Shown: piece by piece, positions 1 to 64,000 of the stretch
How the letters are laid out: each line of letters opens with the position of its first letter
How positions within the stretch are numbered: the first letter of the stretch is position 1
Origin: Cyanidioschyzon merolae
Lineage: Eukaryota
Length of the DNA stretch: 64,000 nucleotides
Reading direction: 5' to 3' (one strand)
Assembly (NCBI GenBank): GCA_000091205.1
Contig: AP006498.2
Notes under the pieces: model-generated
What the model was told of the DNA's origin: nothing
The model's database searches: none
What the model saw: the letters and a program-made list of their open reading frames with translations, nothing else
Made by a program: the position numbers and the translations under genes

Positions 1-345
1 TACGACTCAACACGGTTTCTAGTTGCCTCCCGTAACTTCTCCACCCACGCATTCTTGATATGTTTAAGAAGACAGGCTTTCACCACCGTCACGTAGGACT
101 CTTGTTTTTCGTGCAGCTTCTGACGTGGGCTCTCCCTCTTCTGCGTCTTTGTCTTTTCCTGTTACTCTCCGCCGGGCACTGTTTTTTGTTTTTTTTTCTG
201 GCAGCCGGCGACACCTGCCTTCCAGGATCCTCCGCTTGCTTTTCCAGAAATTTCCTTTTTTCGAAAAAGAACACGCTTTGAACGCTTCTGTTATAAACTG
301 CGAAAAATCAACCGAATACACTCATTTGAGCGTTGAAACACGACT
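1..345 (-). mobile_element. F-family (TnpB/Fanzor-like element) 5-prime portion, truncated by the window edge
   Basis: Reverse complement of 1-280 aligns base-for-base with the 5-prime 280 bp of the long F copy at 28311 onward (shared ATG...GTCGA(G/C)GATCCTGGAGG start and the aaacatatcaag block). Minus ORF 64-321 and plus ORF 60-281 mirror ORFs 28286-28513 and 28311-28574. Confidence 0.6.
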
Positions 346-409
346 GAGATGAAATAATATATTTCGCTACGATTCCAATGCAAATACACGTTTTACGTTA
401 AAACAACAA

Positions 410-1100
410 GTCAACGAATGGTCAGGATTGCGTTTCCCTTCAACGGCGAGATGCGCGTCGTACCTCATGCCTGCCGGTAATGGAGGTGTGCATCTCGACC
501 GCACTATATGCAGCAAAGAACAGGACTAGCTACTGACTAGCAATGAGATGACCATTTCTTTCCCACTCTACAGTAAACGTTAAAAGGGCAAATGTTGCCA
601 GATCGTCGAAAGCTTACCTTCCAGGCGAAAGGTCCAGCGAGCCGGACGAGTCTCCGGGGGTTCGTGCTTCATGGCTTCCCCTTCGCCACCCCAGTGCCAG
701 GTGCTCTAGTGATATCTGACCAACTCATCCCCGAAGCGGTTTATTCCGGCATTAAGGGTGCTCAGGCAGCGTCTGGGCGTCGCCCTGGTCGCAGCGCATT
801 CGGTGGTACGCCTACGCTGTCCTGTCCCTGTGCAGCATCCGCTCCAGCGGTACAAGCGCTGCGGCGGGTGCTCACCGCAGGCTCGGCGCACGAAAGAACG
901 CACAAATCGACCAGTCTAGCGGAAAGGGAGTCTAAGTAATGGAACCTGGAAGCAGGGTGCACCATGACGGGCGCTTTCCCGAAAGCCGATATCCATCCCG
1001 CAATCCGTGATCCACGGTCGATGGATAGGTTTTCTCAGACCAGAAAAAGAACAAGACACGACGCACATCTCGCCGTTGAAGGGAAACGCGATCCTGATCA
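410..1100 (+). mobile_element. B-family non-autonomous element (MITE-like) with about 40-bp terminal inverted repeats
   Basis: 412-452 (ggtcaggattgcgtttcccttcaacggcgagatgcgcgtcgta) is the inverted complement of 1058-1100. Internal sequence is shared with 27390-28140 (inverted) and 63010-63700. Confidence 0.65.
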
Positions 1101-1149
1101 TGAACGTGTCGCTCTAACGGACAAGACGTGTTAGGGTTGAAGTGGCAGC

Positions 1150-1735
1150 AAGGTCTAGTCTTTCAATGCATTCGTGTTCCACTAGCCTCGTAGAGTATTC
1201 AAGTGGTTTTTCGCGGTTAACAGCAGATGCGTTCCAAGTGCGTTCGTTCTCAAAAAAAATAGAATGCAATGGTATGGACGTGAAAGTCGAGGATACCGGA
1301 GGACCGTCATTGCCGAGTTCGACAAGCAAAATGAGGAAATCCTCTTCCCGCCGACCACCTATCCAAGAAGAACAACGGGTGACGACAACGAAGACGATGA
1401 CGATGACGACGATGCGATATAGGCGAGAAAAGGTGTTTGCGCAACCGGTACGTTTACGAAACTGTGGTGGCACAGAGAGCACGAGTTCGAGGCGTCTTCG
1501 CAAAGCGAGGTTCCACCATCGGCCATAAATGCAAGGAGTTCGTCGACCGAGACCCCAACGTCGCCATCATGATCAGATAATATGCAGAGCGAAAGACTTT
1601 ACCCGAGGAACTGACGCGATCTGACTTGCGGGGCAGTCTCTCAGGGTCTCCGTACACAACCAGAAGCTGAAGCCGACAGCAGGGCCCGGTCCAGCACGGC
1701 AGGGAGGCGTCTGCGGGTAGATATCCATGTATACG
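1150..1735 (+). mobile_element. F-family internally deleted short copy
   Basis: Carries the 5-prime leader plus ATGGACGTGAAAGTCGAGGATACCGG start and a (GAC/GAT)n tract. The 3-prime part encodes ...KCKEFVDRDPNVAIMIR...EELTRSDLRG (degenerate RuvC-III region) and a 3-prime terminus like the other F copies. Confidence 0.6.
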
Positions 1736-3220
1736 ACATGGTCGTGGGACGTTTTTGTTCCACTGACAGGTGCGTTCGAGTTACATAGAACTGAACAGAT
1801 CCACGGACAAAGACGTATGCACTAATATTTCGGCTTCTTTAAACGACGCTGGTCTCTCCTTTCTCTCCGGCGCTGTTCATAGCAGTCGCACGATATTGGC
1901 GGTGGTGGTGTTCAGGCCCCGATTCCATAGCTGCCGACTCTTGTCTAGGCATTCCATGCACTGCCAAAAGTTGCCATCTTCGCTTCGCTTGCCATGTGCA
2001 CCTTCTCTCCACTCTGTTGCGGTGCGCCCGTCGCAGCGTTGCCGCTTGGCTGTGGTCTGGCGGTCACATGCCACCAGCATACTTCGTCATCTGACGGCTA
2101 GTCGCTGACACGTGAACGCTCGCGTCGACGCTCCGTAACTGTGTGTGGCGGGTCCAGAAGCCTCACCTCAGTGCCCTGCTCCGTTCTCGCACCAGCTGCC
2201 GTAACCTACGCTCACGGGCTTCTGCTGGGCGATCGCCTCGGCGAGAGCGCTCCCCGCAGCACACGCCTGCGCATGCTGCTCCCTTCTCTAGACGACTCGT
2301 CGAAGGCGATGCTCTCCAGACAGGAACAGGTACCGCAACGAACCTCCCAGGCCGGCGTGCACGTCGTGAACTCTCGATCTGTCTTCGCTCGCTTCGCGCA
2401 AAGCAGTGACGCACACTCTACTCAAAGTCATCGCAGCGATGAGTAAAGCCCGGGTCCAAGACCCCTTTCCATGCGCAGAGAAGAGACGGGCGCCTCTGAG
2501 CGCATGTTCCGGGAACTGCACCATACTGCCAATGAGTGCCGCTCCGTCGATAGCCCCACATAGAGGTGCCATTGCCTCTCAAGCGAAACTGCCTGTTCGC
2601 AGTGATAAGCTGCGTGACGTTTCAGCGAGAGTCTGTGAACGAGTCGTCACGGCCTCAACCCAGGTATTTTTCGTCGTTCATCCAGCGACGTGAAGTGCTG
2701 CACCCGAGTGTCGTCTTGAAGCAGAGGCATCGAACCTTGGCGCATGCGAGTGATTCGTGCACGCTACACTTAGGAATATGAGAAGCGCAGAGGCTTGTAC
2801 ACATGTCGTGGAAGAAGATGCCTTTTATGTGATGAATCCTTGCTCGTGGGTGCCGCGCATCATTCAAATGACGGTGACGTGACGAATGCGAGCGGCAGAG
2901 GGTCTACAAAGCAACTCCGGATGTGCGACCCTGATTCCTACAGCTACTTCCCAGTCCATGAGCCCGCACTGTTGCACTTTGCATCTACAGGCTGGAGATC
3001 TAAAACAATTGCGGAAAAATCTCAAGCCAGGAACTGCGCGAGCAGCTCTGTATTGCATTGATTCTAACACTGGCGCTGCATCAGGTGCCGCCGCTGTTTC
3101 TCTGCAAAGCTCTGCCGTGCGCTCTCTCTCGCTTTCTCTCTCTACAACCTCCTCTCCGCGCCCTTGGCCAAAACACGTGAACAGAGTGCTGGATGTCGAG
3201 CATAACGCCCCGTTGCGCAG

Positions 3221-3724
3221 CTATCCGCCAGTCTGCACCTGCTTCGAGTACTCTCTCACTAAATAGACCAGGACCGCTATGCATACAGGAACAAACAGTC
3301 GTTTCAAAAGCGTCCACGTGCTGGATCCACCAGAGAGCGGCTCAGCTCCGAACGCGCCCCCGGCAAAGAGTCGCTCTTTTCCCAGACCGTTGGCTCGAAC
3401 ACCATCGCCGTCACGCCTCTCGGCTGCTGCACTCGCTTGGACGGCTCGCTTTGCAGCGAGTTCCTCTGCAGTGGGCTCTCGTACGTCACCAATGTAAAAC
3501 TCTTTGAGCTGCTCCCGCGCAGACTTGGAGTGACCGACATCCTCGAACTCGCGCGTCGCGTCCCGACCTGCGGTCTCGAGGAGCACGTCTTCGCCTCCGG
3601 GGTGCTCGTTCAGAAACTTCTCAACGGCGTATACTTTACCATCGATGACTAGCCAGCATGAGTCCTTATCTGCGTGTTTAGCGACCTCGTCCAAAGTAAA
3701 CTGAGTCGTGCGACCCATCGCCAT
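3221..3724 (-). CDS. cytochrome b5, tail-anchored
   Basis: Minus ORF 3221-3823. The haem-binding motif HPGGEDVLLETAGRDATREFEDVGHS and a C-terminal hydrophobic anchor (LFVPVCIAVLVYLV) are present. The likely start is the internal Met of MAMGRTTQFTLDEVAKH at 3724. Confidence 0.75.
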   Translation of the reverse strand: MAMGRTTQFTLDEVAKHADKDSCWLVIDGKVYAVEKFLNEHPGGEDVLLETAGRDATREFEDVGHSKSAREQLKEFYIGDVREPTAEELAAKRAVQASAAAERRDGDGVRANGLGKERLFAGGAFGAEPLSGGSSTWTLLKRLFVPVCIAVLVYLVREYSKQVQTGG

Positions 3725-3849
3725 CACCAACGCCGTTCGAAAGTCGAACGACGCCAACGGTGTACAATAGTGGCGAGTGACCCGCCCTAGAGGAGACGTC
3801 GCCAGTTGATGTGCGGACGCCATCCAATCTTTCTCGACCGGCCACGTAC

Positions 3850-4385
3850 AACTGCTTCCAACTTTTTCTCATATAATTCCACGTTGGGAGGTTCTCCCAC
3901 AAAATTCTCTCTTGTCTACTTTGGAGGTCTATTCTCCAGCACCGCACATCTCCTTATATCGATAGCTGCGTTAAGGTCTCGGTTCACAAACTCGATACGT
4001 TTCTTGCCATCATTGGTTGTACTTACTAATGCAAGTAGCCGTCGAACTTTTGCCCTCCTTTCCATTTGCTCGTCTGTCAGCGGTCCGTACTTTTTTATAT
4101 CCTCAGGGCTCCACTGACACTTTTACATTTCCACTCTCTGAGGTGTGCATCCGAGTTCATGGTGTGTACACGATGTTCGGAACTCATCTACAGGTATCGT
4201 GACGAAACGCCTTGCGCACTCCTTTTACGTTCTTGTCGATGGAGCTGGTGTAGTCCCTTTTTGGGTCTTCCATCGGCCTGCTCCGTACGCTACTACGAGC
4301 CTCTGACTTTCATCCTCCTTCAGGGCACTCAGCTGATTGAAGAAGTTTGCGAACGCCCGCTGCCTCCCACCGTATAGATGCATAC
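3850..4385 (-). mobile_element. F-family 3-prime-region fragment, left arm of an inverted pair
   Basis: Plus ORFs 3806-4117 and 4017-4202 match the minus-strand reading of 30145-30564 (GLFSxTAHxxIxIxALxSRxxNSIRFLP, HGVYTMFGTHL). Confidence 0.5.
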
Positions 4386-4489
4386 GCTGACGAGCCCACC
4401 GGGGCTTTGTATACCCTTTCTACAGCTCCTCGTTATGAGCAGCGCGAGTATTCATGAACTCCAGAAAAGCCTGAAAGTCCGCTCAACGG

Positions 4490-4910
4490 CTCGTCACGTT
4501 ACCGATAGATGAGTAACGAACGACTTTCGTCCACCATGAGTTGGGACGTACACTTCAGAAGGTAGAGATGGAAAAAGCCAGCGGGGCGCTCCGGAGATGA
4601 AAGAGTACGGAGAGCTGCCAGAGCAGGAAATTGCAGTGAGGGCACGAGGCCGTGGACTCCTTGCATTCATAAGTTCCACCAGCGGCGGAGCATGCAAGGA
4701 GTTCGTGAACCGAGACTTTAACGCAGCTATTAATATCAGAAGATGTGCAGTGCCGGAGACGAGACCCGAAGAGCTGACGCGATCTAATTTTGTGACACAG
4801 CCTCTCAGGCTCCAAGTGTACAGAGAGAAGCTGAAACCGATAGCCGAGGGCAGGTCGAAAAAGACTGGGAGATGTCTGCGCGATAGTAGATACACACAAA
4901 TACCGCCCAT
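4490..4910 (+). mobile_element. F-family 3-prime fragment retaining the RuvC-III motif
   Basis: ORF 4597-4938 reads GLLAFISSTSGGACKEFVNRDFNAAINIRRCAVPETRPEELTRSNFVTQPLRLQVYREKLKPIAEGRSKKTGRC, with D-x-NAA-x-NI. Confidence 0.6.
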
Positions 4911-5372
4911 GGCCGCGAAACGTTCTTCATTTTGCTGAATGTATAGATCATCTTCCGCCGGATGCACCAGCGATGTCCCCGGCACAAACGCTCCAACAGA
5001 AGATGTATTTCTTTTGGCAAGCCGTCGCACGGAAGACTTGCTCGGATACCGATGTTGGACGTCTGGGTCTGCATAATATTCTCAAACGAATGCTGATCCA
5101 GATTCTACCGTGGCATCTCTCGCAACGCATGAACTTCGCGCGAACCCGTTTCATCGTGTGCGTACGGCTTCCGCAAACCCCCTACATTTCAAAATCCGCT
5201 CACTCGGTGGTTGCCAACGCGGGGGTGAGGCCAACCTCATGTCGCCCTCTTTGAAACGCGCCTCCGGGGCGGAGCGTTCGCCACTCGGGTGATCCCAAAG
5301 ATGGATACCCCCGCAGCGATGCATATCGGTGGAGCGCATCCCAAGGAAGCGCGCCCCTATGATTTTCCGTCA

Positions 5373-6524
5373 TTATTCCTCTTCGACTAGATTGCCATGA
5401 CGGTCAAAGAAACGATACCGACGCCCGGGCACGATCGCGTTCCAAGCGATGCTTGCAAACGCGCCCGGCAGTGTCTTGAACCTGATGTACGCCCCACGAA
5501 GTGGTGGCTGTGATCGCGCCACCTGGATGATTCGAGGCACCAGGAACGCTGCAACTGTTTCCGGTCGCTCCGCCAAAAGGTTAAAGAATAGGCGCATCTG
5601 CGCGGTGGAGTCACGGAGCAGAAGATCCGTTATCATCATACCCGGTGAAATGGTGTGGACGGACACATTGGTGCCAGCGAGCTCTCTGTTAAGGGAGCGC
5701 ATCAGCTGCGGCATGGCACGTTTGGTTGTACCATACGCAGCAAAGTACGGGGTTCCGTTGCCAAAGACACCCGCACCGTCGACATTGAAAATATGCCCAT
5801 GCTTGTTTTGCGCACGCGTCATGTGGAGCGCTGCGGTGCGGCAGCCGAGCATCGTTCCGAGAAGGTTCGTCTCGATGACTTCGCGGAGCGCAGCTGCTGG
5901 CACATCGACAGCGCTCCCGCGTCTGCCAACAGTACCTGCGTTGTTAATCCACACATCCATGGTCGATTCACCAAAGTACGAAAAAGCCGACTCCACAAAC
6001 GACTCCAACTCGTCTTCACTCGCTACGTTGCAACGTTGAGCGAATAGAAGCGTTGGCGGGAGTTCGCTGCGAATGTCCGCGAGGCGCGTCGTATCGCGTC
6101 CGCAAACGGCAACGCGGTGTCCGCCCTGTGCAAATGCCCTCGTCAGCGCCCAGCCGAGACCACGGGAGCCCCCAGTGATGAAGACTACGAGTGAATCAGC
6201 CGCCGGCTGGAGTGTGCTGTCGAGGGCGAGCCTCGACGGACGCCTTGTGCGCCTGCGTGTCCAGCGCCGAGGTTCGTGCGCAACGCTCCTGTTGACGCAA
6301 GTTCCGCAAGCAGAGCGTGTGCGTTTTAGCACGCGCGCCGAACGCTGTACCGGCCGCAGATGCACGCGTTCCGACTCTGCTGTAGTACGGAGCGAGAACG
6401 ACCGGCCGCTTGCTGCCCTGAAGGGCGAAATCAGGAAGCATTCGCTCGGGGTACGCGTCGCGCTACCTGTCAACAGGGACAACCGACAGTGGCGCTGTCC
6501 ACAAGCTCCCTGCTCGGGGATCAT
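5373..6524 (-). CDS. short-chain dehydrogenase/reductase (SDR) family oxidoreductase with a long N-terminal extension
   Basis: VFITGGSRGLGWALTRAF matches the TGxxxGxG cofactor motif, NNAG is present, and YFAAYGTTKRAM matches the YxxxK catalytic motif. The roughly 110-aa Arg/Ser-rich N-terminus may be a targeting peptide or a too-early start. Confidence 0.75.
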   Translation of the reverse strand: MIPEQGACGQRHCRLSLLTGSATRTPSECFLISPFRAASGRSFSLRTTAESERVHLRPVQRSARVLKRTRSACGTCVNRSVAHEPRRWTRRRTRRPSRLALDSTLQPAADSLVVFITGGSRGLGWALTRAFAQGGHRVAVCGRDTTRLADIRSELPPTLLFAQRCNVASEDELESFVESAFSYFGESTMDVWINNAGTVGRRGSAVDVPAAALREVIETNLLGTMLGCRTAALHMTRAQNKHGHIFNVDGAGVFGNGTPYFAAYGTTKRAMPQLMRSLNRELAGTNVSVHTISPGMMITDLLLRDSTAQMRLFFNLLAERPETVAAFLVPRIIQVARSQPPLRGAYIRFKTLPGAFASIAWNAIVPGRRYRFFDRHGNLVEEE

Positions 6525-6603
6525 GCCCGACCTACCCGAGCGGTCTTCAACAGCCTCCAGTTTGCAGTGTATTCCGAAAGACTTGCGAAAAAGGAGTTTC
6601 GTG

Positions 6604-6685
6604 ACGGCGACGCGATTCGAACGCGCGTGAGCTGTCGCTCATTGGAACCTTACTCCAACGCCTTGGACCACTCGGCCACGCCGTC
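6604..6685 (-). tRNA. tRNA-Leu(AAG)-like, type II with long variable arm
   Basis: The reverse complement GACGGCGTGGCCGAGTGGTCCAAGGCGTTGGAGTAAGGTTCCAATGAGCGACAGCTCACGCGCGTTCGAATCGCGTCGCCGTC folds by eye. There is a perfect 7-bp acceptor stem, a GCC/GGC D-stem with a GAGTGG loop, an anticodon stem TTGGA/TCCAA with loop GTAAGGT (anticodon AAG), a GAGC/GCTC variable arm, and a GCGCG/CGCGT T-stem with TTCGAAT loop. Position 32 (G) and the discriminator (C) are atypical. Confidence 0.55.
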
Positions 6686-7194
6686 GTGCCTCTCTCTGAA
6701 GCGTACTGGGTGCACAGCGTCCGCGATAGTCGCTGCGATTGCATCGGCACGTCCATCGCGTTAGACATTGACGCGAACGCGCTCACCTGAGCGGATCAAG
6801 CTGTGCCCCAGCATCTCCATGGATCTTGTGATGCAGAAAACCGTATATAAAGTGATCAGTGCTGTCCGCGCAACGGCTGTCGCTCCGGTGGCGATCGCTG
6901 CGTGCCGCGGGCACGGAAGCGCACGCGTGCGCCTTCACGCATGGCCGTGCCTGAAGGGTTATTGCGTGGCAACGCGAGAGGCGTCCGCACACCAGAATGC
7001 GCCTCCAGCACCGCTGGACTGGGATCAATCGCCCGCTGCATGCACCGATGCGTGCGAGTCACGCGATCCTCCCGGCATCAGCGCCAGCAGAGATTTGCCC
7101 ATGCTGGGTCTGCGTGCTGCTGCTGTGTACGCGTGTGTATAGAGAGGCTCCTGATATCGCGAAACGTACCTATTCTTGAACTGGGCGGGCAGCC

Positions 7195-9531
7195 ATGTTC
7201 GTGCAGAGAACGTTTATAGCTCAGCACGCGCGGGAAAAGAGCCGCCCATTCAACCCGAGTCGCTCAGGAAAAGTTGGTCGGCGGCAGCACCCGGTGGCTT
7301 GCTCGTACCTGCCCTTGTCGCCCACGTCGCCGGGGCCTGGGCCGTCGAGACCGGAGAAGGAACTTCAAAAGAAGATAGATAATTTTCTCAAGCAAGTTCG
7401 TACGAGCTTTGCACGGTTGACGCGTCGTGGACAGTCGCGCGAAGCAGAGCGCTCTGCTGGGCCGCTCCCGGCGCCGTTGTCAGAGGCCCTGGCGGCGTTG
7501 CGGAAGCGCTTCGGCGACGATTCAGCGCAACCCAGCAGTTCCAGTACGGAAGACGGGTCTATCAGCAGCATTTTGAAGAGCGCAAGCGAGTTTGTGGACA
7601 ACATAGTATCCTCTGGTACGGGTTCGATGCCAGATCTAGGAGCTGTCCTGTCCGATTTGGTTGAGGATGCGCAGTCGCGTCTCGGGCAGACACGCAAGGA
7701 AATCGAGCGCTGGAGTCGCGATACGAGCAGATACATCCAAGACCAGCTGCCGGATGATACGGCGCAGCGAATGCGCGACCTGAACGACGCCGTACGCTCG
7801 GTGGCGATGACGGGGCCGGGCGATATCGACATGCCAGCACGCCTGCGGTCCGCAGAGCAGACGTTGCAGAACCTACGCGGAGACTTTGAGAATCTCAAAC
7901 CGTACTTGTCGAATACGTTGTCGCCAGTGGTTTCGGAAGCACAACGGTTCCTGGAATCTATTCGTTCGCAGTACAATCGCTTTGTGGAGACCAAGCTCGC
8001 CGAAATGACGGCATCGATTGGTATAGCGGAGTCATCATACATTGCAGAACCTCTTCGCGGGCGCAGGGTCCCTTTTGATGCGCAGCTGGCTTTACTCATG
8101 GCGGGGTTCACTTTCGACGCTTATCGAGATCCAGAGCCACACGAGGGCAAACGATGCGCTCTCGGGGACCTTCAGACGGTTTATCTCTCCCTAGATTTTG
8201 TTCGGGAATGCTTCGAGGGCGTGCTCACGGGACAAACTGGACGCAATTGGGCGTTGGAGTATCCACCGGAGGACTCGGCTCGCGAGGATAGCAGCTACAG
8301 CTTCTACATCAGAGATTTCGAGAACGATGATGCCACCGTCATTGAAAACAAGCCCTTTTTCCGTACAGAACGCCGAAAAGTTAAGGTCAAACAAATTCCG
8401 GAATCGCGGTTTGTGCGTTTCAAATTGAATGGTAATGGAAATGAGGAACACGGGCTTAATTCTGAGCAAATGGTGACTTCATCAGAGTCTTCTCTGATAG
8501 GGTTCGCGAACCAAGCAACACGCCGCTGGACGGACGCCGCACAGTATGCGTTTCATCGAACAGTGCAACTCGCTCAGCGACAAGCGAATAGCACCGAGAT
8601 CGCAAGATCCGTGGAGCAACTGATTCGCGAGTCAAACGTTCCGCCAGGCGAACTGCGAGAATGGGATGAGTTGCAGCGACGGGTCTTGGATGAGATCAGC
8701 TGCTACAAGGACACAGAGAGGCTGATGTTCGTCAAACATGTTGGTACTGATACTGAGTTTTATATCTGGCGTTCGCCTCCGGGCGAGCCGAACCGACGCG
8801 TGGTCTTCGCGTTCCGTGGAACAGTCCAAATGTCCTGGCGCGATTTCCTGACCGATGCCAAGCTCAATCAGGTGGATTTTTCTGAAGAAACTCGCGTGGA
8901 AGGGGCTTGCGTACATGCTGGGTTCGCCGAGGCGTACCGCTCGATCCGGGAGACAGTTCGGCGCGTGGCGCTCTATTTCGTGGAAAAGAGCCGGCGAGAA
9001 GGCACCCTCTCCAGCGAAGGGCTTGAGTTCTTCTTCACCGGACATTCGCTGGGTGCCGCGTTGGCCACACTTGCGGCGCTCGATGTGACGCGCGTTCTCG
9101 AGGATCGTGGCATTCCGTTGAGCCAGCGTGCACGCAACGGTGTCCGCATTCGTATGTACAACTTTGGCTCGCCGCGGGTTGGCAACGGAGTGTTTGCGCG
9201 GACCTTCAATACGCTGGTACCTGACGCTTATCGTATCGTGAATGACGCGGATGTTGTCGCTCGAATGCCGCGTACATTAAGTTTCGACTATCATCACGTC
9301 GGATCAACGGTCCTTGTGAACGCTGACGGCAAACTCTGGATAGAGGGTCAGAGTCCGGGCAGGGATCCGCTCAAGGAGCGATGGAGCACCATCGAGGATT
9401 TGATCAAGCTGGAGCAACGCGCGTTCGAGAGCATTTTTAACAATGAAGCGCTTTTGCACCACCTAGAAGATGCCTATTTCGTCGCTTTAGCTCGAACCAT
9501 CGTGAGGATCTCCGAATCAGCCATTTTGTAA
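7195..9531 (+). CDS. class 3 (fungal-type) lipase domain protein
   Basis: The 778-aa ORF has VVFAFRGTVQMSWRDFLTDA (the AFRGT block) followed by the nucleophile elbow GHSLGAALATLAALD. These are lipase_3 hallmarks. Confidence 0.8.
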   Translation: MFVQRTFIAQHAREKSRPFNPSRSGKVGRRQHPVACSYLPLSPTSPGPGPSRPEKELQKKIDNFLKQVRTSFARLTRRGQSREAERSAGPLPAPLSEALAALRKRFGDDSAQPSSSSTEDGSISSILKSASEFVDNIVSSGTGSMPDLGAVLSDLVEDAQSRLGQTRKEIERWSRDTSRYIQDQLPDDTAQRMRDLNDAVRSVAMTGPGDIDMPARLRSAEQTLQNLRGDFENLKPYLSNTLSPVVSEAQRFLESIRSQYNRFVETKLAEMTASIGIAESSYIAEPLRGRRVPFDAQLALLMAGFTFDAYRDPEPHEGKRCALGDLQTVYLSLDFVRECFEGVLTGQTGRNWALEYPPEDSAREDSSYSFYIRDFENDDATVIENKPFFRTERRKVKVKQIPESRFVRFKLNGNGNEEHGLNSEQMVTSSESSLIGFANQATRRWTDAAQYAFHRTVQLAQRQANSTEIARSVEQLIRESNVPPGELREWDELQRRVLDEISCYKDTERLMFVKHVGTDTEFYIWRSPPGEPNRRVVFAFRGTVQMSWRDFLTDAKLNQVDFSEETRVEGACVHAGFAEAYRSIRETVRRVALYFVEKSRREGTLSSEGLEFFFTGHSLGAALATLAALDVTRVLEDRGIPLSQRARNGVRIRMYNFGSPRVGNGVFARTFNTLVPDAYRIVNDADVVARMPRTLSFDYHHVGSTVLVNADGKLWIEGQSPGRDPLKERWSTIEDLIKLEQRAFESIFNNEALLHHLEDAYFVALARTIVRISESAIL

Positions 9532-9860
9532 AAACAAACACGACATGAACAGGAGTCTCGTTCCCGATCAACGCTGGTTGTGGTATAGGCTGCTATCCTG
9601 CCGTCACTGCAGCCTTCAGTGCACATGGGCTAGAATACGCTCCACCAGCACGATTTCCGGACCCGAGCACACAACTCTCGGCATCAGCGGTTAATCTCAG
9701 CCGCCGTCACCGCGATGTCAACCGCTCAGTGCATCACGCACTCAGGATCCCCGGTCAGATACAACAATCCTGCATTGCGACACACGAAACACACCCATTC
9801 AGTTGCGTACCCACAACCCGTGGTTAGACGCAGCGATTCTTCAGAGCATAGGAAATCCAC

Positions 9861-10949
9861 TCAGTGCTGAACAACCTGGGGTGAGCCTGTCTGCCATGAG
9901 CGAACGAGCGCCTCGGCGACGCGCGTAGCTGCGAGGCCATCCAGAGGCCCGGGTGCGCCTGCGGGTAGGGTTCCCTTTCGAACTGCTTCAGCGAAGACCT
10001 CCATCTCTCGTTGGAAGGCCTGTTCGAAACGCTCCCTGAAAACGGGTGCAATGCGCTCGGACAGGGCTCCGGCTGGATCTGCAACGCGAATGGCGTCTCC
10101 CGGTCGCTTGAGTTCTCCTAAATACACGGAACCGCGCTCACACACCAGTTCGCTCGTAACATTATATCCGTAGTTAAATGCGCGACAAAAGTGTGCCGAC
10201 ACCAGAGCGCCGCTATCCATCTCGAGCAGGGCCAAGGCGTTGTCTGCGTCGCCCAGCCCCGCCAGCTGCGGATACACGAGCGAACGACAAACGACGTGAA
10301 CCCGGTGGACCTCAGCACCGAGAAGCCAGCGGGCCAAATCGATATCATGCACAGCAAGGTCAAGCAGCATGGAATTGTAGCCAAGATCTCGTTGATATTT
10401 CGCGGGATACTCGGCGTCACCGGAGGTGCACTTGAGCACCGTCGGTTTCCCAAGCGCCCCCGACTGTACCAGTAGTTTTCCTCGCGCGTACGCCGGATCA
10501 AAGCGGCGCATAAACCCGACCATGAAAACTTTCTTTCCAAAGTCGCCGCGCTCAAGTCGAGCGTGCTCCACTTGTGCAAGCGCCTTTTCAACGCTCGCAG
10601 CTGAGAGGCCAAGCGGCTTCTCACAAAATATGTGCTTTCCAGCTTGGGCTGCTCGAACGATTCGTTCAGTATGATCCGCAGGAGCGGTAGCCACTACGAC
10701 GGCATCCACTCTCGGACTGGCTAGAGCATCCTCGTACGACTCGAAGCGCAACGCACACGGTACGTACAGGCGCTCCGCAAGCTCGTGGAGAACCTCGGAG
10801 CGTTTCGAGGCAAGAGCGAGCTCTACTCCGCCAAGTCTCCGCAGAGACTCAGCGTGTATGGTGCCCATCTCACCCAATCCCAGTACAGCTATACAAATAT
10901 TCCGGTCCATTGTACCAAGAACAAAAAGCTGCGCTGCTTTGTAGTACAA
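9861..10949 (-). CDS. Gfo/Idh/MocA-family NAD(P)-dependent oxidoreductase
   Basis: N-terminal Rossmann motif ICIAVLGLGEMGTIHAESL and the family EKP motif (HIFCEKPLGLS). The start is probably the Met of MDRNICIAVLG. Confidence 0.75.
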   Translation of the reverse strand: MYYKAAQLFVLGTMDRNICIAVLGLGEMGTIHAESLRRLGGVELALASKRSEVLHELAERLYVPCALRFESYEDALASPRVDAVVVATAPADHTERIVRAAQAGKHIFCEKPLGLSAASVEKALAQVEHARLERGDFGKKVFMVGFMRRFDPAYARGKLLVQSGALGKPTVLKCTSGDAEYPAKYQRDLGYNSMLLDLAVHDIDLARWLLGAEVHRVHVVCRSLVYPQLAGLGDADNALALLEMDSGALVSAHFCRAFNYGYNVTSELVCERGSVYLGELKRPGDAIRVADPAGALSERIAPVFRERFEQAFQREMEVFAEAVRKGTLPAGAPGPLDGLAATRVAEALVRSWQTGSPQVVQH

Positions 10950-11159
10950 GGCGAAATGCGGTCAAGAAGCCTGGAGACAATTCCGGGTGCGGGCTCTCCG
11001 CGAGCACAAGCCGACGTTCTGGCTCTCTGAATGGACAGGGTCCAGTACGGGATGGTGCCGGCTTCACTAGATGCCGATAACCATGATGCATTCGAGGAGC
11101 TCTGCTTCTAGTCTTCCAGGTAAATTATGCTGGATTCTGCAGGTTCGTATCATCAAAAG

Positions 11160-11676
11160 CTTTTTTACGGTTTATAGTGAATGCATTCGAAGTGCGTTCA
11201 TTCGAAGTGTAAAAAATCCATAGGAAATATATGGACATGGAGGTCGAGGATCCTGGTGGACCCCCATCGCCGTGCTCGACAAAGGAAACAAAAAAAGTCC
11301 TCTTCTCGCTGGCCATGGATCGAAGAAGAGCGCATGACGGAGAAGAACAGGGGGAATAGGCGAGAAAAGGTGTTTGCCGGACGGTACGTTTACAAAACTC
11401 TAGTGGTACAGGGGGCACGAGTTCCAGCTATCCTTGCGTTGATGAGTTCCACCATCGGCGGCAATAGAAGTATGGAGCTCGTGAACCGCGACTTCAAAGC
11501 TGCCATCAATATCAGACGATACGCGTTGCTAAAGACGAGACCCGCGGATCTGACGCGATCCAACTTTGCGGGACAGCCTCGCAGGGCCTAACTTTACAAG
11601 CAGACGCTAACGTCGATAGCATGAGGCCCGTCTAAAAAGGCCGGGTGGCGTCCGCAGGTGGATATTCGTTTACCGA
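11160..11676 (+). mobile_element. F-family internally deleted short copy
   Basis: Conserved 5-prime leader (gcattcgaagtgcgttcattc) and ATGGAGGTCGAGGATCCTGGTGGACCC start. ORF 11181-11591 ends ...ELVNRDFKAAINIRRYALLKTRPADLTRSNFAGQPRRA. The conserved 3-prime terminus ggtggatattcgtttacc is present. Confidence 0.6.
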
Positions 11677-13395
11677 CTTATGTGTATGCTTTGAAACAAC
11701 ATCCCCAGGATGCATGATGGAGATCGATAGCCAGCTGCAGGACCTCAGTTCCCTTTGAAATGCTAAAACATTTCGTTAACTCCATGTTCAACTAGCCGTC
11801 TGGGACAGAGTCTTGATCCGATGAGCCCCTCGTGTATCGAACCTACCATGAGCACCGGCTGTGAAGCTAGATGCTTCGCCAGCGCAATTGTTTCCTCGAG
11901 ACAGAACAGCTCGGCTATACCTTTGCGGGTGTCGGCTCCAGTGCGCTGCTGCTCCCGCTGACGTGATGCGCAGCTACGGAAAAGCGATGTAGAGGCAGCC
12001 CCGATGACCGGGAGCGTTTGCCCATATGCGGAAACCTGGCTCAATGCCATCATCCCGCCCGACACACAAGCGGTATTACGCTTCCTGCTGCGCAGAGCAG
12101 TTCCGATGCAGCCAGCTGCTGGGAGTCTCTCCACGAGCATATTCGAGAACAGTTACGGAAAATTCATGAAAGACGCTCGATGAAGTGGAATATGGCTGTG
12201 AGCATGGCAGCAGTCAAACGCCAGAAGGCAAACGTGCCAGAATCCAACATAGAGAAGCGCGCTCAACAGTCTTTGCGTACAGCCCCGCTCCCATCTCTTG
12301 TCGCTGCTCATGCATGGCGTACGACGGGGTTGCGACGGTGCGCACCGAACTCCATCCAGCATGGTGGAACTGAGCGAGACATTTGGCAGCAGATGCACCT
12401 TCAGTTAGGTAAGCAGAGAAACAGACAGAGCCCGCCATTGACCGCGCTAGAAGATTCAGAAGTAGCTTGAAGAAGCTGCTCCGTCATCCCAGTTGCTTCT
12501 GTTTCCAACACAACAGGTCATACGCTCGCTCAGTGGAATCGCCATGAGGCACCTGTCCGCAGTGATCATTCTCTCCAGCTGCAAAGGACTCGGAGCACGC
12601 CAATTCTGTGCTTTCCCGAGATGGCAGCACAGCGTTCGGGATCACCGTTATCTGGATGACCCAGATCGTACGAGCATTGATGCCAGAGGAGGTCGACGGG
12701 TGGACTGTGCGTTCACTGCAGCCTTCGATCCGTCTGTTGACGTTTAGAAACGGACGTCGTCTGCCCAAGCACTCACGGCGGAGCACCTGCACCGAAGCTA
12801 CGGCACCCAATAAGTTGCATGCTGCCCTTTCCCGCCCGTCCGTCCGCGAATGCACGCTGCCAATGTTTTTCGTTTCAAAGAACGTTTACACTAACCAGTG
12901 ATACCCGACTGCAAGCTCGATATCAGCGATCGGAGAAGCGTTTGTCGTCCCGCCGACCTTCAGGCTCCATGACTTGCACTTCACCTCCGAGATACTGGAC
13001 ATTTATCACGCTGCCGATACGCGCAGTCGAGCAGGTTGCCGCAACGCTGTGTATGTTGACTCGGCGAAGGGGGCGGACGGGCGGCTGTCTCACTCAGAGG
13101 CAGCGCCCCGGACTCTGCATCATAACCTCTTTCTGTGTTCCGAACAACCCGAGACCTGCATACTCCACCAAAGCTCGGTTCTCCCAAATAGAACCACTTT
13201 GCATCCATACACCTAGATCGGGATAGATGTTTCGTCTTGCACTCAATACGCTAGCACCTATGTCAGAATGAATACGAACTGGATTACGAACTCGGGCGTA
13301 CTCTATAAAGCTTAAACCTCTTCCCGTTACCGCCAGCATCAGCCTTTGCGAATTTTTCCTGCAATTGCTTTTTCCTTGCATGTTATCTTCAGCTT

Positions 13396-14030
13396 TCAGT
13401 AGCTACGCTCTCGTGCCCATCTAGCTCCATTGTCAGCGGTCGATGGATGCCCATTGCAACGTGAAACTCCCGATTCCGCCGCTTCTGGTTGTATGCTATT
13501 CATGTCATGGACTGGAAAAAGGTTGCGGTCTACGCTTCGCTTGCTATTTCCATCTTCATCGCAACCAGCTTCGGTGCGTCTTTTGCAGCCGTGATACTTG
13601 GCTGTGGTCAGGTGTTCGCATATATCCACGATTTTTCCTCCTCCGGGAGCTGCTTACTTGCACATGAACGTTTGCTTCATCGCTCGGTTCATGCACTTGA
13701 CGGGTACAGCAGCCTCAACACAAGGCCCTGGTCCTTTTGCGCACCAGTACCCATATCCACTTATCACGAGCTTCTTCTGGGCAAGCCTTTTGGTGAGGTC
13801 CATATCTGCTGCATGCGCAAGGGTACGCTGTTCCATTCGATACAGAATTTGTGGAACGCGATTTTGTTCATGATGAAAAGAAAACCAGAAGGGATATTCA
13901 GACAGGCGAACAAGTCTAGACACTTAGATACGCCCATGCTGCTTTGGAGCAAAGCAGTGACACGCTCTCCGCTGGAAACCATCACCGCGATGATGGAGGT
14001 CCGAGTCCGATACCCTTTTCCATGAACACA
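13396..14030 (-). mobile_element. C-family relic (diverged TnpB-like remnant?)
   Basis: Minus ORF 13654-13923 reads ...ILYRMEQRTLAHAA...VPVKCMNRAMKQTFM, followed by Cys-rich CEHLTTAKYHGCKRRTEAGCDEDG (13396-13629). It is homologous to 22755-23111, 33278-33965, 43500-44110, 48100-48600 and 51335-51945. Confidence 0.45.
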
Positions 14031-14686
14031 GAAACGAAGGCAGCCTCTGGGAATGTATCCCGTGATATGTATCACGCTGCAGTGGAATCATATTTCTTGG
14101 ACGGCGACGATGAGAGGAAGTTTCTCTTTCGAACGGAGTCGATGATTGCACATGAGAAAATCAGGGAACTTTCTGCATGAACTTGTGGAGAAGCCTTCAT
14201 GGGCTGATGTCGAGCTTTTTCCCTCGTCAATCCACCGGCGTGAATCACGGCGCCTGCGAGTCCCTCTGAGGCAAAAACATTGAGATTTTGAAGAATGCAC
14301 GATCCGGCCATGCATCAGGGAAGGAAAAACAATGCGGAGCTCCTTGTACGCATGTCCTGGATAATTATATTGGTTATTTTACGAACCCGGTGTTCGACGG
14401 CATCGCGAATTATCCTGATGAAGATGCCGTGACGAATTCTAGCGCCAACGGGCCGAGGTAGTTTCTCAGAAAACGCGACCACGCATCCTAAACCTACGGA
14501 TGAATCGGCAAGCCCCAAGTGCTGCACTTCGAGTCTCGAACCTGCAGATATAAAAAACAGTTCGGAAAAATCGAAAGACAGGAATAGAACGAAAAAACTG
14601 TGTTCTATTTTAATCTGAAATTGGTGCAGCTCTTTTGAACGCCTGGACGGTCCCGAATACCTGTAGCGTGCCCAAAAGAAGCACTT

Positions 14687-14995
14687 CTACGTCGTCGATG
14701 AAGGTACATAGGCACATCCGAGCTGCTGGGATCCATCCAGTGTCGGGGCTGCTGCCAGAACACAGATCTGGCTACCGTTCAAGAACATTTGAGCGATATG
14801 CTGCTTCTCGATACCCTCCTCACTGTACGTATACTCATCGACATCTTCCAAAAATAAGTTCACATATTCATCAAATCCCCGGAGAATACCACAGAACTCG
14901 CGTGCACCCCGTAGGATGATCCAGACGCGGGTTCCCACAGCTGCGTCCACAAGTTCCAGCGGATAAAGAGACGGCTGGTTCGCGTGTGCCGCCAT
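14687..14995 (-). CDS. LSM5: LSm5-like Sm-fold protein
   Basis: MAAHANQPSLYPLELVDAAVGTRVWIILRGAREFCGILRGFDEYVNLFLEDVDEY...QMFLNGSQICVL matches the Sm1/Sm2 motifs, and LPLELID...GxLxGFDxxxNxVLEDV is LSm5-like. The start was set at an internal Met of ORF 14687-15157. Confidence 0.65.
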   Translation of the reverse strand: MAAHANQPSLYPLELVDAAVGTRVWIILRGAREFCGILRGFDEYVNLFLEDVDEYTYSEEGIEKQHIAQMFLNGSQICVLAAAPTLDGSQQLGCAYVPSSTT

Positions 14996-15838
14996 TCTGA
15001 GCGACAACTCGCCGTTCGGTCCAGGAGCTTCGTGAGACACAAAAGCGATGAGCAACCTCTGAACCAGTAACTTGCCAGGACTCCAGCGGGCCTCGGCTGC
15101 ACAAACGTTGCGGCTGGAGGGTCTTGCGCTGCAGCCGAGAACTGCAACAGTTGACAAACCAATCGATCTTGTCCGGTGGCGAGCTCAGTTCAAGCGTGAA
15201 TTCCCAAAGCCTTCCAGCTTGAGTAAAGAGACGGCTCAAGCGAAAAGCTCCGTATGTGAACGAACGGATATAATGGCCTATTGGTCAGCGCTCCAAGTGT
15301 GTGGAAGCTTTCCCCAGTCTCAGACAGAGACTCTTCCCGAGGCCTCGGGTTGTAGCACTATCCTGGGGAGTTCTCGAGTTTCCCGGACGATTCGTACACC
15401 CAGGCTCTTTCTTAAACTCGAAATAATACCCGGACAACACAAGTTCAAGTCCTGATTGGTGCAACAGCACTCGAACAGCGTCCGCGGTTGGCCTGTTGCC
15501 CCGACGTCCCGAGTGCTGCACTTGCCAAGGAAGGCGCGCTCAGACAACAACGTCGCCGCGCTAGTTGTCGCGCTTTTTACCGACTGCTTTGGCTAAGCTG
15601 CTTGGACGCGGGCGAGGAACCCTCCTGGCTGGATTAGCGTGAGGTTCTTTCAATGGTGCTGCAGCGCACGAGCAAGGGTGGCTAGGTTCCTGGAACCGCA
15701 AGCGAGCTCCAAAGAGTTGTCCGCCGAGCGCAACGTTGGCAACTACGAGCCGTTTCGAGGAGTCCTGCAGCGTTTCTCGAAAACGATCAGGCCAGGGTTC
15801 CACTCGAGACGCCCTCAATTGTCTGACTTGATGCAAGT

Positions 15839-18316
15839 ATGTGGGTGCGGGGTCGTTGGTTGCTTCAACCGCTCCGCTCCAACAGAGCAACCTGCAGTTC
15901 GCTCTCGACGGGGCGCGCACAGTCCAGTCCCCAGGAAGACGGTGCTACAGCGAAAGCAGGTCGTTTCTGGGGCGGTGGTTGGGTTTCTCGGCTCTCGCGA
16001 ACACTCCGAAACACTCTGGCCCTTATCGGACTCTCAACTATCGCGCTCAGTGCTTTGACAGCAGCTCGTGCAGACCAGGCATATCGAGCAGCAGTTGGCG
16101 ACAGACCAGCGTCCGTCATTCTCGAGATCCCCCTTGATCGAATCGTCATCACAGAGGAGGAACCCATCGAGGATCTGGCGGTGTGGCGAAGGTTATGGCG
16201 TCGCCTCTCATCGGGCTCCATGTCGCCACCAGAGCCAGTCTCTCTGTTTCAGGTAACCCGCGCACTCGAGGATGCTGCCCGGGATCCCCGCATCGCTGGT
16301 ATCCTAACCACTTCTGGGAGTAACCAGGGGCGTGCTTTCCGCGCTTACACCAACCCGCTTGGCGTTCTGGAGGAGGTCACAGCGGCCCTGCGGTCATTCG
16401 CGCTAGCCGGGCAGCCGACCGCTTTCTACGCCCCGTCGTTCGAAAATACGGCTATGTACTACTTGGCTGCTGCTCACGAGAAAATCTTCATGCATCCAAC
16501 TGGCATTTGGAATGTCGTTGGATTATCGGCAGGTGGCCTCTTTCTTCGCGATCTCCTCGATGCGAAGGGTGTCCGGATCGATGTCATTCGTTGCGGGGAA
16601 TACAAAACGGCAGCGAACATCTTCACCCAGACCGCCTATACCCCAGAACATCGAGAAGCAGTGCAGGCGCTTTTGGACACGATGTACGTCACGATTGTGC
16701 AGGCGATTGCGGCGAACCGCCGAAAAGAGCCAGCTCGAGTGGAGGCGCTCATCAATACAGCCCCTCTGAGCGCGTCCGAAGCTTTCGAAGCGAACCTGGT
16801 GGATGCACTCGCCTATCCGGATGCAGTTCGATCACAGATGCAAGCGCTAGTGCTTGCTCGAATGCAGGAACGCGCAGCTGAACGCCAGGAGGCCAGGGAG
16901 CTTCTCGAGCAGGCGCTCCTGAACCCACAGGCACTCGAGGACCTCAGCGATAGTGTTGAAAGGTGGCTGCGCACCCGACCCTGGGAAGCGAACCCACCGA
17001 GCGTCGAGAGGGAACCTGCAGCCGAATGGTTCGCGGCCTATGAAGCGGTGCAACGCGCTCGAAGTACTGTTGCAAACTCGGACAGCGAAATACCCGCTGA
17101 GAACGCCACCGTCCTAGTTGAACGCATCCAGGCACTCCTGAAACTAAGCACAGCCCAGGAGACGCGACTTGGCGATGCGGTTCCGGATGCATCAATAGAC
17201 GCGAAACGGCCTGCGTCTCGTTCAGAGGGACACGCTCGCAGAGAAAGCACCGAGAGTTTGCGCTTCTGCCCGGTCACAGACTACATCGCGGAGCGATCCT
17301 TGTTCCGCAGTCGGCTGGAAAGGGCTCAACAGTCTGGTCTCGAATGGCTCAAACGTCGATTCTCGCGGACGGAGCCACTTGGCAACGCTGACCGACGAGC
17401 CAGCATTCCAGTCATTGCGATCGTTCCCGTAACAGGTGTGCTGACCGATGGCAGCGTGCGCTCGCCTTTGAGGGCACTGCGCAAAGCCTCCAAGGATCCA
17501 AAAGTATGCGCAGTAGTGCTACGAGTGGTATCGCCTGGTGGTACGGTAACCGCTTCGGAAAATCTTCGCCAAGCTGTGGAGCAGTGTGCACAGGCGAAAC
17601 CGGTGATCGCCTCCTTCGGCGAAGTCGCTGCCTCAGGGGCTTATTTGGCAGCGCTGGGAGCCAAGCACATCATCGCACCAACGTGTTGTATCACTGGCAG
17701 TATTGGCGTCATACTGCTCAGATTGAATCTGCTCGATGTGGCGAAACGCAATGGCATCCAGTTTGATCACGTCTCGATTGGCAAGAATGCACCCTCCTTT
17801 GCCGCAGTTTCCAGTCTCTTTCAACCGTTAGATGAAGAGCAGCAACAACGGTTACAGAGTCTAGTGCATTGGCAGTACAAACTCTTCTGCGAACGAGTCT
17901 CTCGAGCACGTCGGCTCAGCGAGGAGGCGGCGCAACGCGTTGCCAGGGGTCGCGTCTGGAGCGGCGCTGATGCGCTTCGCAACGGTGTGGTGGACCAGCA
18001 GGGTGGCCTGCAGGACGCCATTCGCTTGGCTCGTCGAGAGGCAGGCCTAGCCGCCTGGGACCCTGCGTCAGTCGATGCGCGTTACGGGCAGTATTCGGGC
18101 TCTGCTGTACAGACGCTTCGGCGTCTGACGAGTCGCGATCGAGATGACACAGAACAGGAACAGCTTGCTGAGCTTGTGTTGCGATCCCCAATGATCACTG
18201 TTCCGAGCGAGGTCCAGAGGTATCTGGGCCAGTGCCTGCAGCTCTTGGGGCATGCGTCGGTGCCAGAACCGATGGCGCTCTGGCTGGAAGGCATTGGATT
18301 CTGGATTCATTCGTGA
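15839..18316 (+). CDS. sppA: signal peptide peptidase SppA (protease IV, two-domain 67K type) with N-terminal targeting/TM region
   Basis: The 825-aa ORF has two ClpP/crotonase-fold halves and S49 signatures (VIRCGEYKTAANIFTQ, PVIASFGEVAASGAYLAALGAKHIIAPTCCITGSIGV). Confidence 0.8.
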   Translation: MWVRGRWLLQPLRSNRATCSSLSTGRAQSSPQEDGATAKAGRFWGGGWVSRLSRTLRNTLALIGLSTIALSALTAARADQAYRAAVGDRPASVILEIPLDRIVITEEEPIEDLAVWRRLWRRLSSGSMSPPEPVSLFQVTRALEDAARDPRIAGILTTSGSNQGRAFRAYTNPLGVLEEVTAALRSFALAGQPTAFYAPSFENTAMYYLAAAHEKIFMHPTGIWNVVGLSAGGLFLRDLLDAKGVRIDVIRCGEYKTAANIFTQTAYTPEHREAVQALLDTMYVTIVQAIAANRRKEPARVEALINTAPLSASEAFEANLVDALAYPDAVRSQMQALVLARMQERAAERQEARELLEQALLNPQALEDLSDSVERWLRTRPWEANPPSVEREPAAEWFAAYEAVQRARSTVANSDSEIPAENATVLVERIQALLKLSTAQETRLGDAVPDASIDAKRPASRSEGHARRESTESLRFCPVTDYIAERSLFRSRLERAQQSGLEWLKRRFSRTEPLGNADRRASIPVIAIVPVTGVLTDGSVRSPLRALRKASKDPKVCAVVLRVVSPGGTVTASENLRQAVEQCAQAKPVIASFGEVAASGAYLAALGAKHIIAPTCCITGSIGVILLRLNLLDVAKRNGIQFDHVSIGKNAPSFAAVSSLFQPLDEEQQQRLQSLVHWQYKLFCERVSRARRLSEEAAQRVARGRVWSGADALRNGVVDQQGGLQDAIRLARREAGLAAWDPASVDARYGQYSGSAVQTLRRLTSRDRDDTEQEQLAELVLRSPMITVPSEVQRYLGQCLQLLGHASVPEPMALWLEGIGFWIHS

Positions 18317-18721
18317 GAGGCTGGTCAGCGGTCGGCGATCATTGCGGGCCTCTCTGGAGCGGCGTCTTGAGGGGCATTTTTTGTTGCTCGACTGCCTCTG
18401 GTATGCGCATCGATACTGGAGGCCATTTCAAAGACGTAAAGCACCCGCGGCTTCGACGTCACGACCGTGAATACGTCTGCAGGGCGCACCGAGCATCACG
18501 GAGCGTAGACAAGAGAACGAGGTTGTTTTGTCGGGCTGTAAGACGCGTGTATCGAACCAGAATTCGGCATATGCGTAGTCGCTGCTGGCATCCGAAGAAA
18601 CGACCGTCAATGCGCTCCTGGGAAGGAGCGGATATATCGCGAGACGGTTTTTCGAAAGACGCAAGAGCAATAATATGCGTATTAGCAGGGTTTCTTTCAT
18701 GCACTCCTACACAGGGAAACG

Positions 18722-18852
18722 TTCCGATCGGCCTGAACGCATCATTGCAATGCGGAACCTGATGATATGCCTCGTAGAACCACTCGGTTATTGCCAAAGA
18801 TCGCCTGAACGCATCACTGCAATGCAAAACTTCAAGATGCGTCCCACGGGAT
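18722..18852 (+). repeat. Tandem duplication of a roughly 64-bp unit containing the palindrome CATTGCAATG
   Basis: Unit 1 (cgatcggcctgaacgcatcattgcaatgcggaacctgatgatatgcctcgtagaaccactcggttattgccaaa) is followed by a diverged unit 2 (gatcgcctgaacgcatcactgcaatgcaaaac...cactcggtcattgctaga). Confidence 0.5.
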
Positions 18853-19368
18853 CACTCGGTCATTGCTAGAGTCGCTTGGCTGCCGTCCATGGCGCCATTG
18901 CAGCTCGAAAGTGCTCCATCTTGATCATCGGTTCAGAAAAGCTACCCATGTACTGTGCTTGCGCTTCGTTGCGGTGCCCGAATACCATATTCACCATCGC
19001 CAGCATAGCGTGTGCATTGATAGAACACCAGAAAAACTCATCTGACAAAGTTCATTGTCGTCACCTCAAAGTCAATCTATGGAATGTCTCGCGCTCCCTG
19101 TGGACTCACGACGTCAGCTCCTTTCAAATGCGACATAAATACCGATTTATGGAGATACCTCCCAAGCTGCGGTGCAGACATCACCACAACCATCTGTGCA
19201 GCTGCATCGCTTCACGTTGCCTTCAAGAAGCCTAACGGAAAATTCGATGCACACATGGAGTTTCCTGTACGGAACCTTTACAGGCATCGCAGCAGGGATC
19301 CGCACTGCTGGATCGATTCGTGCTGCATTTTCAGAGCGTTATGAAATCTGCTGCTTGACAGCGGAATT

Positions 19369-20295
19369 TTAAGCGCCGGGCTTCCATTGCCTACGCACAA
19401 TCACCACCTGCTTTTCTACAAGAAAGAGCGCATCCCTAAACGGCTCGAAACGAAACGCTCCCAGCTTTCGTGAACAACCAGGGCATCGGAGACGACCTCC
19501 TCCTGACTGGACGACTCCGCACGCTGCCCCGGGTACCTCGGTGCTCTGCTGCATCCATGAAATGGCGTATAGCTGAAACGTTCGCGCATCTTCCCGAACA
19601 ACATCCTCCGCGAGACGAAACAGCGGCACACGACACCAACGACAGCAAGCGCAGACAAATCCACAACGTGCCTCCTGTTCCACCGTTTTCCAATCCAAGG
19701 CATACTCTGAAGACCAGGCCCTGCATAAGCCCATATAGGTTAGCCCGTGCGACGCTTTCGCGATGGCGGTGCGACCTCCTTTCCATCTCTGCAGCTGCAG
19801 CACAAAGCCGGGGTTCATGTCGGGCTCGACGCCACTGCGTTTGAGGATGGCCTCGGCTTCAGCAAAGTCGTGCCCGTAACTGTGCATGAGATAGGCGCAT
19901 ACAACCGCTAGACATCGACTCCGGCCAGAGACGCAGTGGCAGAGCACGCCGTGTCGCTCGCGCTGCGCGCTCTGTATCAGGGGAACTGTTTCTCCCAAAA
20001 TAGGCCATAAATCCTGGTCTGGTGTGTCCTTCAAGTCAGGGGCCTCATACCAGAAGCGGCCTGGCGCTTGTCGAGTCCAGTCCTCCAGAGCGCGGACGGC
20101 ATCGCCACATCCAAGCGACACGATAACTTGGACCGGATAGAGTACACCGCGGCGCGCTACCTCCAGCGCCGTCTCTAGCGAACCGATGTAAAGAGCTGGT
20201 GGCACGACCAAAATAGGGGCGTGCGGCTCCCGGAGGTATCCACCAGCTGCTTGACGCGTCGATCCGGCAGTCATGTGGAGCGCCCGCACCGCCAC
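19369..20295 (-). CDS. dual-specificity protein phosphatase
   Basis: Active-site loop VLCHCVSGRSRC matches HCxxGxxR, and the general-acid/PNxGFxxQL region is MNPGFVLQLQRW. Confidence 0.7.
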   Translation of the reverse strand: MAVRALHMTAGSTRQAAGGYLREPHAPILVVPPALYIGSLETALEVARRGVLYPVQVIVSLGCGDAVRALEDWTRQAPGRFWYEAPDLKDTPDQDLWPILGETVPLIQSAQRERHGVLCHCVSGRSRCLAVVCAYLMHSYGHDFAEAEAILKRSGVEPDMNPGFVLQLQRWKGGRTAIAKASHGLTYMGLCRAWSSEYALDWKTVEQEARCGFVCACCRWCRVPLFRLAEDVVREDARTFQLYAISWMQQSTEVPGAACGVVQSGGGRLRCPGCSRKLGAFRFEPFRDALFLVEKQVVIVRRQWKPGA

Positions 20296-20439
20296 ACTTT
20301 AGAAACCGCTCTCCTTGGTCTGCTTGCCGCTCAACCGACGCCAACTGCGCCGTCCACACGCCTAGAGCGCTCTGTGAGAGGTTGCTCGTCTGCGAGATCT
20401 CAAATTTTTATGACTGCAATGTTCAAGACTCGTGGTGCA

Positions 20440-21480
20440 GCCCCCATGGCCCGAACGGAGATCGTGCAGCTCAGTCGTCCATCGTTGCTATAGCCCTTGA
20501 ACTCGATTTCGTTCCGTCCCTGCCGCGTGTCATCGAATGCTTGTTCGCAGTGTATTGCAGGAGATCGAAATCGCTAAGCAATATGCCGCATAGATCTCGG
20601 ACGAATTGAATGTAGTATATATTCTTTCACTGAAGAGTGCAAGGAGGACTGCATTCTTCTTTCAGGTCAGTCGTACCACAGTACTCCGATAACAGAGGAA
20701 CACTGAAACAAAGAACTACATGCGCTCCGCGCCTTACATCGATATTATCAATGTGTGTTTGCAGTCCGTCGAAGAAACGCGACCCGTTGGTCACATTTCG
20801 GAAAGCAAAAGCGACGATGGTAGTCACCACGGGCGTCTGTGTGGCTCAACAGCTTGCTCGTGTGGTCCTGAATGCATTGGGATGCAATCCAGTAAAAGAG
20901 ACCTAGTTCACGCACGGCGTTCTTCCACACAAATCGCAACGAAAAAAAGTTCCTGGAACGTCGCGATCAGTATGAAGTACCCGGCGGTCGGTTTGTTTGT
21001 TCAGTCGGTGACACTTGCTTCGGACGAGAAGGTCGGATCGTGTATGAGTATTCGTGGGGCAGGGCGCCCATTTTATGTACAATCGAACTCGAATAGAACG
21101 AGGAAATCATAATCTGTTCTAGCTTTAGTGTATTCAAGTGGTGGCTCCAATTTCGCTCATAGAGAGGGCTCATATTAGAGCGCTTACGTTGTCGAATCAT
21201 TGAAGACTTTTCCCTGACGCCCGGCGACGCCCTTCAATTGGAAGACATGGTACTTCGCAAGTCCCGTTGCGTTCGAGCTTTTGTCGAATCGATCGAGGAG
21301 TAGAGCTGCTTTTCATTTCTCCGTACGCTCCGTGATTTAACCCCATCGAGGGAGTGTTTCGTATTGTGATACGTAATGACAGCTCCACTGGGTGAATCGC
21401 TGAAGCGTGCAGCACACGGTGACACACCAGGCCACATGTCGTCGTCCTTATGCAAGTCCTTCTCTCTCTAGGAAGGTACT
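20440..21480 (+). pseudogene. D-family: Tc1/mariner-superfamily transposase remnant (degenerate)
   Basis: About 1.0 kb homologous to 61500-62520. At 21200-21360 a frame reads LEDMVLRKSRCVRAFVESIEE*SCFSFLRTLRDLTPSREC. This is the degenerate counterpart of the DNxxxH...PxYxPxLxPxxE catalytic block visible in copy 2. Confidence 0.5.
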
Positions 21481-21985
21481 CGCCTAACGGCATAAACAAG
21501 TATGTTCTTTTGAAGAAACATGAAATTCAAGGGAAAGTTACGGACATGGATGTCGAGAATCCTGGAGGCCCGATGTCTCCGGATCCGAAAGAAAATATTC
21601 GCCTCCCCGACCATGGAGCGAAGAAGAGCAATTCATGACGACGACGACGATGATGACGACGATGCGATATAGGCGAGAAAAGTTGTTTGCTCGACGGTAC
21701 GTTTGCGAAACTGTAGTGGCACCGAGAGCACGAGTTCGAGGCATCTTCGCAAAGCTAAGTTCCACTATTTGCAGTAAATGAAAGGATTTCGTTTACCGAG
21801 ACCTCAACGCCGCGATCATTATCAGACAAATGTGCAGTGCGAAAGACGATACCCGAGGAACTGACGCGATCTAACTTCGCAGGGCACTCTCTCAGGCTCA
21901 AAGTGTGTCTAGATAAACTGAAACCGATAGCACGTGGCTGGTCAAAAAAGGCTGCGAGGCTTCTCAGGGTGGATATTCATTTACT
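21480..21985 (+). mobile_element. F-family short copy fused downstream of the D relic
   Basis: ATGGATGTCGAGAATCCTGGAGGCCC start and a (GAC/GAT)n tract. ORF 21837-22175 reads EELTRSNFAGHSLRLKVCLDKLKPIARGWSKKAARLLR, and the terminus is ggtggatattcatttac. Confidence 0.6.
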
Positions 21986-22754
21986 CTATGGTCCTGGGAT
22001 ATTTTCTGTTTCACGGATCACATGTATACAGCGACTAGTTCAGATGCCGATCGGCGTCCTGTCCAACGCTAACTACACCAGTTCCAGGATAAAATGTGAC
22101 ATGGAACTATTCGCTCTGTTTCTGTCTTGCGATTTCAACCGAACTATTTTAGATGTCCAGGCTCTGCGTTCGTAGTCTGGCAATAAGCGCTTACGGATTC
22201 ATACGCAGTTTTTGGGATTTTCGGTCGACCATCCGCAGTGGCTCCATCGATGTCGTGGCGCTGGAATTCGTTACGCCACAGGATTCAAGATCATTCGCTA
22301 CGCCCTCGAACAGGGATTTGTAAAATAACCTGTATTATAATCCAATGGATAAGCAGAAGCCTTGACTCTTCTCTCCCAGTTGCGTACAGCATGCTCAAAT
22401 CAAAAGACTTTAGCATTTTTGGATCTTTCAGTGCCAATGGAACTCGTGAGTGCAGCAGTTCGCCCCACTGGATAAACGAGGAAAAGAGTGCAACGTTGTC
22501 GTCGACTATGGGCTTGTTCACAAACTCATATCAAATGCATACGGACATTTTCACGTCATAGATACGATTGCGTTCAAAAGAAATATCGTTTTCCCTTAAT
22601 GTCCATCGACGAGACGGGATTCGACAGCAGCATGAACGCGTTCAGAAAAAATCTGCCCCGAGAGCATCCGCCGCTTTTTATGTATGGGAAAGGACCAGGA
22701 ACCGGGACTTGAGTCGTCAAAGCGATTACATTCAGTGGATAGTTCGTCAGCGCT

Positions 22755-23330
22755 TTGCACGAAGGGCGCGAAGCCGGATCAAGATTTCACGATTACCTCT
22801 TTGACCTGAGTTTTAGTTTTTGGTACCGTTTTCGTCGTCGACGACAGCGCGTTCTAGTATCCCTCTATCAAATGGAGCAGCGTACGCTTATATATGCTGC
22901 GGAGAGAGTCCGCACCGAGGGGACCTCTTTGAGGAAAACGCGTGGTCATAGGATATCCGCTGGACGCATAAACGGGAACGAGCACCGTTCAGTGCCGTCT
23001 GTACCCGCCAAGGGCATGAACCGAGCGATAAAGCAAGCATTCATGCGCGACTGGGCGGCGCTTGGGGGAGAAGATCTAAAGGGTGCAGAGTTATACCTGA
23101 CCAGTATCTAGTGTAACCGCTGCGCGGGGCGCACAGAAACTGTATACAAAGAGAATGAAAATCACAAGCGAAGCGTAGATCGCAATGATCGTCTGTCAAA
23201 GAAGTACATCGACAGCATCCGAAAGCAGCGGAGTCAGATCCCTAAAGCTACCATCGACATCCTCCGACTGCTGGCAAGAGAACCGGAGGGAAAAAAGTGA
23301 CCAGCATATTCAAAGCCAGCACGTAAGGGA
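22755..23330 (+). mobile_element. C-family relic, plus orientation
   Basis: ORF 22755-23111 reads ...LYQMEQRTLIYAA...VPAKGMNRAIKQAFM. The downstream frame reads CNRCAGR...RSVDRNDR, a CxxC followed by a degenerate D-R-N stretch. Confidence 0.4.
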
Positions 23331-24109
23331 GAGGATAAGGAAGCAGATGCAGGAATTGCCGCCAGAGGCTGATTTTGGTGCTCATGGTAAGGGACGCAAG
23401 CTTTGCAGTGTACATACGTTTCAGGGGACACGCCCTGTTTTCTCTGACACTCTAGCGCACAACCTGAATATTGGGCGCGTACCGCCTGACGCCTATCGGT
23501 GGTTCACGCTTTCTCGAAGAGAGCAGCAGTGAGGCATGCAAGAAACCGCTCTAGCCTGATCTGCTCTGTACCCGTTCACGTTGATATTCGTAGAGTGCGG
23601 GCGTCAGCAGTGCAACACGACTCCACGAATGACTGGACTCGAAAGTATGCGCGGCAGCGATGGGGTTCATATCCCGATGATGCGCAGCGATGACTACTTC
23701 GGAAGTGTGTAGTTCCATCCATCGATCCGCTCGCTAGAAAATCCGATACTAGTTCAACTGCCGTGTGCGTAGCATTGCGAGCACCCTTGTGCCTGTCGAC
23801 AAAGTACTCTACTCTTCAGGACACTTTTCTTCATATTGAGGCCCGGAGCGCAAGCGTCCTCATCCTTCTCCTGTTTTACAGAAAAGCACCGCGCTTACTG
23901 CTTCGGCATGATCTCGAAATGGGTTCAGCAAAACGCCCCCTAGAGCGAAACATTTATCCGAGTACGCGTCTATGGAGACACGACGCCATCTGGGGTATCA
24001 CCGACGCGGTTTGGTAAACAAAAGCGTAGCCACTGCGGGCTACACGACCTGCACCTTGTTCTGAACGCGAACTCTTGGACGCGCATCAACTAACGCCGTA
24101 CATTGCCAG

Positions 24110-26737
24110 CTAGCATTCATCGCACCAGACGCTTGTCTCCTGGACAATGCGCTGGATCATGTCCAGCACGCTCCTATAGCGCACATCCTCCCGGCTTGGT
24201 GGCTTACAAACCTGCAAGTGATCGGCACGATCCACGCGGACCAGCTCGCCGACCCCTGCGTAAGCAGATTCCTCTGAAACGAATAGGAAGCGACTCCCGC
24301 CCCACGTTCGAGTTGTGGTGCCTTCATAGATGCTGAGCACTTGCACCGGCGGTAGTATGCAGCTTGGCTCTAGGGACAACTTCTTCGCTGGTGACGAAGG
24401 AACATCGCAGTCTGATGCTGCGGCTTCCTGCTCATCGTCGTCGGCAGCGCTGCGACGTTTGATTTCCTCACGTAAAAGGCCCTGCACATACTCAGTGCCG
24501 ACCGATACCGGTCCAAGCACGTCCAGAACTTGGTCGCCTCGCTCGCGAAAGACCTGTCGACGAGACGGCTCTCTGCTAGACTGTTGTCCACGATGCGCGT
24601 GCTGGTCTGCAACGGTGCTCTGGAGCTCGCTCCGGATGCCCGCTCCTCCTTCGGCAGGTCTTCGAGCATATTTTGTTGTCCCTGCATCCAGCGCTGAGCG
24701 CGACCCATCCCGCTGCTGCTGACCTGCACTTGCTGCCAACCAGAGACCCCAGAGCACCCCGGGAAGCCGAGTGCGCCCCTGGTCGTCGCGCAGTTCTCGA
24801 CAGGGGTGTCGAATGAGTGTCAGAAAGGCACGGTGTAACTTTTCGATGCTTTCATTGTAGGGGAGCAGCTCACGCACGGGCGCTGCAGGCCTGACGGCCT
24901 TGTCGAGGATGCCACCCAGAAACCGGCCAGCAACTGCAGATCCATGATGCGGTGTCGAATAGAACGCAATACCACGCAATGCCCTAGACAAGGTTCCCGC
25001 GCCCGGCGTATCAGCAGCCGAGGCAGCTGCGTCATCCACGAGGAGCTGTTTCGCAATGAGGCCTCCATATGAGTGCGCAACAAGCACCAGGGGCCGCTTG
25101 CCCACACCTGCTCGGAGGAGTTTCCGACGCAGATCAGCGGCTTGCTCGCTCAAGGAGAGCGTTGCACCGGATTCCTCAGAACTTCCCCAGGCGGTCAGGG
25201 CACTGGAGTAACCAACGGAGAGAATTCGTGCCGATGCACCAAGGTCTGGCGCGAGCCACTCCCGAGGCCACAGTCGCTCTTGCCAGGCTTTCATGCTCTT
25301 GCGCGCTGCGGTTGCCTGCACAGGCGCCTCAACGAGGTCCTCATCCGTCGGTTTGCGGACGTCGTAGGCGCCACATCGCCACGTCAGAAGCGGATCGCCT
25401 CGAAGTCCGTGGACAAATACCACATCCACCAGGGGTGCGCAGGCTCGCGCTAGGGTCGGCTCAGGAGATAGCAGGTACACCTCCAAATCGAGGCGGTTCG
25501 ATGAATATCCCAGGAGTTCCTCACACGCATTCTCGAGGGCTCGATCCGCGCACGCCTGCAGAAGCGTATGATCTGTTCTACACTTCCACTCGCAAAAGAT
25601 GCGAATCCATTCAGGATATTGCTGGGCAAGCGTAACACTAAACCGATCCGTGATCCGCTTTGCTATTTCCATGCGTAGAAGATCCGCTGCCTGCACGCCC
25701 GCAGTGCCGCTTCTATCCCGGCTGTTGGGAGACGACGGCCTTGGTGTCTCTGCAGCATTCATGTTCACGAGTCCTGCGCCCTGCTGCTGTCTCGAATCGG
25801 CAAGGAGCATCAGCGTGCGCATGCATTCATCTGCTTTGGGGTTTCCGTCAATCTGCTCAAACAAAAGTGTGACTGCTCTGGTATCCGCATGACGAACGCA
25901 GGCAGAGGCAAGCAGGCGAGCGTACTCCTGTTCAGGAGTCTCAGTTGGAAGTGCCAACAGGCCATCGGTGTCATCCGGGAAAAGTGGAAGACGTCGCAGC
26001 GGAGACGGGTCCGCTTCTAGAATCCGTTCAAGCGTTCCTCGCAATACAGCAAACATCTGGGTATCGTCGAGGCTGTGGTTCGCAGTACGCTCGTGTGCCA
26101 GTGTTGTGGCTGCTGGGTCCGGCAGCGCGGACTCGACGCTATGCCGTCCCACTGTTCTGCGCTCGCCAGCAACCGCTGGAGAAGCAGCCACCAGTTGGGA
26201 CCACGATTCTAACAGCACTGGGGCAACAGCTGCCTGCCTGGCAAACTCCAGCAAATGAGGTGTGCTTCCTCTCACACTGTATGGAGCACATCGCAGTAGC
26301 AAGCGAGAAGCCTCAGCGCTTGCGGAGACGCAGGCATCGCGCAGGGACTCCATGACAGCGCGACTGATCGGCCTTGAGGCGTGTTGCATAGCGTCTCCGG
26401 AGGCGTGCCCCTGCTCGCTCGAGAAACCTGTTCGAAAAAGTTTCTTGCTGGTCGCTTGGTTGCACGCGAGCCGCCAGATACGGGCGATCCAAGCAGTCAA
26501 GACCCAGCCTCCTTGCAGCGCCCATTCTTCGCACCACGCAGCATCTTCAACGGGTCTTAGACTCCGCATGGCGAGTGCTCGCTGTTCAGCGTCCCCAACG
26601 CGCAGACGCCATACCGTCTGCAACACTTGTCTGCGGATATATACCCGGTCCATCGTACCAAACCCACCTGCTGGGCGGCCTCGACTCCATTCCGTGCATG
26701 CTCGGTCGCTCTGTTGAACACTTGACGACTCTCCCAT
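24110..26737 (-). CDS. alpha/beta-hydrolase protein, DUF676 / PGAP1-like putative serine esterase family
   Basis: The 875-aa ORF has VVFVHGLRGDPLLTW (the oxyanion/HG region) and LVLVAHSYGGLIAKQLL (a GxSxG-type nucleophile elbow, here AHSYGG). Large non-catalytic flanks. Confidence 0.65.
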   Translation of the reverse strand: MGESSSVQQSDRACTEWSRGRPAGGFGTMDRVYIRRQVLQTVWRLRVGDAEQRALAMRSLRPVEDAAWCEEWALQGGWVLTAWIARIWRLACNQATSKKLFRTGFSSEQGHASGDAMQHASRPISRAVMESLRDACVSASAEASRLLLRCAPYSVRGSTPHLLEFARQAAVAPVLLESWSQLVAASPAVAGERRTVGRHSVESALPDPAATTLAHERTANHSLDDTQMFAVLRGTLERILEADPSPLRRLPLFPDDTDGLLALPTETPEQEYARLLASACVRHADTRAVTLLFEQIDGNPKADECMRTLMLLADSRQQQGAGLVNMNAAETPRPSSPNSRDRSGTAGVQAADLLRMEIAKRITDRFSVTLAQQYPEWIRIFCEWKCRTDHTLLQACADRALENACEELLGYSSNRLDLEVYLLSPEPTLARACAPLVDVVFVHGLRGDPLLTWRCGAYDVRKPTDEDLVEAPVQATAARKSMKAWQERLWPREWLAPDLGASARILSVGYSSALTAWGSSEESGATLSLSEQAADLRRKLLRAGVGKRPLVLVAHSYGGLIAKQLLVDDAAASAADTPGAGTLSRALRGIAFYSTPHHGSAVAGRFLGGILDKAVRPAAPVRELLPYNESIEKLHRAFLTLIRHPCRELRDDQGRTRLPGVLWGLWLAASAGQQQRDGSRSALDAGTTKYARRPAEGGAGIRSELQSTVADQHAHRGQQSSREPSRRQVFRERGDQVLDVLGPVSVGTEYVQGLLREEIKRRSAADDDEQEAAASDCDVPSSPAKKLSLEPSCILPPVQVLSIYEGTTTRTWGGSRFLFVSEESAYAGVGELVRVDRADHLQVCKPPSREDVRYRSVLDMIQRIVQETSVWCDEC

Positions 26738-27389
26738 CGTATCGCTTACGTTCTATATCATAACATGATCCGCTATGAGGACGTGCCAGGGCTGTGCTTG
26801 GTGCATACACGCTCGTTGTGCGCTTAGCGCTCGTTTCGCCTTGGCCCGTCGCTGACGAGCAGCGGTGTCGCAGCAGCGTCCAGCGTGCGCTGCTTGTGCC
26901 GCGTTTAAAGAGTCCTGCGGCACTACAGGGCCGTAGCGGCCGGCTCACACGAGCGCTGGCAGGGCACTGTCTCAAGCGTTTCCAGCGGGTGTACTGCAGG
27001 TACGGGAGGTACGACTCTGGACAGGTACCTGGCGCTGTTCAACGGTACTCCTCTCGCTAACTGAGCTTGAACTGTGGACAACTTGGAAACCGTCTCGTGT
27101 AGTTGTCCTGAACAGACGCAGGCAAGTGGCAACTGCCTCCCTTTGCGCTGCAACTAGGCTTGGTGGCTTTCCCGGTGACGCTGAAGCGACCTTGCAGACG
27201 TCTCGACTACGTACGGGCAGTTATGTGTTTGCAAGCAACGTGCTAGAGCGTGTTCAGTTGCGAGCAAGCGTCTATATAGAAGATGTAAACGTCCGTTTTT
27301 ATTCAAAACTAGCGTCAATCTAGGTACACAACGATTTCTTTGACGCACCAACCAGTGCTTCGCCCTATACGCGGGCTAGATGAAAATGG

Positions 27390-28140
27390 TACACTGATTT
27401 TTTCGATGACAAAACGTTTACATTGACCTTGCATCCCGGATTGCAGGATAGATAATGGTAATCAAAGAAGTGTCCAACATGATGCACCTTACCTCCAAGT
27501 TCCATGACTTATTCTCGGATGTATTGGTCGTTTCGTATGTTCTATCGTGCGCCAGGTACCTGCTTTGAGCACCCGCCTTGGTACCTAAACTGCTGTTACG
27601 GATGCTGCACGTAAACAGAGCGGCTTTGCCATACCACTGAGCGCTTCGGCTGGAGGAATGCTTCACCTAACATGGAGTCGGGATCCATTATAATCCTGGG
27701 TGCCGGTAAGCTGTGCAGACAGACGTACTGTCTGCGGCAGCGCGAAGCGATGTACAAGGAGTCCACTGCGACCGGGGCGATCCCCAGACGCAGCGTACCC
27801 GCTCCTAGTCTTGGAATAAACTGCGTTTTGGACGAGCTGCTCAGGTCCATTCACAGCACTGGGCGCTGGAAAGAGCATGAATGACTGGTCTAGCAGACAC
27901 GTCCGGCTCGCGAGACCCTCCTCCTATAGGGTAAACTTTCGACAGTGTGGAAAGCGTGTCCGCCTTTTAACGTTTATCGTAGATGGGGAAAGTAATCATT
28001 TTATTGTCGCTACTTAGTGGCTTCTTTCTGTTCTTCGTTCTGAATAGAGCGCTCGATGCGCGAACCTCCATACCTGGCAGGAACTGAACATGTCGCGTAT
28101 CTCGCAGATGGAGGGAAACGCGATCCTGACCGCTCCTTGC
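27390..28140 (-). mobile_element. B-family copy, inverted relative to the copy at 410-1100
   Basis: The TIR at 28100-28140 (ggagggaaacgcgatcctgacc) is the inverse of the 412-435 TIR. 27850-28000 matches 550-830 and 63050-63290. Minus ORF 27418-27666 (GAQSRYLAHDRTYETTNTSENKSWNLEVRCIMLD) matches plus ORF 63301-63618. Confidence 0.6.
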
Positions 28141-28239
28141 CCTATTTCTCTAAAGGGCGAGTTGTATTCTCGTTAACTTCATAGCCAAGTATAGTTTTCA
28201 ATTCGATTGCTTTTCAACCCTCAAGTAAAAATATTCGAT

Positions 28240-30656
28240 TGACTTTTCGCAGTATATAACAGAAGCGTTCAAAGAGCGTTCTTTTTCAAAAAAAATAAAA
28301 ATGAAAAGTTATGAGAAAGCAAGTCGACGATCCTGGAGGCCCAGTGTCGCTGGGTGCCAGACAAAAAAACGAAAAACTGTGCCTAGTCCAGAGGAACAGG
28401 AAAAGGCAAAGAAGCAAGGGCAGGAAGACCGACGTCAGTGGCTGCAAGAAAGACGACAGTACGACGAGACGGTGGGGAAAGCCTGTTTTCTTAAACATAT
28501 CAAGGATCCGCATAGAGAAAAATCGCGAGAGGTCATTAGGAACCGTGTCGATTCGTACTCCAGGAGGAGTATAAAGTCGTCCTCAGGACTAATGCATCTG
28601 GTGAAGGGGATGTACGAAGACGTGATGGACATGGAAACAGTCGAGGTTCCGGAAGAATTCTTCGACAAGACCTATATTCGTCACCTGATGCTTGGTAGAG
28701 CGGAAGCGCAGAGGGAAAAAGAGCGGATACACGTCCTCACGAAAACCATCCTTTTTACAGCTTCGAGGGTGCTCGAAACAAGGGTGACCGGGATATTCAC
28801 GACAATGGGGCGATGAAGTAGATCACGAACCTGAAGAACCATTTGACAGTGAACCTCGAACGTTTCATGAAACGCACCGTGTTTGCACTCTACTCGGGCC
28901 TATCTCGCAATGGAAAATGGGCGATTATCAATGGCATCACGAAAGATCGCAAGCGTGAAGATGAAGTCGAATTCGTCGACAAGAAGGCATCAAACGAGAG
29001 CACGAATGAAGCTTCTGTAATCCGTGCGGCTATAGAAGAGCATCGTGCAGTCCTGGAGCTGGCGAATCCAACAGACAAGATATCAGAGTTGAAAGAAGCT
29101 AAGGAAAGATACTATCGCCTCGTCCTGCGCTATTTCGTGTTTCTGGACCAAGAACTCGAACGCAAGGCAGAGGTGAAGCAGCGTGAGGAAAGCAATGAAG
29201 AGTGGGAGAGACGGAAGGCTTTCCTACTGGGGAAGCGCCTCAACGTGGTTCCAATGTGCAACATCAAGTCACATTTTGTGACTATCCACTCCAGAATCCT
29301 TCACGGCATCATGGAGGAGATTAGTCCGGAGTTCGATGTTAGCAGGGAGGAATTCTCCGGTGAAAACCGGGAGACGTACTGGAAGAATATCTTCGATTTC
29401 AAACATCTCAAAGTGAGCAAGCAAAAGGTATTCAATGGGATGATCGAAACCGATGGGGTAGCCTTGTGTGTACACTATCGGCGGTTGAAAAGAGATCGTC
29501 CAGTTCCACCCTCGGCTTCGCCCGTGACGAAGGATGAAGAAAAGAAGGAGGCGGATCCTGCGACGCAGGAGGTATAGGATAAAGACCTTGTCGTTGACGT
29601 GACGAAGGATGAAGAAAGGGAGGAGGCGGATCCTGCGACACAGGAGGTGGAGGATAACGACCTTGTCGTTGACGCGGTGAAGCATGAAGATGAGAAGGAG
29701 GCGGATCCTGTGATGCAGGAGGTAGATGGGAACGACTTTGTCGTTCGTGCTGACCCCGGAAACACAAATATCGTAATCATCGCAGTATCCAAGCGTGCGG
29801 AAGACGGTACCGACGGTAATTTTCGTCAGAGACATGCGTCTTTTGAGGTTCTCGAAAATGATATATTATCGAGAATCCGGCACAATGAATGCAAGGAAGA
29901 AAATTGAGACATGGAATGCAGGAATGAAGGATCACCTGGAAACTTTGAGCGAGGTGACTAGCCGAGAGGCGGACTTTCAAACTTTTCTGAAATTCATGGA
30001 AGTTCGCGTTGCTCATTGGGATGCGCTGTGGAATGAGTATGCAAAGCCCCGGTGGGCTCGTCTGCGTATGAATTTGTATTTTGGGAAGCAGCGTGCATTC
30101 GCGAACTTTTTCAATGAGCTGAGCACCTTCAAAGAAGATGAAAGTCAGAGGCTCGTAGTGGCGTACGGAGCAGGGCGCTGCGCGCCCAAAAAAGTATATA
30201 CACCAGCTCCAACGACAAGAACGTACAAGGAGAGCGCAAAGCGTTTCTTTACGATACCAATAAGATGAGTTCCGAACATCGTATACACACCATGAACTGG
30301 GGTGTACATTTCAAAGGGTCGAGATGGAAAAGTGCCAGCGGAGCCCTGAGAATATAAAAAAGTACGGAGCGCTGACAGATGAGCAAATGGAAAGGAGAGC
30401 GGAAGTTCGGGACTACTTGCATTCGTAAGTACAATCAATGGCAAGAAACGTATGGAATTTTTGATCCGGGACTTTAACGCCACAATCAATATAACAACAT
30501 GTGCGGTGATGGAGAATAGACCACCAGAGCGAACACGAGAGAACTTTGTTGGACAACCTTTCAAAATGAAACTATATGAGAAAAAGTTGAAACCAGTAGT
30601 AGGTGGCCGGTCGAGAAAGACTCGATGGTGTTTGAACGTCAGTTGGAGACTTCTTG
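28240..30656 (+). pseudogene. F-family long copy: disrupted TnpB/Fanzor-like RuvC-nuclease gene (about 790 codons over five frame-shifted ORF pieces)
   Basis: ORF pieces are 28301-28816, 28843-29577, 29599-29907, 29795-30268 and 30452-30661. [17 protein letters not shown] is a RuvC-I-like GxDPG block. LVVAYGAGRCAPKK...PAPTTRTYKE is a post-RuvC-II-like region. The C-terminus GLLAFVSTINGKKRMEFLIRDFNATINITTCAV carries D-x-NA(A/T)-x-NI, the RuvC-III signature. There are in-frame stops at 29578 and about 30400. Confidence 0.6.
29524..29748 (+). repeat. 75-bp tandem repeat x3 inside the F long copy
   Basis: Units at 29524-29598, 29599-29673 and 29674-29748 encode ...[22 protein letters not shown] / [25 protein letters not shown] / [29 protein letters not shown]. 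The last unit ends in the RuvC-I-like block. Confidence 0.7.
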
Positions 30657-30838
30657 ACTAGGGCGGGTTTCTCGCCACTACTGTACACCGCTGGCGTCGT
30701 TCGACTTTCGAACGGCGTTTTGCGATGGTTTGATCGTTGCAACGCTCCAGGAGCAAACAAGGCTTGGAAACGTGCACGCTTTTCATGGAAAGAGCGCAGC
30801 GCTGCTTGCAGAGAGAGCCTTTGATGCGGTAGAGGTGC

Positions 30839-33016
30839 TTGGTGCTCGTCGCTGAGAGTCCGCGAAGCAACTGCACCAAAACTGGCGACGGCAAGGTTTT
30901 ATCTATGTGCATGGTAGTCGCGAAAGGCGTAATAGCACGTTTCAGCGGTAGCGTGCACAACCTGGGCCGCTGGAGAAGCTGGCTTGTCTCGCGGACAGCT
31001 CTGTTTCGTCCGTTTTCACTTCGAGGCGAACGGGCGCTGCTAGCAGATCCCCGATGCCAAAACGACAACGTTGCAGCTCCTCTTCTACCTGTTCAACTGA
31101 GCAGCTCTCATCCAAGGGGCTTGCTTTCGGCAAACTTGGTGTATCGGACAGCGCGATTTATTTGCACGAAACAGTGTTTGCCAGCGACGGCAGCAGAACC
31201 GCCTGTACAGCAGCAGCACCAGCAGCAGCAAGACGGCAACGTTACCGATTCTGCGTGTCATAGGAAGTGCCTCAGTTTTCTGCAGGCCTGGAGCATTCCC
31301 GAGTTCCCGGTAGTGTCCGGGACGCAGCTCGGGGCCTTCCATGGATGGCCGTTGCTCCTGAGAGCCCTCACACATGCGTCTGCTCTGCCGCCACGTCTGT
31401 GTCCCCGCGAGTCCGGTGTGCTCACTGATGCACAGCGCTGGGAGCGCTACCAGCTCCATAATGCTGCCTTAGAGTTTGTCGGGGACCGCGTCCTCAACCT
31501 TTGTGTCGTGGACTGGCTCGTAAGGACACAGCCGTGGAAAACTCAAGGTGCAGACACTGCGCTGTATCGAGGCTCGAATATCAAAGAACGGTTGACGTTC
31601 TATGTACAGCAATATGTGTATAATGCGCATCTGACGGATGTTGCATATCGAATAGGACTTGATCGTATCGTCCGTCGAAGACTCCCTGCTGAAAAGGAGC
31701 ACCCCGGACGCGGCACCGAGCTGGTGCTCGCCAACGCTTTCGAAGCCCTTGTTTGCGCGATATTTCTGGAACACGGTTTTCTCCAAGCACAGAAATTTGT
31801 ACGCCAAACATTATTTGAGGGGCCGGGTTCCTCGCTGAAACAGCCCATGGGAGACTCGTGGCATGCAGACACACGATTTGCTGCGACGGACACAGCTCGG
31901 GTACGACAGGAGGCTGCTGCTCTGGACAGGATGCGGCAGCCAGTTCTGCGACCCCCGCATAATATACCGCTTTCTTCTCATCCCAAGGAGGCTTTGGAAA
32001 AAGAGCTGTTGCTCTGGGGTCTGTGTATCGGAGGTAATCGCTCTGCCGGAGGTGAAGACCTTCGAACTAGAGCGCAGCAGCAAAAGAGGTCGGGAGTATG
32101 TCTCTCCTACTGTCTAGAACATGAGGAAAGGCGACTGAGCCATCATTCCCTATATATGGTGCGTCTAGAGCTGTCAGGAGTGGTGGTCGCTCGCGGACGA
32201 GGTCGCTCGATTCGCAGTGCAGAGAACGCAGCAGCGGCCGCTTTCCTGAAGGCACTCGGTCTGGACTGTGCATCGTTTCGAACGCCATATGCCTCTGGGG
32301 AAGCGTTATCCAGCCGAGAGATTTGGAAACAGTTCCGCGACCTCAACGTGCCGCTTTGCATCCCGGACAACTATAAGCCCGCGTCTCCTTTCGACGAGGA
32401 TGCCGACTGGGCGACAATCTTGCTCTGGAATCGAGAACGCTTCGGGAGCGTCTCGCGACAAGAACAGAAAACACGCGCCAAGGCCGAAGAACGAGAGGAA
32501 CGCTCTCCTGGTGATGCTGTTTTTTGGCATCAAGCTCTGGGATTCGATGATTGGGCAAACGCCCGGCAAGTGCTGCCGTCTCTGTTGGCGCTGGTGCTTC
32601 CGAACGAGGGCCCCGAACCCGAGGCTGCCCGAACGGCGCTCGCTGCTGCGGAGCTGGTGGAACTCAAGTATTTGGGACACTGCGGTTTGAAGCTTTTCGC
32701 AGCAAGCTCCAGTCTTCGGATCTATGGTCCGGGTGCATGGTCGACGGGAGCCCTTCACGATGACTACGTGCGAGCGATTGCGTCAACAGCGGTAACGGGG
32801 CAGGCTGCGGAGCTGCTGAGACGTCTGCAGCGCGCCGGGGCCTGGCGGACGAGGCAGCGCCTCTCAGCAGCTGCGCAACGCGAACTGTTGCTAGCGTTCT
32901 TAGGAATTGCACAGGTGCTGTTTGGTTACGAAAAAGGGCCGGATTTACTTCTTAGAACTCTGGATGAGGAGAAACGCGCGTCTACACCTGTCTCTTTCGA
33001 CAGACCCCATCTTTAG
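30839..33016 (+). CDS. RNase III domain protein with C-terminal dsRBD-like segment and polyQ tract
   Basis: HNAALEFVGDRVLNLCVVDWL matches the RNase III signature (E-x-LEFLGD), and ELVLANAFEALVCAIFLEHG matches the second conserved block. SGVVVARGRGRSIRSAENAAAAAFLKALG is dsRBD-like. (CAG)n at 31200-31232 encodes QQQHQQQQ. Confidence 0.7.
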   Translation: MVLVAESPRSNCTKTGDGKVLSMCMVVAKGVIARFSGSVHNLGRWRSWLVSRTALFRPFSLRGERALLADPRCQNDNVAAPLLPVQLSSSHPRGLLSANLVYRTARFICTKQCLPATAAEPPVQQQHQQQQDGNVTDSACHRKCLSFLQAWSIPEFPVVSGTQLGAFHGWPLLLRALTHASALPPRLCPRESGVLTDAQRWERYQLHNAALEFVGDRVLNLCVVDWLVRTQPWKTQGADTALYRGSNIKERLTFYVQQYVYNAHLTDVAYRIGLDRIVRRRLPAEKEHPGRGTELVLANAFEALVCAIFLEHGFLQAQKFVRQTLFEGPGSSLKQPMGDSWHADTRFAATDTARVRQEAAALDRMRQPVLRPPHNIPLSSHPKEALEKELLLWGLCIGGNRSAGGEDLRTRAQQQKRSGVCLSYCLEHEERRLSHHSLYMVRLELSGVVVARGRGRSIRSAENAAAAAFLKALGLDCASFRTPYASGEALSSREIWKQFRDLNVPLCIPDNYKPASPFDEDADWATILLWNRERFGSVSRQEQKTRAKAEEREERSPGDAVFWHQALGFDDWANARQVLPSLLALVLPNEGPEPEAARTALAAAELVELKYLGHCGLKLFAASSSLRIYGPGAWSTGALHDDYVRAIASTAVTGQAAELLRRLQRAGAWRTRQRLSAAAQRELLLAFLGIAQVLFGYEKGPDLLLRTLDEEKRASTPVSFDRPHL

Positions 33017-33277
33017 ATGAAGCTTTGGACGAGCTCACGAGTCGGTAGCTCGCATCCATGTATTCTGGCTTTCTCCGAGACTCTGAAAAGCTATGACACC
33101 CCCTTCACAATAGAAGAGGACACATCCTCCAACGCAGGCGTACAGAATACCATTTGTATCTCTTCAGATTTTCATCAAGATCAGCCTTTGTGCGCTGTTT
33201 CTGCGACTGCATTGATTTCCTCCCTCTTTTCTCCGGCTTTAAATAAGCAGCGCTTTCCTTCCCATCAAGTTCCGTTT

Positions 33278-33965
33278 TCAGCAGCTGGGGGATGCTGATG
33301 GACGCATGAATGTACAATAGGCACCGTTCACGGCTGGTGTCGACCCATCGGATGCACAGACCGAAGTTGCGATCCTCGCTTTGCGAACCATTTTCTTCTT
33401 CTTTGTATGTAGCCTCAATGCGCCGCTGGCAGTTGTGATACGTGGCCGCTGTTCAGTATTCTGATACGCCCACAGCATCTTCACCGCCAAGCACCACCCT
33501 GTGATGCATGAACGCCTGCGTCATCGCTCAGTACACAACCATGATGGGTATAGATGGCTGGCATCGACGCGCTCCTCCGTTCATGCGACTGCTACCACAC
33601 ACTACGATCATGGAGTTCTTCTGGGCAAACTGCTATACGTGGACGGTGCCCGCTATACGCGCCAGCGTGCGCTGTTCCACATGATGGAAGATTTCCCGAA
33701 AGATATGGTGACTATGATAAAACATGTTCCTGAAGGAATATCGAGACTCAGGGACAAATCTAGATTTTTCGATCCCACTACGCTCGCTTCGTGCAAAGCG
33801 GTGAAGCGCTTTCCATTGGTAGCGATCCCTGCGGTAAGTAAAATGCGATTCGAACACCCTTTCCCATACAGTCAGAACACAAGTGACTCGAGTCTCTGCG
33901 AGCATATCCAGTGCGAGGTATCAGGCTGTAGCTGGATACCGCTTTCGTTGATGTCCACAAAGTGA
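33278..33965 (-). mobile_element. C-family relic
   Basis: Minus ORF 33633-33905 reads ...HHVEQRTLARIAGT. 33290-33380 aligns at the DNA level with the RuvC-III-like 43520-43620 segment, but here it is degenerate (IHASISI versus FNAGINI). Confidence 0.4.
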
Positions 33966-35496
33966 GGAAGATTTGTATTTCGAATTGAATCGATTACTTC
34001 ATGAGACAATTTCAATCGAATTTCAACATTGGCGTGTGAAGCACTCGTCAAGGGACGCAGTGGAGTTTCTTTCTCGTCAATAAAATGCTAACCATCGATG
34101 CGCCCGGTGTTCACTTTGAAACGGAAAGATCTAGGACTAGAAAGAAGCGTAGTTGAAGCATGCTGCACGTAAGGAATCGAGAAGAGTAGATGCTTGAACG
34201 TATAAACTGGATAAAGGTATCTTTTATTTTTATCAAACCTTCTTGAAGAATGTCGTGAATCAAATGCATTCCTGCGATGTATCGAATACCAGCGCGAAAA
34301 AGAATCGAAAGCGCCACTCCAGAAAGTCTCCTGAAAATCCTGAAACTCTACTCATGAGTCCGTGAAACCGTATTCGTGCAATTTAAATTTCGATGATGTG
34401 TATCAAGAAAATTTAGCACATTTTCTCAAGCCAGGCACAGAGCGAGCAGTTCGGTGTTCCATATTAGTCTGACACAGATGCAGGACACCGTTCTGCATCT
34501 GCGCTCGCAGTGCACGCATTCGTCGAATCCGAGGTCATCGATGCAACAAAAGTATCATTTCTCTGCTTTGGTGCACATGGTGATCGTTCAGGATGATGAA
34601 GATCTGTATGTCTATGCCATCGAAGCGGCAAAAGTAGCATTCTTCTGTTTTGATGCTCTCGGTGATCGTTCAGCTTCCCAGAAGTCTATACTCCGAGACC
34701 ATCGACGCGGCCAACGTCTCACTACTCTTCCACAGTGGACAGGGTTATTCATCAGCTTCCTGGAGATGCACATGGCAAGTGTACTGCAGCGGTGAACCGA
34801 TCATCCCTGTTCCTTGGTGCAAAGCGGGGTCATTAAGGTTCCGTCAGACGCATATCCAGAGGAAGCGGCGGTGGCGGGACAGTCGCCAAGCACGCTGTCG
34901 GAGCGACCAACAGAGACGCACACAGAACGACAGCTGCTTTTGCGTTCGTAAGCACCATGGATGCAAATGCATCCAAAACCGCATGCGTCGTGGACGTGGT
35001 ACCACGCATCCCGTGTACTGTGTTCGTGCCCCAGAGGATGCTGTGCAGTAGTCTACCTGGACTGCCACAAAGAGGTGCGCACCACGTTCCTGTTCACTGC
35101 AAGAGCTCAGCTGTAGAAGTGCCTATGCGCCTCAGGGCAAACGTTTTTTCCAGAGGTCGCTGGGTTTTCTGGTCTCGGTGGAATGCTCGTGCATCTTACA
35201 TAGTCTGTACGCAACACGCATTCAACTGTTCGCGAACGTTCGACGCTACACAATAGATGTACACTTCATGCGCAATGCCGTATACTCAGGTTTTTTTTTG
35301 TGCCGGCAAATCTTACCAGGGCCGCTGCAGTTCCCCTCAGAGCGTCCCGCGACACGCTCATACGTGACCTTGACCGCCGACGTCGCTGCGTGAGCGTTTT
35401 CGTGCCATTGAGAGCGTGCGTCTCTGTCTGCGGCTAGACTTGTGAACTGCGCTGCGGACAACAACAGCCCCATGACTTTATGTACAGATTGTATGC

Positions 35497-36861
35497 TCAA
35501 GGGCGTTTCATTCTTTCGGGACTTGGGCCCCTTGGTGTATCGACAGCGACGACCTCGCCCCGTTGCGTCGTCGGAAACTTTCCCGCGTCCTTCCCGTTGC
35601 TTTGCAGAGCCGCATCCGCTGCCATTTCTTCATCCATTTCTTTCAGGGCTTGTCGGGTAGTTCTCCCAATGAGCACCAGTACACCGGCAGTAGCGGCAAG
35701 GCCAACAATCAGCAGCGCAGTATTGACTCCAGTGCCGCTCGCGGCGAGCTCTTCGCCAGCATCTGACGCAGCGCGACTGGCAACCCTCTCAAGCACGGCA
35801 TTTCCAGTGCGCCCTGCGTAAACGTACGCAAGCGTGCCTGGCAGCATGCCCAACCAGCTCGCAACAATGTACGGAACGAAGCGCACGCTCGTCAGGCCGT
35901 AGAGATAGTTGCTAGCGGAGAACGGCAGCAGCGGGCTCAGACGAAGCAGAAGAACAATTTTGAAGCCCTCTTTCGCAATTGCACGGTCGATAGCGCGGAA
36001 TCGGGGAAACCTCGATGCCAGCTTCTCCTGGATCAGGTTGCGAAGAAAATACCTTGAAAGCAGAAACGAGGTTCCCGCGGCTGCAGTTGCGGCCGCCGAA
36101 GACACCAGGAGGCCTCGCCAGACGCCAAAGAGATACCCCGCCCCGATGGTCAGCAGCAGGGCTGGAAACGAAACCAGCTCTAACACAAAGTACAAACCAA
36201 AGTAGTAGAGCACTGCGGCAGGTCCCATAGATTCAAACCACTTCACAAGATCGTGGAGGTTCTCGATGGAAAGCGTGCCCAGCGAGTGCCCTAGCACGCT
36301 TACCGCACCAATAGCGCCTCCTGCAAGACCAAAGAGATAGAGCGTTCGTTTCAGCGAGCGGCGCTCGGGTTTCCTCTCCCGACTCTCCAGATCCGGCTCA
36401 GTTTTCGCCTGCAGTCTCGTTGCGGCGCAACCACTTCGCCAAGCCGAACGGACGCGCGTCATGCTCGCAGAGCAGCTGGGCCGGAGTAGCCTCTGTTCTG
36501 GGGGCCCCAACCAGGTTCGCTCCAGTGCTCGTGTCCCAGCACACAGCGTGCCTCGCACGGGTCGTGTGCGCGCGGAGGGAACACTCGCACAAACCGTAGA
36601 AGTACAGCTGACGCTTCGTTGGCGCGTGTTCAATACAGACTTGCCTCCGGATCCAGAAAGCACGAATGCACTGCAAGGGCGCAGCCAACTCAGGTTATGC
36701 ACTGTGCAATGCTGTAGGCACGCAACGCCGCTCAGTTGTGTGAATGCTGCAGGCTGCGCTTTCTGTGAAGCAGCGACGCACAGGACCCAAACTTTTGGCA
36801 GCGTCCAACTTTGCCTTGGCGCAGCGGTTGAAGCTTCCTGTAGAGAAAGCATACAGTCCAC
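35497..36861 (-). CDS. TVP38/TMEM64 (DedA / SNARE-associated Golgi) family membrane protein
   Basis: Family core VSFPALLLTIGAGYLFG...LLLRLSPLLPFSASNYLYGLTSVRFVPYIVASWLGMLPGTLAYVYAG, multiple TM helices. Confidence 0.75.
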   Translation of the reverse strand: MDCMLSLQEASTAAPRQSWTLPKVWVLCVAASQKAQPAAFTQLSGVACLQHCTVHNLSWLRPCSAFVLSGSGGKSVLNTRQRSVSCTSTVCASVPSARTRPVRGTLCAGTRALERTWLGPPEQRLLRPSCSASMTRVRSAWRSGCAATRLQAKTEPDLESRERKPERRSLKRTLYLFGLAGGAIGAVSVLGHSLGTLSIENLHDLVKWFESMGPAAVLYYFGLYFVLELVSFPALLLTIGAGYLFGVWRGLLVSSAAATAAAGTSFLLSRYFLRNLIQEKLASRFPRFRAIDRAIAKEGFKIVLLLRLSPLLPFSASNYLYGLTSVRFVPYIVASWLGMLPGTLAYVYAGRTGNAVLERVASRAASDAGEELAASGTGVNTALLIVGLAATAGVLVLIGRTTRQALKEMDEEMAADAALQSNGKDAGKFPTTQRGEVVAVDTPRGPSPERMKRP

Positions 36862-38228
36862 CAGCTTCGGGAGAGCGAGCTTGTTTCAAGCCTGCAGTCG
36901 TTTCAGACACTTTGTTCCAGCGCTGCTTGGGATGCATCTGGTGGCGGGCCCGCAACGATGCGGGCGCAGGCGATGGTGGCGGTGGAAGGGCGCAGCAGGC
37001 CGTTGCAGCGCGCGCGCCCCGGACGTCAGTCGAATCCGATCGAAATCGACAGAGGCATGGCGACTGGCGATGTCAGGCTAGGGACTGGTAGACTGCTTGA
37101 TCGTTATCAGGGGCAGGTATGCACCCATTGCTATTCTGTTCGATGCATAGATGCTAAAGCCTGAAATGTCGGACGGTTGAGTGGACAGTATCCCTGCATC
37201 TCAAGCCGCAGCCCGAATTCCATCAAGGCGAACCGTCATGCGTCCGTACAAGCTTCGTCCTTTTTTTTCTAGTCCAGATTGATGCATCCGCCAAGGCTCT
37301 CGAGGACGCGCAAACGCAGCTGATGATCAGGGAAGAGAGTTCAGTTCCTCGGCAGGCGCTTGCGTGCCCCGTACGACCAAGAACAGTTTTTAGGCAATAA
37401 CGGCCTGTCCCATCTAAAGATATTCAGAGTGCGGAGCCTATCGGGGACGCCACGATTGGACAGGGCCGCTCCGCGCGCTACCCTTGCCCGCCTCGGACCG
37501 CCACATGGAGGACACGGCGCAGGACGAGGACTCGCTCATTGCCAAGACTCCTCCGGGGAGCAGAGCAAGGCCTACTACTGGAGCCCAGCGACGTGCTGGT
37601 GCGAGTTCGCGATCAGTTCGACACGCGCGCCTCGAGGGCCTCTCTGCGTCGTCGCCGAAGAGCTGACAGAAAGCGTTCCAGGTGCGCGAGCCTCACTTGG
37701 GCATATACCAGTGAGTGGGTGCGGGCACCACTAGTCCGGTGAACTCGGCCGGTCAGCCAAATCCTCCACCCGGAAGGTTCGCACCGTCACTGCAGCGAGC
37801 GCAGTCCAAGCTTCTAGGCGCGGTAGGCGTGCAGGATGCGCGTCCAATTCGGCAAGATGCGCTGCCGGCATGCCCGCCCATGTGTCGGACCCATTCCGTG
37901 CAAGCGAGGCACGTCGAGCGATTTGGGGCGCGTGCATAGGCCCGCGCACGATGAATGATCTGGTTGCATGCGTACACAAACAGGACTTTTCTGACCATGA
38001 TATCCCTATTCGGACATGACGCATCGCGCACTTCCGCAACACCTCGTTGCTGGGCGCAGCCGGCCGCGGCACCTCGCGAGCACGCCGGCCTCGGCAGCGC
38101 GAGCGCATTAGCGAGATCTCCGACGACGGACGTGGGTCGAGATTCGATTTCGGAGGCCGCACGACGCAAAAAGGTCATTCGAGTTTGTGTCTGCGGACTC
38201 TGAACGTTCCTCGTAAAGCACTTCTGAT

Positions 38229-39464
38229 ATGATCGGCTTCGTTGGTTCTGTTAGCTCTCTCGGCGCTCGTGTTTCATCCTTCACAGCAAGCTGTAGTGCA
38301 AGCAACAGCTGCTCGGTCGTAGCTGCTCCCCGACGGGCGTTCGACCTCCGCGCGGCTGAGGAGAAGCCACAAACCAGCAGTTCGAGTGCAGCGGGATCGT
38401 CTTCTGCTTCGAGTAGTGGCGCGGGATCATCGGAGCGTGCGGCGCCATCAGCAGTGTCGTCACCCCCTGCGGCGGCGACGTCCACGCAAAGCGGGGCAGC
38501 GAAGATGCCCACGATGACTGCACTGAAGACGGCAGCAAATAGGAAGTTGGGTGAGGTTACACAGGCTCGCTTGCGCAAGGTCGGAGACTCCGTCACCCCA
38601 AGTTATCGCCAGATCGATAGCTTCCGTGTTCCAGCGTATCCGATACCCGGGAAAGATGACGAAGTGTCTCGCCGCACGGAGCGTATGTACATGATCCTGC
38701 GCCAGATCTTTGGATACGGTCACCTCTTCGAGCGAGACGGTGAGGAAATGGATAAGCTCCAGAGTTGCTATATCAATGGTGAGCTGAGCACGAAGGATTT
38801 CGTGAGAGCCGTCGCCAAGTCGGAAACATACAAGGAAAAGTTTTGGAACAACCGGCCGCCGTTCGGACGCTACGGCGCGGTGGAGCTCGCCTACAAGCAT
38901 CTGCTTGGCCGCCGCACCTTCGACGCGAAGGAGAACGCAGCTGCGCAAGCGGTGTACCACGCACACGGCTACGACGCAATGATCGATTATATTATCGACA
39001 ACGAGTATGATCGGGCGTTTCCGTTCCGCAACGACGGCAGCGACAACGTGCCGCACTGGCGTGAACCAGCTTGGTTCATGGGACGCCGCCCCGAACCCCA
39101 GGCACTACGTGGCGGTCTCGAGCGCGCGATGAGCGGTGCCCGTGGTGCGATGCTCTACCAGTACCGCGTCCGCCTCGGCTCCCAGAATATGGGCGTTGTG
39201 GCTGGAGGCTGTCCGCCGCCCGTGAACCTCAAGAACAAGACCGACGAGCCGGTGTTCCGTGTGGTCACGGCCGGGTATCGCGAGCCGGCAGTGAACAGCG
39301 GCGGGCTGGGCTACTCCGTGGGCAGGTCCTACACGCGCCAGAACAAGTACAGCACCGTGGCGCGCTCACAGCGCACGTATCTAGTGCCACTGAGCGAGCT
39401 GAACAACACCATCACTCGCATTCACCGCTCGGGAGGCTACATCCGCACAGTGGAGCGAGCGTAA
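38229..39464 (+). CDS. phycobilisome rod linker polypeptide (PBS-linker domain plus C-terminal CpcD-like domain), nuclear-encoded with Ser/Ala-rich transit peptide
   Basis: The PBS-linker core spans MYMILRQIFGYGHLFERDGEEMDKLQSCYINGELSTKDFVRAVAKSETYKEKFWNNRPPFGRYGAVELAYKHLLGRRTFDAKENAAAQAVYHAHGYDAMIDYIIDNEYDRAFPF. The C-terminus YRVRLGSQNMGVVAGG...RTYLVPLSELNNTITRIHRSGGYIRTVE is CpcD-like. The N-terminal 90 aa are Ser/Ala-rich with Phe at position 4. Confidence 0.75.
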   Translation: MIGFVGSVSSLGARVSSFTASCSASNSCSVVAAPRRAFDLRAAEEKPQTSSSSAAGSSSASSSGAGSSERAAPSAVSSPPAAATSTQSGAAKMPTMTALKTAANRKLGEVTQARLRKVGDSVTPSYRQIDSFRVPAYPIPGKDDEVSRRTERMYMILRQIFGYGHLFERDGEEMDKLQSCYINGELSTKDFVRAVAKSETYKEKFWNNRPPFGRYGAVELAYKHLLGRRTFDAKENAAAQAVYHAHGYDAMIDYIIDNEYDRAFPFRNDGSDNVPHWREPAWFMGRRPEPQALRGGLERAMSGARGAMLYQYRVRLGSQNMGVVAGGCPPPVNLKNKTDEPVFRVVTAGYREPAVNSGGLGYSVGRSYTRQNKYSTVARSQRTYLVPLSELNNTITRIHRSGGYIRTVERA

Positions 39465-40516
39465 TAACGGAGCGTTTCACGAGGGACGCTCACAGGAGGA
39501 TGCTTGCGCTGCGTTCACGGGACCAGAACCCGCGGGGGACGTTTAACTCATGCTGTTTCTTGGTACGCTCACTGAATGGCAGGGAAATGTGAAAAGCAGC
39601 TGGATCTCATCCTTCCAGCATGGAAATAGTATTAAGAGGACTTTTGGGAACGATATATCAATAGTTGCCATGCCATTCGTTTCGTGTTATCGCATGAAAA
39701 CGTTTGACTTCAAAGGATCGACAAAGTCAGGATTCGTAAATAGACGGTAATTAGAACATCACAGTGCTCGTGTCTCCAGCGAACGCTGTAGACCGCTGTC
39801 AGCGAGTGCGGCATTCGCGCATGCGCCAGCGCATCAGCGAAGAAACGGCGCGAGACACCTCCCAGCGAGCCCGCCATGAACTCGATCGTCAGTGATCGTG
39901 CATGAAACCAGCGAGGCGTGTTTCCTCTTCACCGGCTTTGCTCGTCAGGTTAACGTCGCACGACGGAAGACGCTTCGCCCCAGCATCCACGCTGAGGCTC
40001 CCGGAAAAAAGAAACCACCGAGCTAGAGAGGGCGCGCTCCACCCAGCCTGTGATACGCAGTTTACGAACCACACGCGGTTAGGCACGCGACGTAGGGTTT
40101 CCCAGTGCGTCGCTCTTCTTTTTCCTCTGTGCATGCGCTTTACCATAGAGATCCCGAATGCGCGTCCGGTTGTGGGCAAATTGTTTCCAGTGGCAGCTGT
40201 TGATCGCTGGTGGAACCCCGTTCGACTGGAATGGATGGACGCGCATTCCGCGTCATCCAGGAGGCGCGCTTCATCACATATCTATGACAGTGGATTAACT
40301 GACGCCGGCCAAGGCGAGCGCCAGTGTGAACGCTTGTCTCGACGATGTAGTGTGCTGCCGGCCAGTCTGCGAAGCGACGTCGGCCTTTGCTGGCAAACGC
40401 GCAGCTGTTCCCTCAAGCAGAGATCTCGAGCGATGGATGCAGCGGAAGCACACTCAAGTCGCTGGCAACGCCAACGCTTCAATAACGTTCGCAGTACTGC
40501 TTCTAGCCAGTGCACA

Positions 40517-41500
40517 TCATCGAGGAGAGTCTTCGATTGGATCACGCGAATCGGTGCATTCGGTTGGGCCCCAGGGCATAGGTCGATTTTGCAAACGCTC
40601 CTGTCTCCTTTGCAAGCGCTCAATCACGAGCATAAGTTCCGTATCGGGCTCGAGCGAGCCTATGGATACCGTGGCGACGCAGCCGGCAACTGGACAAGGT
40701 GCTGCATGCCTGTCCGTGAGACGTTCACGGGCTCGCAAACGGTTGTGGGCTCTGATGAGCTGCTCTATGCTCTGCTTTTCGTATGAGTGCTGGCAATCGC
40801 GGTTCCGGAAGGGTTGCTGCATGACTACGCCAGAAACGGGGCAGCGTATTCGAGAAGCATCTGGTTCCCAGTCAGCGGCTACATACGTCGGGGCGGTTGA
40901 ATCACCGACAATAGGGTCTGGGCTCGCTTGCTGCGTAGCGGCGAGTGACGGATCACTCAGGCTATCCGCCGAAGCTGACTGCATCGTGCCGCCTTCAACC
41001 AGGCGACGGACCTTGTCACGGTTCCGCTCCGTTATTGTCTCTCCCGAGCTAGCGCTTCTTGCCGACCTTCCCGTCTCTTCAAAACGCCGCCACGTGTCCG
41101 TGAAAGACTCTGTCGTCTGCCCTTCAGTCCCTGTTGGTGTTGGTTCCTGGCAGGAGAGAAGCGCCTCGCGAACTTTCCGTGCAGTTCGGAGGATATTTGC
41201 AGCCTCTCTCTCTCCGGTAACGCACTGCGAAGCAGCCAACGAGAGACTCTCCAGCGTACCAGCTTGCGAGGCCGCACTGGGGCCCTGACAGACTGCCTCC
41301 GGGTTCGCAGGCGCTCCTCCGAGAAGGCACCGAGATGCGCTCACCAAATGCTCCGAGAGGAGCACGCTTCGCGTCTTCCACGCAGTGGTGAAACGCTCAA
41401 TATCGGCCAGTGAGGCCTCAAAGTCAGGACTTTCAACCGTTGTGCCTTCCGCAATGGATTTGGCAAGTTCTAGTATTGAAGCCTCGCCGCTACGCTCCAT
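40517..41500 (-). CDS. NSE2: SP-RING (MIZ-type) zinc-finger protein, NSE2/MMS21-like SUMO E3 ligase of the SMC5/6 complex
   Basis: The C-terminal block CPVSGVVMQQPFRNRDCQHSYEKQSIEQLIRAHN...CPVAGCVATVS follows the SP-RING pattern CP(I/V)...C.H.(F/Y)(E/D)K..I......CP..GC. Confidence 0.55.
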   Translation of the reverse strand: MERSGEASILELAKSIAEGTTVESPDFEASLADIERFTTAWKTRSVLLSEHLVSASRCLLGGAPANPEAVCQGPSAASQAGTLESLSLAASQCVTGEREAANILRTARKVREALLSCQEPTPTGTEGQTTESFTDTWRRFEETGRSARSASSGETITERNRDKVRRLVEGGTMQSASADSLSDPSLAATQQASPDPIVGDSTAPTYVAADWEPDASRIRCPVSGVVMQQPFRNRDCQHSYEKQSIEQLIRAHNRLRARERLTDRHAAPCPVAGCVATVSIGSLEPDTELMLVIERLQRRQERLQNRPMPWGPTECTDSRDPIEDSPR

Positions 41501-43437
41501 GTCTGGTTCTTCTTACAAGAGGTGAGCGTATCGAAGAAGACCTCCGCCTATCTACCTGCCTGTCTGCCAAACAAATATTGACGGAACCCAACCGCTTTCC
41601 AAACCAGGCGTGCCACAAGTCTAACAGTACTCTTCGGGCAAGTTTCCAGGTTTTGGCGCCACATCCTACGCGCTTCCGCAGGGTGCGTTTCATTCAATGC
41701 CGGTACACGGCTGCAGGCTTTCGTCGTACAGGCGGAGCTGCGTTCCCTTACTCCTCCACTTTGGAAACAACCTCTGCGTTATCAGAGAGAAAGGCTTGAA
41801 CTGCTGTGTCCTTGACGTTCATCGCGATGTTCGTTTATTTGCAGAGTTTCAGTTCTGCTCGCATGAGGCCAGTTGCAATATGCAAGGCACAATAGTGTCG
41901 GACTTGTACACTTTGTCGTTAATTATGCAGCACTGCAGGCAGGAACTCTCGCGAGAATAGTTAATGGGAGGGGGGTTGGAACTGTGAAGTGCCTCAACAC
42001 GGCATGTGCCGGTGACTCGGTTTGTCATGTTCTTCAGCAACCAGGTAGGCAGCCTCTGGGAGTCATTTTGTGCCGCTGCAAAAGAACCACCTTGCACCAG
42101 GGAAAACGTTCTTGTTTCCGTGAAACAAAAATAGGCGAATCTTAGGACAAAAGTAAAGATCGGTCTCTGTGATATAAAATCAGCCTCCGAGTTACCTGCG
42201 AGGAATGTGGAACTCGTGGAAAACAGCGGTCCTTTATGAGTGAAAGCCGTTGCATTCCACATGCAACGCTTTTCCGGTAGCGAATTCGGGTCCAGGTACC
42301 TCAATGTACATCATCGACTTGTAATTAATCAGACAGCGCTGTGGCGGCCACGTAGGATGGTAGATGCGTGCGCTCCTGTCCAGGCACGAAACTGTCAGCG
42401 CTCGCCTCTGTCTCCACGCCAGCTCACGGATGGTGCGATACCATGCTACGACTTGCATGAGATTCATGCACTGAAGAAGAGAAGCATGAGACAAGTCAAT
42501 TCGTAGTGGCATGCAGGCACAGACTCGTTCTATCACAAGCCAATGTTCCCTGTGCTGAAGCGTTCTTCAGGAGAATCAAAGTATGCCACCGCGCTACCCT
42601 GAGCGTTTTGGCTCCGTGCCTGTTCTGCCGCCTTCACCAAGCCGGGGCTCGAATCATTTCGATATCCTTCGGATGCTTGCTAGTGCGTTACGGGCATTTC
42701 CAGAGCACCGATGCGAAGCTGACTTCTGCTCCAGTGCCTCGGCATTGAAGTCTGTGCTCGCATGCGTTGACGAAGAATACACGGCGCGTTCGAAACTGAC
42801 GCGCCGTTTCCGGCCAATATCCCAGACGGACAGAGCTCTTCGCGGAGTCATTACTCTGGTGAACGCCACGCAACGCAGCTATCATGCGCCCGAAGACGGG
42901 ATTCGACCGTACCCAAGAGCGCCCCTGCCCAAGTGCGGCACACATCTCGTAAATGGATCCCATGTGATGGCCTCTTGTAGCGAAACTGCTACCGGATACG
43001 TTATCCGAGGCGAAACCTCGGCAAATGCCAAGATACACCGGCGTTTGCGACCAGTTCAACTGTCCCGGAGTGTGACTGCAAATCTTCGTAGAATATAGAG
43101 ATTCCCATCGCAACATATCTTTGTCTGGGCGGAAACGTTTGCAAAGTAGTTCTCCACGGAGCGACTCTTGGTGGGCGTTTCCCGCCACGGAGCGCAAACT
43201 GGCCCCTTGGGTGCGGCTTCCTGATGGCACTGTAGCTGCGCGACATGTGTGTGCGAACGAGTCGTTCCTGGGTACTATGATGTACGGAAACATGACAGTA
43301 ATGATTGCTTTCCCTGCATGGGGCCTCTTCGTGTTGTCGGCTCGCTTTCTGTGGCCCAGGGCTCTGCTAATTTGATGTCTGACGAAAATGGAAATCGTCC
43401 AATAAACTAACTCGGACGTACATGCGAAATTTTTGGA

Positions 43438-44780
43438 TCTTTCCGCAGTCATCAACACCAGCCTTGGCGGATTCTCTGTGACTGCTTCCATTAGATTTCT
43501 CGTAGCTACGACTTTAAATACGCCGGTCGATCACCTCCCTCAAGATCTGTCGTCAGAGCTCGACGGATATTGATGCCAGCATTAAAGTCCCGATTTCGCC
43601 GTCTCAGGCTGGTGCCAACGCATGCCATGCCCAGGCAAAAGTTGCGATCTTCGCTTTGTCTGCCATCTCCATTTTCTCTCCAGAGCAGCATCGATACGCC
43701 CTTCGCAGCAGCGACTCTTGGTAATGGTCACGCTTTTCCTGTTTGTCCAATACGCTTCCTCCTCTGAGCGCCGCCCTGTGGCGCGTGAACGCTTGCCCCA
43801 ACGCTCACAGCACATGCACGTGCTGGGTACAGAACCATCCCGCAAGTGCCGTCCTCCATCCACGCGCCCGGTACCGTACCCTGTGATCGACAGCTTATTC
43901 CGGGTAAGTCTGCGGCAGGTGCTCTGCCCGCTGAACACGAAAGCGCACGCCACTCTATTCGACAAAGGATTTGTGGATCGCGATGTTGTTCACGATGAAA
44001 CAAGTTCCGGACGGGAAACCCGCAGCAGCCAGAAGACTGAGGAGCTTCGAACAATCCACGCTACACTGGTGCAACGCGGTGACGCACTCTGCGCTGGGGG
44101 CGAGCGCTGACGTCAGTGCGAGTCCAAGACACTTCTCCGTGCAAGCAGAAGCGCTGGAGCCTCCGAGAGCCTCCGAGAGCCTCCGAAAGCCTCCGAGAGC
44201 CTCCGAAAGCCTCCGAGAGCATACCCCCAAGAGAGATATCGTGCTGTTGTCGAACCCTATTTCGTGGATGGCCACACAGAGTAGAGAATAACTCCTTCGG
44301 ACGGAATAGATCGTTCGGCGTTCGCAGTCCAGTCCGGAATCGGCACAAGCTCGCGAAGGAGTCCTCAAGGGAAGGCGTCGAGTTTTTTGGTCGCCAGTCC
44401 ATCAGAGCAGATTCCTACGCGCTCGGGTAGCCTCGAAACCAGAGAACTCTAAAAATTGAAGAATGCGTCATTTGAGCATATTACTCGTAAGGAAGGAGTA
44501 TGAGTGGCGTCTTCTGCGTATGAATTGGATGATGGTATCGGTTATTTTACGAACCCTTTTACGGGGACGTCGCGAATGACCGTGACTCTGGGGATGAAAC
44601 GCAGTCCAGCGGGAACGAGTCGAAGGGGTCATTCCGGAAAGACCACCGATGATCCTGGAGTTATATGAAAATCCCAAACCGATTGCTGCACTTTGCATGC
44701 CGAGGACGTGCAGCTAAAAGAATTTCGGGAGAATTGCAAGGCAGGAAGAGAGCGAAGAGTTCAGTGTTTCATTTGAATCT
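43438..44780. repeat. 1.3-kb direct repeat, copy A (composite of F-like RuvC-III fragment, C-family relic and minisatellite)
   Basis: Near-identical to 51274-52575, with only a handful of substitutions plus extra minisatellite units. Identical ORFs appear in both copies: 43506-43691 = 51341-51526, 43622-44110 = 51457-51945, 43582-43965 = 51417-51800. Confidence 0.85.
44157..44220 (+). repeat. 10-bp minisatellite (GCCTCCGAGA/GCCTCCGAAA), about 6 units
   Basis: gagcctccgagagcctccgagagcctccgaaagcctccgagagcctccgaaagcctccgagagc. The paralogous position 51995-52018 has only 2 units. Confidence 0.8.
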
Positions 44781-44868
44781 GGCTCGGCTGTTGTGCACTC
44801 GTCCAGAGGAGGCACCGAAATGCCTCGGAGAACGCTCGCACTGCACTCATCTTAAGGGACTCGTGGCA

Positions 44869-46935
44869 ATGGACTTCAAAGACTTGGTTGCTCTCCGTTG
44901 TGAACTTTCTGTGCAGAGTCTGACAGAAGTTTCGGCTGCACTCCGCCGCGTGATTCTGAGCAAGTCCTACTACGAGTATCAGGTAACTAGAGCGCCCCTG
45001 CGGAGTTTCCTCAACAACGGACCGCTATGGATTTTCCAGACTCTGAGCGGTGCAGGCAGCCTATGGGTATCAAACTTTTACGACACTTGCCGGGATCTCA
45101 TCGCGTCGGGAACGAGACCGGCAACAGGCACTTCCAGTTCTGCGGCGGGCGGCGCGCCAGCGAGGGCCTCACCGACCAGGGCGAGCGATAAAACAGAAAA
45201 GAAAAAGGCTCGGAGGCTGCTGGAGCTATGTCAGGCCGCACAGCCACCGGGGCTTCGCTCTTTGTGTGAACTAGAAAGGGCCCGATGCCAGGCTGCTGTG
45301 CATGCTCTCGGCCGTCTCGAGCGAGCCTTAGCAGTGTATCTTGGAAGGGCCCAGGAGGAGCTTTCTCGTCTACGAAGTTTAGTCGAGAAAGATCCTCAAA
45401 ATAGTTCTGAGTTGCGGGCACTCTTTCTCTCTTGCGACGAATTGCATCACCGTACACTAACAGCGCTGGAAGCAACCGATGTGGATGCTATCGAGGAGGC
45501 TGTTTACGCCCACTTGTTGGTCGATTCTGACGTTCTGGCTGATCTGGATCGCTGGGCTTCTATAATGAAAGAGGATGCAGAACGATTCATTACGCTCCTG
45601 CGCGATGTTCCGCGTAGATGGAACGTCTATTTGACTCTGGAAGAGCTCAGTCGCATCATGCCTGCGGCAGGACGTCAGTCCGGAAAGCGCCGCGGTCTGG
45701 GCTTCATCGAGCGATTGCAAAGGGTTTCGCTCATTTACCCATCGCACTTTGCGAGAAACTGGATACGCTACCTGTGCGGTACCCTGACCATCTTCTGGTC
45801 CTGGACGAAAATCAGCGCACATCGCGAGCATGTGATGCATATCGCACTGAGCGTACGTCAGGTTGTGAGAGGCTTCTGGGACGAGCGCATTATTACCCCG
45901 CTCACCATGATCTACAGGGAAATCTTTCAATCGTCGTATCGAACATTCATGGATCCGAAGGCGGTTCAGGCTGAGAAAGAGACCTTGAAGCGCATGGTTG
46001 TGGATTTTACCCGGGAGGCCTATGCGCGCCTCCCGGACGACCAGCGACAGGAAGCTGAACTTCTGGCTGCAAATGGTGATCTCACACCGGTCATGAAAGT
46101 CTACGAACGCCAGATTCGCAGCCCTGTGGTGAATATGCTTGCTGGTGACGTGATCAGAGCATTACTCATACAAGTCCAGAAACTCAAAGTTGATGTCGAG
46201 CAGGAGATGGTCGCTGTAGACTCCTTGGTTCGTTCGAACGAGCTCAATCTCCAGATCGCTGCTGCCGTTCCAGGCGTTCTTGGATGTTGCCTAGCGGTCG
46301 CGCTCCTGTACCGCTGGTTCAGGCGTTGGTGGTCGAGTATTCGCCTCACTGAAGTAGATCGTTTCGGAGGTGGCGGATATCTCTGGGCCAACGCCTTCGC
46401 CGAGAAGCTTCCCACCCGTGAGCGGGCCCGCCTCTTGCTACGAGATATCGAACGCTATCTGGTGTTGACGCTTTCGCTACGCGGCCCTGAAGCAGCTTCT
46501 GCGAGGCTTCAAGAGACGCCTCTGCTCCAGAAAGCACAAGTGCTCAACGGGAGAGCGCCGGCTTCGTTGGCGTCCGCTTCTCCGGAACGTGTGCAACGAG
46601 TATCAGATCGAACGCTCGCGACGTTCTTCCCTGGCGGTCTCGCTCAGGGTGAAACTGGCGAGAACCTCAAAAGCAGTGAAAATAGTGTGATTTTTCTCTC
46701 GACGGCTTGCATTGCTGAGTACGAAGACAAAGGACGTATTCTTCTCACCCTGGACGAACTGGAGGCCATGGTAACGAGCCGCGCTGGAGAGTTTGGGATC
46801 AGCCGCGGCTCTCAGCTGGAGACTCGCCTACGTGAAGATCTTTTGGACCTGAGATCATTCGCTCTCGACGCTGAACAAAAACTGCTCACAATCCTTCGAA
46901 TGCGCTCTACATATCCCTTTTTATGGGATCGCTAG
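44869..46935 (+). CDS. conserved hypothetical protein with one predicted TM helix (AAVPGVLGCCLAVALLYRWF)
   Basis: The 756-aa ORF 44665-46935 has its first 34 codons inside the 1.3-kb repeat (they are shared with ORF 52460-52675). The start was therefore placed at the Met of MDFKDLVALRCELS (44869). No family motif was recognised with confidence. A vague NCA2-like resemblance is unverified. Confidence 0.45.
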   Translation: MDFKDLVALRCELSVQSLTEVSAALRRVILSKSYYEYQVTRAPLRSFLNNGPLWIFQTLSGAGSLWVSNFYDTCRDLIASGTRPATGTSSSAAGGAPARASPTRASDKTEKKKARRLLELCQAAQPPGLRSLCELERARCQAAVHALGRLERALAVYLGRAQEELSRLRSLVEKDPQNSSELRALFLSCDELHHRTLTALEATDVDAIEEAVYAHLLVDSDVLADLDRWASIMKEDAERFITLLRDVPRRWNVYLTLEELSRIMPAAGRQSGKRRGLGFIERLQRVSLIYPSHFARNWIRYLCGTLTIFWSWTKISAHREHVMHIALSVRQVVRGFWDERIITPLTMIYREIFQSSYRTFMDPKAVQAEKETLKRMVVDFTREAYARLPDDQRQEAELLAANGDLTPVMKVYERQIRSPVVNMLAGDVIRALLIQVQKLKVDVEQEMVAVDSLVRSNELNLQIAAAVPGVLGCCLAVALLYRWFRRWWSSIRLTEVDRFGGGGYLWANAFAEKLPTRERARLLLRDIERYLVLTLSLRGPEAASARLQETPLLQKAQVLNGRAPASLASASPERVQRVSDRTLATFFPGGLAQGETGENLKSSENSVIFLSTACIAEYEDKGRILLTLDELEAMVTSRAGEFGISRGSQLETRLREDLLDLRSFALDAEQKLLTILRMRSTYPFLWDR

Positions 46936-46989
46936 CAGCTGTGCTACCGTATTGTTCCCTGCGATCCTGCACGTTATGCGCTCATCCAG

Positions 46990-47110
46990 TGCCCTGCGAC
47001 CGCTTGCCACTGAGTGCTTCTGTATGTTTTCACTCTGTACCTGCAATTCGTGCGCTCTGCCAAGCCTCTGTTATCGCTCGCCACTGAGTGCTCCTGTACG
47101 TTTTCACTTG
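46990..47110 (+). repeat. About 57-bp tandem repeat x2 just downstream of the 44869-46935 gene
   Basis: cgcttgccactgagtgcttctgtatgttttcactctgtacctgca and cgctcgccactgagtgctcctgtacgttttcacttggagcctgca. Confidence 0.5.
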
Positions 47111-48099
47111 GAGCCTGCATCTGATGCGCTCATCTCATCCATAGCGCATTGGTGAAAGACAAAGTCCTTTCTCAGAGGTATTTTTAAAAAGGCTCTTACG
47201 GATGAAAACTGTTCGTATGTGCACCGCAGTGGTGCCCATCGTTTTTTTTTTCGAGTCGGAAAGTGCTCTCGCTCTATCGCCTACCCCACCGGAACTAATA
47301 CTGCATACATCGTTGTCTCCAAAAGAAACGTTCCAGCGCTTGCCACGCAGTCTGTTGTACGTATTTCGTACAAGTGATGCATCGCGTCAACGATGGCACT
47401 CTGCCAGACTGCATTTCGTCGTTTCCAGGGCCTAGCACCCAGGGTCCGTTGAAGTGGGTCGCTGTTCGTCGCATGCAGCACGCAACCGGCATCGAAGAGA
47501 GTCACTGGAAACTACTCGAGGAGCAGTGCCTGCCTCTCGCTGCTAGATCCATTTACAGCTGTCGCAACTTGTTATGGCCATAATGTCCATGGAAACCGAA
47601 AAGCTACGGTAGGCAAGTAATATGTAACTGCATCGAATGCAGTGGTTGCAGCACCTCCATCGTAGCAGCAGTCAAACGATCATGGCGCTGCTCCTTTGGC
47701 GCATAACGCATAACGCGCGGGCGCATAGACTTGCATCTGTGTTGCCATCAATGCTCGTTTATTCCGTCGGGATTTCGAAGCGCCCACGATCGCAGTGGGA
47801 GGAGTACGAAACATGTGAAAGCACCAGATGCCGAATCAATCTCCCGTCCTCGAATTTGCACATGAAACCGTGGGATTCGTGCGTCTCCACAAGCCCTGGC
47901 TAATTTAAGATGCGCTTCTTGAGACATTTTTGATTGTGTGCCGTCTAACGCCAGCGTGGGCAACGTGAACGAGCCTCCAAGCTAGGACGCGACATTTTTG
48001 TCTTCTACACACATGCGAACATACATGGGAAAGGGTCTCGTACCGCTGGCGTACGCTCTAAAGATTGGGTCTCTCCCCATTGTAATCAACATGAGCCTT

Positions 48100-48600
48100 T
48101 GGGGGCTTCTCAGCGATTGTTTCCGCTTCCTCTCTCCTGTCCACGCCATTCGGTACACTAGTCGCTACAGTTCCGTTATCAGCTGTTGGAAGATGTGGAT
48201 GGCAGTGACAAAGACCCGATTTCGCTCCTTCTCGCTGTTGTCGACGAATGCAGTGCAGAGGCGGCAGTTACAACCTGCGCTTCTGTTGCTATTTTCAATT
48301 TTTTTGTTTACAGCCTCGGTTCGCCCTTCGCAGCAGTGGTACTTGACTGCCGTCACGTGTTCTCGTACGTCCATCTCACTTTTACCTCGAGCACCGCCTT
48401 GTGGTGCGTGACGGTTGCTTCATCACTCAGAACATGCCGTGGGCTGGTACGGAGGACTCCCCATAATGTCCTTCTCCGTTTCCGCACCTGGTCCCGTACC
48501 TAACGATTACGGACTCCTTCTGGGCGGTACAAACGGCGAGTGCTCTGTTCCCTGCACATGCGAGCGCATCCTGTTCCATTCGATAGTTGATGTTTAGAAA
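48100..48600 (-). mobile_element. C-family relic
   Basis: Plus ORFs 48186-48503 and 48415-48597 share H.R..HRSVH..DGY...LLGK...LFH-type frames with the other C copies. Minus ORF 48165-48374 is Cys-rich (KYHCCEGRTEA...SAGCNCRLC). Confidence 0.4.
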
Positions 48601-49406
48601 GAGACGTTGTCCATAATGAACCGAGTGAAGGAAAAATATTTCAGGCCGGAGATCAAGTCGGGATACTTAGATCCGTCTACGCCCTCGGCATGGGAAACGG
48701 TGACTCACGCTCCACTGGAAGCGATCGCTGGAATGCCTCGATTCCCAGTCCAGGAACTTTTCCATGGAAACAGAAAAGACGGGAATCGCTGGATCCGCAA
48801 TCGGTGAGAGGTTCATGCTGCTGCCGAATCCTGTATTTCGGATAGCCTGAAAGAGAGAAGGATTTACCTTTCGAACAGAGTCGATCATTAAATGTGACAA
48901 GTTAAGCGAAATTTCAGCATGAACTTCTTAACAAGGCCCTGATGGACGTTGTCGAGTTTTTCTCTCGCCAATCTAGCTATGCGAAGGGTTGCGACAACAA
49001 AGTTGCCTTCAAACAGCAATATGGAAAACTTGAGGAACGCATGATTTGAGCATGGAACACCTAGTGACTTGGGAAGATTGGAGGCTTGCGCGTGTGAACT
49101 GGATAATGATATCGTCTATTTTACGACCCGCCGTTCGAAGGCGTTGCGAATCATCTTAATTCGTGTGAAGTTACGAATTCCAGCAGCAAATAGTCGAAGA
49201 CGCCATTCCGAAGACACAACCGAGAATTCTAAAATCTACATATGAACCAGTAAGTCCTCACAGCTGTACTTTAAAATGTCGATGCTTAACGTCTAAAAAC
49301 AAGTGCGAATAAAAGTCGAAGTGCAGGAACATTGCGAGTAGTCCAGCGTTCCATTTTTAATCTGACGCAGTTGTGGAGGGACAATGAATCCCGGAGCGAC
49401 TTTGCC

Positions 49407-50189
49407 ATGCCAGAGCTGCCAGCAGTTGAGCGGGCTCGTCGTATGATCGATGCCTTATGTAAGAGCTATAGACGGATAAACGTTCAATCCGCACCCGATC
49501 CGAAACATGCCTCTGAGTTTGTGGACAAGCTTTTCGAAGGCAGGCTGGGGCTGGACCTGCTCGAGCGACGTGTCTGCGTAGGTCATGTGCTGCGGCAACT
49601 TGGCCGTCACGGCAAGAACCTGTGGTTTGAGTTCGACGAACCTCCCCACGTTTTCGTCCGCTTTCGAATGGCTGGCTCTTTCGTGGTTCGTGGTCACGAA
49701 GACGGCTACGTTTATGAGACTTTTCGCCGACGTACTGCCGCCTGTCGGTTCCACGACTCAGGAACGCCCCTCGTCTCAGTCTGGCCACCGAAGCATACAC
49801 ACATTGTTTTTAGTTTTGCTCCCTGCTCCCCAGGAGTAGATTCTGCCAGTATAAACGGTATCTCTGTCCGAGAGTTCGCGCTGGTCGACCCGCGAAAGGT
49901 TACGAGGATGCGCCTCAGCGACTCGTCGTGTCCTTCTGTCGAGATTCGAAGCCTCATAGGAGGCTTCGATGCGCTGCATGCGCTCCCTCCTATTGAGCGC
50001 TTCGAAAGGAAAATGTTAGTGTACCCGAAAGCGAATATCAAATCGTTGCTTTTGGGCCAGCGCTTCATCGCTGGGCTCGACAATTGGATGGTCGACGAAG
50101 TTCTTTATTACGCTCATATTCACCCGGAGAGTCGCACTTGTGACCTCACTCGTATCGATGTTGCAGCATTGCATCAGAGCATCGCATAA
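49407..50189 (+). CDS. formamidopyrimidine-DNA glycosylase (Fpg/Nei family), zinc-finger-less type
   Basis: The N-terminal MPELPAVERARRMI matches the catalytic P2/E3 PELPEVE motif (set as start, inside ORF 49332-50189). The H2TH region is KANIKSLLLGQRFIAGLDNWMVDEVLYYAHIHPESRTCDLT. Confidence 0.7.
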   Translation: MPELPAVERARRMIDALCKSYRRINVQSAPDPKHASEFVDKLFEGRLGLDLLERRVCVGHVLRQLGRHGKNLWFEFDEPPHVFVRFRMAGSFVVRGHEDGYVYETFRRRTAACRFHDSGTPLVSVWPPKHTHIVFSFAPCSPGVDSASINGISVREFALVDPRKVTRMRLSDSSCPSVEIRSLIGGFDALHALPPIERFERKMLVYPKANIKSLLLGQRFIAGLDNWMVDEVLYYAHIHPESRTCDLTRIDVAALHQSIA

Positions 50190-50513
50190 GTTGTGCGAAG
50201 CTCGTGTGATGCAAACGCAGACTTGGCCCTTTTCCCCTAAGACTGGCTCTTTCATATCCGGTGGCAAGGAGCAGCGAAAAGGAGACGCGGCCGCGACATG
50301 CATCAAGTCGTTATTACAGCAGACGGGAAAAGCAAATTTCATTCATGCTAGCGGACGTACAGCGGTATATGTACCCTCTCTGCAAAGAAAACGTGGCCAT
50401 GCCCGAAAGGTTTGCCACACAGACGCCGGCGCATAACAGTTGAAAACGTTAAAGTGTCTTCTCTTGCTGACTCGGACGAGCTTGCGTATTTCAAGTGAAG
50501 GACTTTTCACGCT

Positions 50514-51191
50514 TTGATGCCTCGCATAAAGCACGCTTCAACGAGCGACGGAAGGAGCAAGACGGTGACAACGCATGGCAAAGGAGGCTCTTCCACAGTG
50601 CGCTCGAGCAGAGCCTCCGCACGCGCCGGCACTGATGCACCTCGAAGCCTGGCCCGCACTGGGGGCGCGCAAGACCACAACTTGCGGCGTTGCAGCAGCG
50701 AATCAACAGAGGCTCTCTCTGATTCGGACACGAGCTGGAAGCGAAGCGACGCAGAGAGCGCGGACGAGACCAGTGGGGAGCACGACCGGTCAGCCACGCG
50801 GAAGCGTAAGCAAACCCAAGTTAGCGGAAGCGCAGTGAACGGCAAGAGAGCTGTTCGCGGAAATGGCGTAAGAGAGCTTGAACAGCCCACTGCAGCTGCC
50901 GCAACCGTGAAAACAGAGGCAGCTTCTCTGAAAAAAAAGCCCGCTGACAGTGCGAAAAAGTTGAAAGCATCGGAGGTCACCTTCGTTTTCGATGAACTTC
51001 GCAATGATCAACGTTTTATTACACCTCGCCAGCTCATGAGGGCAATCATGTGTCAAATGGGGCAACAAGAGGCTGAACAAATGACTGACAGCGACATCAC
51101 AGCGATGATTAGACTAGCCGACACCAACGGAGACAACAGAATCGACAGAGAGGAGTTTGAGAATTTTGTACAGAGAGAAATCCGTCTCTGA
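50514..51191 (+). CDS. EF-hand calcium-binding protein with Ser/Arg-rich low-complexity N-terminus
   Basis: The C-terminal canonical EF-hand loop is DTNGDNRIDREEF, preceded by a non-canonical partner helix-loop (FVFDELRNDQRFITPRQLMRAIM). Confidence 0.6.
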   Translation: MMPRIKHASTSDGRSKTVTTHGKGGSSTVRSSRASARAGTDAPRSLARTGGAQDHNLRRCSSESTEALSDSDTSWKRSDAESADETSGEHDRSATRKRKQTQVSGSAVNGKRAVRGNGVRELEQPTAAAATVKTEAASLKKKPADSAKKLKASEVTFVFDELRNDQRFITPRQLMRAIMCQMGQQEAEQMTDSDITAMIRLADTNGDNRIDREEFENFVQREIRL

Positions 51192-51273
51192 ATATACCAC
51201 TAAACCTATGCTCCATAAGTATGAAACGAGTCCTATCTGGACAATTCTGGTTTGCATATTCAAGTTTCTGTCC

Positions 51274-52575
51274 CTTTCCGCAGTCATCAACACCAGCCTT
51301 GGCGGATTCTCTGTGACTGCTTCCATTAGATTTCTCGTAGCTACGACTTTAAATACGCCGGTCGATCACCTCCCTCAAGATCTGTCGTCAGAGCTCGACG
51401 GATATTGATGCCAGCATTAAAGTCCCGATTTCGCCGTCTCAGGCTGGTGCCAACGCATGCCATGCCCAGGCAAAAGTTGCGATCTTCGCTTTGTCTGCCA
51501 TCTCCATTTTCTCTCCAGAGCAGCATCGATACGCCCTTCGCAGCAGCGACTCTTGGTAATGGTCACGCTTTTCCTGTTTGTCCAATACGCTTCCTCCTCT
51601 GAGCGCCGCCCTGTGGCGCGTGAACGCTTGCCCCAACGCTCACAGCACATGCACGTGCTGGGTACAGAACCATCCCGCAAGTGCCGTCCTCCATCCACGC
51701 GCCCGGTACCGTACCCTGTGATCGACAGCTTATTCCGGGTAAGTCTGCGGCAGGTGCTCTGCCCGCTGAACACGAAAGCGCACGCCACTCTATTCGACAA
51801 AGGATTTGTGGATCGCGATGTTGTTCACGATGAAACAAGTTCCGGACGGGAAACCCGCAGCAGCCAGAAGACTGAGGAGCTTCGAACAATCCACGCTACA
51901 CTGGTGCAACGCGGTGACGCACTCTGCGCTGGGGGCGAGCGCTGACGTCAGTGCGAGTCCAAAACACTTCTCCGTGCAAGCAGAAGCGCTGGAGCCTCCG
52001 AGAGCCTCCGAGAGCATACCCCCAAGAGAGATATCGTGCTGTTGTCGAACCCTATTTCGTGGATGGCCACACAGAGTAGAGAATAACTCCTTCGGACGGA
52101 ATAGATCGTTCGGCGTTCGCAGTCCAGTCCGGAATCGGCACAAGCTCGCGAAGGAGTCCTCAAGGGAAGGCGTCGAGTTTTTTGGTCGCCAGTCCATCAG
52201 AGCAGATTCCTGCGCGCTCGGGTAGCCTCGAAACCAGAGAACTCTAAAAATTGAAGAATGCGTCATTTGAGCATATTACTCGTAAGGAAGGAGTATGAGT
52301 GGCGTCTTCTGCGTATGAATTGGATGATGGTATCGGTTATTTTACGAACCCTTTTACGGGGACGTCGCGAATGACCGTGACTCCGGGGATGAAACGCAGT
52401 CCAGCGGGAACGAGTCGAAGGGGTCATTCCGGAAAGACCACCGATGATCCTGGAGTTATATGAAAATCCCAAACCGATTGCTGCACTTTGCATGCCGAGG
52501 ACGTGCAGCTAAAAGAATTTCGGGAGAATTGCAAGGCAGGAAGAGAGCGAAGAGTTCAGTGTTTCGTTTCAGTCT
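51274..52575. repeat. 1.3-kb direct repeat, copy B
   Basis: See copy A (43438-44780). The differences include gcaggattcctacgcgc versus gcagattcctgcgcgc and fewer minisatellite units. Confidence 0.85.
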
Positions 52576-52804
52576 GAAGGTTGTAAAGTGCGATTGGTCA
52601 ACGATACTTGCACTGCCCATCAAGAGAGTTTTACGGATCATCGTTTCCCCACCGCTGCCAAAAATTTGCAACTAAGCATTGCGAGCTGGATCATGTTCTA
52701 CATCGTGTAAAATCGATCCGCACTTGTCCAACAGAGGCATTCGTCCGTGCCCCTGAACGAAAGCCTCGCCTGGAATTCTCAACGTGAAGGTTCTCCCGTC
52801 CGTG

Positions 52805-53650
52805 TTAAAACACGTTTGGAATGAAAGCCTTCACTCGCGCGGCATACTCTTCATACTCTTTGCCGAAGCGCTCAATAAGATATTTCTCCTCTTCAGTTGC
52901 TTTGCGAGTGAAGAAGTAAAACAGCGCTAACGTTAAAACTAAACGTTCCGGAGAATGCGAAACCGTTGAAAATCCAAAACTGGTCAGAACTATCCCAGTA
53001 TAGATCGGATGCCGCATGAGGCCGTACAAGCCGTCAGTTTTCAGAGCGGCGCTCGCCGGCGGCTTCACCCAAGGCACAAAATTCTCAGGACCGAGCTCTC
53101 GGATAGCCTGCACGACAACGTATATGCCCAGGAAAAGAGGCACAGGCCCCATAAGGAAACCGAAGACGGGATCAAGTGCTCCTGGATCGCGCAAAATCAG
53201 TAGTATGAGAGCAAGTTGTATAACAACGTAAGTCTCACCGCGATTGAACCATTCGCCGGCCACCGTGTTGTCTAAGACTCTTTTCCAGTATGCAGCTGAA
53301 TCACGAGAAAACTTTTCCACGTCGAAATTAGCTATTTTCTTCGAAATTGCTTCGGGTATTTTCTCGATGCTTTCCAATACCTTTTGCAGTTTCTCTCCCA
53401 GTTCAACAGTTACAGACTCGTTTGCTGGAGTCGCATCTACAATTTCAGGTGCGCTTTTACTCGCTTTAGGCGCTTCGTCGACCTTCCGCATCAGCAGCGT
53501 TGCTCGCTGTGCACGCGAACTTGGAGTACAAGCCAAACCAGTCCTCCCGGAGTGCCGGCGGCTCGTTGATCGCCCCCACAGTGGCGAGAGCGTTTCACGA
53601 CACAGTGCCGCTGGCACAAAGGCAAGCTCATCTCCCGCAAGAAAAGTCAT
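52805..53650 (-). CDS. ICMT/PEMT-family integral-membrane methyltransferase
   Basis: The C-terminal DGLYGLMRHPIYTGIVLTSFGF...EEEKYLIERFGKEYEEYAARVKAFIP carries the RHPxY and EE..L...FG..Y..Y signatures. The start was placed at Met-61 of ORF 52805-53830, because the first 25 codons overlap a tandem repeat. Confidence 0.7.
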   Translation of the reverse strand: MTFLAGDELAFVPAALCRETLSPLWGRSTSRRHSGRTGLACTPSSRAQRATLLMRKVDEAPKASKSAPEIVDATPANESVTVELGEKLQKVLESIEKIPEAISKKIANFDVEKFSRDSAAYWKRVLDNTVAGEWFNRGETYVVIQLALILLILRDPGALDPVFGFLMGPVPLFLGIYVVVQAIRELGPENFVPWVKPPASAALKTDGLYGLMRHPIYTGIVLTSFGFSTVSHSPERLVLTLALFYFFTRKATEEEKYLIERFGKEYEEYAARVKAFIPNVF

Positions 53651-53756
53651 TTGTGGCTGTACTCTGCGTCGCGAACGTTCTCTCTCGGGCTCTTTGTACA
53701 GGCGTGACACCCGCACGTTCTGTCGACGCCGCAAATACGCGCCATACATTGTCATA

Positions 53757-53900
53757 CACTTCATGCGATCGACATGGACAAGGCGTCCGTGGCACTCCAT
53801 TGGTGCAGGTATGTCTGTAAATGTACACAACTAGCGATACGCATCATGCGAGCGACACGGACAGGGCGCCCGTGGCAGCACATTGGTGTATAAATGTCTA
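53757..53900 (+). repeat. About 72-bp tandem repeat x2 in the divergent intergenic region between the methyltransferase gene and eL31
   Basis: catgcgatcgacatggacaaggcgtccgtggcactccattggtgcaggtatgtctgtaaatgtacac and catgcgagcgacacggacagggcgcccgtggcagcacattggtgtataaatgtctaataaggtacac. Confidence 0.6.
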
Positions 53901-54016
53901 ATAAGGTACACGGCAAGGTCGCCGCGTGTCGCTGCGTCGCCATTCCGCGAAATAAGCTACTGTGTGCAGCGCTCGACGCTGGAGTGGGGCGTTATCGTTC
54001 GTTAGGCTCGTGAGTC

Positions 54017-54370
54017 ATGGTGCGTGCGACCAAGCAGGCTTTACTAAAGGAAGACGTTACAAGAGAGTACACGATCCACCTTCATAAATACATCCACAGC
54101 GTCGTATTCAAAAAGAGAGCACCGCGAGCGATCGCAGCAATAAAGGCGTTCGCACGACGGACCATGGGTACCGAAGACGTGCGAATCGACGCCAAAGTCA
54201 ATAAGGAAGTGTGGAAAAATGGCATTCGGGGCGTTCCAAACCGTGTGCGTGTCCGGCTCTCGAGGAGAAGAGCGGATACGGATGCGTCCAAACCGAAGCT
54301 TTACACGTACGTGACACTCGTGCCGGTAACCAGCTTTCGAGGCTTGCAGACCGTGAACGTAGATGAGTAA
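54017..54370 (+). CDS. RPL31: 60S ribosomal protein eL31
   Basis: The 117-aa [73 protein letters not shown]...[23 protein letters not shown] is collinear with the eukaryotic L31e consensus. Confidence 0.85.
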
Positions 54371-56384
54371 CCTATTGAAGCCAAGCTGTTCTTTCCACTC
54401 TCAACAGGGCTAAGCCTCGTTCGCAGTCTGTCTTATGGAAGAGTCGGAAGAGTGCCCATGGGATTCAACAAGGATGCGCGCACATATTGCGAGGCGCACT
54501 TCAGAGGGACGCGCTGCATGGTCGCGGCCTACGCGAGTCAGTGCGGGCAGTCTCAGTTCGGCTTTTCTACGGCATTTTCTTACGACAACGCTCGGCTCAA
54601 AGTATTTGTGATTGAGAGCTGAGGCAGCCGCGGGATACCATGTGTATCGAGAAGTACTGTGGGCCTTGTGGAATAGTAGCATTCTGCACATGGGAGCTGC
54701 AGTTGTTTCCGCTTTCAGCCTAATGCCCTGCTATTTCACATCGACAAAGATGTAAGCCTCCTTGATTTCTGAGGAAATTTCCCTATCTCGGTGCTTTTTA
54801 CAGAGCTTCGAGCTTACCGTGTCTATCGCGTTCGAGGCGCAGGGCAAGGCGCTCAGCGGATGGACGACTCTTTGTACGTGTCATTTCGTGATAAAGCAGG
54901 GAATACACATCGAATGTTCTGGCCAGCGCTGTCCACGGGCATGGCGTCCAAATAAAGCTGAGGATATGGAATCCATAGCGTGCATACGCCTTCTTGGTTC
55001 CAGAGCGTGCTTCCCGGTAGCGTGTCGACGTGTGCGGACTGTTGTGGGTGCGGAAGTAATCCTATGCAAACCGCGTTCCGTCTACGTGCCAGGGCAATGT
55101 GTGTTTCCGGTGCGGCATAATATATTGCTCAGAGTGGCGTGTGTCCATGAGAACCCCAAAAACTTGGTAAGCAGCATGGGCAAACTTCTCTCTGAAAGTG
55201 GCTTGAAAAAGTATCGTCTGCTGTACCTGGAACAAGTCGACTTGTAGCTGCCGGCTAAATGCTCCAGTCTCTGATTGCACATGAAACACGCTGCGTGGAA
55301 ACGCTACTTGTCATGACGTGGGACGCATGCTGCTATGAAAGTTGACGCCAAGTGGTATGCCGTTCGTTTCCGTTCCGCTTTGCCTGTACCGCCTCGAGGC
55401 ACATACCAGCATATATGTATAGCCCTTGGAGCTTCGTTGCGCATCGAGCTCTTGATAATTGGATGTCTTCATAGCCTTGGAAATTCTCGGCAAGCACGTT
55501 ATGCGGCTCTGAAATCTTGCACGACGAGCGAATGGATTCCCATACATCACTGGTTCAAGCCTCGAGCGAAAATTTGCCCCAGAATTGATGACGAACACAG
55601 ATGTAATCATGCACAGGCGATCTAAGTGTCGCCTTGACAGTCATCCATGGAGCGGACTTGCATGAACAGCGCATACAGTAAACTAGAAACTCGTTGATCC
55701 TCGAGAGCTGTATGTAGCGAGCTTGGGCTGGAAACCGAACAACGACTTGGTGTTCTATGCAGTTAGATTTTATTTCGTTTGATCAAATTCCCTTCAAGTG
55801 CGCGTTGTGGTATCCCCGAGAAGCGGTGGCTGAACGTTGACTTTCGCCCGGCCTGTCACACCGCTGCGTGATACAGTCCTGTAGCGCATTGGCCTGTCAA
55901 ACCATGGACTTTTTGCGCTGCAGTGGAAACAGCGGTATTCGTGGCACGATCCTTGTTTGCAGCGCTGCAATGCCCGATAACTTGCGCGATGGCGCATCCG
56001 CTACCGCCATCCAGCCTAATGTATGAGGCGTGTCGTCACCCGTCTAAAGACACTGCATTAACAAACCAGTATGCCTCATGCGCTCCACTCTATAGTGTCA
56101 AATGTGTGGCGATCTTGTGGAGCCTTAGTCTCGCCAACGATCCTGGTGACGCACGGAGGTCCCGTATTCTACGATCCAGTGCAGCTTTCTTGGAAGCTGC
56201 CAAAAGCACCCATCATAACTAAATCTCTCAAGTTGTCGAAGGTTGCATACTGGAGGGTTTCTGGGTCATCTGTCCAATCCAGATAAGAATACCTCACCAC
56301 GAACAGCCCAGCAGAAGGTCACAAAGCGGAAAGTAAGCACAGTTATTCGGACCGCTCTTTATCGCGCTCTTTCAAGTGCCCCGA

Positions 56385-59300
56385 TCACGCCTGCGGGCCC
56401 TGATCTGTGCGCGTGTCGCCGCACATGCAGTGCTCAAGCTCACGCTCAAGAAGGGAATCACAGGCATCCTCTGCATCTGGCGATAGGGCTTCTGCTTGCC
56501 GGTGATTGGGAAAGCCAAGTGACGCCCCCGAGAGGTCTCGCTCCCCAACATTGTTGCAGGGAGCTTCTCCGTCATCACAGGAGTCCGGGATGTGCCCCGT
56601 CCTCCAAGGGACGTGCTCCTGTGCAAACTCTCGCCCCTCCTCTGCCTCGGAGGCAGGGGAAACAGCGTGCAAGCCGTGCTGCAAGCGCTCGGCACGAAGA
56701 CTAGCCATCTGCGCGCGGTATGCCTCCAAGTTCACAAGCTTAGAGATGCTGGATCCATCCTGTCCCGATGCGCGTTGTGCAACAGAATCCCCAGCGAATG
56801 TTGCAGAAGCGCTTTCACCGTCATCAAGTAGATGCTCCAGTTCATTGGCGCGGCGCATATCCTCCGCAGAACAGACTAACCAAGTGGGTTTCACAATGAA
56901 CACGCTATTCATTGCTCTAGCAGTCTGGGTTTTCAGTGTATCGCGGCCTCGTTGCGGATCAGCAATAAGATGGGAAACCTGCGGAAGTACCTCCCGATGG
57001 CATACGGCGCCGAAACGAACCGCTAAGCGCCACAGCTCGTGATCCTCAGGAGCCATCCCAGCATGCTTGGCAAACACACCCGTAAAGCACAGCTCGCAGC
57101 CAGTCAAAACAGAGCGCCGCAGCTCAGCGAGGATATCTTTGATGCTCGCCGGCGGTCGCCAGAGTGGAAGCGAAGCGCTCACGGTATACGCCTTCCCGCG
57201 CTTCACAGGATCCAAACCTCCTGACGGAGGAGGCACTGGTGGTGTCGAGCGCGACTCCGGCGTCGCCTCTGGATGGCAGCGAGGACGAAGTACTCTGCGC
57301 GGGCGACGTGTTGCTCCATCATGTTCCGGGTTAGACCCAGGGGAAGGTTTTTGCGTGGTGCTGCTCTCCGCCAGGGTACCACTGGTGATACGGTTTTGTT
57401 CATCGCCTTCAGCGAGCGCCAGCGCTGCCGTGCGACGCAGCAGGTTCTGACGGAGTTGCGTTGCAGGCGACGGAGAGCGCCTCTGCTCCCTCGCTCGCTC
57501 GGGAAAGCGGTTCCGCGTTTTCTTCGTCGGCGCGACACTTTGGCGCTCACTCGAGTCAGCTATTGTGGGCTTGTCGTATCGCCCAATTTCTCCTTCACAG
57601 TTCGGATCAATCGTGAAAGACGTTCGTTCTGAGACGCTATCTTTCAATGCAATTCCGCCCGTGTTCATCTCTCTGGAAGCCGAAAGATTCCGTTTTCTTC
57701 CGGTTCGCGTGTAACCCACTGCACTACCCAGCGTTGCCCACGCAGTCGAACCCGAGTCAGCACTCTGCTTGCCGCTCTCCCCGTTGCTACGTTTCAGGCT
57801 TTGCTCCAAGAGTCGTCGAGAGCGGCGAATGATTTTGCCATCCGCACAAGACTCCCCTCCGAGGGCTTGTGATATCAGCAAAAAAGTGGAACCAGACTCC
57901 ACCTGTGCAGGCGTATTCCTATCGACCATGCTGTCCCAGGACCGCTGTGTTATGGGCGTCGGCGTATCGCCAAGCCCGTCAGTTCGGCTCTGTTCAGAGA
58001 GATCGCCCTTTGTGGAGAAACTGAGGCCTGGGTCGCGCTCTTCCTCGGCGACGTCCGCAGCCGCAGTGAAATCATGCACAGTCGGCGCTGGAGACGGTGA
58101 CGCTATCGCCGCACTCTCGTCGTCATCGTCGTCGTCGTCAACATTTTCGTCTTCCGCACCATCAGAGTCTGCGACATGAAGGCTTCGAGCTTCGACAACC
58201 ACGGAACTAGCTTGGTTGCCATCTGCAAACTCGCCACCGCCGTCAGTTCCCAGAATGCTGCTGGGATAATCCTTCGCACCGCCAGTTCCTAAATCGTACG
58301 TAAATGCAAGGTTGGCATCTTCTGCGTGTAGAATCCGTGCTGCGCCCGTCGCTTCTTGAACCTCAAACGTAGCCGGCAACATGCGCATTCCGGTTTCAGC
58401 GGAGAGCGGCGAGTCGGTACCCGACTTGGTCCGTTTCTCGTGGCGGTCCCAAACCATCATCTGCATCGCCCCGGCGGATGTCCCACGATAGACTGCGCAG
58501 CCCCCTTCGTCCGGCATTTTGGAAGGGCCCTTCGTCAGGAACAACTCTGTCGAAGTGCCCTTTGGACTCTGGTTATCGCAATAAGATGGAAACGTATGCA
58601 TGTTTGGTTCCGAGTCGCCATCGTAAGCATTCGAGGCTTTCGCATTGACGGCGGCGCCTGTGCGCTGCAGTAGTTCGCCTCCTCGTGCTTTGTAGCCATG
58701 GATATCAGCCACGGTCGAATAGGAGCCCGGGAGAAATGATCCCTCTGCTTTGGAGGAAGCAATGAGGGGTGATCCTGATAAGGCATTAACCGCCGGATCG
58801 GAGGACGAGCGTTCTTGTGTTGGCTCATGCTGCGGTGCGTTTGCCTGCAAGACAGCCTCGCTTACATTTCCGTCGAGGGTGCGTCGCTCAAGTGGACATT
58901 GATCCGGATAACGTGCAGTTACGGAGTCTGAATGTCGCCTGAGTCGCTGTATCCGTGATCCCTTCTCGAAGACGTCTCGCTCATGTGCTACCTCGGCTAG
59001 CCTCTGCCGAGGATACTCGATCGAAAGCGATTGCAGTTGATCAGACTTGGACACTGAAGTGCTCGGGTCCAACTCACTCGCTGCAATCGGATGCTGCTCG
59101 ATCCCAGATGCTACATATTGGTCGTAGAGGGTGAAAAATCGCTGGTGGCATTCGGCTAGAATTTCCGCAAGCCGTCGGAGATGGCTGTGATCCTGATGAT
59201 CAGCAGCAATCCACTGCTGCAGAAACCATAGGGCGCTCTTCACTGCAGAGCTCGGGCTGTTTTGCGAATTTTCAGACAAGAGTACACCCTCACGAGATGG

Positions 59301-61322
59301 GGCAGGATCCCCATCAACGATCAGGCTCAAGTCCGAATGATCATGAGTATTCGTAAGAATGTCAGTGGTTGCTGTGTGCTGTTCTCGTTGAAAGGTCTCT
59401 TCGAGTCCGCGGAAGAAATAGTATGGCCTTGCTCTAATGAGATTCGGAAAATGGCGTCCGTGCAAAGACTGATCCTGAGCGACCCAAACATCCTCGCGGT
59501 CATCAACAACTAGAACCATTGAATCGTCACAGGGAAACACGTGTTTCAGATTCTTCTGGTTCAGCCGACCATCTTCAAAGTCATCTCTTGAGGTTATCCG
59601 GCCCTGGAACAACCGCTCATCCGAATCGATTATAGAAGCAACAGTGTCCGCATATGGTCGCGAGCCCATCGTGTAAATGTGAAGCTCAAAACGATCCGCG
59701 ATCGTTCTGAGAAATTCATGCAGACCGGGACGTAGTTTGATGTAATAAAGAGACGTATTCGCATCTGCTGTCTGACCAATTCCTTTTGAGCTGTTCGTTT
59801 GCTGCAGGGAGGCCGGGTCAGTCCGCCACCATCTCCAGAATGGAACCAGTTTCGCGTCAGTGGTGTTGTCCAATGGTGCACAACCCCTTGACGCTGAGGT
59901 GTCTTTGCCGATTGCAAAGGCGAAGATCCCAAGTCGCTGGAACAGGTTTTGCAGAAGCCTATCTACGGTTGCAGCAGATTGCTCCGTAGCGTTCAAGTCT
60001 GCCCGATCCGCGGAGACCTTGGATACGACCCGGTTGGGGCTGTCCATCCTAGTCAGCTCCCGGAGGAGACGTTCCGCAATGGGAGCGCTCGGGTCTTGAA
60101 GTATTCGCTCCCATTCGCTTAGCGCCCCCGTGAGCTGTAACGAGGCGTGAAGCGTGCTCGACAGAACGCACAGAATTTCTCGAGCCCTCGGGTCATTCGT
60201 TGCGTGGACTAGTGTGTGATCTAGATCAAGCACAAGCGGCAATTTGCGCTGACGCAACAAGCGTCTTGCATTCTCCTCTGATAGTTCTTCGGCCTTACGA
60301 AGCGAAACGCTGAGCTGATGGTTTTGGTAGGCAACCGGTATGTGGAATTTTCGACTGGATCGAAGGATATCGCTACCTGAATCCTCCATCCAGGCGACAC
60401 GTCTAAACGAAGAACCATGCCCCATGCTGGGACCATACGAAAAAGTGGTACTTTCTTGTGATTGAGGCCGCGCTACCGTGGGTACCGCGCGAGCCTCGCT
60501 TGACACGTCCCTTTGGCAGTTGACGCAAATACCGCGGTAAACAGTCGAATGTGTGCAATACTGCACAGTGCCGATAACCTGGCCAGGTTCGACACGTGCA
60601 GGTGAGAACGCGCACGCACGTATGACCTCAGACAGCTGTTCCTTGTCGCTTTCGGACTCCATAATCGAGGCTAATTTCTGTGCAAGATCAGTTGGTAACT
60701 GTGCCGCCAAATGTTTCAGAGTACCGTTCACTCTGGAAGGCAGGTGAGCTCGGCCTACGCGAAACATTGGCTCCTGTCCACTGCCTTTTCTGGTGACTAG
60801 ACCTGATTGGCCGTTCGTGGTCGAAACAGGACCTTGCCCGCTGTGCTCTGTCTCAAAAAGTACGACTTTAACGCTTTCATCAGTGCGCGAAGGTTGCTCT
60901 ACGCTGAAGCGCACCAGTTCTGCTACAGAACTCCCAGCTGCCACATCCCCACCATCTTCGGCGTACCAGTGCATAATAACATAGAAGGGAAAAGCTACAA
61001 CCTCCGTATTCAGGGAGCGCGTCTCTTTCCTTCCAGCCTTCTCGGAAGCCCAACTCGAGTCGTTCTGAGCCTCGACACTCGCATTAGCCGCGGTGCTGTC
61101 CTCTAAGGGAGTCGTTGAGGAACTCAGCGGTGTCGTGGAGCCTCTCCACGCGGTAGCCTCCGCCGCAGTAGAAACGCTGGAGCTCGTCGAGCACGTGAGC
61201 GCGGCGTCCGCGCACTCGCTGGGGCCTCGAGTCGGACCCTCCAGTACTGGAGGCCAGCAGCTCGGTGCTCGAAGCTCCCACGTTTCCCAGTCCCCTTCCA
61301 TGGCCATATTGGGCCTGCTCAA
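56385..61322 (-). CDS. FCP1: RNA polymerase II CTD phosphatase FCP1-like protein (FCP1-homology phosphatase domain plus C-terminal BRCT), 1645 aa with long low-complexity inserts
   Basis: RKLPLVLDLDHTLVHAT is the DxDx(T/V) catalytic motif. YIKLRPGLHEFLRTIADRFELHIYTMGSRPYADTVASIIDSDERLFQGRITSRDDF...KHVFPCDDSMVLVVDDREDVW is FCP1-homology. The BRCT-like C-terminus is LTGCELCFTGVF...VSHLIADPQRGRDTLKTQTARAMNSVFIVKPTWLVCS. A poly-Asp run (DDDDDDDE) is encoded by (GAC)n at about 58095-58135. Confidence 0.7.
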   Translation of the reverse strand: MSRPNMAMEGDWETWELRAPSCWPPVLEGPTRGPSECADAALTCSTSSSVSTAAEATAWRGSTTPLSSSTTPLEDSTAANASVEAQNDSSWASEKAGRKETRSLNTEVVAFPFYVIMHWYAEDGGDVAAGSSVAELVRFSVEQPSRTDESVKVVLFETEHSGQGPVSTTNGQSGLVTRKGSGQEPMFRVGRAHLPSRVNGTLKHLAAQLPTDLAQKLASIMESESDKEQLSEVIRACAFSPARVEPGQVIGTVQYCTHSTVYRGICVNCQRDVSSEARAVPTVARPQSQESTTFSYGPSMGHGSSFRRVAWMEDSGSDILRSSRKFHIPVAYQNHQLSVSLRKAEELSEENARRLLRQRKLPLVLDLDHTLVHATNDPRAREILCVLSSTLHASLQLTGALSEWERILQDPSAPIAERLLRELTRMDSPNRVVSKVSADRADLNATEQSAATVDRLLQNLFQRLGIFAFAIGKDTSASRGCAPLDNTTDAKLVPFWRWWRTDPASLQQTNSSKGIGQTADANTSLYYIKLRPGLHEFLRTIADRFELHIYTMGSRPYADTVASIIDSDERLFQGRITSRDDFEDGRLNQKNLKHVFPCDDSMVLVVDDREDVWVAQDQSLHGRHFPNLIRARPYYFFRGLEETFQREQHTATTDILTNTHDHSDLSLIVDGDPAPSREGVLLSENSQNSPSSAVKSALWFLQQWIAADHQDHSHLRRLAEILAECHQRFFTLYDQYVASGIEQHPIAASELDPSTSVSKSDQLQSLSIEYPRQRLAEVAHERDVFEKGSRIQRLRRHSDSVTARYPDQCPLERRTLDGNVSEAVLQANAPQHEPTQERSSSDPAVNALSGSPLIASSKAEGSFLPGSYSTVADIHGYKARGGELLQRTGAAVNAKASNAYDGDSEPNMHTFPSYCDNQSPKGTSTELFLTKGPSKMPDEGGCAVYRGTSAGAMQMMVWDRHEKRTKSGTDSPLSAETGMRMLPATFEVQEATGAARILHAEDANLAFTYDLGTGGAKDYPSSILGTDGGGEFADGNQASSVVVEARSLHVADSDGAEDENVDDDDDDDESAAIASPSPAPTVHDFTAAADVAEEERDPGLSFSTKGDLSEQSRTDGLGDTPTPITQRSWDSMVDRNTPAQVESGSTFLLISQALGGESCADGKIIRRSRRLLEQSLKRSNGESGKQSADSGSTAWATLGSAVGYTRTGRKRNLSASREMNTGGIALKDSVSERTSFTIDPNCEGEIGRYDKPTIADSSERQSVAPTKKTRNRFPERAREQRRSPSPATQLRQNLLRRTAALALAEGDEQNRITSGTLAESSTTQKPSPGSNPEHDGATRRPRRVLRPRCHPEATPESRSTPPVPPPSGGLDPVKRGKAYTVSASLPLWRPPASIKDILAELRRSVLTGCELCFTGVFAKHAGMAPEDHELWRLAVRFGAVCHREVLPQVSHLIADPQRGRDTLKTQTARAMNSVFIVKPTWLVCSAEDMRRANELEHLLDDGESASATFAGDSVAQRASGQDGSSISKLVNLEAYRAQMASLRAERLQHGLHAVSPASEAEEGREFAQEHVPWRTGHIPDSCDDGEAPCNNVGERDLSGASLGFPNHRQAEALSPDAEDACDSLLERELEHCMCGDTRTDQGPQA

Positions 61323-61499
61323 GGCGTCTCAGAGCCAAGACGGCTGAGGCTGCTCCGCAGCGTGCGAGGAAAGCGTTCGTTGCAGTTGCACAGCCTTCAT
61401 GCGGCGACCGTCCAGCGACCGCCACCTCGAGATCTTCATCCGCGCGCAGTGCGTCCGACGCGAGCCTGGAGCAGCCGGACCTGTGGCGAAGTCCGACGA

Positions 61500-62520
61500 C
61501 GCTTGGCATAGCTGCACTTCCTGTCGTTCAACGCAATGCTGTTCCGTACCCGCTGCGTATCATTGAATGCTTATTCGATGTTTATAGCAAGAGATCGAGA
61601 TCGTTATGCAATGCACCCTACATACCGCAGACGGGTTGCCTGTATGGTACACTCTGTACTGAGGAGTGTACCGGGAACTGCATGCCTCCTTCAGGTCAGT
61701 CATACCGCATTACTTTGATGGCAGAGGAACGCTGAAAGAAATAACTAGATCTGCTCCGCGCCGAAAACTGGTATTGCCAAAGTATGTTTGCGGTCAATGG
61801 TACAAAAACAACCCGTTGATCTCTTGAGGGAAAGCAAAAGCTGTGATAGGAGCTGCTAGGACTGTCTCTGTTACTCAGTAGCTTGTTCGCTTGATCCTGA
61901 AAACACTGGGACACAGTCGCAAGAAAAGGCAATCTAATTCAGCACCATCTTGCACGGAAATCGCAACGAAAGCGTTCCTAGAACGTTGCGATCGGTATGA
62001 AGCTGAGCAACGCCCGTGTATTTCAGTCGATGTGGCTTGCTTCGGATGAAACGGTCGGAGCGTACATAAGTATTTGCTGGGCGGGAGCCCGGCGTATGTA
62101 CGATCCAACACGAAGAGAATGACGACATTATCATCTGTTCTAGGTACAGTGTATGCATATGGCGGCCTCAGTTTCGCTTATAAAGAAGGCTCATACATCA
62201 GGACCCTTTTCGTCGAATTATTCAAGATTTTCCTCCTCACGTCTGGCGGCGTCATTTTGTTGGACAACGTGGCGTTTCACCATTCCCCTTGCGTTCGAGC
62301 TTTTGCAGATGCGGTTGGGGTAGAACTGCTTTTCACTCCTTCGTACGCTCCTTGGTTAATCCCAGTCCAGGAGTGTTTTCTATCATGAAACGTAATGAGC
62401 GCTCCACTGGGCGTACTGATGAAGCGTTCAGCACACGGTGACACCAGGGCACATTTCGTCTTTCCTCCGCAAGTCCCTGTCTCTCCGGGAGGGTTTTCCC
62501 CTAAGGGCATAAAAAGGTGC
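61500..62520 (+). pseudogene. D-family copy 2: Tc1/mariner-superfamily transposase C-terminal remnant
   Basis: ORF 62074-62388 reads ...GGVILLDNVAFHHSPCVRAFADAVGVELLFTPSYAPWLIPVQECF. DNxxxH is followed 36 residues later by the E of PxxE, the Tc1/mariner DD(34-37)E third catalytic block (compare fqqDNapcHts...lpPYSPDLNPIE). Upstream frames are degraded. Confidence 0.55.
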
Positions 62521-62996
62521 GTTTATTTGAAGGAATAAAAAAATCCGAGGGAAAATTAAGGACATGAAAGTCGGGGATCCTGGCGAGCCGTCATCGCCAG
62601 CTGCCGGAAAACAACGAAAAACTCCTCCGCCCGCCCACCATCGAGCGAAGAAGGACAAGTGACAAAGAAGAAAACAGAAGTTTAGCTAGAAATGGTGTTT
62701 CCTCCAACAGAACAATGAATAGGCTGTTGTAGCATATACAGCATGAGTTCTGGGAGTCCTTCCAAAGGTGAATTCTATCAGAGGCAATAAACGCATGGAG
62801 TACGTGAAGCGAGACTTTACGCTGCTACCAACATCATACGCTATGTGGTGCTGTATACGAGACTACAGGAGCTTAGGCGATATGAGTTTGTAAGGCAGCC
62901 TCTCAGGGACTTGGTGCAAAGAGAAAAACTGAAGCCAATGGCAGGAGGGCGGCCAAAAAGGCTGCGAGGCGTCTTCGGGTGGGTGTCAATTTGCCA
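62520..62996 (+). mobile_element. F-family short copy fused downstream of D copy 2
   Basis: GGACATGAAAGTCGGGGATCCTGGCGAGCC start. A 3-prime part encoding ...RDFTLLPTSYAMWCC...LRDLVQREKLKPMAGGRPKRLRG (degenerate) and the terminus gggtgggtgtcaatttgcc. Minus ORF 62428-62658 mirrors the other copies (DDGSPGSPT). Confidence 0.55.
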
Positions 62997-62999
62997 AGG

Positions 63000-63700
63000 A
63001 TAGCAAGAACAGAAACTAAACACTTACTAGCTGCCCGATAACGATTTCTTCCCGCCTCTACAGTAAGCGTTGAAAGGGAGGGAAGGGTTCCGTATATTCG
63101 AAAGTTTACCTTCTAGGCGGAAGATCCCCCGACCCGGACGAGTCTGCCGGGCTTACGCTCCGTTTGAATCTGCAGTGACGAAAGCTGTGATGAAGTTTGA
63201 GCAGCTCGTCCGAAATGCAAGTTATCCTGGGACTCGGAGCTGATATGCTGCCTCTGGATGTCGCCCTGGTCGCAGTGGACTCCTAGTATATCGCTTCGCG
63301 TTGCCGCAGGCAGTATGTCTGTCTGTACAGTTTCCAGGCTCCCAGAATGATAATGAATCCCAACCTGTGTCGGATGAACCACGCCTCGGTCCGACGCCTC
63401 AGCAGTATGGCAAAGCCGCTCTATCTCCGTTCTGCATCGGCATCAGCGGTATGGGCGCTTTCGCTGGAGCCCAGAGCAGGTACTCGGCACGCGACAGAAT
63501 GTATGAAGCGACCAGTGTGTCCAAGAAGAAGTATCGGTTATGGAACTTGGAGTTAAGGTGCCGCGTGATGGACGCTTTCCCGAAAGCCAAGACCCATCCG
63601 GCAATCTGGAATCCATAGTCTATGTAAATATTCTGTCAAAGAAAAAAGATCGACGCGATCGCTGCCTCTGTTGGATGCTGCCGCCCTCGATGTTTCCCAT
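63000..63700 (+). mobile_element. B-family copy, 5-prime-truncated, abutting the F copy
   Basis: 63050-63290 aligns with 550-830, and 63540-63690 aligns with 940-1080. ORF 63301-63618 matches the minus ORF 27418-27666. The right TIR is degenerate. Confidence 0.5.
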
Positions 63701-64000
63701 CGATTCCAAACCTACTAAACACCCGCGACGACTCGCCCGTCGTGCAGTTCTGTGCAGCTCTGCAACCGCTTGGCCGCATTGCACGAAATAGTCTCGGGTT
63801 GCACTCGTGCCATGTACGGGCGTGACGCAGATGTTAAAGTTCCTAGGAACTTTCGTTTACTCGAAGAGCTCGAGAAAGGGGAACACGGGCTTGGAGACGT
63901 GTGCGTCAGCTATGGCCTTGTGGATGACGACATGACGCTCTCGAACTGGACTGGCACGATCTTGGGCCCACTCAACACGGTGTTTGAGAATCGAATCTAC

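Follow-up and report, generated by a model that had tools for sequence, protein, structure and literature searches.

An apparent inverted-repeat element beside Fanzor1 sequences of Cyanidioschyzon merolae and its probable origin from two head-to-head CMe-1 copies

A repeat called B lies at the left end of a 64,000-nucleotide stretch of Cyanidioschyzon merolae DNA (contig AP006498.2 of assembly GCA_000091205.1; the whole stretch is termed the window). It is placed between two 5' ends of a second repeat, F, which face each other, and is bounded on both sides by an inverted repeat. The question was whether B is a transposon with terminal inverted repeats (TIRs) that settled beside F, or whether B and F are parts of one element. 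The initial annotation, made from the letters of the window, had described B as a TIR element and had offered two readings of its position, an insertion preference of B for the left end of F and a role of B as the structural left arm of a complete element.

The window carried long and intronless ORFs with eukaryotic domains. The ORF at 38229-39464, a nuclear phycobilisome-linker gene, showed 100% identity over 411 aa to XP_005537833.1 of C. merolae 10D, which identifies the window as nuclear DNA of this strain. Self-comparison of the window showed that the repeats between the genes were old and diverged, with a mutual identity of 65-85%. An Rfam search of the whole window (gathering threshold) and of positions 1-2000 (E ≤ 5) produced a tRNA-Leu at 6601-6685 as the sole match, and none was found in B or F. 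B was rejected as a structured-RNA gene or protein-coding unit: it had no Rfam match and no consistent ORF, and its copies were 65-70% identical to each other. A reading of B as an opposite-strand SINE, with an A-run after its end and truncation from the opposite side in many copies, was not needed for the finding.

A published description of the same genome provided the names for both repeats. CMe-1A is the Fanzor1 family of C. merolae with a consensus of 3169 bp (~3.2 kb) and ~150 copies, which show ~80% identity to the consensus, while TE-N2_CMe is present in ~70 copies genome-wide (Bao & Jurka 2013, Mob DNA 4:12, PMC3627910). The 5' 635 bp of CMe-1A matches the whole of TE-N2_CMe with 95% identity, and the composite was handled as one family in the published consensus; both repeats were described as lacking TIRs, with target-site duplications (TSDs) given as undetermined and the class as unknown (PMC3627910). 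The CMe-1A consensus (3169 bp) was taken from the supplement of that paper and mapped onto the window. Because of this mapping, B is identified by sequence as TE-N2_CMe, F as the Fanzor1-bearing part of CMe-1 and B together with F as CMe-1A. The arrangement of B next to F is real and far above chance, yet it is the CMe-1A/TE-N2_CMe architecture already published in 2013. The details added here to the published family are the starts of B-less copies at consensus ~646-672, the palindromic nature of both F ends and a local head-to-head pair that mimics a TIR element. The elements of the window were as follows, with consensus positions referring to CMe-1A.

1..504, minus strand: Fanzor1 part of a CMe-1A copy (copy 1), consensus ~1150 down to ~640, cut by the left window edge.
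418..461, minus strand: left arm of the apparent TIR, consensus 733-690 of copy 1.
505..1048, minus strand: TE-N2_CMe part of copy 1 (B1), consensus 635-4 with 246-358 deleted, from consensus mapping and nhmmer.
1051..1766, plus strand: F1b, an internally deleted CMe-1 derivative without B, head to head with copy 1.
1058..1101, plus strand: right arm of the apparent TIR, consensus 690-733 of F1b.
3731..4508, minus strand: CMe-1 3' fragment, consensus 2389-3169 (85%), forming a second inverted pair with the fragment at 4476.
4476..4887, plus strand: CMe-1 3' fragment, consensus 2677-3092 (74%), the other arm of that pair.
11109..11673, plus strand: short-subfamily F without B or LE core.
21498..22017, plus strand: short-subfamily F without B or LE core.
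27404..30717, plus strand: complete CMe-1A copy, consensus 1-3169 (79.7%).
62514..62999, plus strand: short-subfamily F without B at its 5' end.
63005..63638, minus strand: solo TE-N2_CMe (B3), consensus 4-635 (81.3%), no TIR, from consensus mapping and nhmmer.

Copy 1 aligned with the consensus on the minus strand in two pieces, consensus 1150-359 at window 1-801 (78.9%) and consensus 245-4 at window 795-1037 (80.0%), followed by a T-run at the 5' start of B1 (1038-1048). Its Fanzor1 part holds a remnant of the N-terminal coding region, the 5' UTR, the 'LE core' and the 5' palindrome. The copy that is cut by the window edge is a full-length element, as its Yellowstone orthologue (locus L040, 90.6% identity over window 56-549) shows by its full-length F. 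Neutral DNA of the Yellowstone Cyanidioschyzon and of 10D is about 90% identical. F1b consists of consensus 683-947 (window 1051-1315, plus strand, 79.9%) joined to consensus 2833-3084 (window 1468-1714, plus strand, 63.4%), and carries in addition a short-subfamily 3' tail (GGTAGATATCCATG...); its positions 1257-1766 were similar to 21523-22017 in the self-comparison. Compared with a B-less F, F1b is shorter by ~37 nt at its 5' end, and its start at consensus 683 lies 13 nt away from the TE-N2 5' start of copy 1. The complete copy is divided into a TE-N2 part (B2) from 27404 to ~28045 and a Fanzor1 part (F2) at ~28046-30717; in the latter the ORF is frameshifted, the LE core occupies 28090-28133 and a predicted hairpin closes the 3' end (z = -3.9). 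At the right end of the window, the short F copy at 62514 is preceded by another 1-kb repeat (61527-62514, similar to 20497-21497), and the 3' end of B3 adjoins the 3' end of this copy (~62975-63000), as the initial annotation had noted for the third B. Its borders for B at 410-1100 were too wide, for the real TE-N2 part (consensus 4-635) occupies ~505-1037 and the arms outside it lie in F; the supposed 65-bp and 50-bp spacers on both sides are conserved F sequence (consensus 734-805) which occurs in every full-length copy.

The relation between B and F was examined in the window together with metagenome relatives of strain 10D. A single metagenome scan, run with an alignment of 6 Fanzor sequences, produced 80 loci, which were reduced to 40 independent loci by collapse at ≥95% identity; solo B copies are under-counted because these loci were ascertained through F. 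B was found directly upstream of F, with the same junction and the same orientation, at 18 of the 39 independent F 5' ends. This constant junction supports the role of B as left arm, as do the place of B in the first 635 bp of the published CMe-1A consensus and the end-to-end match of that consensus with 27404-30717. At the remaining F 5' ends, homology was lost ~44 nt upstream of the segment that had been read as a TIR. The recurrence of the junction at 27.4-30.7 kb was also borne out: window 1-653 aligns unbroken with the reverse complement of 27895-28557 (72%), and because this alignment is continuous the two junctions are homologous nucleotide for nucleotide. In contrast, the statement that B sits at the 5' terminus of F in three of three cases was selective, as the copies at 11109, 21498 and 62514 have F 5' ends without B.

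Copy starts formed two clusters, one at consensus 1-6 (21 copies) and the other at consensus 646-672 (~20 copies, including 8 that start at 646-648), and solo B copies ended at consensus 634-661. Because of these discrete clusters, B (consensus 1 to ~640) and F (~646 to 3169) are separable units, which also occur alone and abut each other in the composite. What preceded the B-less F copies at the boundary was a LINE-like element, a shared 'module C' or a segment containing an inverted B fragment; with forward B included, the F boundary at ~646-648 is joined to at least four different sequences. The arrangements of LINE with F and of module C with F were duplicated as units at paralogous loci, which shows that 5' modules travel with F.

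The junction of B and F is a family-level feature, which probably derives from one ancestral tandem fusion that was then multiplied as a unit. In nine complete composites, pairwise p-distances averaged 0.325 for B and 0.27 for the 5' UTR, with values of 0.29-0.36 across the junction and no step at the border. The B-linked F copies showed a mean distance of 0.234 against 0.205 for the B-less ones (p = 0.002) and are therefore older as a class. The absence of a divergence step at the junction, together with the greater age of B-linked copies, favours a single fusion that was amplified as a unit, and the flanks upstream of the B start were unique at every locus. Counted against this explanation is the coding part, which was less diverged (0.20) than B (0.33) with no codon-position bias. 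The trees of F and of B were star-like and the B-linked F copies did not form a clean clade, which counts against a single fusion. Solo and F-linked B showed no site diagnostic of either group at a 70% threshold, in an under-powered comparison of 15 with 8 copies. Correlating the ages of the B and F parts copy by copy (n = 9) was uninformative, as the correlation was weak even between the two CDS halves.

The alternative that survives best is repeated, independent end-targeted insertion, either of F after the 3' end of B or of B at the 5' boundary of F, guided by a target motif or hairpin, so that composites would have arisen many times. Both units exist alone with discrete ends, and the same F 5' point, within a few nucleotides, serves as the junction with B, inverted B, the LINE-like element and module C. 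F1b faces the 5' start of B1, and away from this locus the short F 3' end meets B3 end to end (62999/63005); the varied sequences at the F boundary and the abutting elements fit some form of end-targeted insertion. The star-like trees, in which B-linked copies are not monophyletic, agree with repeated origins, and both F ends are palindromic like those of elements with hairpin-guided site choice. However, 18 loci share one junction and one orientation, and the divergence step at the junction is absent. The greater age of B-linked F as a class is not predicted by random pairing, the published consensus treats the composite as a single family (PMC3627910), and the LINE and module C 5' modules were duplicated together with F. 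Repeated insertion is judged unlikely on this balance, and the preference of B for the left end of F that the initial annotation had considered is the less favoured reading, again with no divergence step and with older B-linked F. There is an equally small chance that the F 5' palindrome boundary (~646-648) is an active joining hot spot and not the fossil of one fusion. If so, it would point to hairpin-guided end-targeted insertion or to capture of 5' modules by a Fanzor1 element without a known transposase.

A single inherited fusion, as preferred here, accounts for B next to F, and the inverted repeat around B1 has a separate origin. The repeat pairs 418-461 with 1058-1101 over 44 nt with 93% complementarity, and none is expected by chance (0/100 shuffles). 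Both arms correspond to consensus 690-733, a segment outside the TE-N2 part (1-635) and within the Fanzor part. This segment was found once upstream of every F with a recovered 5' end (27 copies, with or without B) and is the best-conserved non-coding block of the F 5' region, with a core of CGCCGTTGAAGGGAAACGCGATC (GTTGAAGGGAAACGCGATC). The 44-nt core is embedded in a decayed inverted repeat of ~200-260 bp (256-461 against 1258-1058, 70%) and stands out from it solely through its conservation, the highest among the non-coding blocks of F. The segment reads as a TIR at this locus only because F1b sits head to head with copy 1. The arm was absent wherever an examined B had no F 5' end beside it, as in B3 and other solo copies, and the distal 'arm' of B2 was barely recognisable. 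Overall, B1 alone was flanked by the repeat among ~23 B copies of at least 430 nt. No TSDs were visible next to 418 or 1101, where the flanks run on as F homology. The 41-bp TIRs of the initial annotation are thus a true inverted repeat whose length was underestimated and whose status as a TIR did not hold, and the repeat does not make B a TIR element, since it belongs to the 5' region of F and is inverted solely at this locus.

A local inverted duplication or fold-back of the F 5' end round B, or a functional invertible or cruciform structure, would also produce the F(-)-B-F(+) palindrome. A second inverted pair of CMe-1 fragments lies 3 kb off (3731-4508 and 4476-4887), and a 1.27-kb segment upstream of F occurs in opposite orientations in loci L001 and L031, both of which speak for this explanation. 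Against it, the two inverted arms were 70% identical, no closer than unrelated copies, which is about the value to be expected of independent copies that each share ~79-80% identity with the consensus; in addition, the right copy (F1b) belongs to a short subfamily with a different 3' tail, so that the pair is not a recent inverted duplication. No comparable palindrome was found in the 40 other loci, and an origin of this kind is very improbable. That B is a genuine MITE-like TIR DNA transposon with TIRs of 41-44 bp, which prefers the F left end or forms the F left arm, has practically no probability left, for its one support, the 93% complementary repeat at B1 with none expected by chance, was seen in just 1 of ~23 B copies, has arms of F sequence with further F homology continuing outward from each, occurs as a single arm upstream of every F including the B-less ones and disagrees with the published absence of TIRs in TE-N2_CMe and CMe-1A (PMC3627910), and the copies examined refuted a TIR transposon or MITE with no TIRs in most of them and no TSDs.

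Taken together, two decayed CMe-1 copies placed head to head, the origin of the apparent TIR from their F 5' regions and one inherited fusion of B and F form the explanation that is likely to be right as a whole, a judgement that relies mostly on the identification of the elements and on the origin of the 'TIR'; the single fusion, amplified as a unit, is given a somewhat lower probability. The locus is also a caution that two head-to-head copies of an element without TIRs can mimic a TIR transposon.

Proteins of the F repeat were characterised from remnants in the window and from intact homologues. In the ORF of the longest copy (28.1-30.7 kb), ADPGNTN, DEFRTS and RDFNATINI succeed one another as the RuvC-I, RuvC-II and RuvC-III motifs do in TnpB/Fanzor proteins. 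At the motif level, the window remnants and intact homologues presented the aspartate of RuvC-I, the glutamate of RuvC-II and the aspartate of RuvC-III with a Zn-binding insert (ADPGNTN ... VDEFRTS(Y)THHELGC...C ... NRDFNAAINIR). A stitched pseudo-protein had 38 homologues, all of them except the most distant from hot-spring metagenomes, and the intact homologue P0004 had 752 aa. No significant Pfam match was obtained for the F ORF pieces, the stitched pseudo-protein or the homologues P0004, P0005 and P0040. A distant NCBI homologue, P0041 (E = 9e-25 to P0004), matched PF07282 (Cas12f1-like TNB) with 22 bits, below the cut-off of 26.3. A PDB sequence search with a profile of six sequences produced no match, and the AlphaFold2 model of P0004 with 38 homologues (pLDDT 39.6) was too poor for use. 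The CMe-1 protein belongs to the same sequence family as the homologues found here and was assigned to Fanzor1 by Bao & Jurka (PMC3627910); the family assignment follows their analysis, to which the present evidence adds at the level of motifs.

Both ends of F are marked by palindromes. The 5' palindrome GCGCGGTCGATACGCGC lies at consensus 647-663, and F ends exactly at the foot of a hairpin of 10-12 bp, GGCGTCGTTCGA CTT TCGAACGGCGTT. In a variant of this hairpin, AACGTTTTTC TTTT GAAAGGCGTT, the pairing is kept with other bases. The 3' ~230 nt are the best-conserved part of F. RNAalifold on the 39 F 3' ends produced no consensus structure; the 39 copies were folded singly because the register of the terminal hairpin shifts between variants, and the hairpin was then predicted in most of them, 18 with z < -2. 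The outer ends of CMe-1A, CGATGACAAAACG and GAAAGGCG, do not form an inverted repeat, in agreement with an element without TIRs.

The window and related loci yielded neither a transposase nor a TSD or an empty site, the Fanzor1 ORF being the sole ORF seen in F, and for this reason the mechanism of mobilisation can only be inferred. The composite would move with the TE-N2 5' end and the 3' hairpin of the Fanzor unit as its outer ends while the two inner ends are skipped, and it may be mobilised in trans by an enzyme that the element does not encode. By homology, the Fanzor1 protein would be an RNA-guided RuvC nuclease and not the transposase. TnpB and Fanzor proteins are RNA-guided nucleases whose guide (omega) RNA comes from the 3' end of the element. 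By analogy, a putative guide RNA may arise from the conserved hairpin-ended 3' terminus of CMe-1 and be read into the flank. How CMe-1, an old and abundant element without a transposase, moves and comes to carry varied 5' modules at one boundary bears on the persistence of Fanzor nucleases in eukaryotes.

Comparison with known systems placed the window elements closest to the published CMe-1A. They align with its consensus end to end at ~80%, the typical identity reported for the family, and share the host organism, the solo repeat as the first 635 bp, the absence of TIRs and a single-exon Fanzor1 ORF, with no essential difference. MCi-2, a Fanzor1 element of Mucor circinelloides, has variable 5' regions (PMC3627910). 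Its constant Fanzor-bearing 3' part and alternative 5' modules that define subfamilies resemble F with B, module C and the LINE-like element, but identity among the MCi-2 copies is 99% and TSDs are present, whereas among the C. merolae copies it is 65-85%, with no TSD detectable.

Elements of the IS200/IS605 type (TnpA Y1 and TnpB) are the bacterial relatives of Fanzor elements. CMe-1 is like them in having no TIRs, no evident TSDs and palindromes at both ends, as well as a TnpB-like gene that passes at its 3' end into a conserved right end of predicted structure, the place from which a guide RNA would arise. It differs in that no Y1 transposase or conserved target tetranucleotide was found, and in being an element of 2.5-3.2 kb in a eukaryotic nucleus, so the likeness is one of ends and does not establish membership. 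Finally, Helitrons are recognised by a 5' TC and a 3' CTRR, by a hairpin that lies shortly before the 3' end and by a target site between A and T. The hairpin at the 3' end is present in CMe-1A while the Helitron terminal motifs are not: 5' TC, 3' CTRR and Rep/Hel are absent, and the element begins with CGATGAC and ends with GAAAGGCG(TT). The resemblance is to tandem or composite non-autonomous elements that arise by end skipping, such as the end-bypass chimeras of Helitrons, in which, as proposed for TE-N2_CMe and the Fanzor unit, two abutting units with ends of their own move as one through their outer ends.

The short copies of F, the Fanzor1 unit of CMe-1, formed a separate subfamily in which consensus ~788-1013 was fused to 2833-3088 (consensus positions refer to CMe-1A) and which had its own 3' tail, GGTGGATATTCATTTAC...GAAACGTTTTTG. 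This subfamily also occurred in the metagenome relatives of strain 10D, at several loci. In the window, stretches of the short F copies and the repeat designated G were located as follows:

1468-1766, short F copy
11404-11673, short F copy
21717-22017, short F copy
62746-62999, short F copy
20497-21497 and 61527-62514, G, 1 kb, 69% identical

At both of its sites, G was found immediately 5' of a short F copy. The entire G+F unit was duplicated (20497-21982 matching 61527-62992), which is a further example of a 5' module moving together with F.

Other sequences were also found at the F 5' boundary. A LINE-like element with an RVT_1 domain, ending in ...GCGACTAGTTTG, adjoined this boundary at three paralogous metagenome loci (L004, 400-3395; also L011 and L017), and a fragment related to it abutted the boundary in L001 (9265-9667). 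Palindromes were identified at both ends of the Fanzor unit in loci L001-L086, at consensus 646-662 and within the terminal ~30 nt at the 3' end of F, for example at window 30680-30717. A 3'-terminal hairpin was predicted in most of 39 F copies, with z < -2 in 18, and occurred as two sequence variants with the pairing preserved in both.

Close to the 5' end of F, the consensus 690-733 block was present at three window positions:

418-461
1058-1101
28090-28133

Its near-invariant core, GTTGAAGGGAAACGCGATC, was found in 27 copies that were ~30% diverged elsewhere. This core might act as a promoter element or be bound by a protein.

B (TE-N2_CMe, consensus 1-635) may itself be a mosaic. Many B fragments retained the 5' start with variable 3' cut points (consensus end 175-326); fragments were located at window 11842-11941 and 12881-13004 and at many other loci. 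A discrete sub-piece, consensus 84-256, was found by itself in at least five loci, and consensus 246-358 was missing from the window copy B1.

A second inverted CMe-1 pair, pointing apart, consisted of two 5'-truncated 3' parts:

3731-4508, minus strand, consensus 2389-3169
4476-4887, plus strand, consensus 2677-3092

The truncated ends overlapped at ~4476-4508 and arm-to-arm identity was ~70%.

Two other repeats were present in the window:

43439-44781 and 51274-52576, direct duplication, 1.34 kb, 96.6% identity
1955-2498, 13506-14232 and 48275-48973, also 23185-22999, further diverged family, ~65% identical

The direct duplication was far younger than every other window repeat and overlapped 162-aa ORFs (43622-44110 and 51457-51945). 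One copy of the ~65%-identical family lay ~190 bp downstream of F1b, an internally deleted, B-less CMe-1 derivative.

The Fanzor ORF contained a 75-bp tandem repeat coding for acidic repeats (window 29523-29745; consensus ~2117-2196). Its copy number varied among element copies and many alignments were therefore split at consensus 2117/2196. Among the nine complete B+F composites, divergence between copies was 0.20 in the F coding part compared to 0.27-0.33 in B and the 5' UTR, and the F coding part showed no codon-position bias (0.198, 0.202 and 0.213). Gene conversion among copies or uneven mutation could account for this lower coding divergence without codon bias.

Follow-up and report, generated by a model that had tools for sequence, protein, structure and literature searches.

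The 64-kb stretch of DNA analyzed here (the window) is nuclear DNA of Cyanidioschyzon merolae 10D, as six of its ORFs exactly match proteins of this strain encoded on one 908-kb chromosome (BAM81788-BAM81798). It carries four short plus-strand copies of a repeat, named c1 (~1150-1735), c11 (11160-11676), c21 (~21480-21985), and c62 (~62520-62996) after the coordinates of an earlier note on this sequence, together with longer copies and fragments of the related element CMe-1A (Table 1). As that note had claimed, the four copies at these positions align with one another over their whole length, at 65-75% identity and with blastn E values of 1e-20 to 1e-50, which chance would not produce. The start motif that it quoted, an ATG followed by a GTCGAGGATCCTGG-like sequence, is readable in the short copies, and so are the RD.NAAINI motif of RuvC-III and the ELTRSNF..KLKP tail; among the RuvC motifs, only RuvC-III is retained. 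The 3′ module of the family recurs at 4491-4940 (+), 3731-4497 (-), and 30395-30717 (+), and the window holds seven 3′ modules when the fragments at consensus 2400-3169 and 2692-3087 are included. The latter is the 3′-only fragment that the note had placed near 4490-4910; it is a relic of the full-length parent subfamily. It adjoins the minus-strand fragment, in which the 3′-terminal hairpin is intact, head-to-head. The inverted CMe-1A part at the left edge of the window likewise stands head-to-head with c1, and the solo TE-N2_CMe copy adjoins the truncated 3′ end of c62.

Table 1. Features of the short family and of CMe-1A in the window; consensus positions refer to the 3169-bp CMe-1A consensus unless stated otherwise
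Feature	Position	Strand	Remarks
Inverted CMe-1A 5′ part	1-1040	-	consensus 4-1150; window edge cuts the element
c1, short copy	1148-1764	+	
(GAC/GAT)n expansion in c1	~1377-1412		
5′-truncated CMe-1A-type fragment	3731-4497	-	consensus 2400-3169; 85.7% identity
5′-truncated fragment	4491-4940	+	consensus 2692-3087; short-family type of 3′ tail
c11, flagged short copy	11101-11676	+	80.9% identity to the 586-bp family consensus
c11 leader	11101-11230	+	
c11 ATG and N-terminal remnant	11231 (ATG); remnant to ~11405	+	
c11 deletion junction	~11405/11406		
c11 C-terminal remnant, RuvC-III motif	~11484-11513	+	NRDFKAAINI
c21, composite copy	20505-22014	+	
Near-full-length CMe-1A copy	27404 to ~30717-30730	+	consensus 1-3169
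TE-N2 module of that copy	~27404-28046	+	
Fanzor unit of that copy	starts ~28050	+	
Upstream in-frame ATG of that copy	28301	+	
ATG of that copy	~28311	+	aligned with the consensus ATG
75-bp ×3 tandem repeat inside that copy	29523-29745		
RuvC-I motif of that copy	~29760	+	ADPGNTNI
RuvC-II motif of that copy	~30260	+	DEFRTS
RuvC-III motif of that copy	~30470	+	RDFNATINI
3′ hairpin of that copy	~30690-30715	+	
c62, composite copy	61523-62998	+	
Solo TE-N2_CMe copy	62999-63638	-	consensus 4-~643; 81% identity

The parent of the short copies was compared with CMe-1A, for which the 3169-bp consensus in Additional file 2 of Bao & Jurka 2013 (Mob DNA 4:12, PMC3627910) served as the reference. Aligned to it, one copy in the window spans consensus 1-3169 at 84-86.5% identity, and the “family F” of the earlier note is the published Fanzor1 element CMe-1A of C. 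merolae. CMe-1A is present in the species in ~150 copies that are ~3 kb long and ~80% identical to the consensus; it has no TIRs, its TSDs are not determinable, no transposase has been found for it, and its first 635 bp constitute a separate element, TE-N2_CMe (635 bp) (PMC3627910). In the near-full-length copy of the window, frameshifts interrupt the ORF.

Fanzor membership was tested with a profile of 42 diverse members of the CMe-1 family. This profile matched the solved Fanzor1 PpFz1 of Parasitella (9cf0, E=3.4e-22), SpuFz1 of Spizellomyces (8gkh, E=4.5e-19, profile positions 10-595), and GtFz1 of Guillardia (9cer, E=8e-10). A narrow profile of 14 members matched no Fanzor1 structure, and nothing relevant was returned when the reconstructed protein and three homologues were run as single sequences by phmmer against PDB or by hmmscan against Pfam; the precomputed Pfam label of the CMe-1 protein family is PF26935 (DUF8286). 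The columns D398 (in DPG), E569 (in DEFRTS), and R635/D636/N638/A640, which hold the RuvC catalytic triad, are invariant in the family alignment. Between RuvC-II and RuvC-III, CMe-1 has TSYTHHELGC...C and ..LALVSTT and no clear CxxC...CxxC (C4 zinc finger), and remoter family members have RGLLWC.ST at the zinc-finger region, where metal ligands are not assignable from sequence. By profile similarity and by the RuvC D/E/D triad, the parent element classifies as a Fanzor1.

Full-length copies on metagenome contigs were found to be of two kinds, starting either at consensus 1-6, with TE-N2 included, or at ~645. The blastn alignments of the second kind open at 648-670, directly past the TE-N2 module, and their upstream flanks are unrelated; therefore, the Fanzor unit proper corresponds to consensus ~645-3169. 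This indicates that the published 3169-bp consensus is a tandem of TE-N2_CMe and a ~2.5-kb Fanzor unit. The opposite end of the full-length copies forms a strong terminal hairpin, CGTCGTTCGA-ctt-TCGAACGGCG, at -11.7 to -12.7 kcal/mol, four of six copies having a z between -2.9 and -5.3; its stem is preserved despite sequence differences among the copies. The right ends of IS200/IS605 and the 3′ ends of Helitrons have a similar hairpin.

A wider sample of short copies came from a scan of hot spring metagenomes with a 19-mer from the element (TAGGCGAGAAAAGGTGTTTGC), which gave 18 loci. The 19-mer was taken from the element itself, and thus the copy census is biased and incomplete. The loci comprised strain orthologues of c1, c11, and c21, four new copies (L004, L005, L011, and L016a), and L009, probably a chance hit without any match to CMe-1. 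Every locus but L009 has the short architecture, an upstream ORF was present in none, and no full-length element with the short-family 19-mer was found in the scan. The 19-mer had also been a candidate for the deletion junction, which was ruled out by the consensus alignment: it is N-terminal coding sequence (EARRQRLQE), and the junction lies ~45 bp downstream.

From eight distinct copies, four in the window and four in the metagenomes, a 586-bp consensus of the short family was built. These copies are 64-76% identical in pairwise comparison and collinear through the junction, their flanks are unrelated on both sides, and those from the metagenomes sit on different large contigs. In six of the eight aligned copies the unit starts with GT[CG]TTT[CA]A (consensus ~787-790), which in c21 and c62 is found ~1 kb upstream, ahead of an insert. 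The 5′ ends of the units in the window are 1148, 11101, 20505, and 61523, and lie upstream of the starts given in the earlier note by 2 bp (c1), ~60 bp (c11), and ~1 kb (c21 and c62). On CMe-1A, the match of the short consensus extends over 790-~1075 and ~2810/2840-3092 at ~70-75% identity; individually, c11 covers 832-937 and 2849-3088, c21 and c62 cover ~868-965 and ~2890-3082, and c1 covers 683-938 and the 3′ part. Consensus 1-~787 is missing from the family, and 3093-3169 is replaced by a diverged, shortened tail, which aligns to the CMe-1A 3′ end only with a ~45-bp deletion.

The junction comes after the RRQYDEMVV codons (consensus ~1075) and leads onto consensus ~2840, reading ..QRARVRG (RRAKVRG in CMe-1). 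The deletion is in frame, joining N-terminal codon ~57 to codon ~646 with the loss of ~1.77 kb of the ORF, and the short consensus forms a single frame of ~150 codons through the junction. In order, the ~590-bp unit comprises a ~120-bp leader, the start and 57 codons, the last ~95 codons including RuvC-III, and a short 3′ tail. This architecture, a 5′ module of leader plus ~57 codons and a 3′ module of ~95 codons plus tail, bears out the proposal of the earlier note that the copies are non-autonomous, ORF-less deletion derivatives of a TnpB-like transposon, here a Fanzor1. Its statement that exactly the two ends are kept proved too strong: consensus 1-~787 is lacking, and the start of most short copies is ~145 bp internal to that of the TE-N2-less full-length units (~645). 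The copy c1 begins at consensus ~675-683, within ~30-40 bp of the 5′ end of the Fanzor unit; this start is 10 bp from the inverted neighboring CMe-1A copy.

The individual copies differ in what they have gained or lost. Those at 21480 and 62520, earlier described as 450-550 bp long, are in fact 1.5-kb composites, in which a ~900-bp insert (insert X) splits the leader so that short-family consensus 1-~70/87 is followed by the insert and then by consensus again from ~80. In c21 the leader occupies 20505-~20580 and family sequence resumes at ~21465/21498, continuing to the full 3′ tail (22014); in c62 the leader occupies 61523-~61606 and family sequence resumes at ~62517. No Fanzor similarity was found in insert X by tblastn. 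The loci of c21 and c62 are homologous from precisely the 5′ end of the short family onward and not before; an end-bounded unit was therefore copied with a passenger inside. The ~1 kb that c21 and c62 have in common upstream had been considered as an argument against a defined 5′ end; it is the insert within the leader, and the true 5′ end is further upstream. In c1, CMe-1 homology already starts at 1051 (consensus 683), upstream of the unit, and on the downstream side may go on to ~1790.

At the 3′ side, the motif ggtggatattc(a/g)tttac, taken for the terminus in the earlier note, turned out to be internal: homology extends ~35-40 bp past ggtggatattcatttac in six copies, namely, c1 (to 1764), c21 (to 22014), and the four metagenome copies. 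This tail is lost from c62 because the inverted TE-N2_CMe copy abuts at ~62999, cutting the short copy at ~62998, and in c11 the final ~40 bp of the family tail are lost or diverged. The (GAC/GAT)n tract, which had been placed at the deletion junction, lies ~65-75 bp 5′ of it, in the K/E-rich N-terminal region, and occurs only in c1 and c21, which are mutual closest relatives. Given this confinement and this distance, the tract is a microsatellite that expanded locally and does not belong to the junction.

All copies are decayed. Frameshifting indels number 1-4 and in-frame stops 0-3 per short copy (one frameshift and two stops in the ORF remnant of c11), and all of them are pseudogenes. The short copies are 75-81% identical to their consensus, versus 84-86% to theirs for the CMe-1A copies here, and hence are the more diverged group. 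Its own 5′ boundary (consensus ~787) and its 3′ tail, shortened by a ~45-bp deletion, set the short family apart from CMe-1A, and it is best treated as an older deletion subfamily in its own right within the CMe-1 lineage.

The earlier note had regarded the short copies as independent. The same junction, the same family-specific substitutions, and the same 3′ tail were found in all eight main-family copies, the four of the window among them, and a shared junction in eight of eight implies descent from one ancestor that was deleted and then multiplied. The short copies thus represent one ancestral deletion followed by amplification. That abortive gap repair or a similar process gave rise to each of them separately, out of full-length elements, is very improbable: for the four window copies the shared junction refutes it, and the metagenome scan recovered no full-length element bearing the family 19-mer. 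In its favor are a possible microhomology, TGG..AAAG, read by eye from the alignment at the two sides of the main junction, the other breakpoints (consensus 2400 and 2692) of the 5′-truncated fragments, and the existence of a second junction. The latter is found in L005, where two units, f1 and f2, form a second derivative: its leader, which contains the same insert, extends as far as consensus ~900, and ~2745 and a short-type tail follow directly. The junction differs from that of the main family, whereas the same two modules, leader and 3′, are retained. Since f1 and f2 are near-identical, probably through local duplication, they were scored as one event.

Taken over all derivatives, the 3′ ~290 bp is always kept, and the leader was kept in two separate deletion events. 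Fragments with the 3′ end only also occur (consensus 2400-3169 and 2692-3087), and therefore the 3′ end is the more firmly retained of the two. The earlier idea that both ends are required in cis gains some independent support from the second derivative, which kept the same modules at another junction, and is weakened by the 3′-only fragments and by the common origin of the main junction.

Two other ways of spreading the copies were weighed. If segmental duplication or ectopic recombination in a repeat-rich region had dispersed them, module retention would be silent on cis requirements. Other duplicated blocks do exist in the window (e.g., 43439-44781 and 51274-52576, 96.6% identity), L005 f1 and f2 resemble a local duplication, and c1 and c21 share ~30 bp past the terminus supposed in the earlier note. 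However, those ~30 bp are also present in four other copies and hence are part of the element, the eight copies have unrelated flanks on both sides with homology ending at the same two positions, and the metagenome copies lie on different large contigs. We therefore consider this explanation distinctly unlikely. Retro-copying of a spliced or truncated Fanzor transcript is scarcely credible. It would agree with a common 3′ end and varying 5′ extents (683 in c1, ~787 in most copies, and 2400 and 2692 in the fragments), but no 3′ end carries a poly(A) tract and the leader start is identical in six of eight copies. In addition, introns are very scarce in C. merolae and retroelement activity is very low, which counts against it.

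The ends of the short family were examined for signs of a transposition mechanism. In the short-family consensus no TIRs were detected, as the first 60 nt compared with the reverse complement of the last 60 nt scored 5, against 5.7 ± 1.1 for shuffles. Nor did a consistent TSD emerge from the flanks of five copies in which both ends are present: the words in common are 3-6 nt long and inconsistent, within the limits set by the uncertain 3′ end. The 5′ flanks end in TA in four of eight copies, and CGAT follows the 3′ end in three of six; neither is convincing. A weak 3′ hairpin is present among the short copies only in c1 (GTGGGAC-N6-GTTCCAC, z=-2.25) and L016a (z=-2.0).

In characterized Fanzor1 loci the omega-RNA derives from the right end, may overlap the 3′ end of the ORF, and reaches ~15-20 nt into the flank (PMC10432273; bioRxiv 10.1101/2023.08.09.552727), and therefore the retained 3′ module is a candidate omega-RNA region. 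Compared with shuffles, the final 266 nt of the CMe-1A consensus have a moderately more stable fold (z=-2.5), and six full-length 3′ ends gave a consensus fold of -50 kcal/mol with an unfavorable covariation term (+4.2). For 10 short-type 3′ modules, RNAalifold gave -16.7 kcal/mol with a positive, likewise unfavorable, covariation term, and the short-family consensus folds like shuffles (z=-0.2). The ~45-bp tail deletion takes out one arm of a long helix predicted in the full-length copies. An Rfam scan of the window found one tRNA only. These predictions give no sign of a conserved RNA in the short relics and weak evidence for one in the full-length element.

These results bear on the reading that the short copies are, or were, “ghost” guide RNA loci, that is, a promoter or leader plus an omega-RNA 3′ end that Fanzor would load in trans. 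The guide would be read from the 3′ flank and homing would help the copies to persist or spread; the reading adds a function and is compatible with descent by internal deletion. It draws on Spizellomyces punctatus, which has 134 ORF-less ghost loci of ~550 nt with functional omega-RNA (PMC10432273), on the right-end position of omega-RNA in characterized loci, on the 3′ ~290 bp being present in every derivative, and on the fold of the CMe-1A 3′ end. Against it stand the poor fold and unfavorable covariation of the short 3′ modules, the loss of the helix arm with the tail, the positive covariation term even in full-length copies, and the heavy decay of every copy. On balance we regard a guide RNA role as unlikely. 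Among the features of ghost loci, the short copies are ORF-less, multicopy, and keep the 3′ region, whereas both element ends are kept only partly. Ghost Spu-1 of S. punctatus is similarly ORF-less, ~550 nt long, multicopy, and Fanzor1 related, with element ends that include the right-end omega-RNA region (Saito et al. 2023, Nature 620:660, PMC10432273). It differs in having 30-nt inverted repeats, a conserved CA motif, a well-conserved sequence, and an experimentally functional omega-RNA (PMC10432273). By contrast, TIRs are absent from the C. merolae copies, which retain ORF fragments, have decayed by 20-25%, and gave no detectable conserved fold in the RNA predictions.

The presence of the copies was then compared across strains and lineages. 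Three metagenome contigs that are 99.2% identical to the window and collinear with it carry c11 and the 3731-4940 fragments, and a contig ~92% identical overall carries c1. Hence, the strain comparison suggested by the earlier note revealed no presence/absence polymorphism, either among the 99.2%-identical contigs or in the ~92%-identical lineage. Neither Cyanidiococcus yangmingshanensis nor a lineage at 79% protein identity has any CMe-1 or short-family sequence in its syntenic 17-kb locus. Gene order is retained in those loci (DSPc, protease IV, LSM, GFO/IDH/MocA, lipase, SDR, and cytochrome b5), and the LSM-GFO spacer, which holds c11, is 3.77 kb in the window versus 0.95 and 1.75 kb there. 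The intergenic DNA is unalignable, and no exact empty site is definable in these syntenic loci. Being present in the ~92% lineage and absent from the sister loci, the short copies are lineage-specific additions older than the ~8% split.

Taken together, we consider it probable that the short copies are decayed, non-autonomous internal-deletion derivatives of an old Fanzor1 lineage, CMe-1. One ancestral CMe-1 element lost ~1.77 kb of its ORF in frame (codon ~57 to ~646), and the resulting ~590-bp unit then multiplied at many unlinked sites, once with the ~900-bp passenger. The machinery that moves full-length CMe-1, whatever it is, would have done the copying in trans. The 3′ end, hairpin bearing in full-length elements and omega-RNA encoding in characterized Fanzor1 loci, may have been the part most consistently needed, and the leader may have been kept as a second cis site or as a promoter. 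All copies decayed afterwards and are presumably inert now. Transposition itself is inferred, as no transposase, TIRs, or consistent TSD was found. Also counting against this reading are the short tail, ~45 bp shorter than that of CMe-1A with the terminal hairpin largely lost, the present-day 5′ terminus, which most short copies do not keep, the lack of polymorphism among strains, and the bias of the copy census.

The derivatives could alternatively be footprints of Fanzor-guided homing, which would include the short family, the second derivative, and the 3′-only fragments. Fanzor would cut beside the right end, repair would copy the element from its 3′ side, and incomplete or template-switched repair would yield 5′-truncated and internally deleted copies. 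Those copies that kept the promoter or leader and the omega-RNA region could then spread on as guide-only “ghosts” in a red alga. We hold this to be a speculative and rather improbable account.

Of the known systems compared, CMe-1A is of the same genome and family and likewise has no TIRs and no determinable TSD; its description covers the ~3-kb element and TE-N2_CMe, and the ~590-bp leader-plus-3′ family is not in it (PMC3627910). The short copies may be likened to PATEs, the non-autonomous derivatives of IS200/IS605, and to MITEs in being internally deleted, keeping terminal sequences, and needing functions in trans, but with neither TIRs nor a consistent TSD they fail strict MITE tests. 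The likeness to MITEs and to the IS200/IS605 left and right ends drawn in the earlier note is therefore only a functional analogy: TIRs and a consistent TSD are absent, no TnpA or other transposase is known for CMe-1, and the strong 3′ hairpin belongs to the full-length copies. The Chlamydomonas Fanzor1/Helitron2 elements CRe-1,2,3 have an excess of 3′ over 5′ ends, frequent internal deletions, and a 3′ hairpin (PMC3627910). The window resembles them in its overrepresented 3′ modules (seven, 5′-truncated fragments included), although no Helitron Rep/helicase or Helitron termini were identified for CMe-1 and the TSD pattern after TTTT of those elements was not seen here. No description of the short family was found in the literature searched, Repbase being outside the search, where the family may be catalogued under another name. 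Thus, the ~590-bp ORF-less Fanzor1 derivative family of C. merolae is apparently undescribed, while its parent and ghost-type elements are already known.

The survivors of repeated CMe-1 deletion narrow the area in which cis-acting signals or an omega-RNA should be sought. If Fanzor-guided homing were true, it would account for an element without transposase, TIRs, or TSDs. The host, a red alga used as a model, has a fully sequenced genome of very small size and is genetically tractable. C. merolae could therefore serve to test the use of Fanzor to its element in the native host, the question left by Saito et al. 2023 (PMC10432273).

Certain full-length Fanzor units of the CMe-1 lineage started at position ~645 of the published 3169-bp CMe-1A consensus and had unrelated upstream flanks (metagenome contigs L025, ~1830; L027, ~2150; and L028, ~1090), and other full-length units carried TE-N2_CMe (TE-N2), a separate 635-bp element equal to the 5′ 635 bp of that consensus, directly upstream. 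The CMe-1A consensus therefore looks like TE-N2 and a ~2.5-kb Fanzor unit joined end to end, an arrangement that hints at end-specific insertion. Within the window, a solo inverted TE-N2 (62999-63638) adjoined the composite copy c62 (61523..62998), and an inverted CMe-1A 5′ end lay 10 bp from the copy c1 (1148..1764).

At their 3′ ends, full-length CMe-1 copies formed a hairpin with a 10-15-bp stem (-12 kcal/mol as DNA), and this stem was kept despite copy-to-copy substitutions, as seen in L027 (CTGCCGTTCGA..TCGAAAGGCAG) versus the window (GGCGTCGTTCGA..TCGAACGGCG); the region is blurred in the published consensus. A ~1.2-kb quasi-palindrome (3731-4940) lay between the SDR gene and the cytochrome b5 gene; its two halves were 3′ fragments from different subfamilies, one of the CMe-1A type (-) and one of the type (+) of the short family of internal-deletion derivatives, which abutted head-to-head at 4491-4497.

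Features of the window and of related contigs
Feature	Position	Strand	Detail
TE-N2_CMe	27404-28046; 62999-63638
CMe-1 3′-terminal hairpin	30690-30715; 3733-3760 (-); L025 and L027 3′ ends
Tandem repeat	29523-29745		75 bp, 3 copies, 85% match; inside Fanzor ORF
Repeat X	~20581-21464; ~61607-62516; L005 2006-2917 (-), 10860-11771 (-)		~900 bp
RuvC-III-like relic	~43540-43640; ~51375-51475	-	minus-strand translation
Additional dispersed repeat family	1955-2498; 13506-14232; 48192-48973; 22999-23185 (-)		65-70% identity
tRNA gene	6602-6685	-	Rfam RF00005, 50 bits

The tandem repeat encodes a 22-residue stretch just upstream of RuvC-I, and, judging by homologue sequences, the number of repeat units appears to vary: the published consensus has one, the homologue P0001 about two, and P0003 more. 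Repeat X was seen only within the leader of family-F (CMe-1) derivatives, in two different derivative types, and did not resemble the Fanzor protein. This repeat could be either a transposon preferring this leader or a segment of an element variant that has not been sampled. Around c1, metagenome contig L014 was 98.3% identical to the window over ~1.45 kb (~651-2135), versus 91.8% overall (L014 1658-4702 against 1-3051), and this mosaic pattern suggests recombination between lineages or chimeric assembly.

The minus-strand translation of the RuvC-III-like relic ended in CLGMACVGTSLRRRNRDFNAGINIRRALTTDLEGGDRPAYLKS and a stop. Because of its RuvC-III-like motif and RP..L tail, the translated relic looks like a remnant of a second, different TnpB/Fanzor-like family, and it occurs twice because it lies inside a duplicated, 96.6% identical block (43439-44781 and 51274-52576). 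The additional dispersed repeats, which had no relationship to CMe-1 by blastn, were in part linked to the relic region (43566-43880).

Except for the tRNA, nothing in the window matched Rfam. The CMe-1 Fanzor1 family was abundant both in genomes of Cyanidiales and in metagenomes from hot springs, with 1265 representatives at E<1e-3. Its sole Pfam label was PF26935 (DUF8286), with weak hits on part of the family (proteins P0001-P0120; L022 gene 10001-11677), and no Pfam TnpB/OrfB family was matched. Thus, routine annotation of these genomes and metagenomes can easily overlook the family.

Follow-up and report, generated by a model that had tools for sequence, protein, structure and literature searches.

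To our knowledge, every Fanzor tested so far has a guide RNA. The source of these omega-RNAs within the element is already published: they map to the 3' end of the ORF and the right end of the element (Saito et al. 2023, PMC10432273; Jiang et al. 2023). In SpuFz1 the scaffold is 75 nt long and lies wholly 3' of the stop codon, the GtFz1 omega-RNA overlaps 17 aa of the ORF (both Saito et al. 2023, PMC10432273), and in the mimivirus Fanzor (ApmFz) conservation reaches into the coding region (Saito et al. 2023, PMC10432273; Jiang et al. 2023). Nuclear localization signals occur in ~60% of Fanzors, and those tested are N-terminal (Jiang et al. 2023). One Fanzor1 family, CMe-1A, has been described for Cyanidioschyzon merolae (Bao & Jurka 2013, PMC3627910); the passages of that survey devoted to it give ~150 copies with ~80% identity to the consensus, a length of ~3 kb, no reported terminal inverted repeats (TIRs) or target site duplications (TSDs), and a class listed as unknown. 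A literature search for RNA studies of C. merolae Fanzors found none.

Here we analyse a 64,000-nt stretch of nuclear DNA from C. merolae 10D (the window) containing at least seven copies of a dispersed repeat, F. An earlier note on this DNA had drawn attention to a short inverted repeat near the 3' end of each copy, had placed F in a TnpB/Fanzor context, and had proposed the hairpin at 21900-21985 as an omega-RNA-like scaffold. Its premise, that Fanzor omega-RNAs originate at the 3' end of the ORF and the right end of the element, agrees with the published work cited above.

The repeat family and the transposase gene upstream

The copies of F are strongly diverged (65-85% identity). Their 3' parts lie at ~1480-1766, 4640-4880, 11415-11673, 21725-21985, 30395-30727 and 62740-62982 on the plus strand and, inverted, at 3722-3960. 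The longest copy (28300-30661, +; stop codon TAG at 30659-30661) encodes a frameshifted protein in which the motif RDFNATINI can be read, and an inverted partial copy (3722-4497, −; stop codon at 3787-3789) has the same 3' end. A pseudo-protein stitched from the window gave no matches when searched by itself against Pfam and PDB, and family-level profiles were needed. A database search returned 121 homologues of F, most of them in hot-spring metagenomes, where at least 460 F stretches were confirmed. A profile of 21 homologues matched the Fanzor1 PDB chains 9CF0 (3.8e-20), 8GKH (SpuFz1, 3.8e-16) and 9CER (GtFz1, 3.7e-6); distant homologues carry PF07282, the Cas12f1-like TNB domain; and the family consensus contains the RuvC-like D…E…D motifs ADPGNTN, DEFRTSY and NRDFNAAINI. 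RuvC-like motifs, homology to characterised members and occurrence as a multi-copy transposable element of a eukaryote are the features by which Fanzor1 members of the TnpB superfamily are recognised, and F has all of them. Since the organism, the divergence of the copies and the ~3 kb length match the sole published C. merolae Fanzor1 family, F is identified by sequence comparison as CMe-1A, a Fanzor1 of the TnpB superfamily. The TnpB/Fanzor context supposed in the earlier note is borne out by these motifs, the domain and structure matches and the match to CMe-1A.

The agreement with CMe-1A extends to particulars given in the passages of Bao & Jurka (2013, PMC3627910) on this family: many diverged copies in the same organism, a full length of ~3 kb (27398-30727 here), no obvious TIRs, and a 5' part of ~635 bp common to another repeat, found here at 27398-28035 and in inverted copies. 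Copies of this ~640-bp segment are located at 27398-28035 (+), 63005-63647 (−) and 1-1037 (−), the two inverted ones beside short Fanzor copies; it probably corresponds to the TE-N2_CMe-like segment that Bao & Jurka described. The ORF of the longest copy also contains an expansion of a 75-nt tandem repeat (29523-29747, +; three units, encoding an acidic repeat), whose unit number varies among the family members compared (P0035, P0038 and P0041). Elsewhere in the window, three long ORFs are exact matches to proteins of C. merolae 10D: a protease IV (BAM81792), a rod-linker (BAM81797) and a cytochrome b5-like protein. A 1.3-kb direct duplication (43439-44781 and 51274-52576; 96.6% identity) has no relation to F, whose copies are much older.

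The copy that carries the flagged hairpin, at about 21546-22065 (+), is internally deleted and decayed by frameshifts and stops, with an overall identity to the family consensus of 67% in gapped alignment. An N-terminal remnant (MDVENPGGPMSPDPKEN; 21546-21700, +) is joined by the deletion to the last ~85 codons, such that ~50 codons of the Fanzor N-terminus (MDVENPGGP…) are followed by …RVRGIFAKLSS…YRDLNAAIII…KLKPIARGWSKKAARLLRVD…. The RuvC-III remnant Y-R-D-L-N-A-A-I-I-I (21794-21823, +; family consensus N-R-D-F-N-A-A-I-N-I) is the sole RuvC motif kept. The C-terminal coding remnant, ending in PEELTRSNFAGHSLRLKVCLDKLKPIARGWSKKAARLLRVDIHLLY (21837-21989, +), aligns to the family tail PPELTRENFIGQPLKVELYEKKLEAVVGGRSKKAGRRLHVSWRRFV, which in the family is followed by the stop codon; here the ancestral TAG has become TAT at 21987-21989, so that the mechanical ORF extends to 22175. 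The copies at 1257-1766, 11214-11673 and 62547-62982 are collinear with this one through the deletion region, while main-family copies match the short-copy profile from position ~195 only. These alignments are consistent with a deletion junction shared among the copies and with a non-autonomous derivative that multiplied. A further short-derivative copy is present in a metagenome locus (L026, 3098-3501, −). The short Fanzor derivatives of the window resemble the ‘ghost’ loci of S. punctatus, which lack the ORF.

A frameshifted pseudogene of a Tc1/mariner-type DDE_3 transposase (20511-21500, +) directly precedes the Fanzor remnant in the same orientation. A paralogous pseudogene is found at 61541-62540 (+), and its segment 62074-62440 matches Pfam DDE_3 (PF13358) with E = 4.8e-13. 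This configuration has a counterpart in P0147, an intact distant relative of the Fanzor: a DDE_3 transposase gene precedes the Fanzor gene by 34 nt in the same orientation, and its product is 38% identical to the window remnant (E = 4e-16). The intact DDE_3 gene in the distant relative's locus spans 1176-1967 (L082-L087). The common gene order and the homology of the genes in P0147 and in the window argue that the DDE_3-Fanzor pair is probably ancestral, which in turn indicates a Tc1/mariner affiliation for CMe-1A. Sequence comparison thus suggests that the CMe-1A lineage, so far unclassified, descends from a Mariner/Tc1-Fanzor composite. The same pairing of transposase and Fanzor1 is found in the Mariner/Tc1 elements PUl-1 and PGv-1 described by Bao & Jurka (2013, PMC3627910), and the position of DDE_3 5' of the Fanzor on the same strand likewise recalls the Fanzor1c-transposase associations of Jiang et al. 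(2023). Unlike elements of the PUl-1/PGv-1 type, the decayed window copies show no recognisable TIRs or TA duplications: a search of both composite copies, which are ~70% identical, yielded no convincing end-to-end inverted repeat or TA duplication. The 5' boundary of the element, compared in three decayed copies, is poorly defined. The 21546-22065 copy also differs from CMe-1A as described, being internally deleted and having a DDE_3 pseudogene on its 5' side, neither of which is mentioned in the passages of PMC3627910 that deal with this family.

The inverted repeat within the C-terminal codons

The flagged hairpin occupies 21933-21956 (+), where CGTGGCT (21934-21940) and GGCTGCG (21950-21956) enclose a 10-nt loop, GGTCAAAAAA; its minimum-free-energy stem, CGUGGCU/GGCUGCG, includes three G.U pairs. 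Equivalents are located at 62949-62965, 11626-11646, 30607-30624, 4853-4866 and 1685-1704 on the plus strand and at 3824-3841 on the minus strand. The best-paired of them, GCGGCC-AAAAA-GGCTGC at 62949-62965 (+) in the short copy at 62547-62982, lacks 1 nt that is present in the other copies. A short inverted repeat at the A-rich run is indeed present in every copy, as the earlier note had said; the parts of that description that did not hold are conservation as a structure and location near the 3' terminus. The hairpin starts ~18 codons before the stop in the better-preserved copies and sits inside the conserved 3' block: the stop codon follows ~35 nt 3' of it, and the family continues for about 95-105 nt 3' of it, across the stop and the non-coding tail.

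Overlap with the C-terminal codons, also claimed earlier, is confirmed. The inverted repeat spans the tail codons Gly-Arg-Ser-Lys-Lys-Ala/Thr-Gly; the AAAAAG “loop” is Lys-Lys, and the arms are Gly-Arg-Ser (GGC CGG TCN) and Ala/Thr-Gly (GCT/ACG GGG). In the present copy 21933-21956 encodes …R-G-W-S-K-K-A-A…, and the hairpin codons lie within the intact C-terminal tails of the family (…GGRSKKAGRRLHVSWRRFV, then stop) and of intact relatives (…KKLEAVVGGRSKKAGRRLHVSWRRFV, then stop). The stem in the family register is CCGGUC/GACKGG, for which the corresponding arms here are CTGGTC (21938-21943) and GGCTGC (21950-21955). The earlier note had read the differing stems of the copies as compensatory changes, but the stems it quoted pair in different alignment registers; the apparent compensation therefore consists mostly of alternative pairings within G/C-rich Gly/Arg/Ala codons.

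To place the hairpin in a larger sample, 80 metagenome loci were fetched, of which 47 are distinct at <97% identity, and the 3' ends of the distinct metagenome copies were aligned with two well-preserved window copies (alignment A4). The P0147 sequences are a single locus recovered from several samples, 100% identical and uninformative for covariation. Local folds of the window hairpins gave z = −0.1 to −2.0, with −1.99 for 62949-62965 and −1.31 for the 21900s hairpin (38-nt segment); the 86-nt segment 21900-21985 gave z = −0.85, and 39 of 200 shuffles fold as well. Averaged over the 47 copies, the folding z was −0.6. Folding energies at the hairpin locus were −6.2 kcal/mol on the sense strand and −4.5 kcal/mol on the antisense strand, a bias that is weak evidence because the copies share ancestry. 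When 1.33 kb of the ORF was scanned for 6-bp stems at least 80% paired across the copies, ~30 distinct sites were found, about one per 45 nt; the flagged hairpin, at 0.81, stands at the bottom of this list, in which CTGGAG-7-CTCCAG reaches 0.95.

These background values, together with the z-scores, speak for the account that a wobble-containing stem of 4-7 bp arose by pure chance in G/C-rich sequence and was noticed for its A-run. The sequence is conserved by descent and coding rather than random, and chance in this sense is very unlikely, although the account is largely the same as one in which the hairpin is a by-product of coding.

With the hairpin and three other candidate helices held in register, 78.9% of alignment cells in the 47 copies are paired, against 78.7% in shuffled alignments, and 179 of 500 shuffles reach the observed value; the hairpin helix alone is 81% paired. 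Its middle pair is a non-canonical G·G in 27 of the 47 copies: the synonymous third position at column 177 is G in most copies, giving the G.G mismatch, although ACC or ACT would pair. RNAalifold applied to the 47 copies did not predict the hairpin, drawing a 3-bp GGC/GCC stem only. With the seven window copies alone it drew a 6-bp in-register stem, in which a single copy (62949-62965) shows a C-G to G-C swap. A search of 28000-31000 with the Rfam 15 covariance models returned no match at E ≤ 1. The only gathering-level Rfam match in the window is a tRNA gene at 6602-6685 (−).

The earlier note had tied its scaffold claim to covariation in an alignment of more copies. None is found across the 47, in a test whose power is limited because the variation among copies is mostly neutral decay after insertion; on its own terms, the claim fails. 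The selection on pairing that it had invoked likewise finds no footing in paired fractions equal to those of shuffles to within 0.2 percentage points, in stems that are out of register and in a stability that does not exceed background.

Could the hairpin nevertheless be an omega-RNA scaffold stem, in an RNA running from the ORF 3' end, with at least ~18 codons overlapped, to the right end, the flank serving as guide? F is a Fanzor1, and some of the omega-RNAs described for Fanzor and TnpB extend into the 3' end of the ORF; a hairpin ~18 codons before the stop makes such an overlap possible by comparison with the 17 codons of GtFz1. The last ~85 codons are kept in the short non-autonomous copies, and besides the small sense-strand bias the consensus 3' region of 273 nt folds at −97.9 kcal/mol against −80.4 kcal/mol for shuffled sequences (z = −3.4). 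In that same minimum-free-energy fold, however, both arms of the flagged hairpin pair with other partners, and conservation at paired and unpaired third codon positions (0.857 and 0.787) does not differ significantly (p = 0.19). When the roughly 70-95 nt that separate the hairpin from the similarity boundary are added to the copy-dependent registers, the frequent middle mismatch, the RNAalifold result, the ordinary stability and the comparable hairpins found throughout the ORF, a scaffold role for this stem appears unlikely.

We consider it probable instead that the flagged hairpin arose as a by-product of coding, in a CMe-1A Fanzor1 copy that is internally deleted and dead. The G/C-rich codons that flank the Lys codons of the basic tail can pair in several alternative registers, and the copies would resemble each other at the hairpin through shared ancestry and because selection once acted on the protein in the master elements, not on pairing. 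The basic tail itself may have served the protein in nuclear import or nucleic-acid binding, and in the 21546-22065 copy the hairpin would have no present function. As posed, the flagged hairpin matters little: both the family and the general origin of Fanzor guide RNAs are published, and nothing independent speaks for the hairpin.

The non-coding tail and its terminal hairpin

The conserved sequence of the main family does not end with the ORF. After the TAG stop follows a conserved non-coding tail of ~60-65 nt (columns 219-301 of A4). Its elements are, in order, a GGCG-loop-CGCC mini-stem, a near-invariant box (CGCCACTACTGTA) and a sense-strand terminal hairpin 10-19 bp long. Beyond the terminal hairpin, similarity between copies falls from 0.75-0.95 to 0.3-0.4. 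In the longest copy the tail spans 30662-30727 (+), with the GGCG/CGCC mini-stem, the box CGCCACTACTGTA at 30673-30685 and the terminal hairpin CGTCGTTCGA-CTT-TCGAACGGCG at 30695-30717, just after which family similarity ends. In the inverted copy the tail is at 3722-3786 (−), with the box at 3763-3775 and the terminal hairpin at 3731-3753. These two tails are the only recognisable ones in the window; a family tail profile run across it detected no solitary ‘ghost’ tails. In the short copies, that at 21546-22065 included, the match to the family profile is restricted to the ~30-40 nt stretch that encodes the hairpin (~30 nt in the 21546-22065 copy), and the tails are decayed or divergent. The probable decayed tail of that copy, undetected by the profile, would lie at 21990-22065 (+) with uncertain boundaries; it contains a possible remnant of the box, CACATGTATACAG, and, at ~22043-22060, the short palindrome GATGCCGATCGGCGTC.

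BAM81787, the annotated 167-aa cytochrome b5-like protein, has its start codon (3722-3724, −) no more than a few bases away from the inverted Fanzor copy's 3' end, and a longer ORF of 200 aa (3221-3823) starts inside the transposon tail. Several metagenome gene calls (P0087 and P0090 among them) likewise read from a Fanzor tail into downstream genes.

The terminal hairpin behaves differently from the flagged one in the comparisons among copies. It reaches 19 bp, as in CACCGTTGGCGTCGTTCGA-CTT-TCGAACGGCGTTGATGGTG. For the 45 nt 3' of the box the folding energy is −17.0 kcal/mol on the sense strand; the antisense strand gives −11.7 and flanking sequence −9.4, with p-values that are inflated by shared ancestry. 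Grouped by sequence, these 45-nt segments form ten clusters, eight of which have a hairpin in the same position although the sequences differ, for example AACGTTTTTC/GAAAGACGTT and CCGGCGAGCACGCGC/GCGCGTGCTCGCCGG. At least one clean compensatory change, from G.U to C-G, was observed in it (locus L062 compared with L067). For comparison of 3' flanks across lineages distant relatives were also fetched; P0143, at a contig end, has no 3' flank. The terminal hairpin is a real structural feature of the family 3' end and persists through sequence turnover.

These properties weigh against a reading of the flagged hairpin as a DNA-level cis element, namely a binding hairpin for a transposase or HUH-type enzyme near the element end that would be needed for mobilisation. 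The ends of Rep/HUH transposons are marked by hairpins, the flagged hairpin is kept in short derivatives, and the passages on the family in Bao & Jurka (2013) report no TIRs or TSDs. The flagged hairpin is not subterminal, however, and a much stronger hairpin holds the real 3' end; as DNA its stem requires G.T pairs, and it shows neither a stability excess nor covariation. The associated transposase is, moreover, of the DDE_3 type, and Tc1/mariner DDE_3 enzymes bind double-stranded inverted repeats. Such a role for the flagged hairpin is extremely improbable. A Replitron or other HUH element was considered for the locus as well and set aside, as none has been reported in red algae and there is no Rep gene at the locus.

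The non-coding tail, with its box and terminal hairpin, is on the sequence evidence a better candidate for an omega-RNA or a transposon end than the flagged hairpin. Any CMe-1A omega-RNA would be centred on the ~60-65 nt tail 3' of the stop, and the guide would begin where similarity between copies ends.

Whether such an RNA might reach back into the ORF was approached through the codons. Third codon positions show an excess variability of +0.10 to +0.18 along the RuvC region and of ~+0.09 at the hairpin codons, which shows that selection acted on the protein encoded by the ORF. Between codons −58 and −35 the excess drops to ~0, with similar dips elsewhere in the ORF. This missing excess, together with the z of −3.4 for the consensus 3' region, means that some RNA-level constraint overlapping the ORF end may exist. 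On a tentative model, in our view a rather doubtful one, the last ~230-300 nt of CMe-1A would form one long omega-RNA that starts ~55 codons upstream of the stop, takes in the region of the flagged hairpin and reaches as far as the terminal hairpin, so that its 5' part overlaps the ORF; the AVVGG codons (GCAGUAGUAGGUGGC) would pair long-range with the box GCCGCCACUACUGU, and deleted copies such as 21546-22065 would be ‘ghost’ carriers. Were the model true, an RNA-guided nuclease system linked to Tc1/mariner would occur naturally in C. merolae, and the question of the class of CMe-1A would be answered.

The complementarity in question extends over 14 bp between the A-V-V-G-G codons (GCAGTAGTAGGTGGC; A4 columns 147-161) and the conserved box (GCCGCCACTACTGT; columns 230-243). 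In the window it joins 30593-30607 with 30671-30684, and the highly variable third position at column 155 is a bulged base. The long-range consensus fold that includes this 14-bp AVVGG-box helix was tried and rejected as a conserved structure: 85.6% of its cells are paired, against 85.4% in shuffled alignments, and no covariation was found.

Comparison with described guide RNAs and element ends

The likeness to GtFz1 and to ISDra2 TnpB, in which the omega-RNA can overlap C-terminal codons, concerns the position of the flagged hairpin ~18 codons before the stop; overlap in those systems was shown by RNA-seq and structure, and for the flagged hairpin it is suggested by position. A second likeness concerns the terminal hairpin and not the flagged one: G/C-rich, strand-biased and resistant to turnover, it recalls the subterminal 3' hairpins of Helitron and IS200/IS605 elements, unlike which CMe-1A has no accompanying Rep/HUH gene. 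The corrected map of the 3' end, with the stop codon followed by a near-invariant box and a strand-biased terminal hairpin, shows where a C. merolae Fanzor guide RNA should be sought. SpuFz1 and its ‘ghost’ loci (Saito et al. 2023, PMC10432273) offer the counterpart, a Fanzor1 present in many copies, among them ORF-less or ORF-deleted derivatives in which the 3' region is retained. Unlike the SpuFz1 loci, the present copies yielded no 30-nt inverted repeats, and the flagged hairpin lies upstream of the stop, outside the region that resembles the SpuFz1 scaffold; it is the conserved CMe-1A tail of ~60-65 nt that is comparable to that scaffold region.

Follow-up and report, generated by a model that had tools for sequence, protein, structure and literature searches.

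The plus-strand segment at 27404-30719 of the window (the whole 64-kb stretch of DNA that was analyzed) is almost certainly one of the ~150 old copies of CMe-1A in Cyanidioschyzon merolae 10D, full-length yet decayed; the gene that it carries is a disrupted gene for a TnpB-like RuvC nuclease of the eukaryotic, RNA-guided Fanzor1 type, an assignment based on the agreement of profile and predicted fold with Fanzor1 structures that have been solved. C. merolae is a red alga, as an earlier sequence-only reading of the window had supposed of the host; its genome measures 16.5 Mb. Four ORFs of the window are identical to the C. merolae 10D proteins BAM81788, 81789, 81792 and 81797, which are encoded on a chromosome of 908,485 bp.

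CMe-1A is a non-autonomous DNA transposon of ~3.2 kb without terminal inverted repeats (TIRs), and its presence at this locus is not new to the literature, the element having been published for C. merolae in 2013. The paper that introduced Fanzors (Bao & Jurka 2013, Mobile DNA 4:12, PMC3627910) gives a consensus of 3,169 bp, ~150 copies with ~80% identity to the ~3 kb consensus, an absence of TIRs, a 5' stretch of 635 bp corresponding to TE-N2_CMe, and a Fanzor1 protein of 734 aa, CMe-1. The sequence-only reading was right in its identification and wrong in its claim of novelty: it had held that such elements might be undescribed in the species, for which CMe-1A is listed in that paper.

Organization of the CMe-1A copy

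The published consensus aligns with the window in two blocks, consensus 1-2193 with 27404-29599 (84.0% identity) and consensus 2117-3169 with 29673-30717 (86.5%), and blastn of the window against this consensus yields E = 0. At the 5' side, the flanks of CMe-1A copies diverge upstream of ~27393-27398, and the edge of the window copy may lie a few bases upstream of 27404, at ~27393. At the 3' side, a comparison of ~59 copies reveals a sharp end of homology at 30719, a boundary common to 42 independent insertions; the flank beyond it is rich in G and T and poor in A, and may be part of a target motif. No inverted repeat within 27380-30740 pairs the two termini of the copy, and no transposase ORF is found inside it. 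The identity of the window copy to the consensus accords with the ~80% reported for the family. The copy resembles the published consensus in its 5' TE-N2_CMe module, its single-exon Fanzor1 gene and its missing TIRs, and differs from it in the five frameshifts and two stops that make it a pseudogene, in a 3' boundary positioned 2 nt past the published end and in a few extra conserved bases suggested 5' of the published start.

CMe-1A is composed of three parts: a ~635-bp 5' module, the single-exon Fanzor1 gene and a short 3' tail with a hairpin, all of which lie on the plus strand in the window copy. The 5' module (27404-28035, consensus 1-635) is equivalent to the stand-alone TE-N2_CMe; this ~640-bp unit also occurs solo in loci L025, L035 and L058, and directly 5' of the Fanzor core in L041, L043, L073, L020, L017 and L048, in agreement with what Bao & Jurka 2013 described. 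The CMe-1 pseudogene (28311-30661) extends from the ancestral ATG at 28311 to a stop codon at 30659-30661 and comprises about 787 codons once its frames are corrected; the published 734-aa protein matches it at residues 1-731, in three frames (tblastn). Just upstream of RuvC-I, a tandem repeat (29523-29745; period 75, 3.0 copies, 85% matches in TRF) encodes an acidic 25-aa repeat. The number of 75-bp units varies, with one in the consensus, three in the window copy and four in an uninterrupted relative (L004), and the region is disordered in the AlphaFold model described below (residues 381-470). The tail ends in the terminal hairpin GGCGTCGTTCGA-CTT-TCGAACGGCGTT (30693-30719), the 3' arm of which stops at the element boundary.

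A basic KKRK stretch is present near the N-terminus, reading TKKRKTVPSP in the window copy and GKKRKTVPSP in the consensus. An N-terminal nuclear localization signal is a Fanzor1 trait (Jiang et al. 2023).

Decay of the gene

The five consecutive ORF pieces in which the sequence-only reading had recognized the gene are all present on the plus strand between 28301 and 30661 (28301-28816, 28843-29577, 29599-29907, 29795-30268 and 30452-30661). Its estimate of the damage, two frameshifts and two stops, was accurate for the stops, which are in-frame TAG codons at 28819-28821 and 29575-29577, and too low for the frameshifts: five frameshifting indels separate the copy from the published consensus (+2 at 28361, -1 at 28738, -2 at 29830, +1 at 30262 and -1 at 30410), and four are counted when the copy is compared with an uninterrupted relative. 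Substitutions are distributed nearly evenly over the three codon positions (13.7/8.9/15.7%; 17.8% in non-coding sequence). With five frameshifts, two stops and this near-even pattern, the window copy is a pseudogene in neutral decay, from which no nuclease can be made.

Conversely, the gene might be functional, its apparent frameshifts and stops being assembly errors, introns or sites of programmed recoding; the codons for the catalytic Asp, Glu and Asp are all still there, and some CMe-1A copies keep intact ORFs (Bao & Jurka 2013, PMC3627910). We regard this as highly improbable. The lesions number seven and are independent (two TAG stops and five indels whose lengths are not divisible by three), the copy has diverged ~15% from the consensus with the near-even substitutions described above, conserved residues have been altered (e.g., NRDFNAAINIRR to IRDFNATINITT), the consensus CMe-1 gene is single-exon, and similar damage is seen in almost all of 71 related loci. 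A functional gene at 28311-30661 is already contradicted.

Related loci in the window and beyond

The sequence-only reading had counted at least seven related loci and described the family as numerous, with all copies in the window broken. At the protein level, at least eight related loci are found in the window, plus one solo 5' module; similarity of this degree (tblastn E down to 0) far exceeds what chance would give, and none of those in the window is intact. The 5' part of a second CMe-1A copy (1-1037, minus strand; protein level 1-653; consensus 4-240 and 366-1150) runs off the edge of the window. The 3' third of another copy (3731-4497, minus strand; protein level 4509-3790; consensus 2400-3169, 85.7%) has a single in-frame stop and contains the best-preserved RuvC-II/III segment in the window; it is arranged head to head with an older 3' fragment (4491-4882, plus strand; protein level 4256-4881; consensus 2692-3087, 74%). 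Short internally deleted derivatives, all on the plus strand, are located at 1051-1721 (protein level 1458-1721; consensus ~683-938 joined to ~2820-3080), 11153-11659 (protein level 11415-11660; consensus 832-937 and 2849-3088), 21498-21964 (protein level 21701-21971; consensus 869-962 and 2895-3082) and 62514-62974 (protein level 62722-62982; consensus 868-970 and 2889-3082). The solo module is a TE-N2_CMe copy at 63005-63638 (minus strand; consensus 4-635, 81%).

Outside the window, at least one uninterrupted ORF survives, in L004, a metagenome contig from a related population, whose host we take to be a cyanidiophyte and whose sample we assume to come from a hot spring. The Fanzor1 clade to which CMe-1 belongs is large, with 2,104 representatives at 50% identity (E <= 0.001).

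Profile and fold evidence

A family profile built from 36 diverse sequences matches only Fanzor1 structures in the PDB, namely PpFz1 (9cf0, 3.7e-18), SpuFz1 (8gkh, 6.3e-14) and GtFz1 (9cer, 1.4e-8), in an alignment that spans DPG, DEFRTS and NRD. Single sequences behave differently: Pfam returned nothing above threshold for the five raw ORF pieces, the 787-aa reconstruction and six homologues, the sole hint being a weak Cas12f1-like_TNB match in the RD-NAA-NI tail, and searches of the PDB by phmmer with the reconstruction, or with a narrower profile from 27 sequences, gave only chance matches. PF26935, considered as a precomputed domain, was rejected, as it is only DUF8286 and weakly matched. 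The lack of a significant profile hit, which the sequence-only reading had named as evidence that would count against it, was thus observed for the single sequence and overturned by the family profile.

Independent support comes from structure prediction, a check that had likewise been proposed on the basis of the raw sequence. An AlphaFold model was made for the closest uninterrupted relative and reached a pLDDT of 79 and a pTM of 0.77; a model from the shallow 27-sequence alignment had a pLDDT of 36 and was discarded. In a Foldseek search, Fanzor1 proteins take the first seven places (E = 2e-17 to 2e-14, TMt 0.49-0.71, probability 1.00), whereas Cas12 and TnpB score no better than 7e-3. These matches assign the model to the Fanzor1 fold, the bilobed arrangement of WED, REC, RuvC and TNB. 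In the model, D484 resides in strand 478-485, E656 follows strand 650-654 and D725 starts helix 724-737, in agreement with the arrangement that Xu et al. 2024 described for RuvC.

The failure of the single sequences to match Pfam or the PDB, and of the narrow 27-sequence profile to match the PDB, might be taken to mean that the DxNAAxNI-like motif is a chance occurrence or part of some unrelated protein family, and that the locus is no relative of TnpB and Fanzor at all. To this reading, which is refuted by the matches of the diverse profile and by the independent fold matches, we assign a practically negligible probability; moreover, CMe-1 is included in the Fanzor1 alignment and phylogeny of Bao & Jurka 2013 (PMC3627910). 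The assignment to the TnpB/Fanzor-like RuvC nucleases, as first made from the motifs, and specifically to Fanzor1, is accordingly retained.

Catalytic motifs

Both motifs on which the sequence-only reading relied, a GxDPG-type block in the position of RuvC-I and the C-terminal FLIRDFNATINITTCAV, were found on the plus strand of the window copy. The RuvC-I block of 17 residues (29737-29787) contains the Fanzor "DPG" motif, with the catalytic Asp codon at 29752-29754, and reads RADPGN at 29746-29763. At the canonical RuvC-II position, LVVAYGAGRC (30152-30181) has Gly instead of Glu. The shifted RuvC-II glutamate is found in DEFRTS (30264-30281; Glu codon 30267-30269), which is read in the third frame owing to the flanking frameshifts at 30262 and 30410 and sits in a sixth segment, between the fourth and fifth of the five ORF pieces. 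The RuvC-III block FLIRDFNATINITTCAV (30458-30508; catalytic Asp codon 30470-30472) includes IRDFNATINI at 30464-30493, with the catalytic Asp in an RD dipeptide as is typical of RuvC-III in Fanzor1. The ORFs at 4597-4938 (CKEFVNRDFNAAINIRRCAV) and 11181-11591 (VNRDFKAAINIRRYA), in which the C-terminal motif had been noted for other copies, exist as well.

Among the 36 diverse family members, D484, G486, G623, E656, R724, N727, A729 and N731 are invariant, and P485 and D725 are at least 90% conserved. The acidic RuvC-I and RuvC-II residues, on the presence and spacing of which the sequence-only reading had made its identification depend, are in place: AYGAG (G623) is followed 33 residues further on by DEFRTS (E656), and the 174 residues between D484 and T659 in P0001 satisfy the Fanzor1 spacing motif D-X(125,275)-[TS]-[TS] (Bao & Jurka 2013, PMC3627910). 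A DPG motif with the catalytic Asp in RuvC-I is a Fanzor1 trait (Yoon et al. 2023), Gly or Pro occupies the canonical RuvC-II position in Fanzors (Jiang et al. 2023), and in Fanzor1 a C-terminal shift brings the conserved Glu to the immediate N-terminal side of the TNB/zinc-finger segment (Jiang et al. 2023; Yoon et al. 2023). In the family profile, the RuvC-I block aligns with DPGR/DPNK of PpFz1 and SpuFz1, DEFRTS of CMe-1 aligns with DEFRTS of PpFz1 and DEYKTS of SpuFz1, and the RuvC-III Asp falls opposite residue 1000 of the MBP-SpuFz1 chain. The latter is taken to be native D606 (the offset of 394 being inferred from the chain length), an experimentally tested catalytic residue of SpuFz1 (Xu et al. 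2024).

The zinc ribbon, which the sequence-only reading had placed in a Cys-containing segment, did not hold up. In the window copy, this segment contains only two Cys and two His and is therefore not a C4 ribbon; that of CMe-1 has H-H-x3-C plus one further Cys only. A canonical C4 zinc ribbon is absent from CMe-1, and CxxC occurs in the segment in only 3 of 119 clade members. The Fanzor1 motif of Bao & Jurka 2013 (PMC3627910) includes a C4 zinc finger between [TS][TS] and RD, whereas later Fanzor1 definitions do not require one, and a zinc finger is present in "many" Fanzors (Yoon et al. 2023).

Comparison with characterized systems

The solved Fanzor1 structures are those of SpuFz1 (8gkh, 9ceu-9cez), PpFz1 (9cf0-9cf3) and GtFz1 (9cer-9cet). 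CMe-1 matches their fold over its full length (TMt up to 0.71) and shares with them the carriage by a transposon, the DPG Asp, the Gly at the canonical RuvC-II position, the Glu in D-E-[FY]-x-T-S and the RD Asp, which aligns with D606 of SpuFz1. Sequence identity is only 12-15%, however, and CMe-1 has THHELGC...KC...GLLALVSTT in place of the CxxC...CxxxxC ribbon of SpuFz1 and PpFz1, as well as the expandable acidic 25-aa repeat before RuvC-I.

The TnpB proteins of IS200/IS605 elements (e.g., ISDra2, 8h1j) have the same RuvC core as CMe-1. In both IS200/IS605 and CMe-1A, the nuclease gene is located on the 3' side, TIRs are missing and the right end bears a hairpin, and in both the guide RNA is expected to overlap the ORF end. 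An identity as TnpB of this type was nevertheless rejected: the fold of 8h1j is matched only weakly (E = 0.03 over 272 columns), the glutamate is at a different position with Gly at the canonical one, CMe-1 (734 aa) has about twice the length of TnpB (~400 aa) with a large helical N-terminal half, and there is no transposase ORF, whereas IS200/IS605-type TnpB has an associated TnpA, a partner not known from C. merolae.

Fanzor1 proteins are also encoded by the Helitron2 elements of Chlamydomonas reinhardtii (CRe-1 to CRe-3/CrFNuc-1). Like CMe-1A, these are algal elements of high copy number that are devoid of TIRs and have a terminal or non-coding 3' region that is conserved. They are expressed and belong by classification to the Helitrons, whereas CMe-1A is unclassified, and their proteins keep a CxxC...CxxC ribbon, unlike CMe-1.

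The 3' end and a possible guide RNA

The hairpin at 30693-30719 is a candidate for the end of an omega-RNA scaffold or for a transposition signal; by analogy, an omega-RNA would be expected at the hairpin-ended 3' terminus of CMe-1A. To judge from SpuFz1, GtFz1 and PpFz1, intact members of the family would bind an omega-RNA that originates by transcription of the element's 3' end. If they operate like the characterized Fanzor1 proteins, the guide would be the flank just past the 30719 boundary, and the complex would cut matching dsDNA beside a TAM with its single RuvC site; such cleavage may aid the persistence of the transposon and would not itself catalyze transposition.

Folding analysis of the 3' end gave little structure. 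RNAalifold predicted no pairs from 40 copies of the 3' end, pairing in the projected structure was 87.9% versus 87.6% in shuffled controls, and covariation was not significant, its score being reached by 22 of 500 shuffles. Folding z-scores were weak, with -0.8 for the consensus and -2.0 for the last 124 nt of the window copy.

The gene could be dead and the 3' end of the copy, with its terminal hairpin and the stems upstream of it, still be transcribed into an omega-RNA, to be used in trans by an intact CMe-1 encoded elsewhere with the flank after 30719 as guide, a scenario that is compatible with a decayed copy and adds to it. The copy has a complete 3' terminus that closes with a 12-bp hairpin, within the 124 nt with the z-score of -2.0; among the remnants in the window, 3'-terminal fragments and short derivatives in which the 3' region is kept are the most frequent; extra stand-alone guide-RNA copies exist in Chlamydomonas (Jiang et al. 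2023); and one uninterrupted ORF is available in a related population (L004). We nonetheless hold this use in trans to be decidedly unlikely, given that neither significant covariation nor a consensus structure was found, that the consensus 3' end folds no better than shuffled sequence, and that a long ORF is kept in only 1 of ~71 related loci, so that strain 10D may have lost any protein partner. The decay of the copy itself is unaffected.

The absence of TIRs, the hairpin at the terminus and the surplus of 3' fragments suggested mobilization by a Replitron or another HUH-type enzyme; this was dropped, as red algae have no such proteins according to the Replitron paper. A Helitron-like or IS200/605-like mechanism may be considered as a candidate.

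Implications

The locus demonstrates that a Fanzor can be recognized from raw sequence by its DPG and RDxNAAxNI motifs where single-sequence searches of Pfam and the PDB fail. For the specialist, the points of interest are a clade without a zinc ribbon and a sharp, hairpin-ended 3' boundary in a family for which no omega-RNA has been described. CMe-1 may represent a large Fanzor1 clade that lacks the C4 ribbon and keeps the Asp-Glu-Asp triad, an intact copy of which is possibly active with a compact omega-RNA and stand-alone guides; taken as a whole, we consider this proposal rather unlikely. If it were true, the compact omega-RNA would extend from within the ORF end as far as the terminal hairpin, and the ~500-bp short derivatives in the window would be stand-alone guide modules. 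An active copy of the L004 type would then provide an RNA-guided nuclease that is eukaryotic and lacks a zinc ribbon, in an alga of hot, acidic habitats.

Identity and decay of the locus

When the published CMe-1A consensus and its protein, CMe-1 (supplementary files of Bao & Jurka 2013), were aligned to the window, positions 27404-29599 (+) matched consensus 1-2193 with 84.0% identity and positions 29673-30717 matched consensus 2117-3169 with 86.5% identity; apart from two additional units of a 75-bp tandem repeat, no large difference separates the two. This makes the locus a full-length copy of CMe-1A. According to Bao & Jurka 2013 (PMC3627910), the element has a consensus of 3,169 bp with both ends defined and without terminal inverted repeats (TIRs), its target-site duplication is undetermined, and it encodes a 734-aa protein in a single exon; the ~150 copies are each ~80% identical to the consensus, some are still intact, and a separate element, TE-N2_CMe (~70 copies), shares 95% identity with the 5' 635 bp. 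One Fanzor1 family is listed for C. merolae in this founding Fanzor paper, and the Fanzor hosts in Jiang et al. 2023 include Rhodophyta. The host had rightly been surmised to be a red alga: four ORFs of the window exactly match annotated C. merolae 10D proteins (BAM81788, BAM81789, BAM81792 and BAM81797), and long ORFs without introns are found in the window, among them a nuclear phycobilisome rod-linker gene. The accompanying supposition that the element might be new to this host was wrong, because CMe-1A, CMe-1 and the copy number were published for C. merolae in 2013; the locus is a dead copy of an already known Fanzor1-bearing transposon.

The Fanzor1 pseudogene spans 28311-30661 (+). All five ORF pieces of the sequence-only reading (28301-28816, 28843-29577, 29599-29907, 29795-30268 and 30452-30661, all +) exist with the peptides quoted from them, including a 17-residue RuvC-I block at 29737-29787 (+) and the C-terminal RuvC-III block FLIRDFNATINITTCAV at 30458-30508 (+), but a sixth coding segment at about 30264-30410 (+), in the third reading frame, had been missed; it carries the RuvC-II block DEFRTSYTHHELGC. 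The two stops counted in that reading stand (in-frame TAG at 28819-28821 and 29575-29577), whereas its two frameshifts are replaced by five frameshifting indels relative to the CMe-1A consensus (+2 at 28361, -1 at 28738, -2 at 29830, +1 at 30262 and -1 at 30410), four of which are independently seen in comparison with the related metagenome locus L004. The copy also has a 3-bp deletion at 30438 and a 150-bp repeat expansion in its coding region. Substitutions relative to the consensus amount to 13.7%, 8.9% and 15.7% at codon positions 1, 2 and 3 and to 17.8% in the non-coding parts, a pattern close to neutral decay and not one that purifying selection on a gene would leave. All three catalytic codons persist but are spread over different reading frames, and the copy is incapable of making the nuclease.

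Fanzor1 membership of the protein

Neither the ORF pieces, a 787-aa reconstruction nor the homologues match any Pfam family, and a single-sequence phmmer search of the PDB yielded no match. The homologue search gave 27 relatives, all from JGI metagenomes, which we take to be on cyanidiophyte contigs, since C. merolae proteins recur unchanged on contigs of similar samples; the uninterrupted relative from L004 (P0001) has 752 aa and a divergent one (P0026) 702 aa. A profile of the 27 sequences matched nothing in the PDB and retrieved 2,104 relatives at E <= 0.001 from 1.84 billion representatives. Across 36 diverse full-length members, aligned as A2 (residue numbers of P0001), D484 and G486 (DPG), G623 (AYGAG), E656 (DEF), R724, N727, A729 and N731 are invariant, and at least 90% of the members keep P485 and D725. 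The A2 profile matched Fanzor1 structures and no other PDB entries, in three sets, from Parasitella parasitica (9cf0, E = 3.7e-18), Spizellomyces punctatus (8gkh, E = 6.3e-14) and Guillardia theta (9cer, E = 1.4e-8). Profile searching, the check proposed with the sequence-only reading, returned nothing from Pfam or the PDB for a single sequence, an outcome which that reading had itself named as refuting a Fanzor, and Fanzor1 only for the diverse A2 profile. The alignments extend through DPG, D-E-[FY]-x-T-S and N-R-D and place the family's RD aspartate opposite residue 1000 of the MBP-SpuFz1 chain; after subtraction of 394, an offset inferred from chain length, this would be native D606, which Xu et al. 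2024 mutated.

An AlphaFold model built from A2 is confident (pLDDT 79, pTM 0.77), and in a Foldseek search of the PDB seven Fanzor1 chains rank first (E = 2e-17 to 2e-14, target-normalised TM up to 0.71), with Cas12 and TnpB next (E >= 7e-3). D484 lies within a strand, E656 just past strand 650-654 and D725 at a helix start, which is the RuvC triad layout described by Xu et al. 2024, and a Gly at the canonical RuvC-II position with the Glu 33 residues downstream corresponds to the 'rearranged' site of Jiang et al. 2023 and Yoon et al. 2023. With profile and fold both leading to Fanzor1 structures, the original identification of a Fanzor gene, hard to make from sequence alone, is correct.

In the Fanzor motif of Bao & Jurka (PMC3627910), [TS][TS] and RD flank a C4 zinc finger. 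The corresponding segment of CMe-1, TSYTHHELGC...KC...GLLALVSTT...NRD, has two His and two Cys, and CxxC is absent from it. Only 3 of 119 family members (proteins P0080-P0229) have a CxxC anywhere from the shifted glutamate to the RD aspartate, and the single Cys in RGLLWC is the only one common in that segment across the clade (119 examined). Since 116 of these relatives are without CxxC, the canonical TnpB/Fanzor zinc ribbon is missing across a large Fanzor1 lineage. Its absence does not disqualify CMe-1 from Fanzor1, because Yoon et al. 2023 ascribe the finger only to 'many' Fanzors and the motif's own authors placed CMe-1 there.

Directly before the DPG motif lies an acidic 25-aa (75-bp) repeat of variable copy number, with one unit in the CMe-1A consensus, three in the window copy (29523-29745; period 75, 3.0 copies by TRF), four in L004 (7146-7450) and, by eye, apparently more in the homologous protein P0007. 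This linker is the only disordered part of the AlphaFold model.

Related loci

Searches of the window with the locus (tblastn, blastn) revealed related segments at many places, at least eight loci being related at the protein level and none intact, in agreement with the earlier count of at least seven, all broken; the comparison ORFs at 4597-4938 (motif CKEFVNRDFNAAINIRRCAV) and 11181-11591 (motif VNRDFKAAINIRRYA) were also recovered. A CMe-1A 5' part at 1-1037 (-) continues past the window edge. Two 3' fragments of different ages, 3731-4497 (-; consensus 2400-3169, 85.7%) and 4491-4882 (+; consensus 2692-3087, 74%), stand inverted, head to head, with their junction within a few bases, and a solo TE-N2_CMe, as published, occupies 63005-63638 (-; consensus 4-635, 81%). 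Four ~500-bp elements (1051-1721, 11153-11659, 21498-21964 and 62514-62974, all +; 63-73% mutually identical) each join consensus about 830-960 (leader and first codons) to about 2850-3088 (the last ~240 nt of coding sequence), and share a short middle segment in which a degenerate HEFEAS replaces DEFRTS. They are an old, internally deleted, non-autonomous subfamily, keeping the presumed promoter and the region where the putative omega-RNA would lie.

The only long open frame in the 71 related metagenome loci is that of L004 (5800-8259; 819 codons between stops); it is without the consensus ATG and ends ~31 codons early, so this copy may not be fully functional either.

Element ends and the candidate omega-RNA

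Homology among ~59 aligned copies, from the window and the 71 metagenome loci, ends abruptly at window 30719. The element closes with a 27-nt hairpin, GGCGTCGTTCGA-CTT-TCGAACGGCGTT, and its boundary coincides with the end of the hairpin's 3' arm. This anatomy fits the arrangement in Fanzors and TnpBs that have been characterised, where the omega-RNA scaffold reaches to the transposon right end and the flank serves as guide (Jiang et al. 2023); in CMe-1A the RNA itself is a candidate. RNAalifold predicted no structure for 40 copies of the 3' end; in a projected structure, 87.9% of cells were paired vs 87.6% in shuffles, its covariation score was equalled or exceeded in 22 of 500 shuffles, and folding z-scores were -0.8 for the consensus and -2.0 for the window copy. 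Such tests have little power either way, because the copies are mostly neutrally decaying.

The first ~7 nt past the 3' boundary (window 30720-30727 and its equivalents in 41 other insertions, L004-L074) are non-random: A occurs in 1 of the 42 insertions at position 1 and in none at position 3, and a weak K-G-K-K-G-T-G pattern is seen (e.g. GATGGTG, GTTGGTG, GGTGGTG), which represents either a fuzzy G/T-rich element tail or a preference for such targets. An ORF with an RNase III domain and a weak dsRNA-binding motif (30839-33016, +) starts ~120 bp downstream of the element 3' end, probably by coincidence.

The core common to all copies starts at about 28045 (window numbering). Upstream of it, in the ~100-700 nt that precede the Fanzor start codon in L005-L075, at least four alternative modules occur, unrelated to one another and each internally conserved, so that CMe-1-type genes lie behind several different 5' ends; the window copy has the TE-N2_CMe unit. 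In L035 (about 1805-1851) and L022 (about 3644-3690), 45 bp separate a CMe-1A 3' end from a TE-N2-type 5' end that starts downstream of it, and this spacing suggests that elements inserted in tandem or nested fashion beside an existing right end. No inverted repeat pairs the two termini of the window copy. HUH-type mobilisation was considered because of the lack of TIRs, the hairpin end and the many 3' fragments; Replitron proteins are reported to be absent from red algae.

By analogy with characterised family members, intact CMe-1 would bind an omega-RNA derived from the element 3' end, and the complex would cut double-stranded DNA that matches a flank-derived guide, next to a TAM, at a single RuvC site; such cutting may help the element to persist.

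Follow-up and report, generated by a model that had tools for sequence, protein, structure and literature searches.

Within the 64-kb stretch of DNA analysed here, referred to throughout as the window, an nhmmer profile search identified seven copies of a dispersed repeat, family C, with E-values of 0 to 2e-295. From terminal repeat to terminal repeat the unit measures about 1.37–1.42 kb, and the seven copies combined occupy 15% of the window. As exemplified by copy c43 (Table 1), each unit reads as the greater part of a transposase followed by the end of a Fanzor1 nuclease. The profile match of c43 spanned 43397–44793; the ends given in the table were set by aligning the 5' ends with the reverse-complemented 3' ends.

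Table 1. Copies of family C in the window and parts of copy c43
Feature	Position	Strand	Basis or remark
Copy c43	43373..44790	-	1418 bp; both terminal repeats present; includes microsatellite expansion
Copy c51	51203..52583	-	Profile search and terminal-repeat ends
Copy c13	13255..14626	-	Profile search, tblastn and terminal-repeat ends
Copy c33	33097..34480	-	Profile search, tblastn and terminal-repeat ends
Copy c48	48008..49373	-	Profile search, tblastn and terminal-repeat ends
Copy c22	22076..23455	+	Sole copy with coding sense on the plus strand
Copy c01	1767..3075	-	Seventh copy; profile search, tblastn and terminal-repeat ends
c43, 5' terminal inverted repeat	44764..44790	-	14 ends aligned
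c43, transposase relic	43967..44690	-	HTH and DDE_3 core to second catalytic Asp motif
c43, deletion junction	43967..43970	-	Read from sequence and DNA alignment
c43, Fanzor1 C-terminal relic, ~150 codons	43506..43970	-	Pfam, hhalign, ORF 43506-43691
c43, 3' non-coding region	43398..43505	-	Fanzor stop codon to 3' terminal repeat
c43, 3' terminal inverted repeat	43373..43397	-	14 ends aligned

An earlier note on this DNA had described family C as a relic of TnpB-like genes present at six loci. The repeat is real, and the profile search recovered every locus that the note had listed, but the count fell short, as c01 had been missed. Likewise, the intervals of about 600 bp assigned to each locus do lie inside genuine copies, yet they represent only the 3' thirds of six units of about 1.4 kb.

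The copies are old. They diverge by 16–21% from the consensus (confident columns) and share 56–60% pairwise identity in global alignments that include the flanks. Stop codons and frameshifts interrupt all seven, leaving no intact open reading frame. Such divergence contradicts the earlier idea that both strands carry open reading frames because the copies are young. A single near-identical pair exists, c43 and c51, whose interiors are about 99.8% identical while their terminal regions have diverged. Because the near-identity is confined to the interior and stops short of both terminal repeats, it looks like the outcome of gene conversion, and recent transposition of these two copies was rejected. 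Decay of the RIP-like or CpG-driven kind was also rejected, the substitution spectrum being balanced (ts/tv ~1.1). Some copies abut relics of the CMe-1A type, and a tRNA was the sole Rfam match in the window. A contig 98.9% identical to c13 bears the JGI metagenome gene call P0001, an example of the spurious "hypothetical proteins" that gene callers have already derived from family C.

Two coding remnants and their junction

The 5' two-thirds of every copy correspond to an IS630/Tc1-mariner transposase of the DDE_3 type, with HTH, DETGF and DNIAFHKS motifs. The consensus scored 34.3 bits against Pfam DDE_3 (cut-off 28.6 bits) over profile positions 5–102 of 146, and it also matched HTH_33. In blastp it was 39% identical to residues 17–227 of the 316-residue transposase of L012 (E 1e-41), the alignment ending exactly at MDNIAFHK, and by tblastn residues 11–227 of L012_orf1 mapped to 44674–43967 in c43. 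Given an alignment of E 1e-41, it is very unlikely that the DDE_3 similarity is spurious. The catalytic triad D, D(34–35)E is incomplete. At the first Asp position the consensus has His, c22 and c01 have Asp, and the remaining copies have Asn, Gln or His, so that the ancestral state is uncertain. The second Asp motif reads DNIAFHKS in the consensus and NNIAIHKS in c43, and since homology to the transposase stops at HKS, the third catalytic residue is absent from all copies.

The 3' end of family C is derived from a TnpB/Fanzor protein. The earlier note had recognized a TnpB-like terminus and proposed a rebuilt consensus and profile searches as a check. Indeed, the last ~150 codons of the rebuilt consensus match Fanzor1, and its C-terminal 153 amino acids scored 27.7–28.8 bits on Pfam PF07282 (Cas12f1-like TNB; cut-off 26.3 bits). 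The interpretation as a relic TnpB family thus stands for the 3' module but not for the 5' two-thirds, where the transposase had been overlooked. Against profile A1, built from 38 database relatives of the Fanzor part, hhalign aligned the tail to columns 528–677 of 694 with a probability of 99.87% (E 1.9e-31). Profile A1 in turn matched solved structures of Fanzor1, namely 9cf0 (E 5e-20) and 8gkh (E 2e-14). These were reached with this profile only; phmmer searches of PDB with P0004 and P0007 returned nothing useful. Residues ~540–743 of the 763-residue L011 Fanzor align with the same part. Family C retains only the last ~22% of a Fanzor1; RuvC-I (with the Asp of GxDxGR), WED and REC were not found in any copy.

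In c43, a helix carrying the MEQRTL block is followed by a Gly-type RuvC-II strand, an alternative Glu, the zinc ribbon (TNB) and RuvC-III, after which comes the stop codon (43506–43508). All the signatures quoted previously could be located: Y(R/Q)MEQRTL..AA, VP.K.MNRA.KQ.FM and the Cys-rich stretches in frame-aware tblastn alignments, and RRRNRDFNAGINIRR in the minus-strand open reading frame 43506–43691. The suggestion that MEQRTL might mark the RuvC-II glutamate region was nevertheless wrong. The block aligns to a helix of profile A1, RMxxFRxKxxxLDRAA, which precedes the RuvC-II strand with its invariant Gly by about 30 residues. In the consensus (IIGYG ... QEHLTT) the Glu follows the Gly at a distance of 47 residues, and their counterparts in profile A1 are the invariant G228 and E270; the alternative Glu motif of Fanzors is E-x-(R/L)-T-T. 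In Fanzors, RuvC-II is known to be rearranged: Gly or Pro occupies the canonical position, and the catalytic Glu is an alternative one that lies ~45 residues downstream (Jiang et al. 2023, PMC10530073). The zinc ribbon of the consensus is (H/C)xxC ... CxCxxC; in these decayed copies the first pair survives as CNRC only in c22, the other copies having His or Gln at its first position. RuvC-III takes the form NRDFNAAINI in the consensus; c43 and c51 have NRDFNAGINI, and the motif is degenerate in the other copies.

The two halves meet at the same point in all copies: transposase matches end at residue 226–229, and matches to full-length Fanzor queries begin at residue 510 at the earliest. At this junction, DNIAFHKS / ILYRMEQRTL in the consensus, the halves lie in different reading frames, with an identical shift of frame in c13, c33 and c43. 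In c43 the last transposase codon (S of HKS) overlaps the first Fanzor codon (I of ILCRIEW, the counterpart of ILYRMEQ in the consensus).

Element ends and intact relatives

Terminal inverted repeats of ~28 bp bound the copies. They become visible only when 5' ends are aligned to reverse-complemented 3' ends, whereupon all 14 ends of the seven copies align mutually. The 5' repeat is CAGCCGAGCCAGATTCAAATGAAACAC in c43 and CACC[A/T][G/A]TGTCAGATTAAAATGGAACAC in the consensus. The intact elements L010 and L011 carry its inner motif, AAAATGGAACAC, unchanged in their own 5' terminal repeat, and the repeats of family C resemble those of L003, L004, L010 and L011. A TA dinucleotide adjoins the repeat at 7 of the 14 ends, about one being expected by chance, although the ends are decayed and the outside base is ambiguous in some copies. 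The window copies are therefore likely to have carried a TA target-site duplication, now degraded at half of the ends. TA also abuts all 3' ends of L001 and L004–L008 and both sides of L010 and L011, while the 5' end of L006 is without it. The boundary ...GGTG/TA recurs in distant relatives from other organisms.

The metagenome relatives of ~3.6 kb are laid out as TA–TIR–transposase–Fanzor1–TIR–TA. Elements L009–L012 encode a transposase and a full-length Fanzor1 (E 1e-154 to 1e-180). In L003, an independent deletion derivative, a transposase of the same kind is joined straight to the last 14 codons and the 3' UTR of the L004 Fanzor.

Downstream of the Fanzor stop codon, a block of ~30 nt, TGAAGA-ACCCAAAC-..-GA[A/G]TACGCC, has been kept in the C copies and in all related elements, from hosts with a GC content of 33–59%. 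Its GA[A/G]TACGCC part lies next to the 3' terminal repeat in the window copies, in L001 and in L003–L012; c43 holds a degenerate version, CATGTACGTCC (43414–43424). Hairpins between the 3' motif and the terminal repeat were seen by eye. RNAalifold found no consensus structure in the 3' tails of 13 elements, single-sequence folds paired TACGCC inconsistently, and six related loci gave no relevant Rfam match. The block is a candidate remnant of a Fanzor guide-RNA (fRNA) scaffold. A bolder reading takes it for the guide-RNA core itself and holds that C-like derivatives owed their spread to its retention, with transposase and RNA-guided nuclease alike supplied in trans. We consider this unlikely; were it true, family C would be the eukaryotic counterpart of the guide-RNA-bearing non-autonomous derivatives of IS200/605 elements.

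Origin of family C and comparison with known elements

With a probability that we put at roughly 85%, family C comprises seven decayed copies of a non-autonomous derivative, produced by internal deletion, of a Tc1/mariner-Fanzor composite transposon. This reading is based on the common out-of-frame junction, the terminal repeats, the likely TA duplications and the layout of the intact relatives. Fanzor1 genes within autonomous Mariner/Tc1 elements with TA duplications have been described (Bao & Jurka 2013, PMC3627910; Jiang et al. 2023, PMC10530073). The window holds no full-length parent of the C lineage, and we infer its form from relatives at 35–40% protein identity. The parent would have been an IS630/Tc1/mariner composite element of ~3.6 kb flanked by TA at both sides, consisting of a ~28-bp terminal repeat, a DDE_3 transposase (~320 aa), a Fanzor1 (~700–770 aa), the conserved 3' block and the second terminal repeat. 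A single internal deletion of ~2.1 kb would have taken out the final third of the transposase gene together with the spacer and ~530 codons from the start of the Fanzor gene, fusing DNIAFHKS to ILYRMEQRTL out of frame. The sizes agree, for 3.6 kb less the ~2.1 kb deleted and a zinc-ribbon insert of ~150 bp leaves ~1.4 kb. Because this product would have retained both terminal repeats and the entire 3' end, full-length relatives could have supplied the transposase to mobilise it in trans. Distances among the copies are roughly uniform, which suggests a single old burst of amplification, and later decay would have turned all of them into the inert relics present today.

Might family C instead consist of TnpB/Fanzor genes that decayed as a family of their own, with MEQRTL as RuvC-II and a diverged Fanzor N-terminal part upstream? 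Such an account is right about the C-terminal zinc ribbon and about RDFNAAINI, both of which are genuine. The upstream 720 bp, however, are homologous to DDE_3 transposases, which in the intact elements occupy a separate open reading frame, and neither the reach of the full-length Fanzor queries nor the position of MEQRTL upstream of the Gly-type strand fits. The part of this account that concerns the upstream region is refuted, and as a whole it is scarcely credible. Nor do we think that the halves once formed a functional fusion protein, in which the DNA-binding and partial catalytic domain of the transposase was translated together with the Fanzor C-terminus, perhaps through a programmed frameshift or in the c22/c01 subfamily. 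Programmed frameshifting does occur in some bacterial IS630-family transposases, and a +1 insertion common to c22 and c01 brings the N-terminal transposase part into the Fanzor frame. That insertion, however, destroys the DNIAFHKS motif, and the halves are out of frame in four independent copies, a relation that agrees with the homologs and is thus ancestral. All 10 full-length Fanzor relatives lacked a DDE_3 domain, and the 29 transposase relatives were at most 342 aa long and free of a TNB domain. The product would have been devoid of RuvC-I and of the third DDE residue, and every copy contains multiple stops, making a fusion protein highly improbable.

Seven copies within 64 kb, spaced at roughly 10 kb, might seem to invite another account, in which host DNA underwent segmental or tandem duplication and the terminal repeats are incidental; the c43/c51 pair does represent exchange between copies at the DNA level, and some copies adjoin CMe-1A-type relics. 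Still, homology ends at the same terminal-repeat boundaries in all copies, amid unrelated flanks, one copy is inverted, and distant relatives in other organisms share the ...GGTG/TA boundary. We therefore regard duplication as quite improbable.

What remains of family C is ordinary transposon debris for a red-alga genome, and it leaves the understanding of mechanism unchanged. About 15% of the window can nonetheless be assigned to one Tc1/mariner-derived family, which probably makes up a sizeable part of the intergenic DNA throughout this small genome. Besides the published CMe-1A, Cyanidioschyzon-like algae once hosted another, distinct Fanzor1 lineage inside a mariner-type element. For the study of a Fanzor working with a DDE transposon, L009–L012 are candidates, as they combine transposase, Fanzor, terminal repeats and the conserved 3' block.

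The closest known systems are Mariner/Tc1 elements that harbour Fanzor1, among them PUl-1 of Pythium ultimum and PGv-1 (Bao & Jurka 2013, PMC3627910); for "Fanzor1c", too, an association with autonomous Mariner/Tc1 elements has been described (Jiang et al. 2023, PMC10530073). Like the putative parent and L009–L012, these elements have terminal repeats, a TA duplication and a transposase followed by a Fanzor1 on the same strand within ~3.4–3.8 kb, and their Fanzors show the same hallmarks, namely a Gly-type RuvC-II, the RD motif, the alternative Glu and, probably, the zinc ribbon of C4 type. Family C differs in being internally deleted, chimeric, non-coding and without an intact gene, and the lineages of its transposase and its Fanzor appear only remotely related to those published.

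CMe-1A is an old Fanzor1 family of Cyanidioschyzon merolae itself (Bao & Jurka 2013, PMC3627910), and its consensus matches 27404–30717 of the window at 84–86.5%. Both families are Fanzor1-derived repeats of similar age, with copies ~80% identical to their consensus. CMe-1A and the C copies showed no similarity at the DNA level, and the Fanzor tails differ, that of family C ending in ...NILRLLTTELEGKERPAYLKP and a stop where CMe-1 runs on as ...NIRRCAVLEKRPPELTRENFVGQPLK.... Moreover, CMe-1A was reported as unclassified and lacking terminal repeats, whereas family C has terminal repeats and part of a DDE_3 transposase.

In keeping terminal repeats and subterminal regions, losing coding capacity and apparently amplifying in trans, family C resembles the MITE-like derivatives of Tc1/mariner. 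Its length of 1.4 kb exceeds that of typical MITEs, and its deletion spans two genes, which is why the relic reads as a transposase-nuclease chimera. In the bacterial TnpB-omegaRNA systems of IS200/IS605 and IS607, the RuvC and zinc-ribbon nuclease module is homologous to that of family C, and the guide RNA lies at the 3' end of the nuclease gene by the transposon end, the very position of the GA[A/G]TACGCC block. Those elements use a Y1 or serine recombinase; family C, in contrast, has a DDE transposase, terminal repeats and a likely TA duplication, and its RuvC-II glutamate is relocated, as in other Fanzors.

Copies and coding content of family C

Window self-comparison and iterated nhmmer searches identified seven copies of the repeat family C (E-values 0 to 2e-295), whose boundaries were unchanged whichever copy, with long flanks, served as the query. 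The copies, named by their kilobase position and delimited by their terminal repeats, add up to 9.6 kb (15% of the window). An earlier note had placed this family at six loci; the repeat is real, but the six intervals represent only 3' thirds of the elements and copy c01 was overlooked. The peptide motifs quoted there were all found in the frames assigned to them.

Positions of family C copies and of host features in the window
Feature	Position	Strand
Family C copy c01	1767-3075	-
Family C copy c13	13255-14626	-
Family C copy c22	22076-23455	+
Family C copy c33	33097-34480	-
Family C copy c43	43373-44790	-
Transposase-Fanzor junction in c43	43967-43970	
Family C copy c48	48008-49373	-
Family C copy c51	51203-52583	-
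tRNA-Leu(AAG) gene	6601-6685	-
Phycobilisome linker gene (PBS_linker_poly + CpcD domains)	38229-39464	+
ORF with NCA2 domain (ATP synthase regulation)	44665-46935	+

When translated on its coding strand (minus for six copies), the majority consensus matched two unrelated Pfam families, each in a different frame. One match is to the DDE_3 transposase domain (PF13358; 34.3 bits, cut-off 28.6; profile positions 5-102 of 146), preceded by a match to HTH_33 and accompanied by the IS630/Tc1-typical motifs (D/H)ETGFD and DNIAFHKS. The other is to the Cas12f1-like TNB domain (PF07282; 27.7-28.8 bits, cut-off 26.3), within a nuclease part that reads ...PVIIGYGT..GEASVPAKGMNRAMKQAFMRHRAALGGGNVVDVQEHLTTAKYH.C.GRTE...C.C..C......RRNRDFNAAINILRLLTTELEGKERPAYLKP-stop.

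Word-seeded searches with the consensus recovered four database proteins: P0001, a 175-aa 'hypothetical protein' called on a metagenome contig that shares 98.9% identity with the c13 region; P0002, a fragment from the C-terminus of a Fanzor; P0003, a DDE_3 transposase of 261 aa with 40% identity to the N-part of the consensus; and P0004, a 418-aa protein with 37% identity to its C-part that extends upstream to a GLDPGR RuvC-I motif. Exhaustive phmmer searches found 426 relatives of P0004, the full-length ones being 500-890 aa long; TNB was the sole domain, and DDE_3 absent, in all ten full-length relatives examined. In an alignment of 38 of these sequences (profile A1), D95 (RuvC-I, at least 90%), G228, E270 and D367 (RuvC-III) are invariant or nearly so, as are four cysteines (C277 and C351 invariant, C280 and C354 at least 90%). 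The profile matches the solved Fanzor1 structures 9cf0 from Parasitella parasitica (E 5e-20) and 8gkh from Spizellomyces punctatus (E 2e-14).

The consensus aligns to columns 528-677 of the 694 of A1 (probability 99.87%), and family C therefore retains no more than the final fifth of a Fanzor1. Consensus building and profile searching thus confirmed the TnpB-like tail with its RuvC-III-like terminus, although the transposase half had been missed. The idea that the MEQRTL block is the RuvC-II glutamate region did not hold: the block aligns to RMxxFRxKxxxLDRAA of A1, which precedes the RuvC-II strand. An invariant Gly sits in that strand, and the catalytic Glu of the family C Fanzor part lies in QEHLTT, 47 residues beyond the Gly. 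This layout agrees with the Fanzor active site that Jiang et al. (2023, PMC10530073) describe as 'rearranged'.

The contig that carries P0001 (L002; 2155 bp, JGI metagenome 3300054988) is 98.9% identical to window 11787-13941, which places a close relative of this alga in that sample; P0001 itself is a gene-caller annotation of a dead transposon copy. Among full-length relatives, the one nearest to the C-type Fanzor is P0005 (551 aa, 60% identity to P0004), carried on the 7.8-kb contig L006 (JGI 3300035702). Its neighbours are virus-like (RNA ligase, 2H phosphoesterase, Peptidase_S74) and include no transposase gene, a setting that fits viral spread of Fanzors.

The junction and the probable parent element

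In tblastn comparisons the transposase and Fanzor parts are out of frame, with the same offset, in c13, c33 and c43. One frame runs through both parts of c48, but the limits of the two homologies still fall at the same residues as elsewhere in the family. At the DNA level, transposase homology stops at the S of DNIAFHKS and Fanzor homology begins at the I of ILYRMEQRTL, with an overlap of about 4 bases. With full-length protein queries, transposase matches stop at residue 226-229 and Fanzor matches start at residue 510 or later in every copy. Copies c22 and c01 have in common one extra base slightly upstream of the junction, around the alignment position 'AGLNFPSG', by which the transposase N-part enters the Fanzor frame and DNIAFHKS is scrambled. 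Comparison with P0003 marks this insertion as the derived state, and it may define a subfamily.

Aligning 5' ends with reverse-complemented 3' ends revealed a terminal inverted repeat of about 28 bp, CACC[A/T][G/A]TGTCAGATTAAAATGGAACAC, matched by 14 of 14 ends. TA lies directly outside it at seven ends; chance alone predicts about one, and an ancestral TA, at the observed level of decay, about nine. Four metagenomic loci (L009-L012) each encode a 316-326-aa DDE_3 transposase and, on the same strand after a gap of about 170 bp, a 706-769-aa ORF matching A1 (E 1e-154 to 1e-180). Two of them, L010 and L011, have TA on both sides (TA-CAACCGTGAAAATTAAAATGGAACAC ... GTTCCATTTCTACTTTCTCTGGTG-TA) and terminal repeats of the same kind as family C, with an identical inner motif. 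The family C transposase part corresponds to residues 17-227 of 316 in L012 (39% identity, E 1e-41), and its Fanzor part to residues ~540-743 of 763 in L011.

An internal deletion from about transposase codon 229 to about Fanzor codon 538 would have taken some 2.1 kb off a 3.6-kb element; less a zinc-ribbon insert of about 150 bp, absent in family C, this would leave 1.4 kb, as observed. L003 illustrates such a deletion independently: its transposase ORF is directly joined to the final 14 codons plus the 3' UTR of the Fanzor in L004, with identical sequence. We therefore regard it as very likely (probability about 0.85) that the family C copies are decayed, non-autonomous chimeras derived by deletion from a composite Tc1/mariner-Fanzor1 transposon.

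L009, L010 and L011 are three independent insertions of one and the same intact transposase-Fanzor element, and in each TTC directly precedes the TA target (..TTC-TA-CAACCG); it could reflect a target or TAM preference that extends beyond TA, or be a piece of the element end.

Age of the copies and a conserved 3' block

Divergence of the copies from the consensus is 16-21% (confident columns), and the substitution spectrum is balanced. The copies are roughly equidistant from each other, which fits one old burst. The earlier note had explained ORFs on both strands by the youth of the copies, which is wrong in view of this divergence; such ORFs arise by chance at 54% GC. One pair departs from this pattern: c43 (43439-44781) and c51 (51274-52576), which lie 7.8 kb from each other, share about 99.8% identity across the interior except for a (CCTCCGAGAG)n expansion. 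Recent transposition was rejected as the cause, since the identity collapses within the element, short of both terminal repeats, and the outermost ~20-65 bp differ as much as those of any other two copies. The pattern fits recent ectopic gene conversion between old copies, or possibly an assembly artefact. The (CCTCCGAGAG/CCTCCGAAAG)n microsatellite at 44150-44210 is expanded in c43, with only about one unit in c51.

Downstream of the Fanzor stop codon and before the 3' terminal repeat lies a block of about 30 nt resembling TGAAGA-ACCCAAAC-..-GA[A/G]TACGCC. It is present in every related element (L001 and L003-L012, 33 to 59% GC), kept among elements whose proteins share only 35-60% identity, and confined to the 3' end, just inside the terminal repeat, with no 5' counterpart. 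L009-L012 have an additional small hairpin inserted within it, and degenerate versions occur in c13 (AGAGTACGCC, 13285-13305), c48 (GCGTACGCC) and c43 (ATGTACGTCC, 43414-43424). The elements end in ...(A/G)GTG-TA, except L012 (...GTGGTA-TA); the 3' end of L006 is of the usual type (...CATAGGTG-TA). RNAalifold gave no consensus structure for the 3' tails of 13 elements, single-sequence folds were inconsistent, and Rfam held no match. Guide RNAs of characterised TnpB and Fanzor systems are encoded at the corresponding 3' position, and because the block occupies that site it is a plausible candidate for a Fanzor guide-RNA (fRNA) core.

Host genes and other Fanzor relics

The window also codes for a nuclear phycobilisome linker, NCA2 and a NIF phosphatase in long, uninterrupted ORFs, an indication that the host is a red alga with few introns; the linker and tRNA-Leu(AAG) are ordinary host genes amid transposon relics. 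The ATG of the NCA2 ORF falls within the 5' end of c43 (which ends at 44790), and because its first ~40 codons read through the transposon in antisense, the true start is probably further downstream. ORF 49332-50189 likewise starts within c48.

The consensus of CMe-1A, a published Fanzor1 family of Cyanidioschyzon merolae (supplement of Bao and Jurka 2013), matches 27404-30717 nearly end to end (84-86.5%), with fragments at 1-1306, 3731-4882 and 63005-63638. This match identifies the host as C. merolae or a close relative, and the relic family called F in the earlier note is of this type. Of the alignment between C and F proposed there, the zinc ribbon and RuvC-III stood, but nothing beyond those two aligned. 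Since no similarity at the DNA level links CMe-1A to the family C copies and the two Fanzor tails diverge after NAAINI, C and F descend from separate Fanzor1 lineages.

A further repeat family, at 20502-22017 and 61532-62994, contains a complete-length DDE_3 (IS630/Tc1-like) transposase relic (LLDNVAFHHS ... PSYAPWLIPVQE) followed by a CMe-1-like Fanzor N-terminus (M.VE.PGGP.SPAAGK.RKT) and, after that, a RuvC-III tail (YRDLNAAIIIR). Bao and Jurka (2013, PMC3627910) left CMe-1A unclassified and reported no terminal repeats for it; the evidence suggests that CMe-1-type Fanzors likewise derive from a mariner-type composite element.

The identification of family C helps annotation. Fanzor1 genes within Mariner/Tc1 elements with TA duplications were already known (Bao and Jurka 2013, PMC3627910; Jiang et al. 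2023, PMC10530073).
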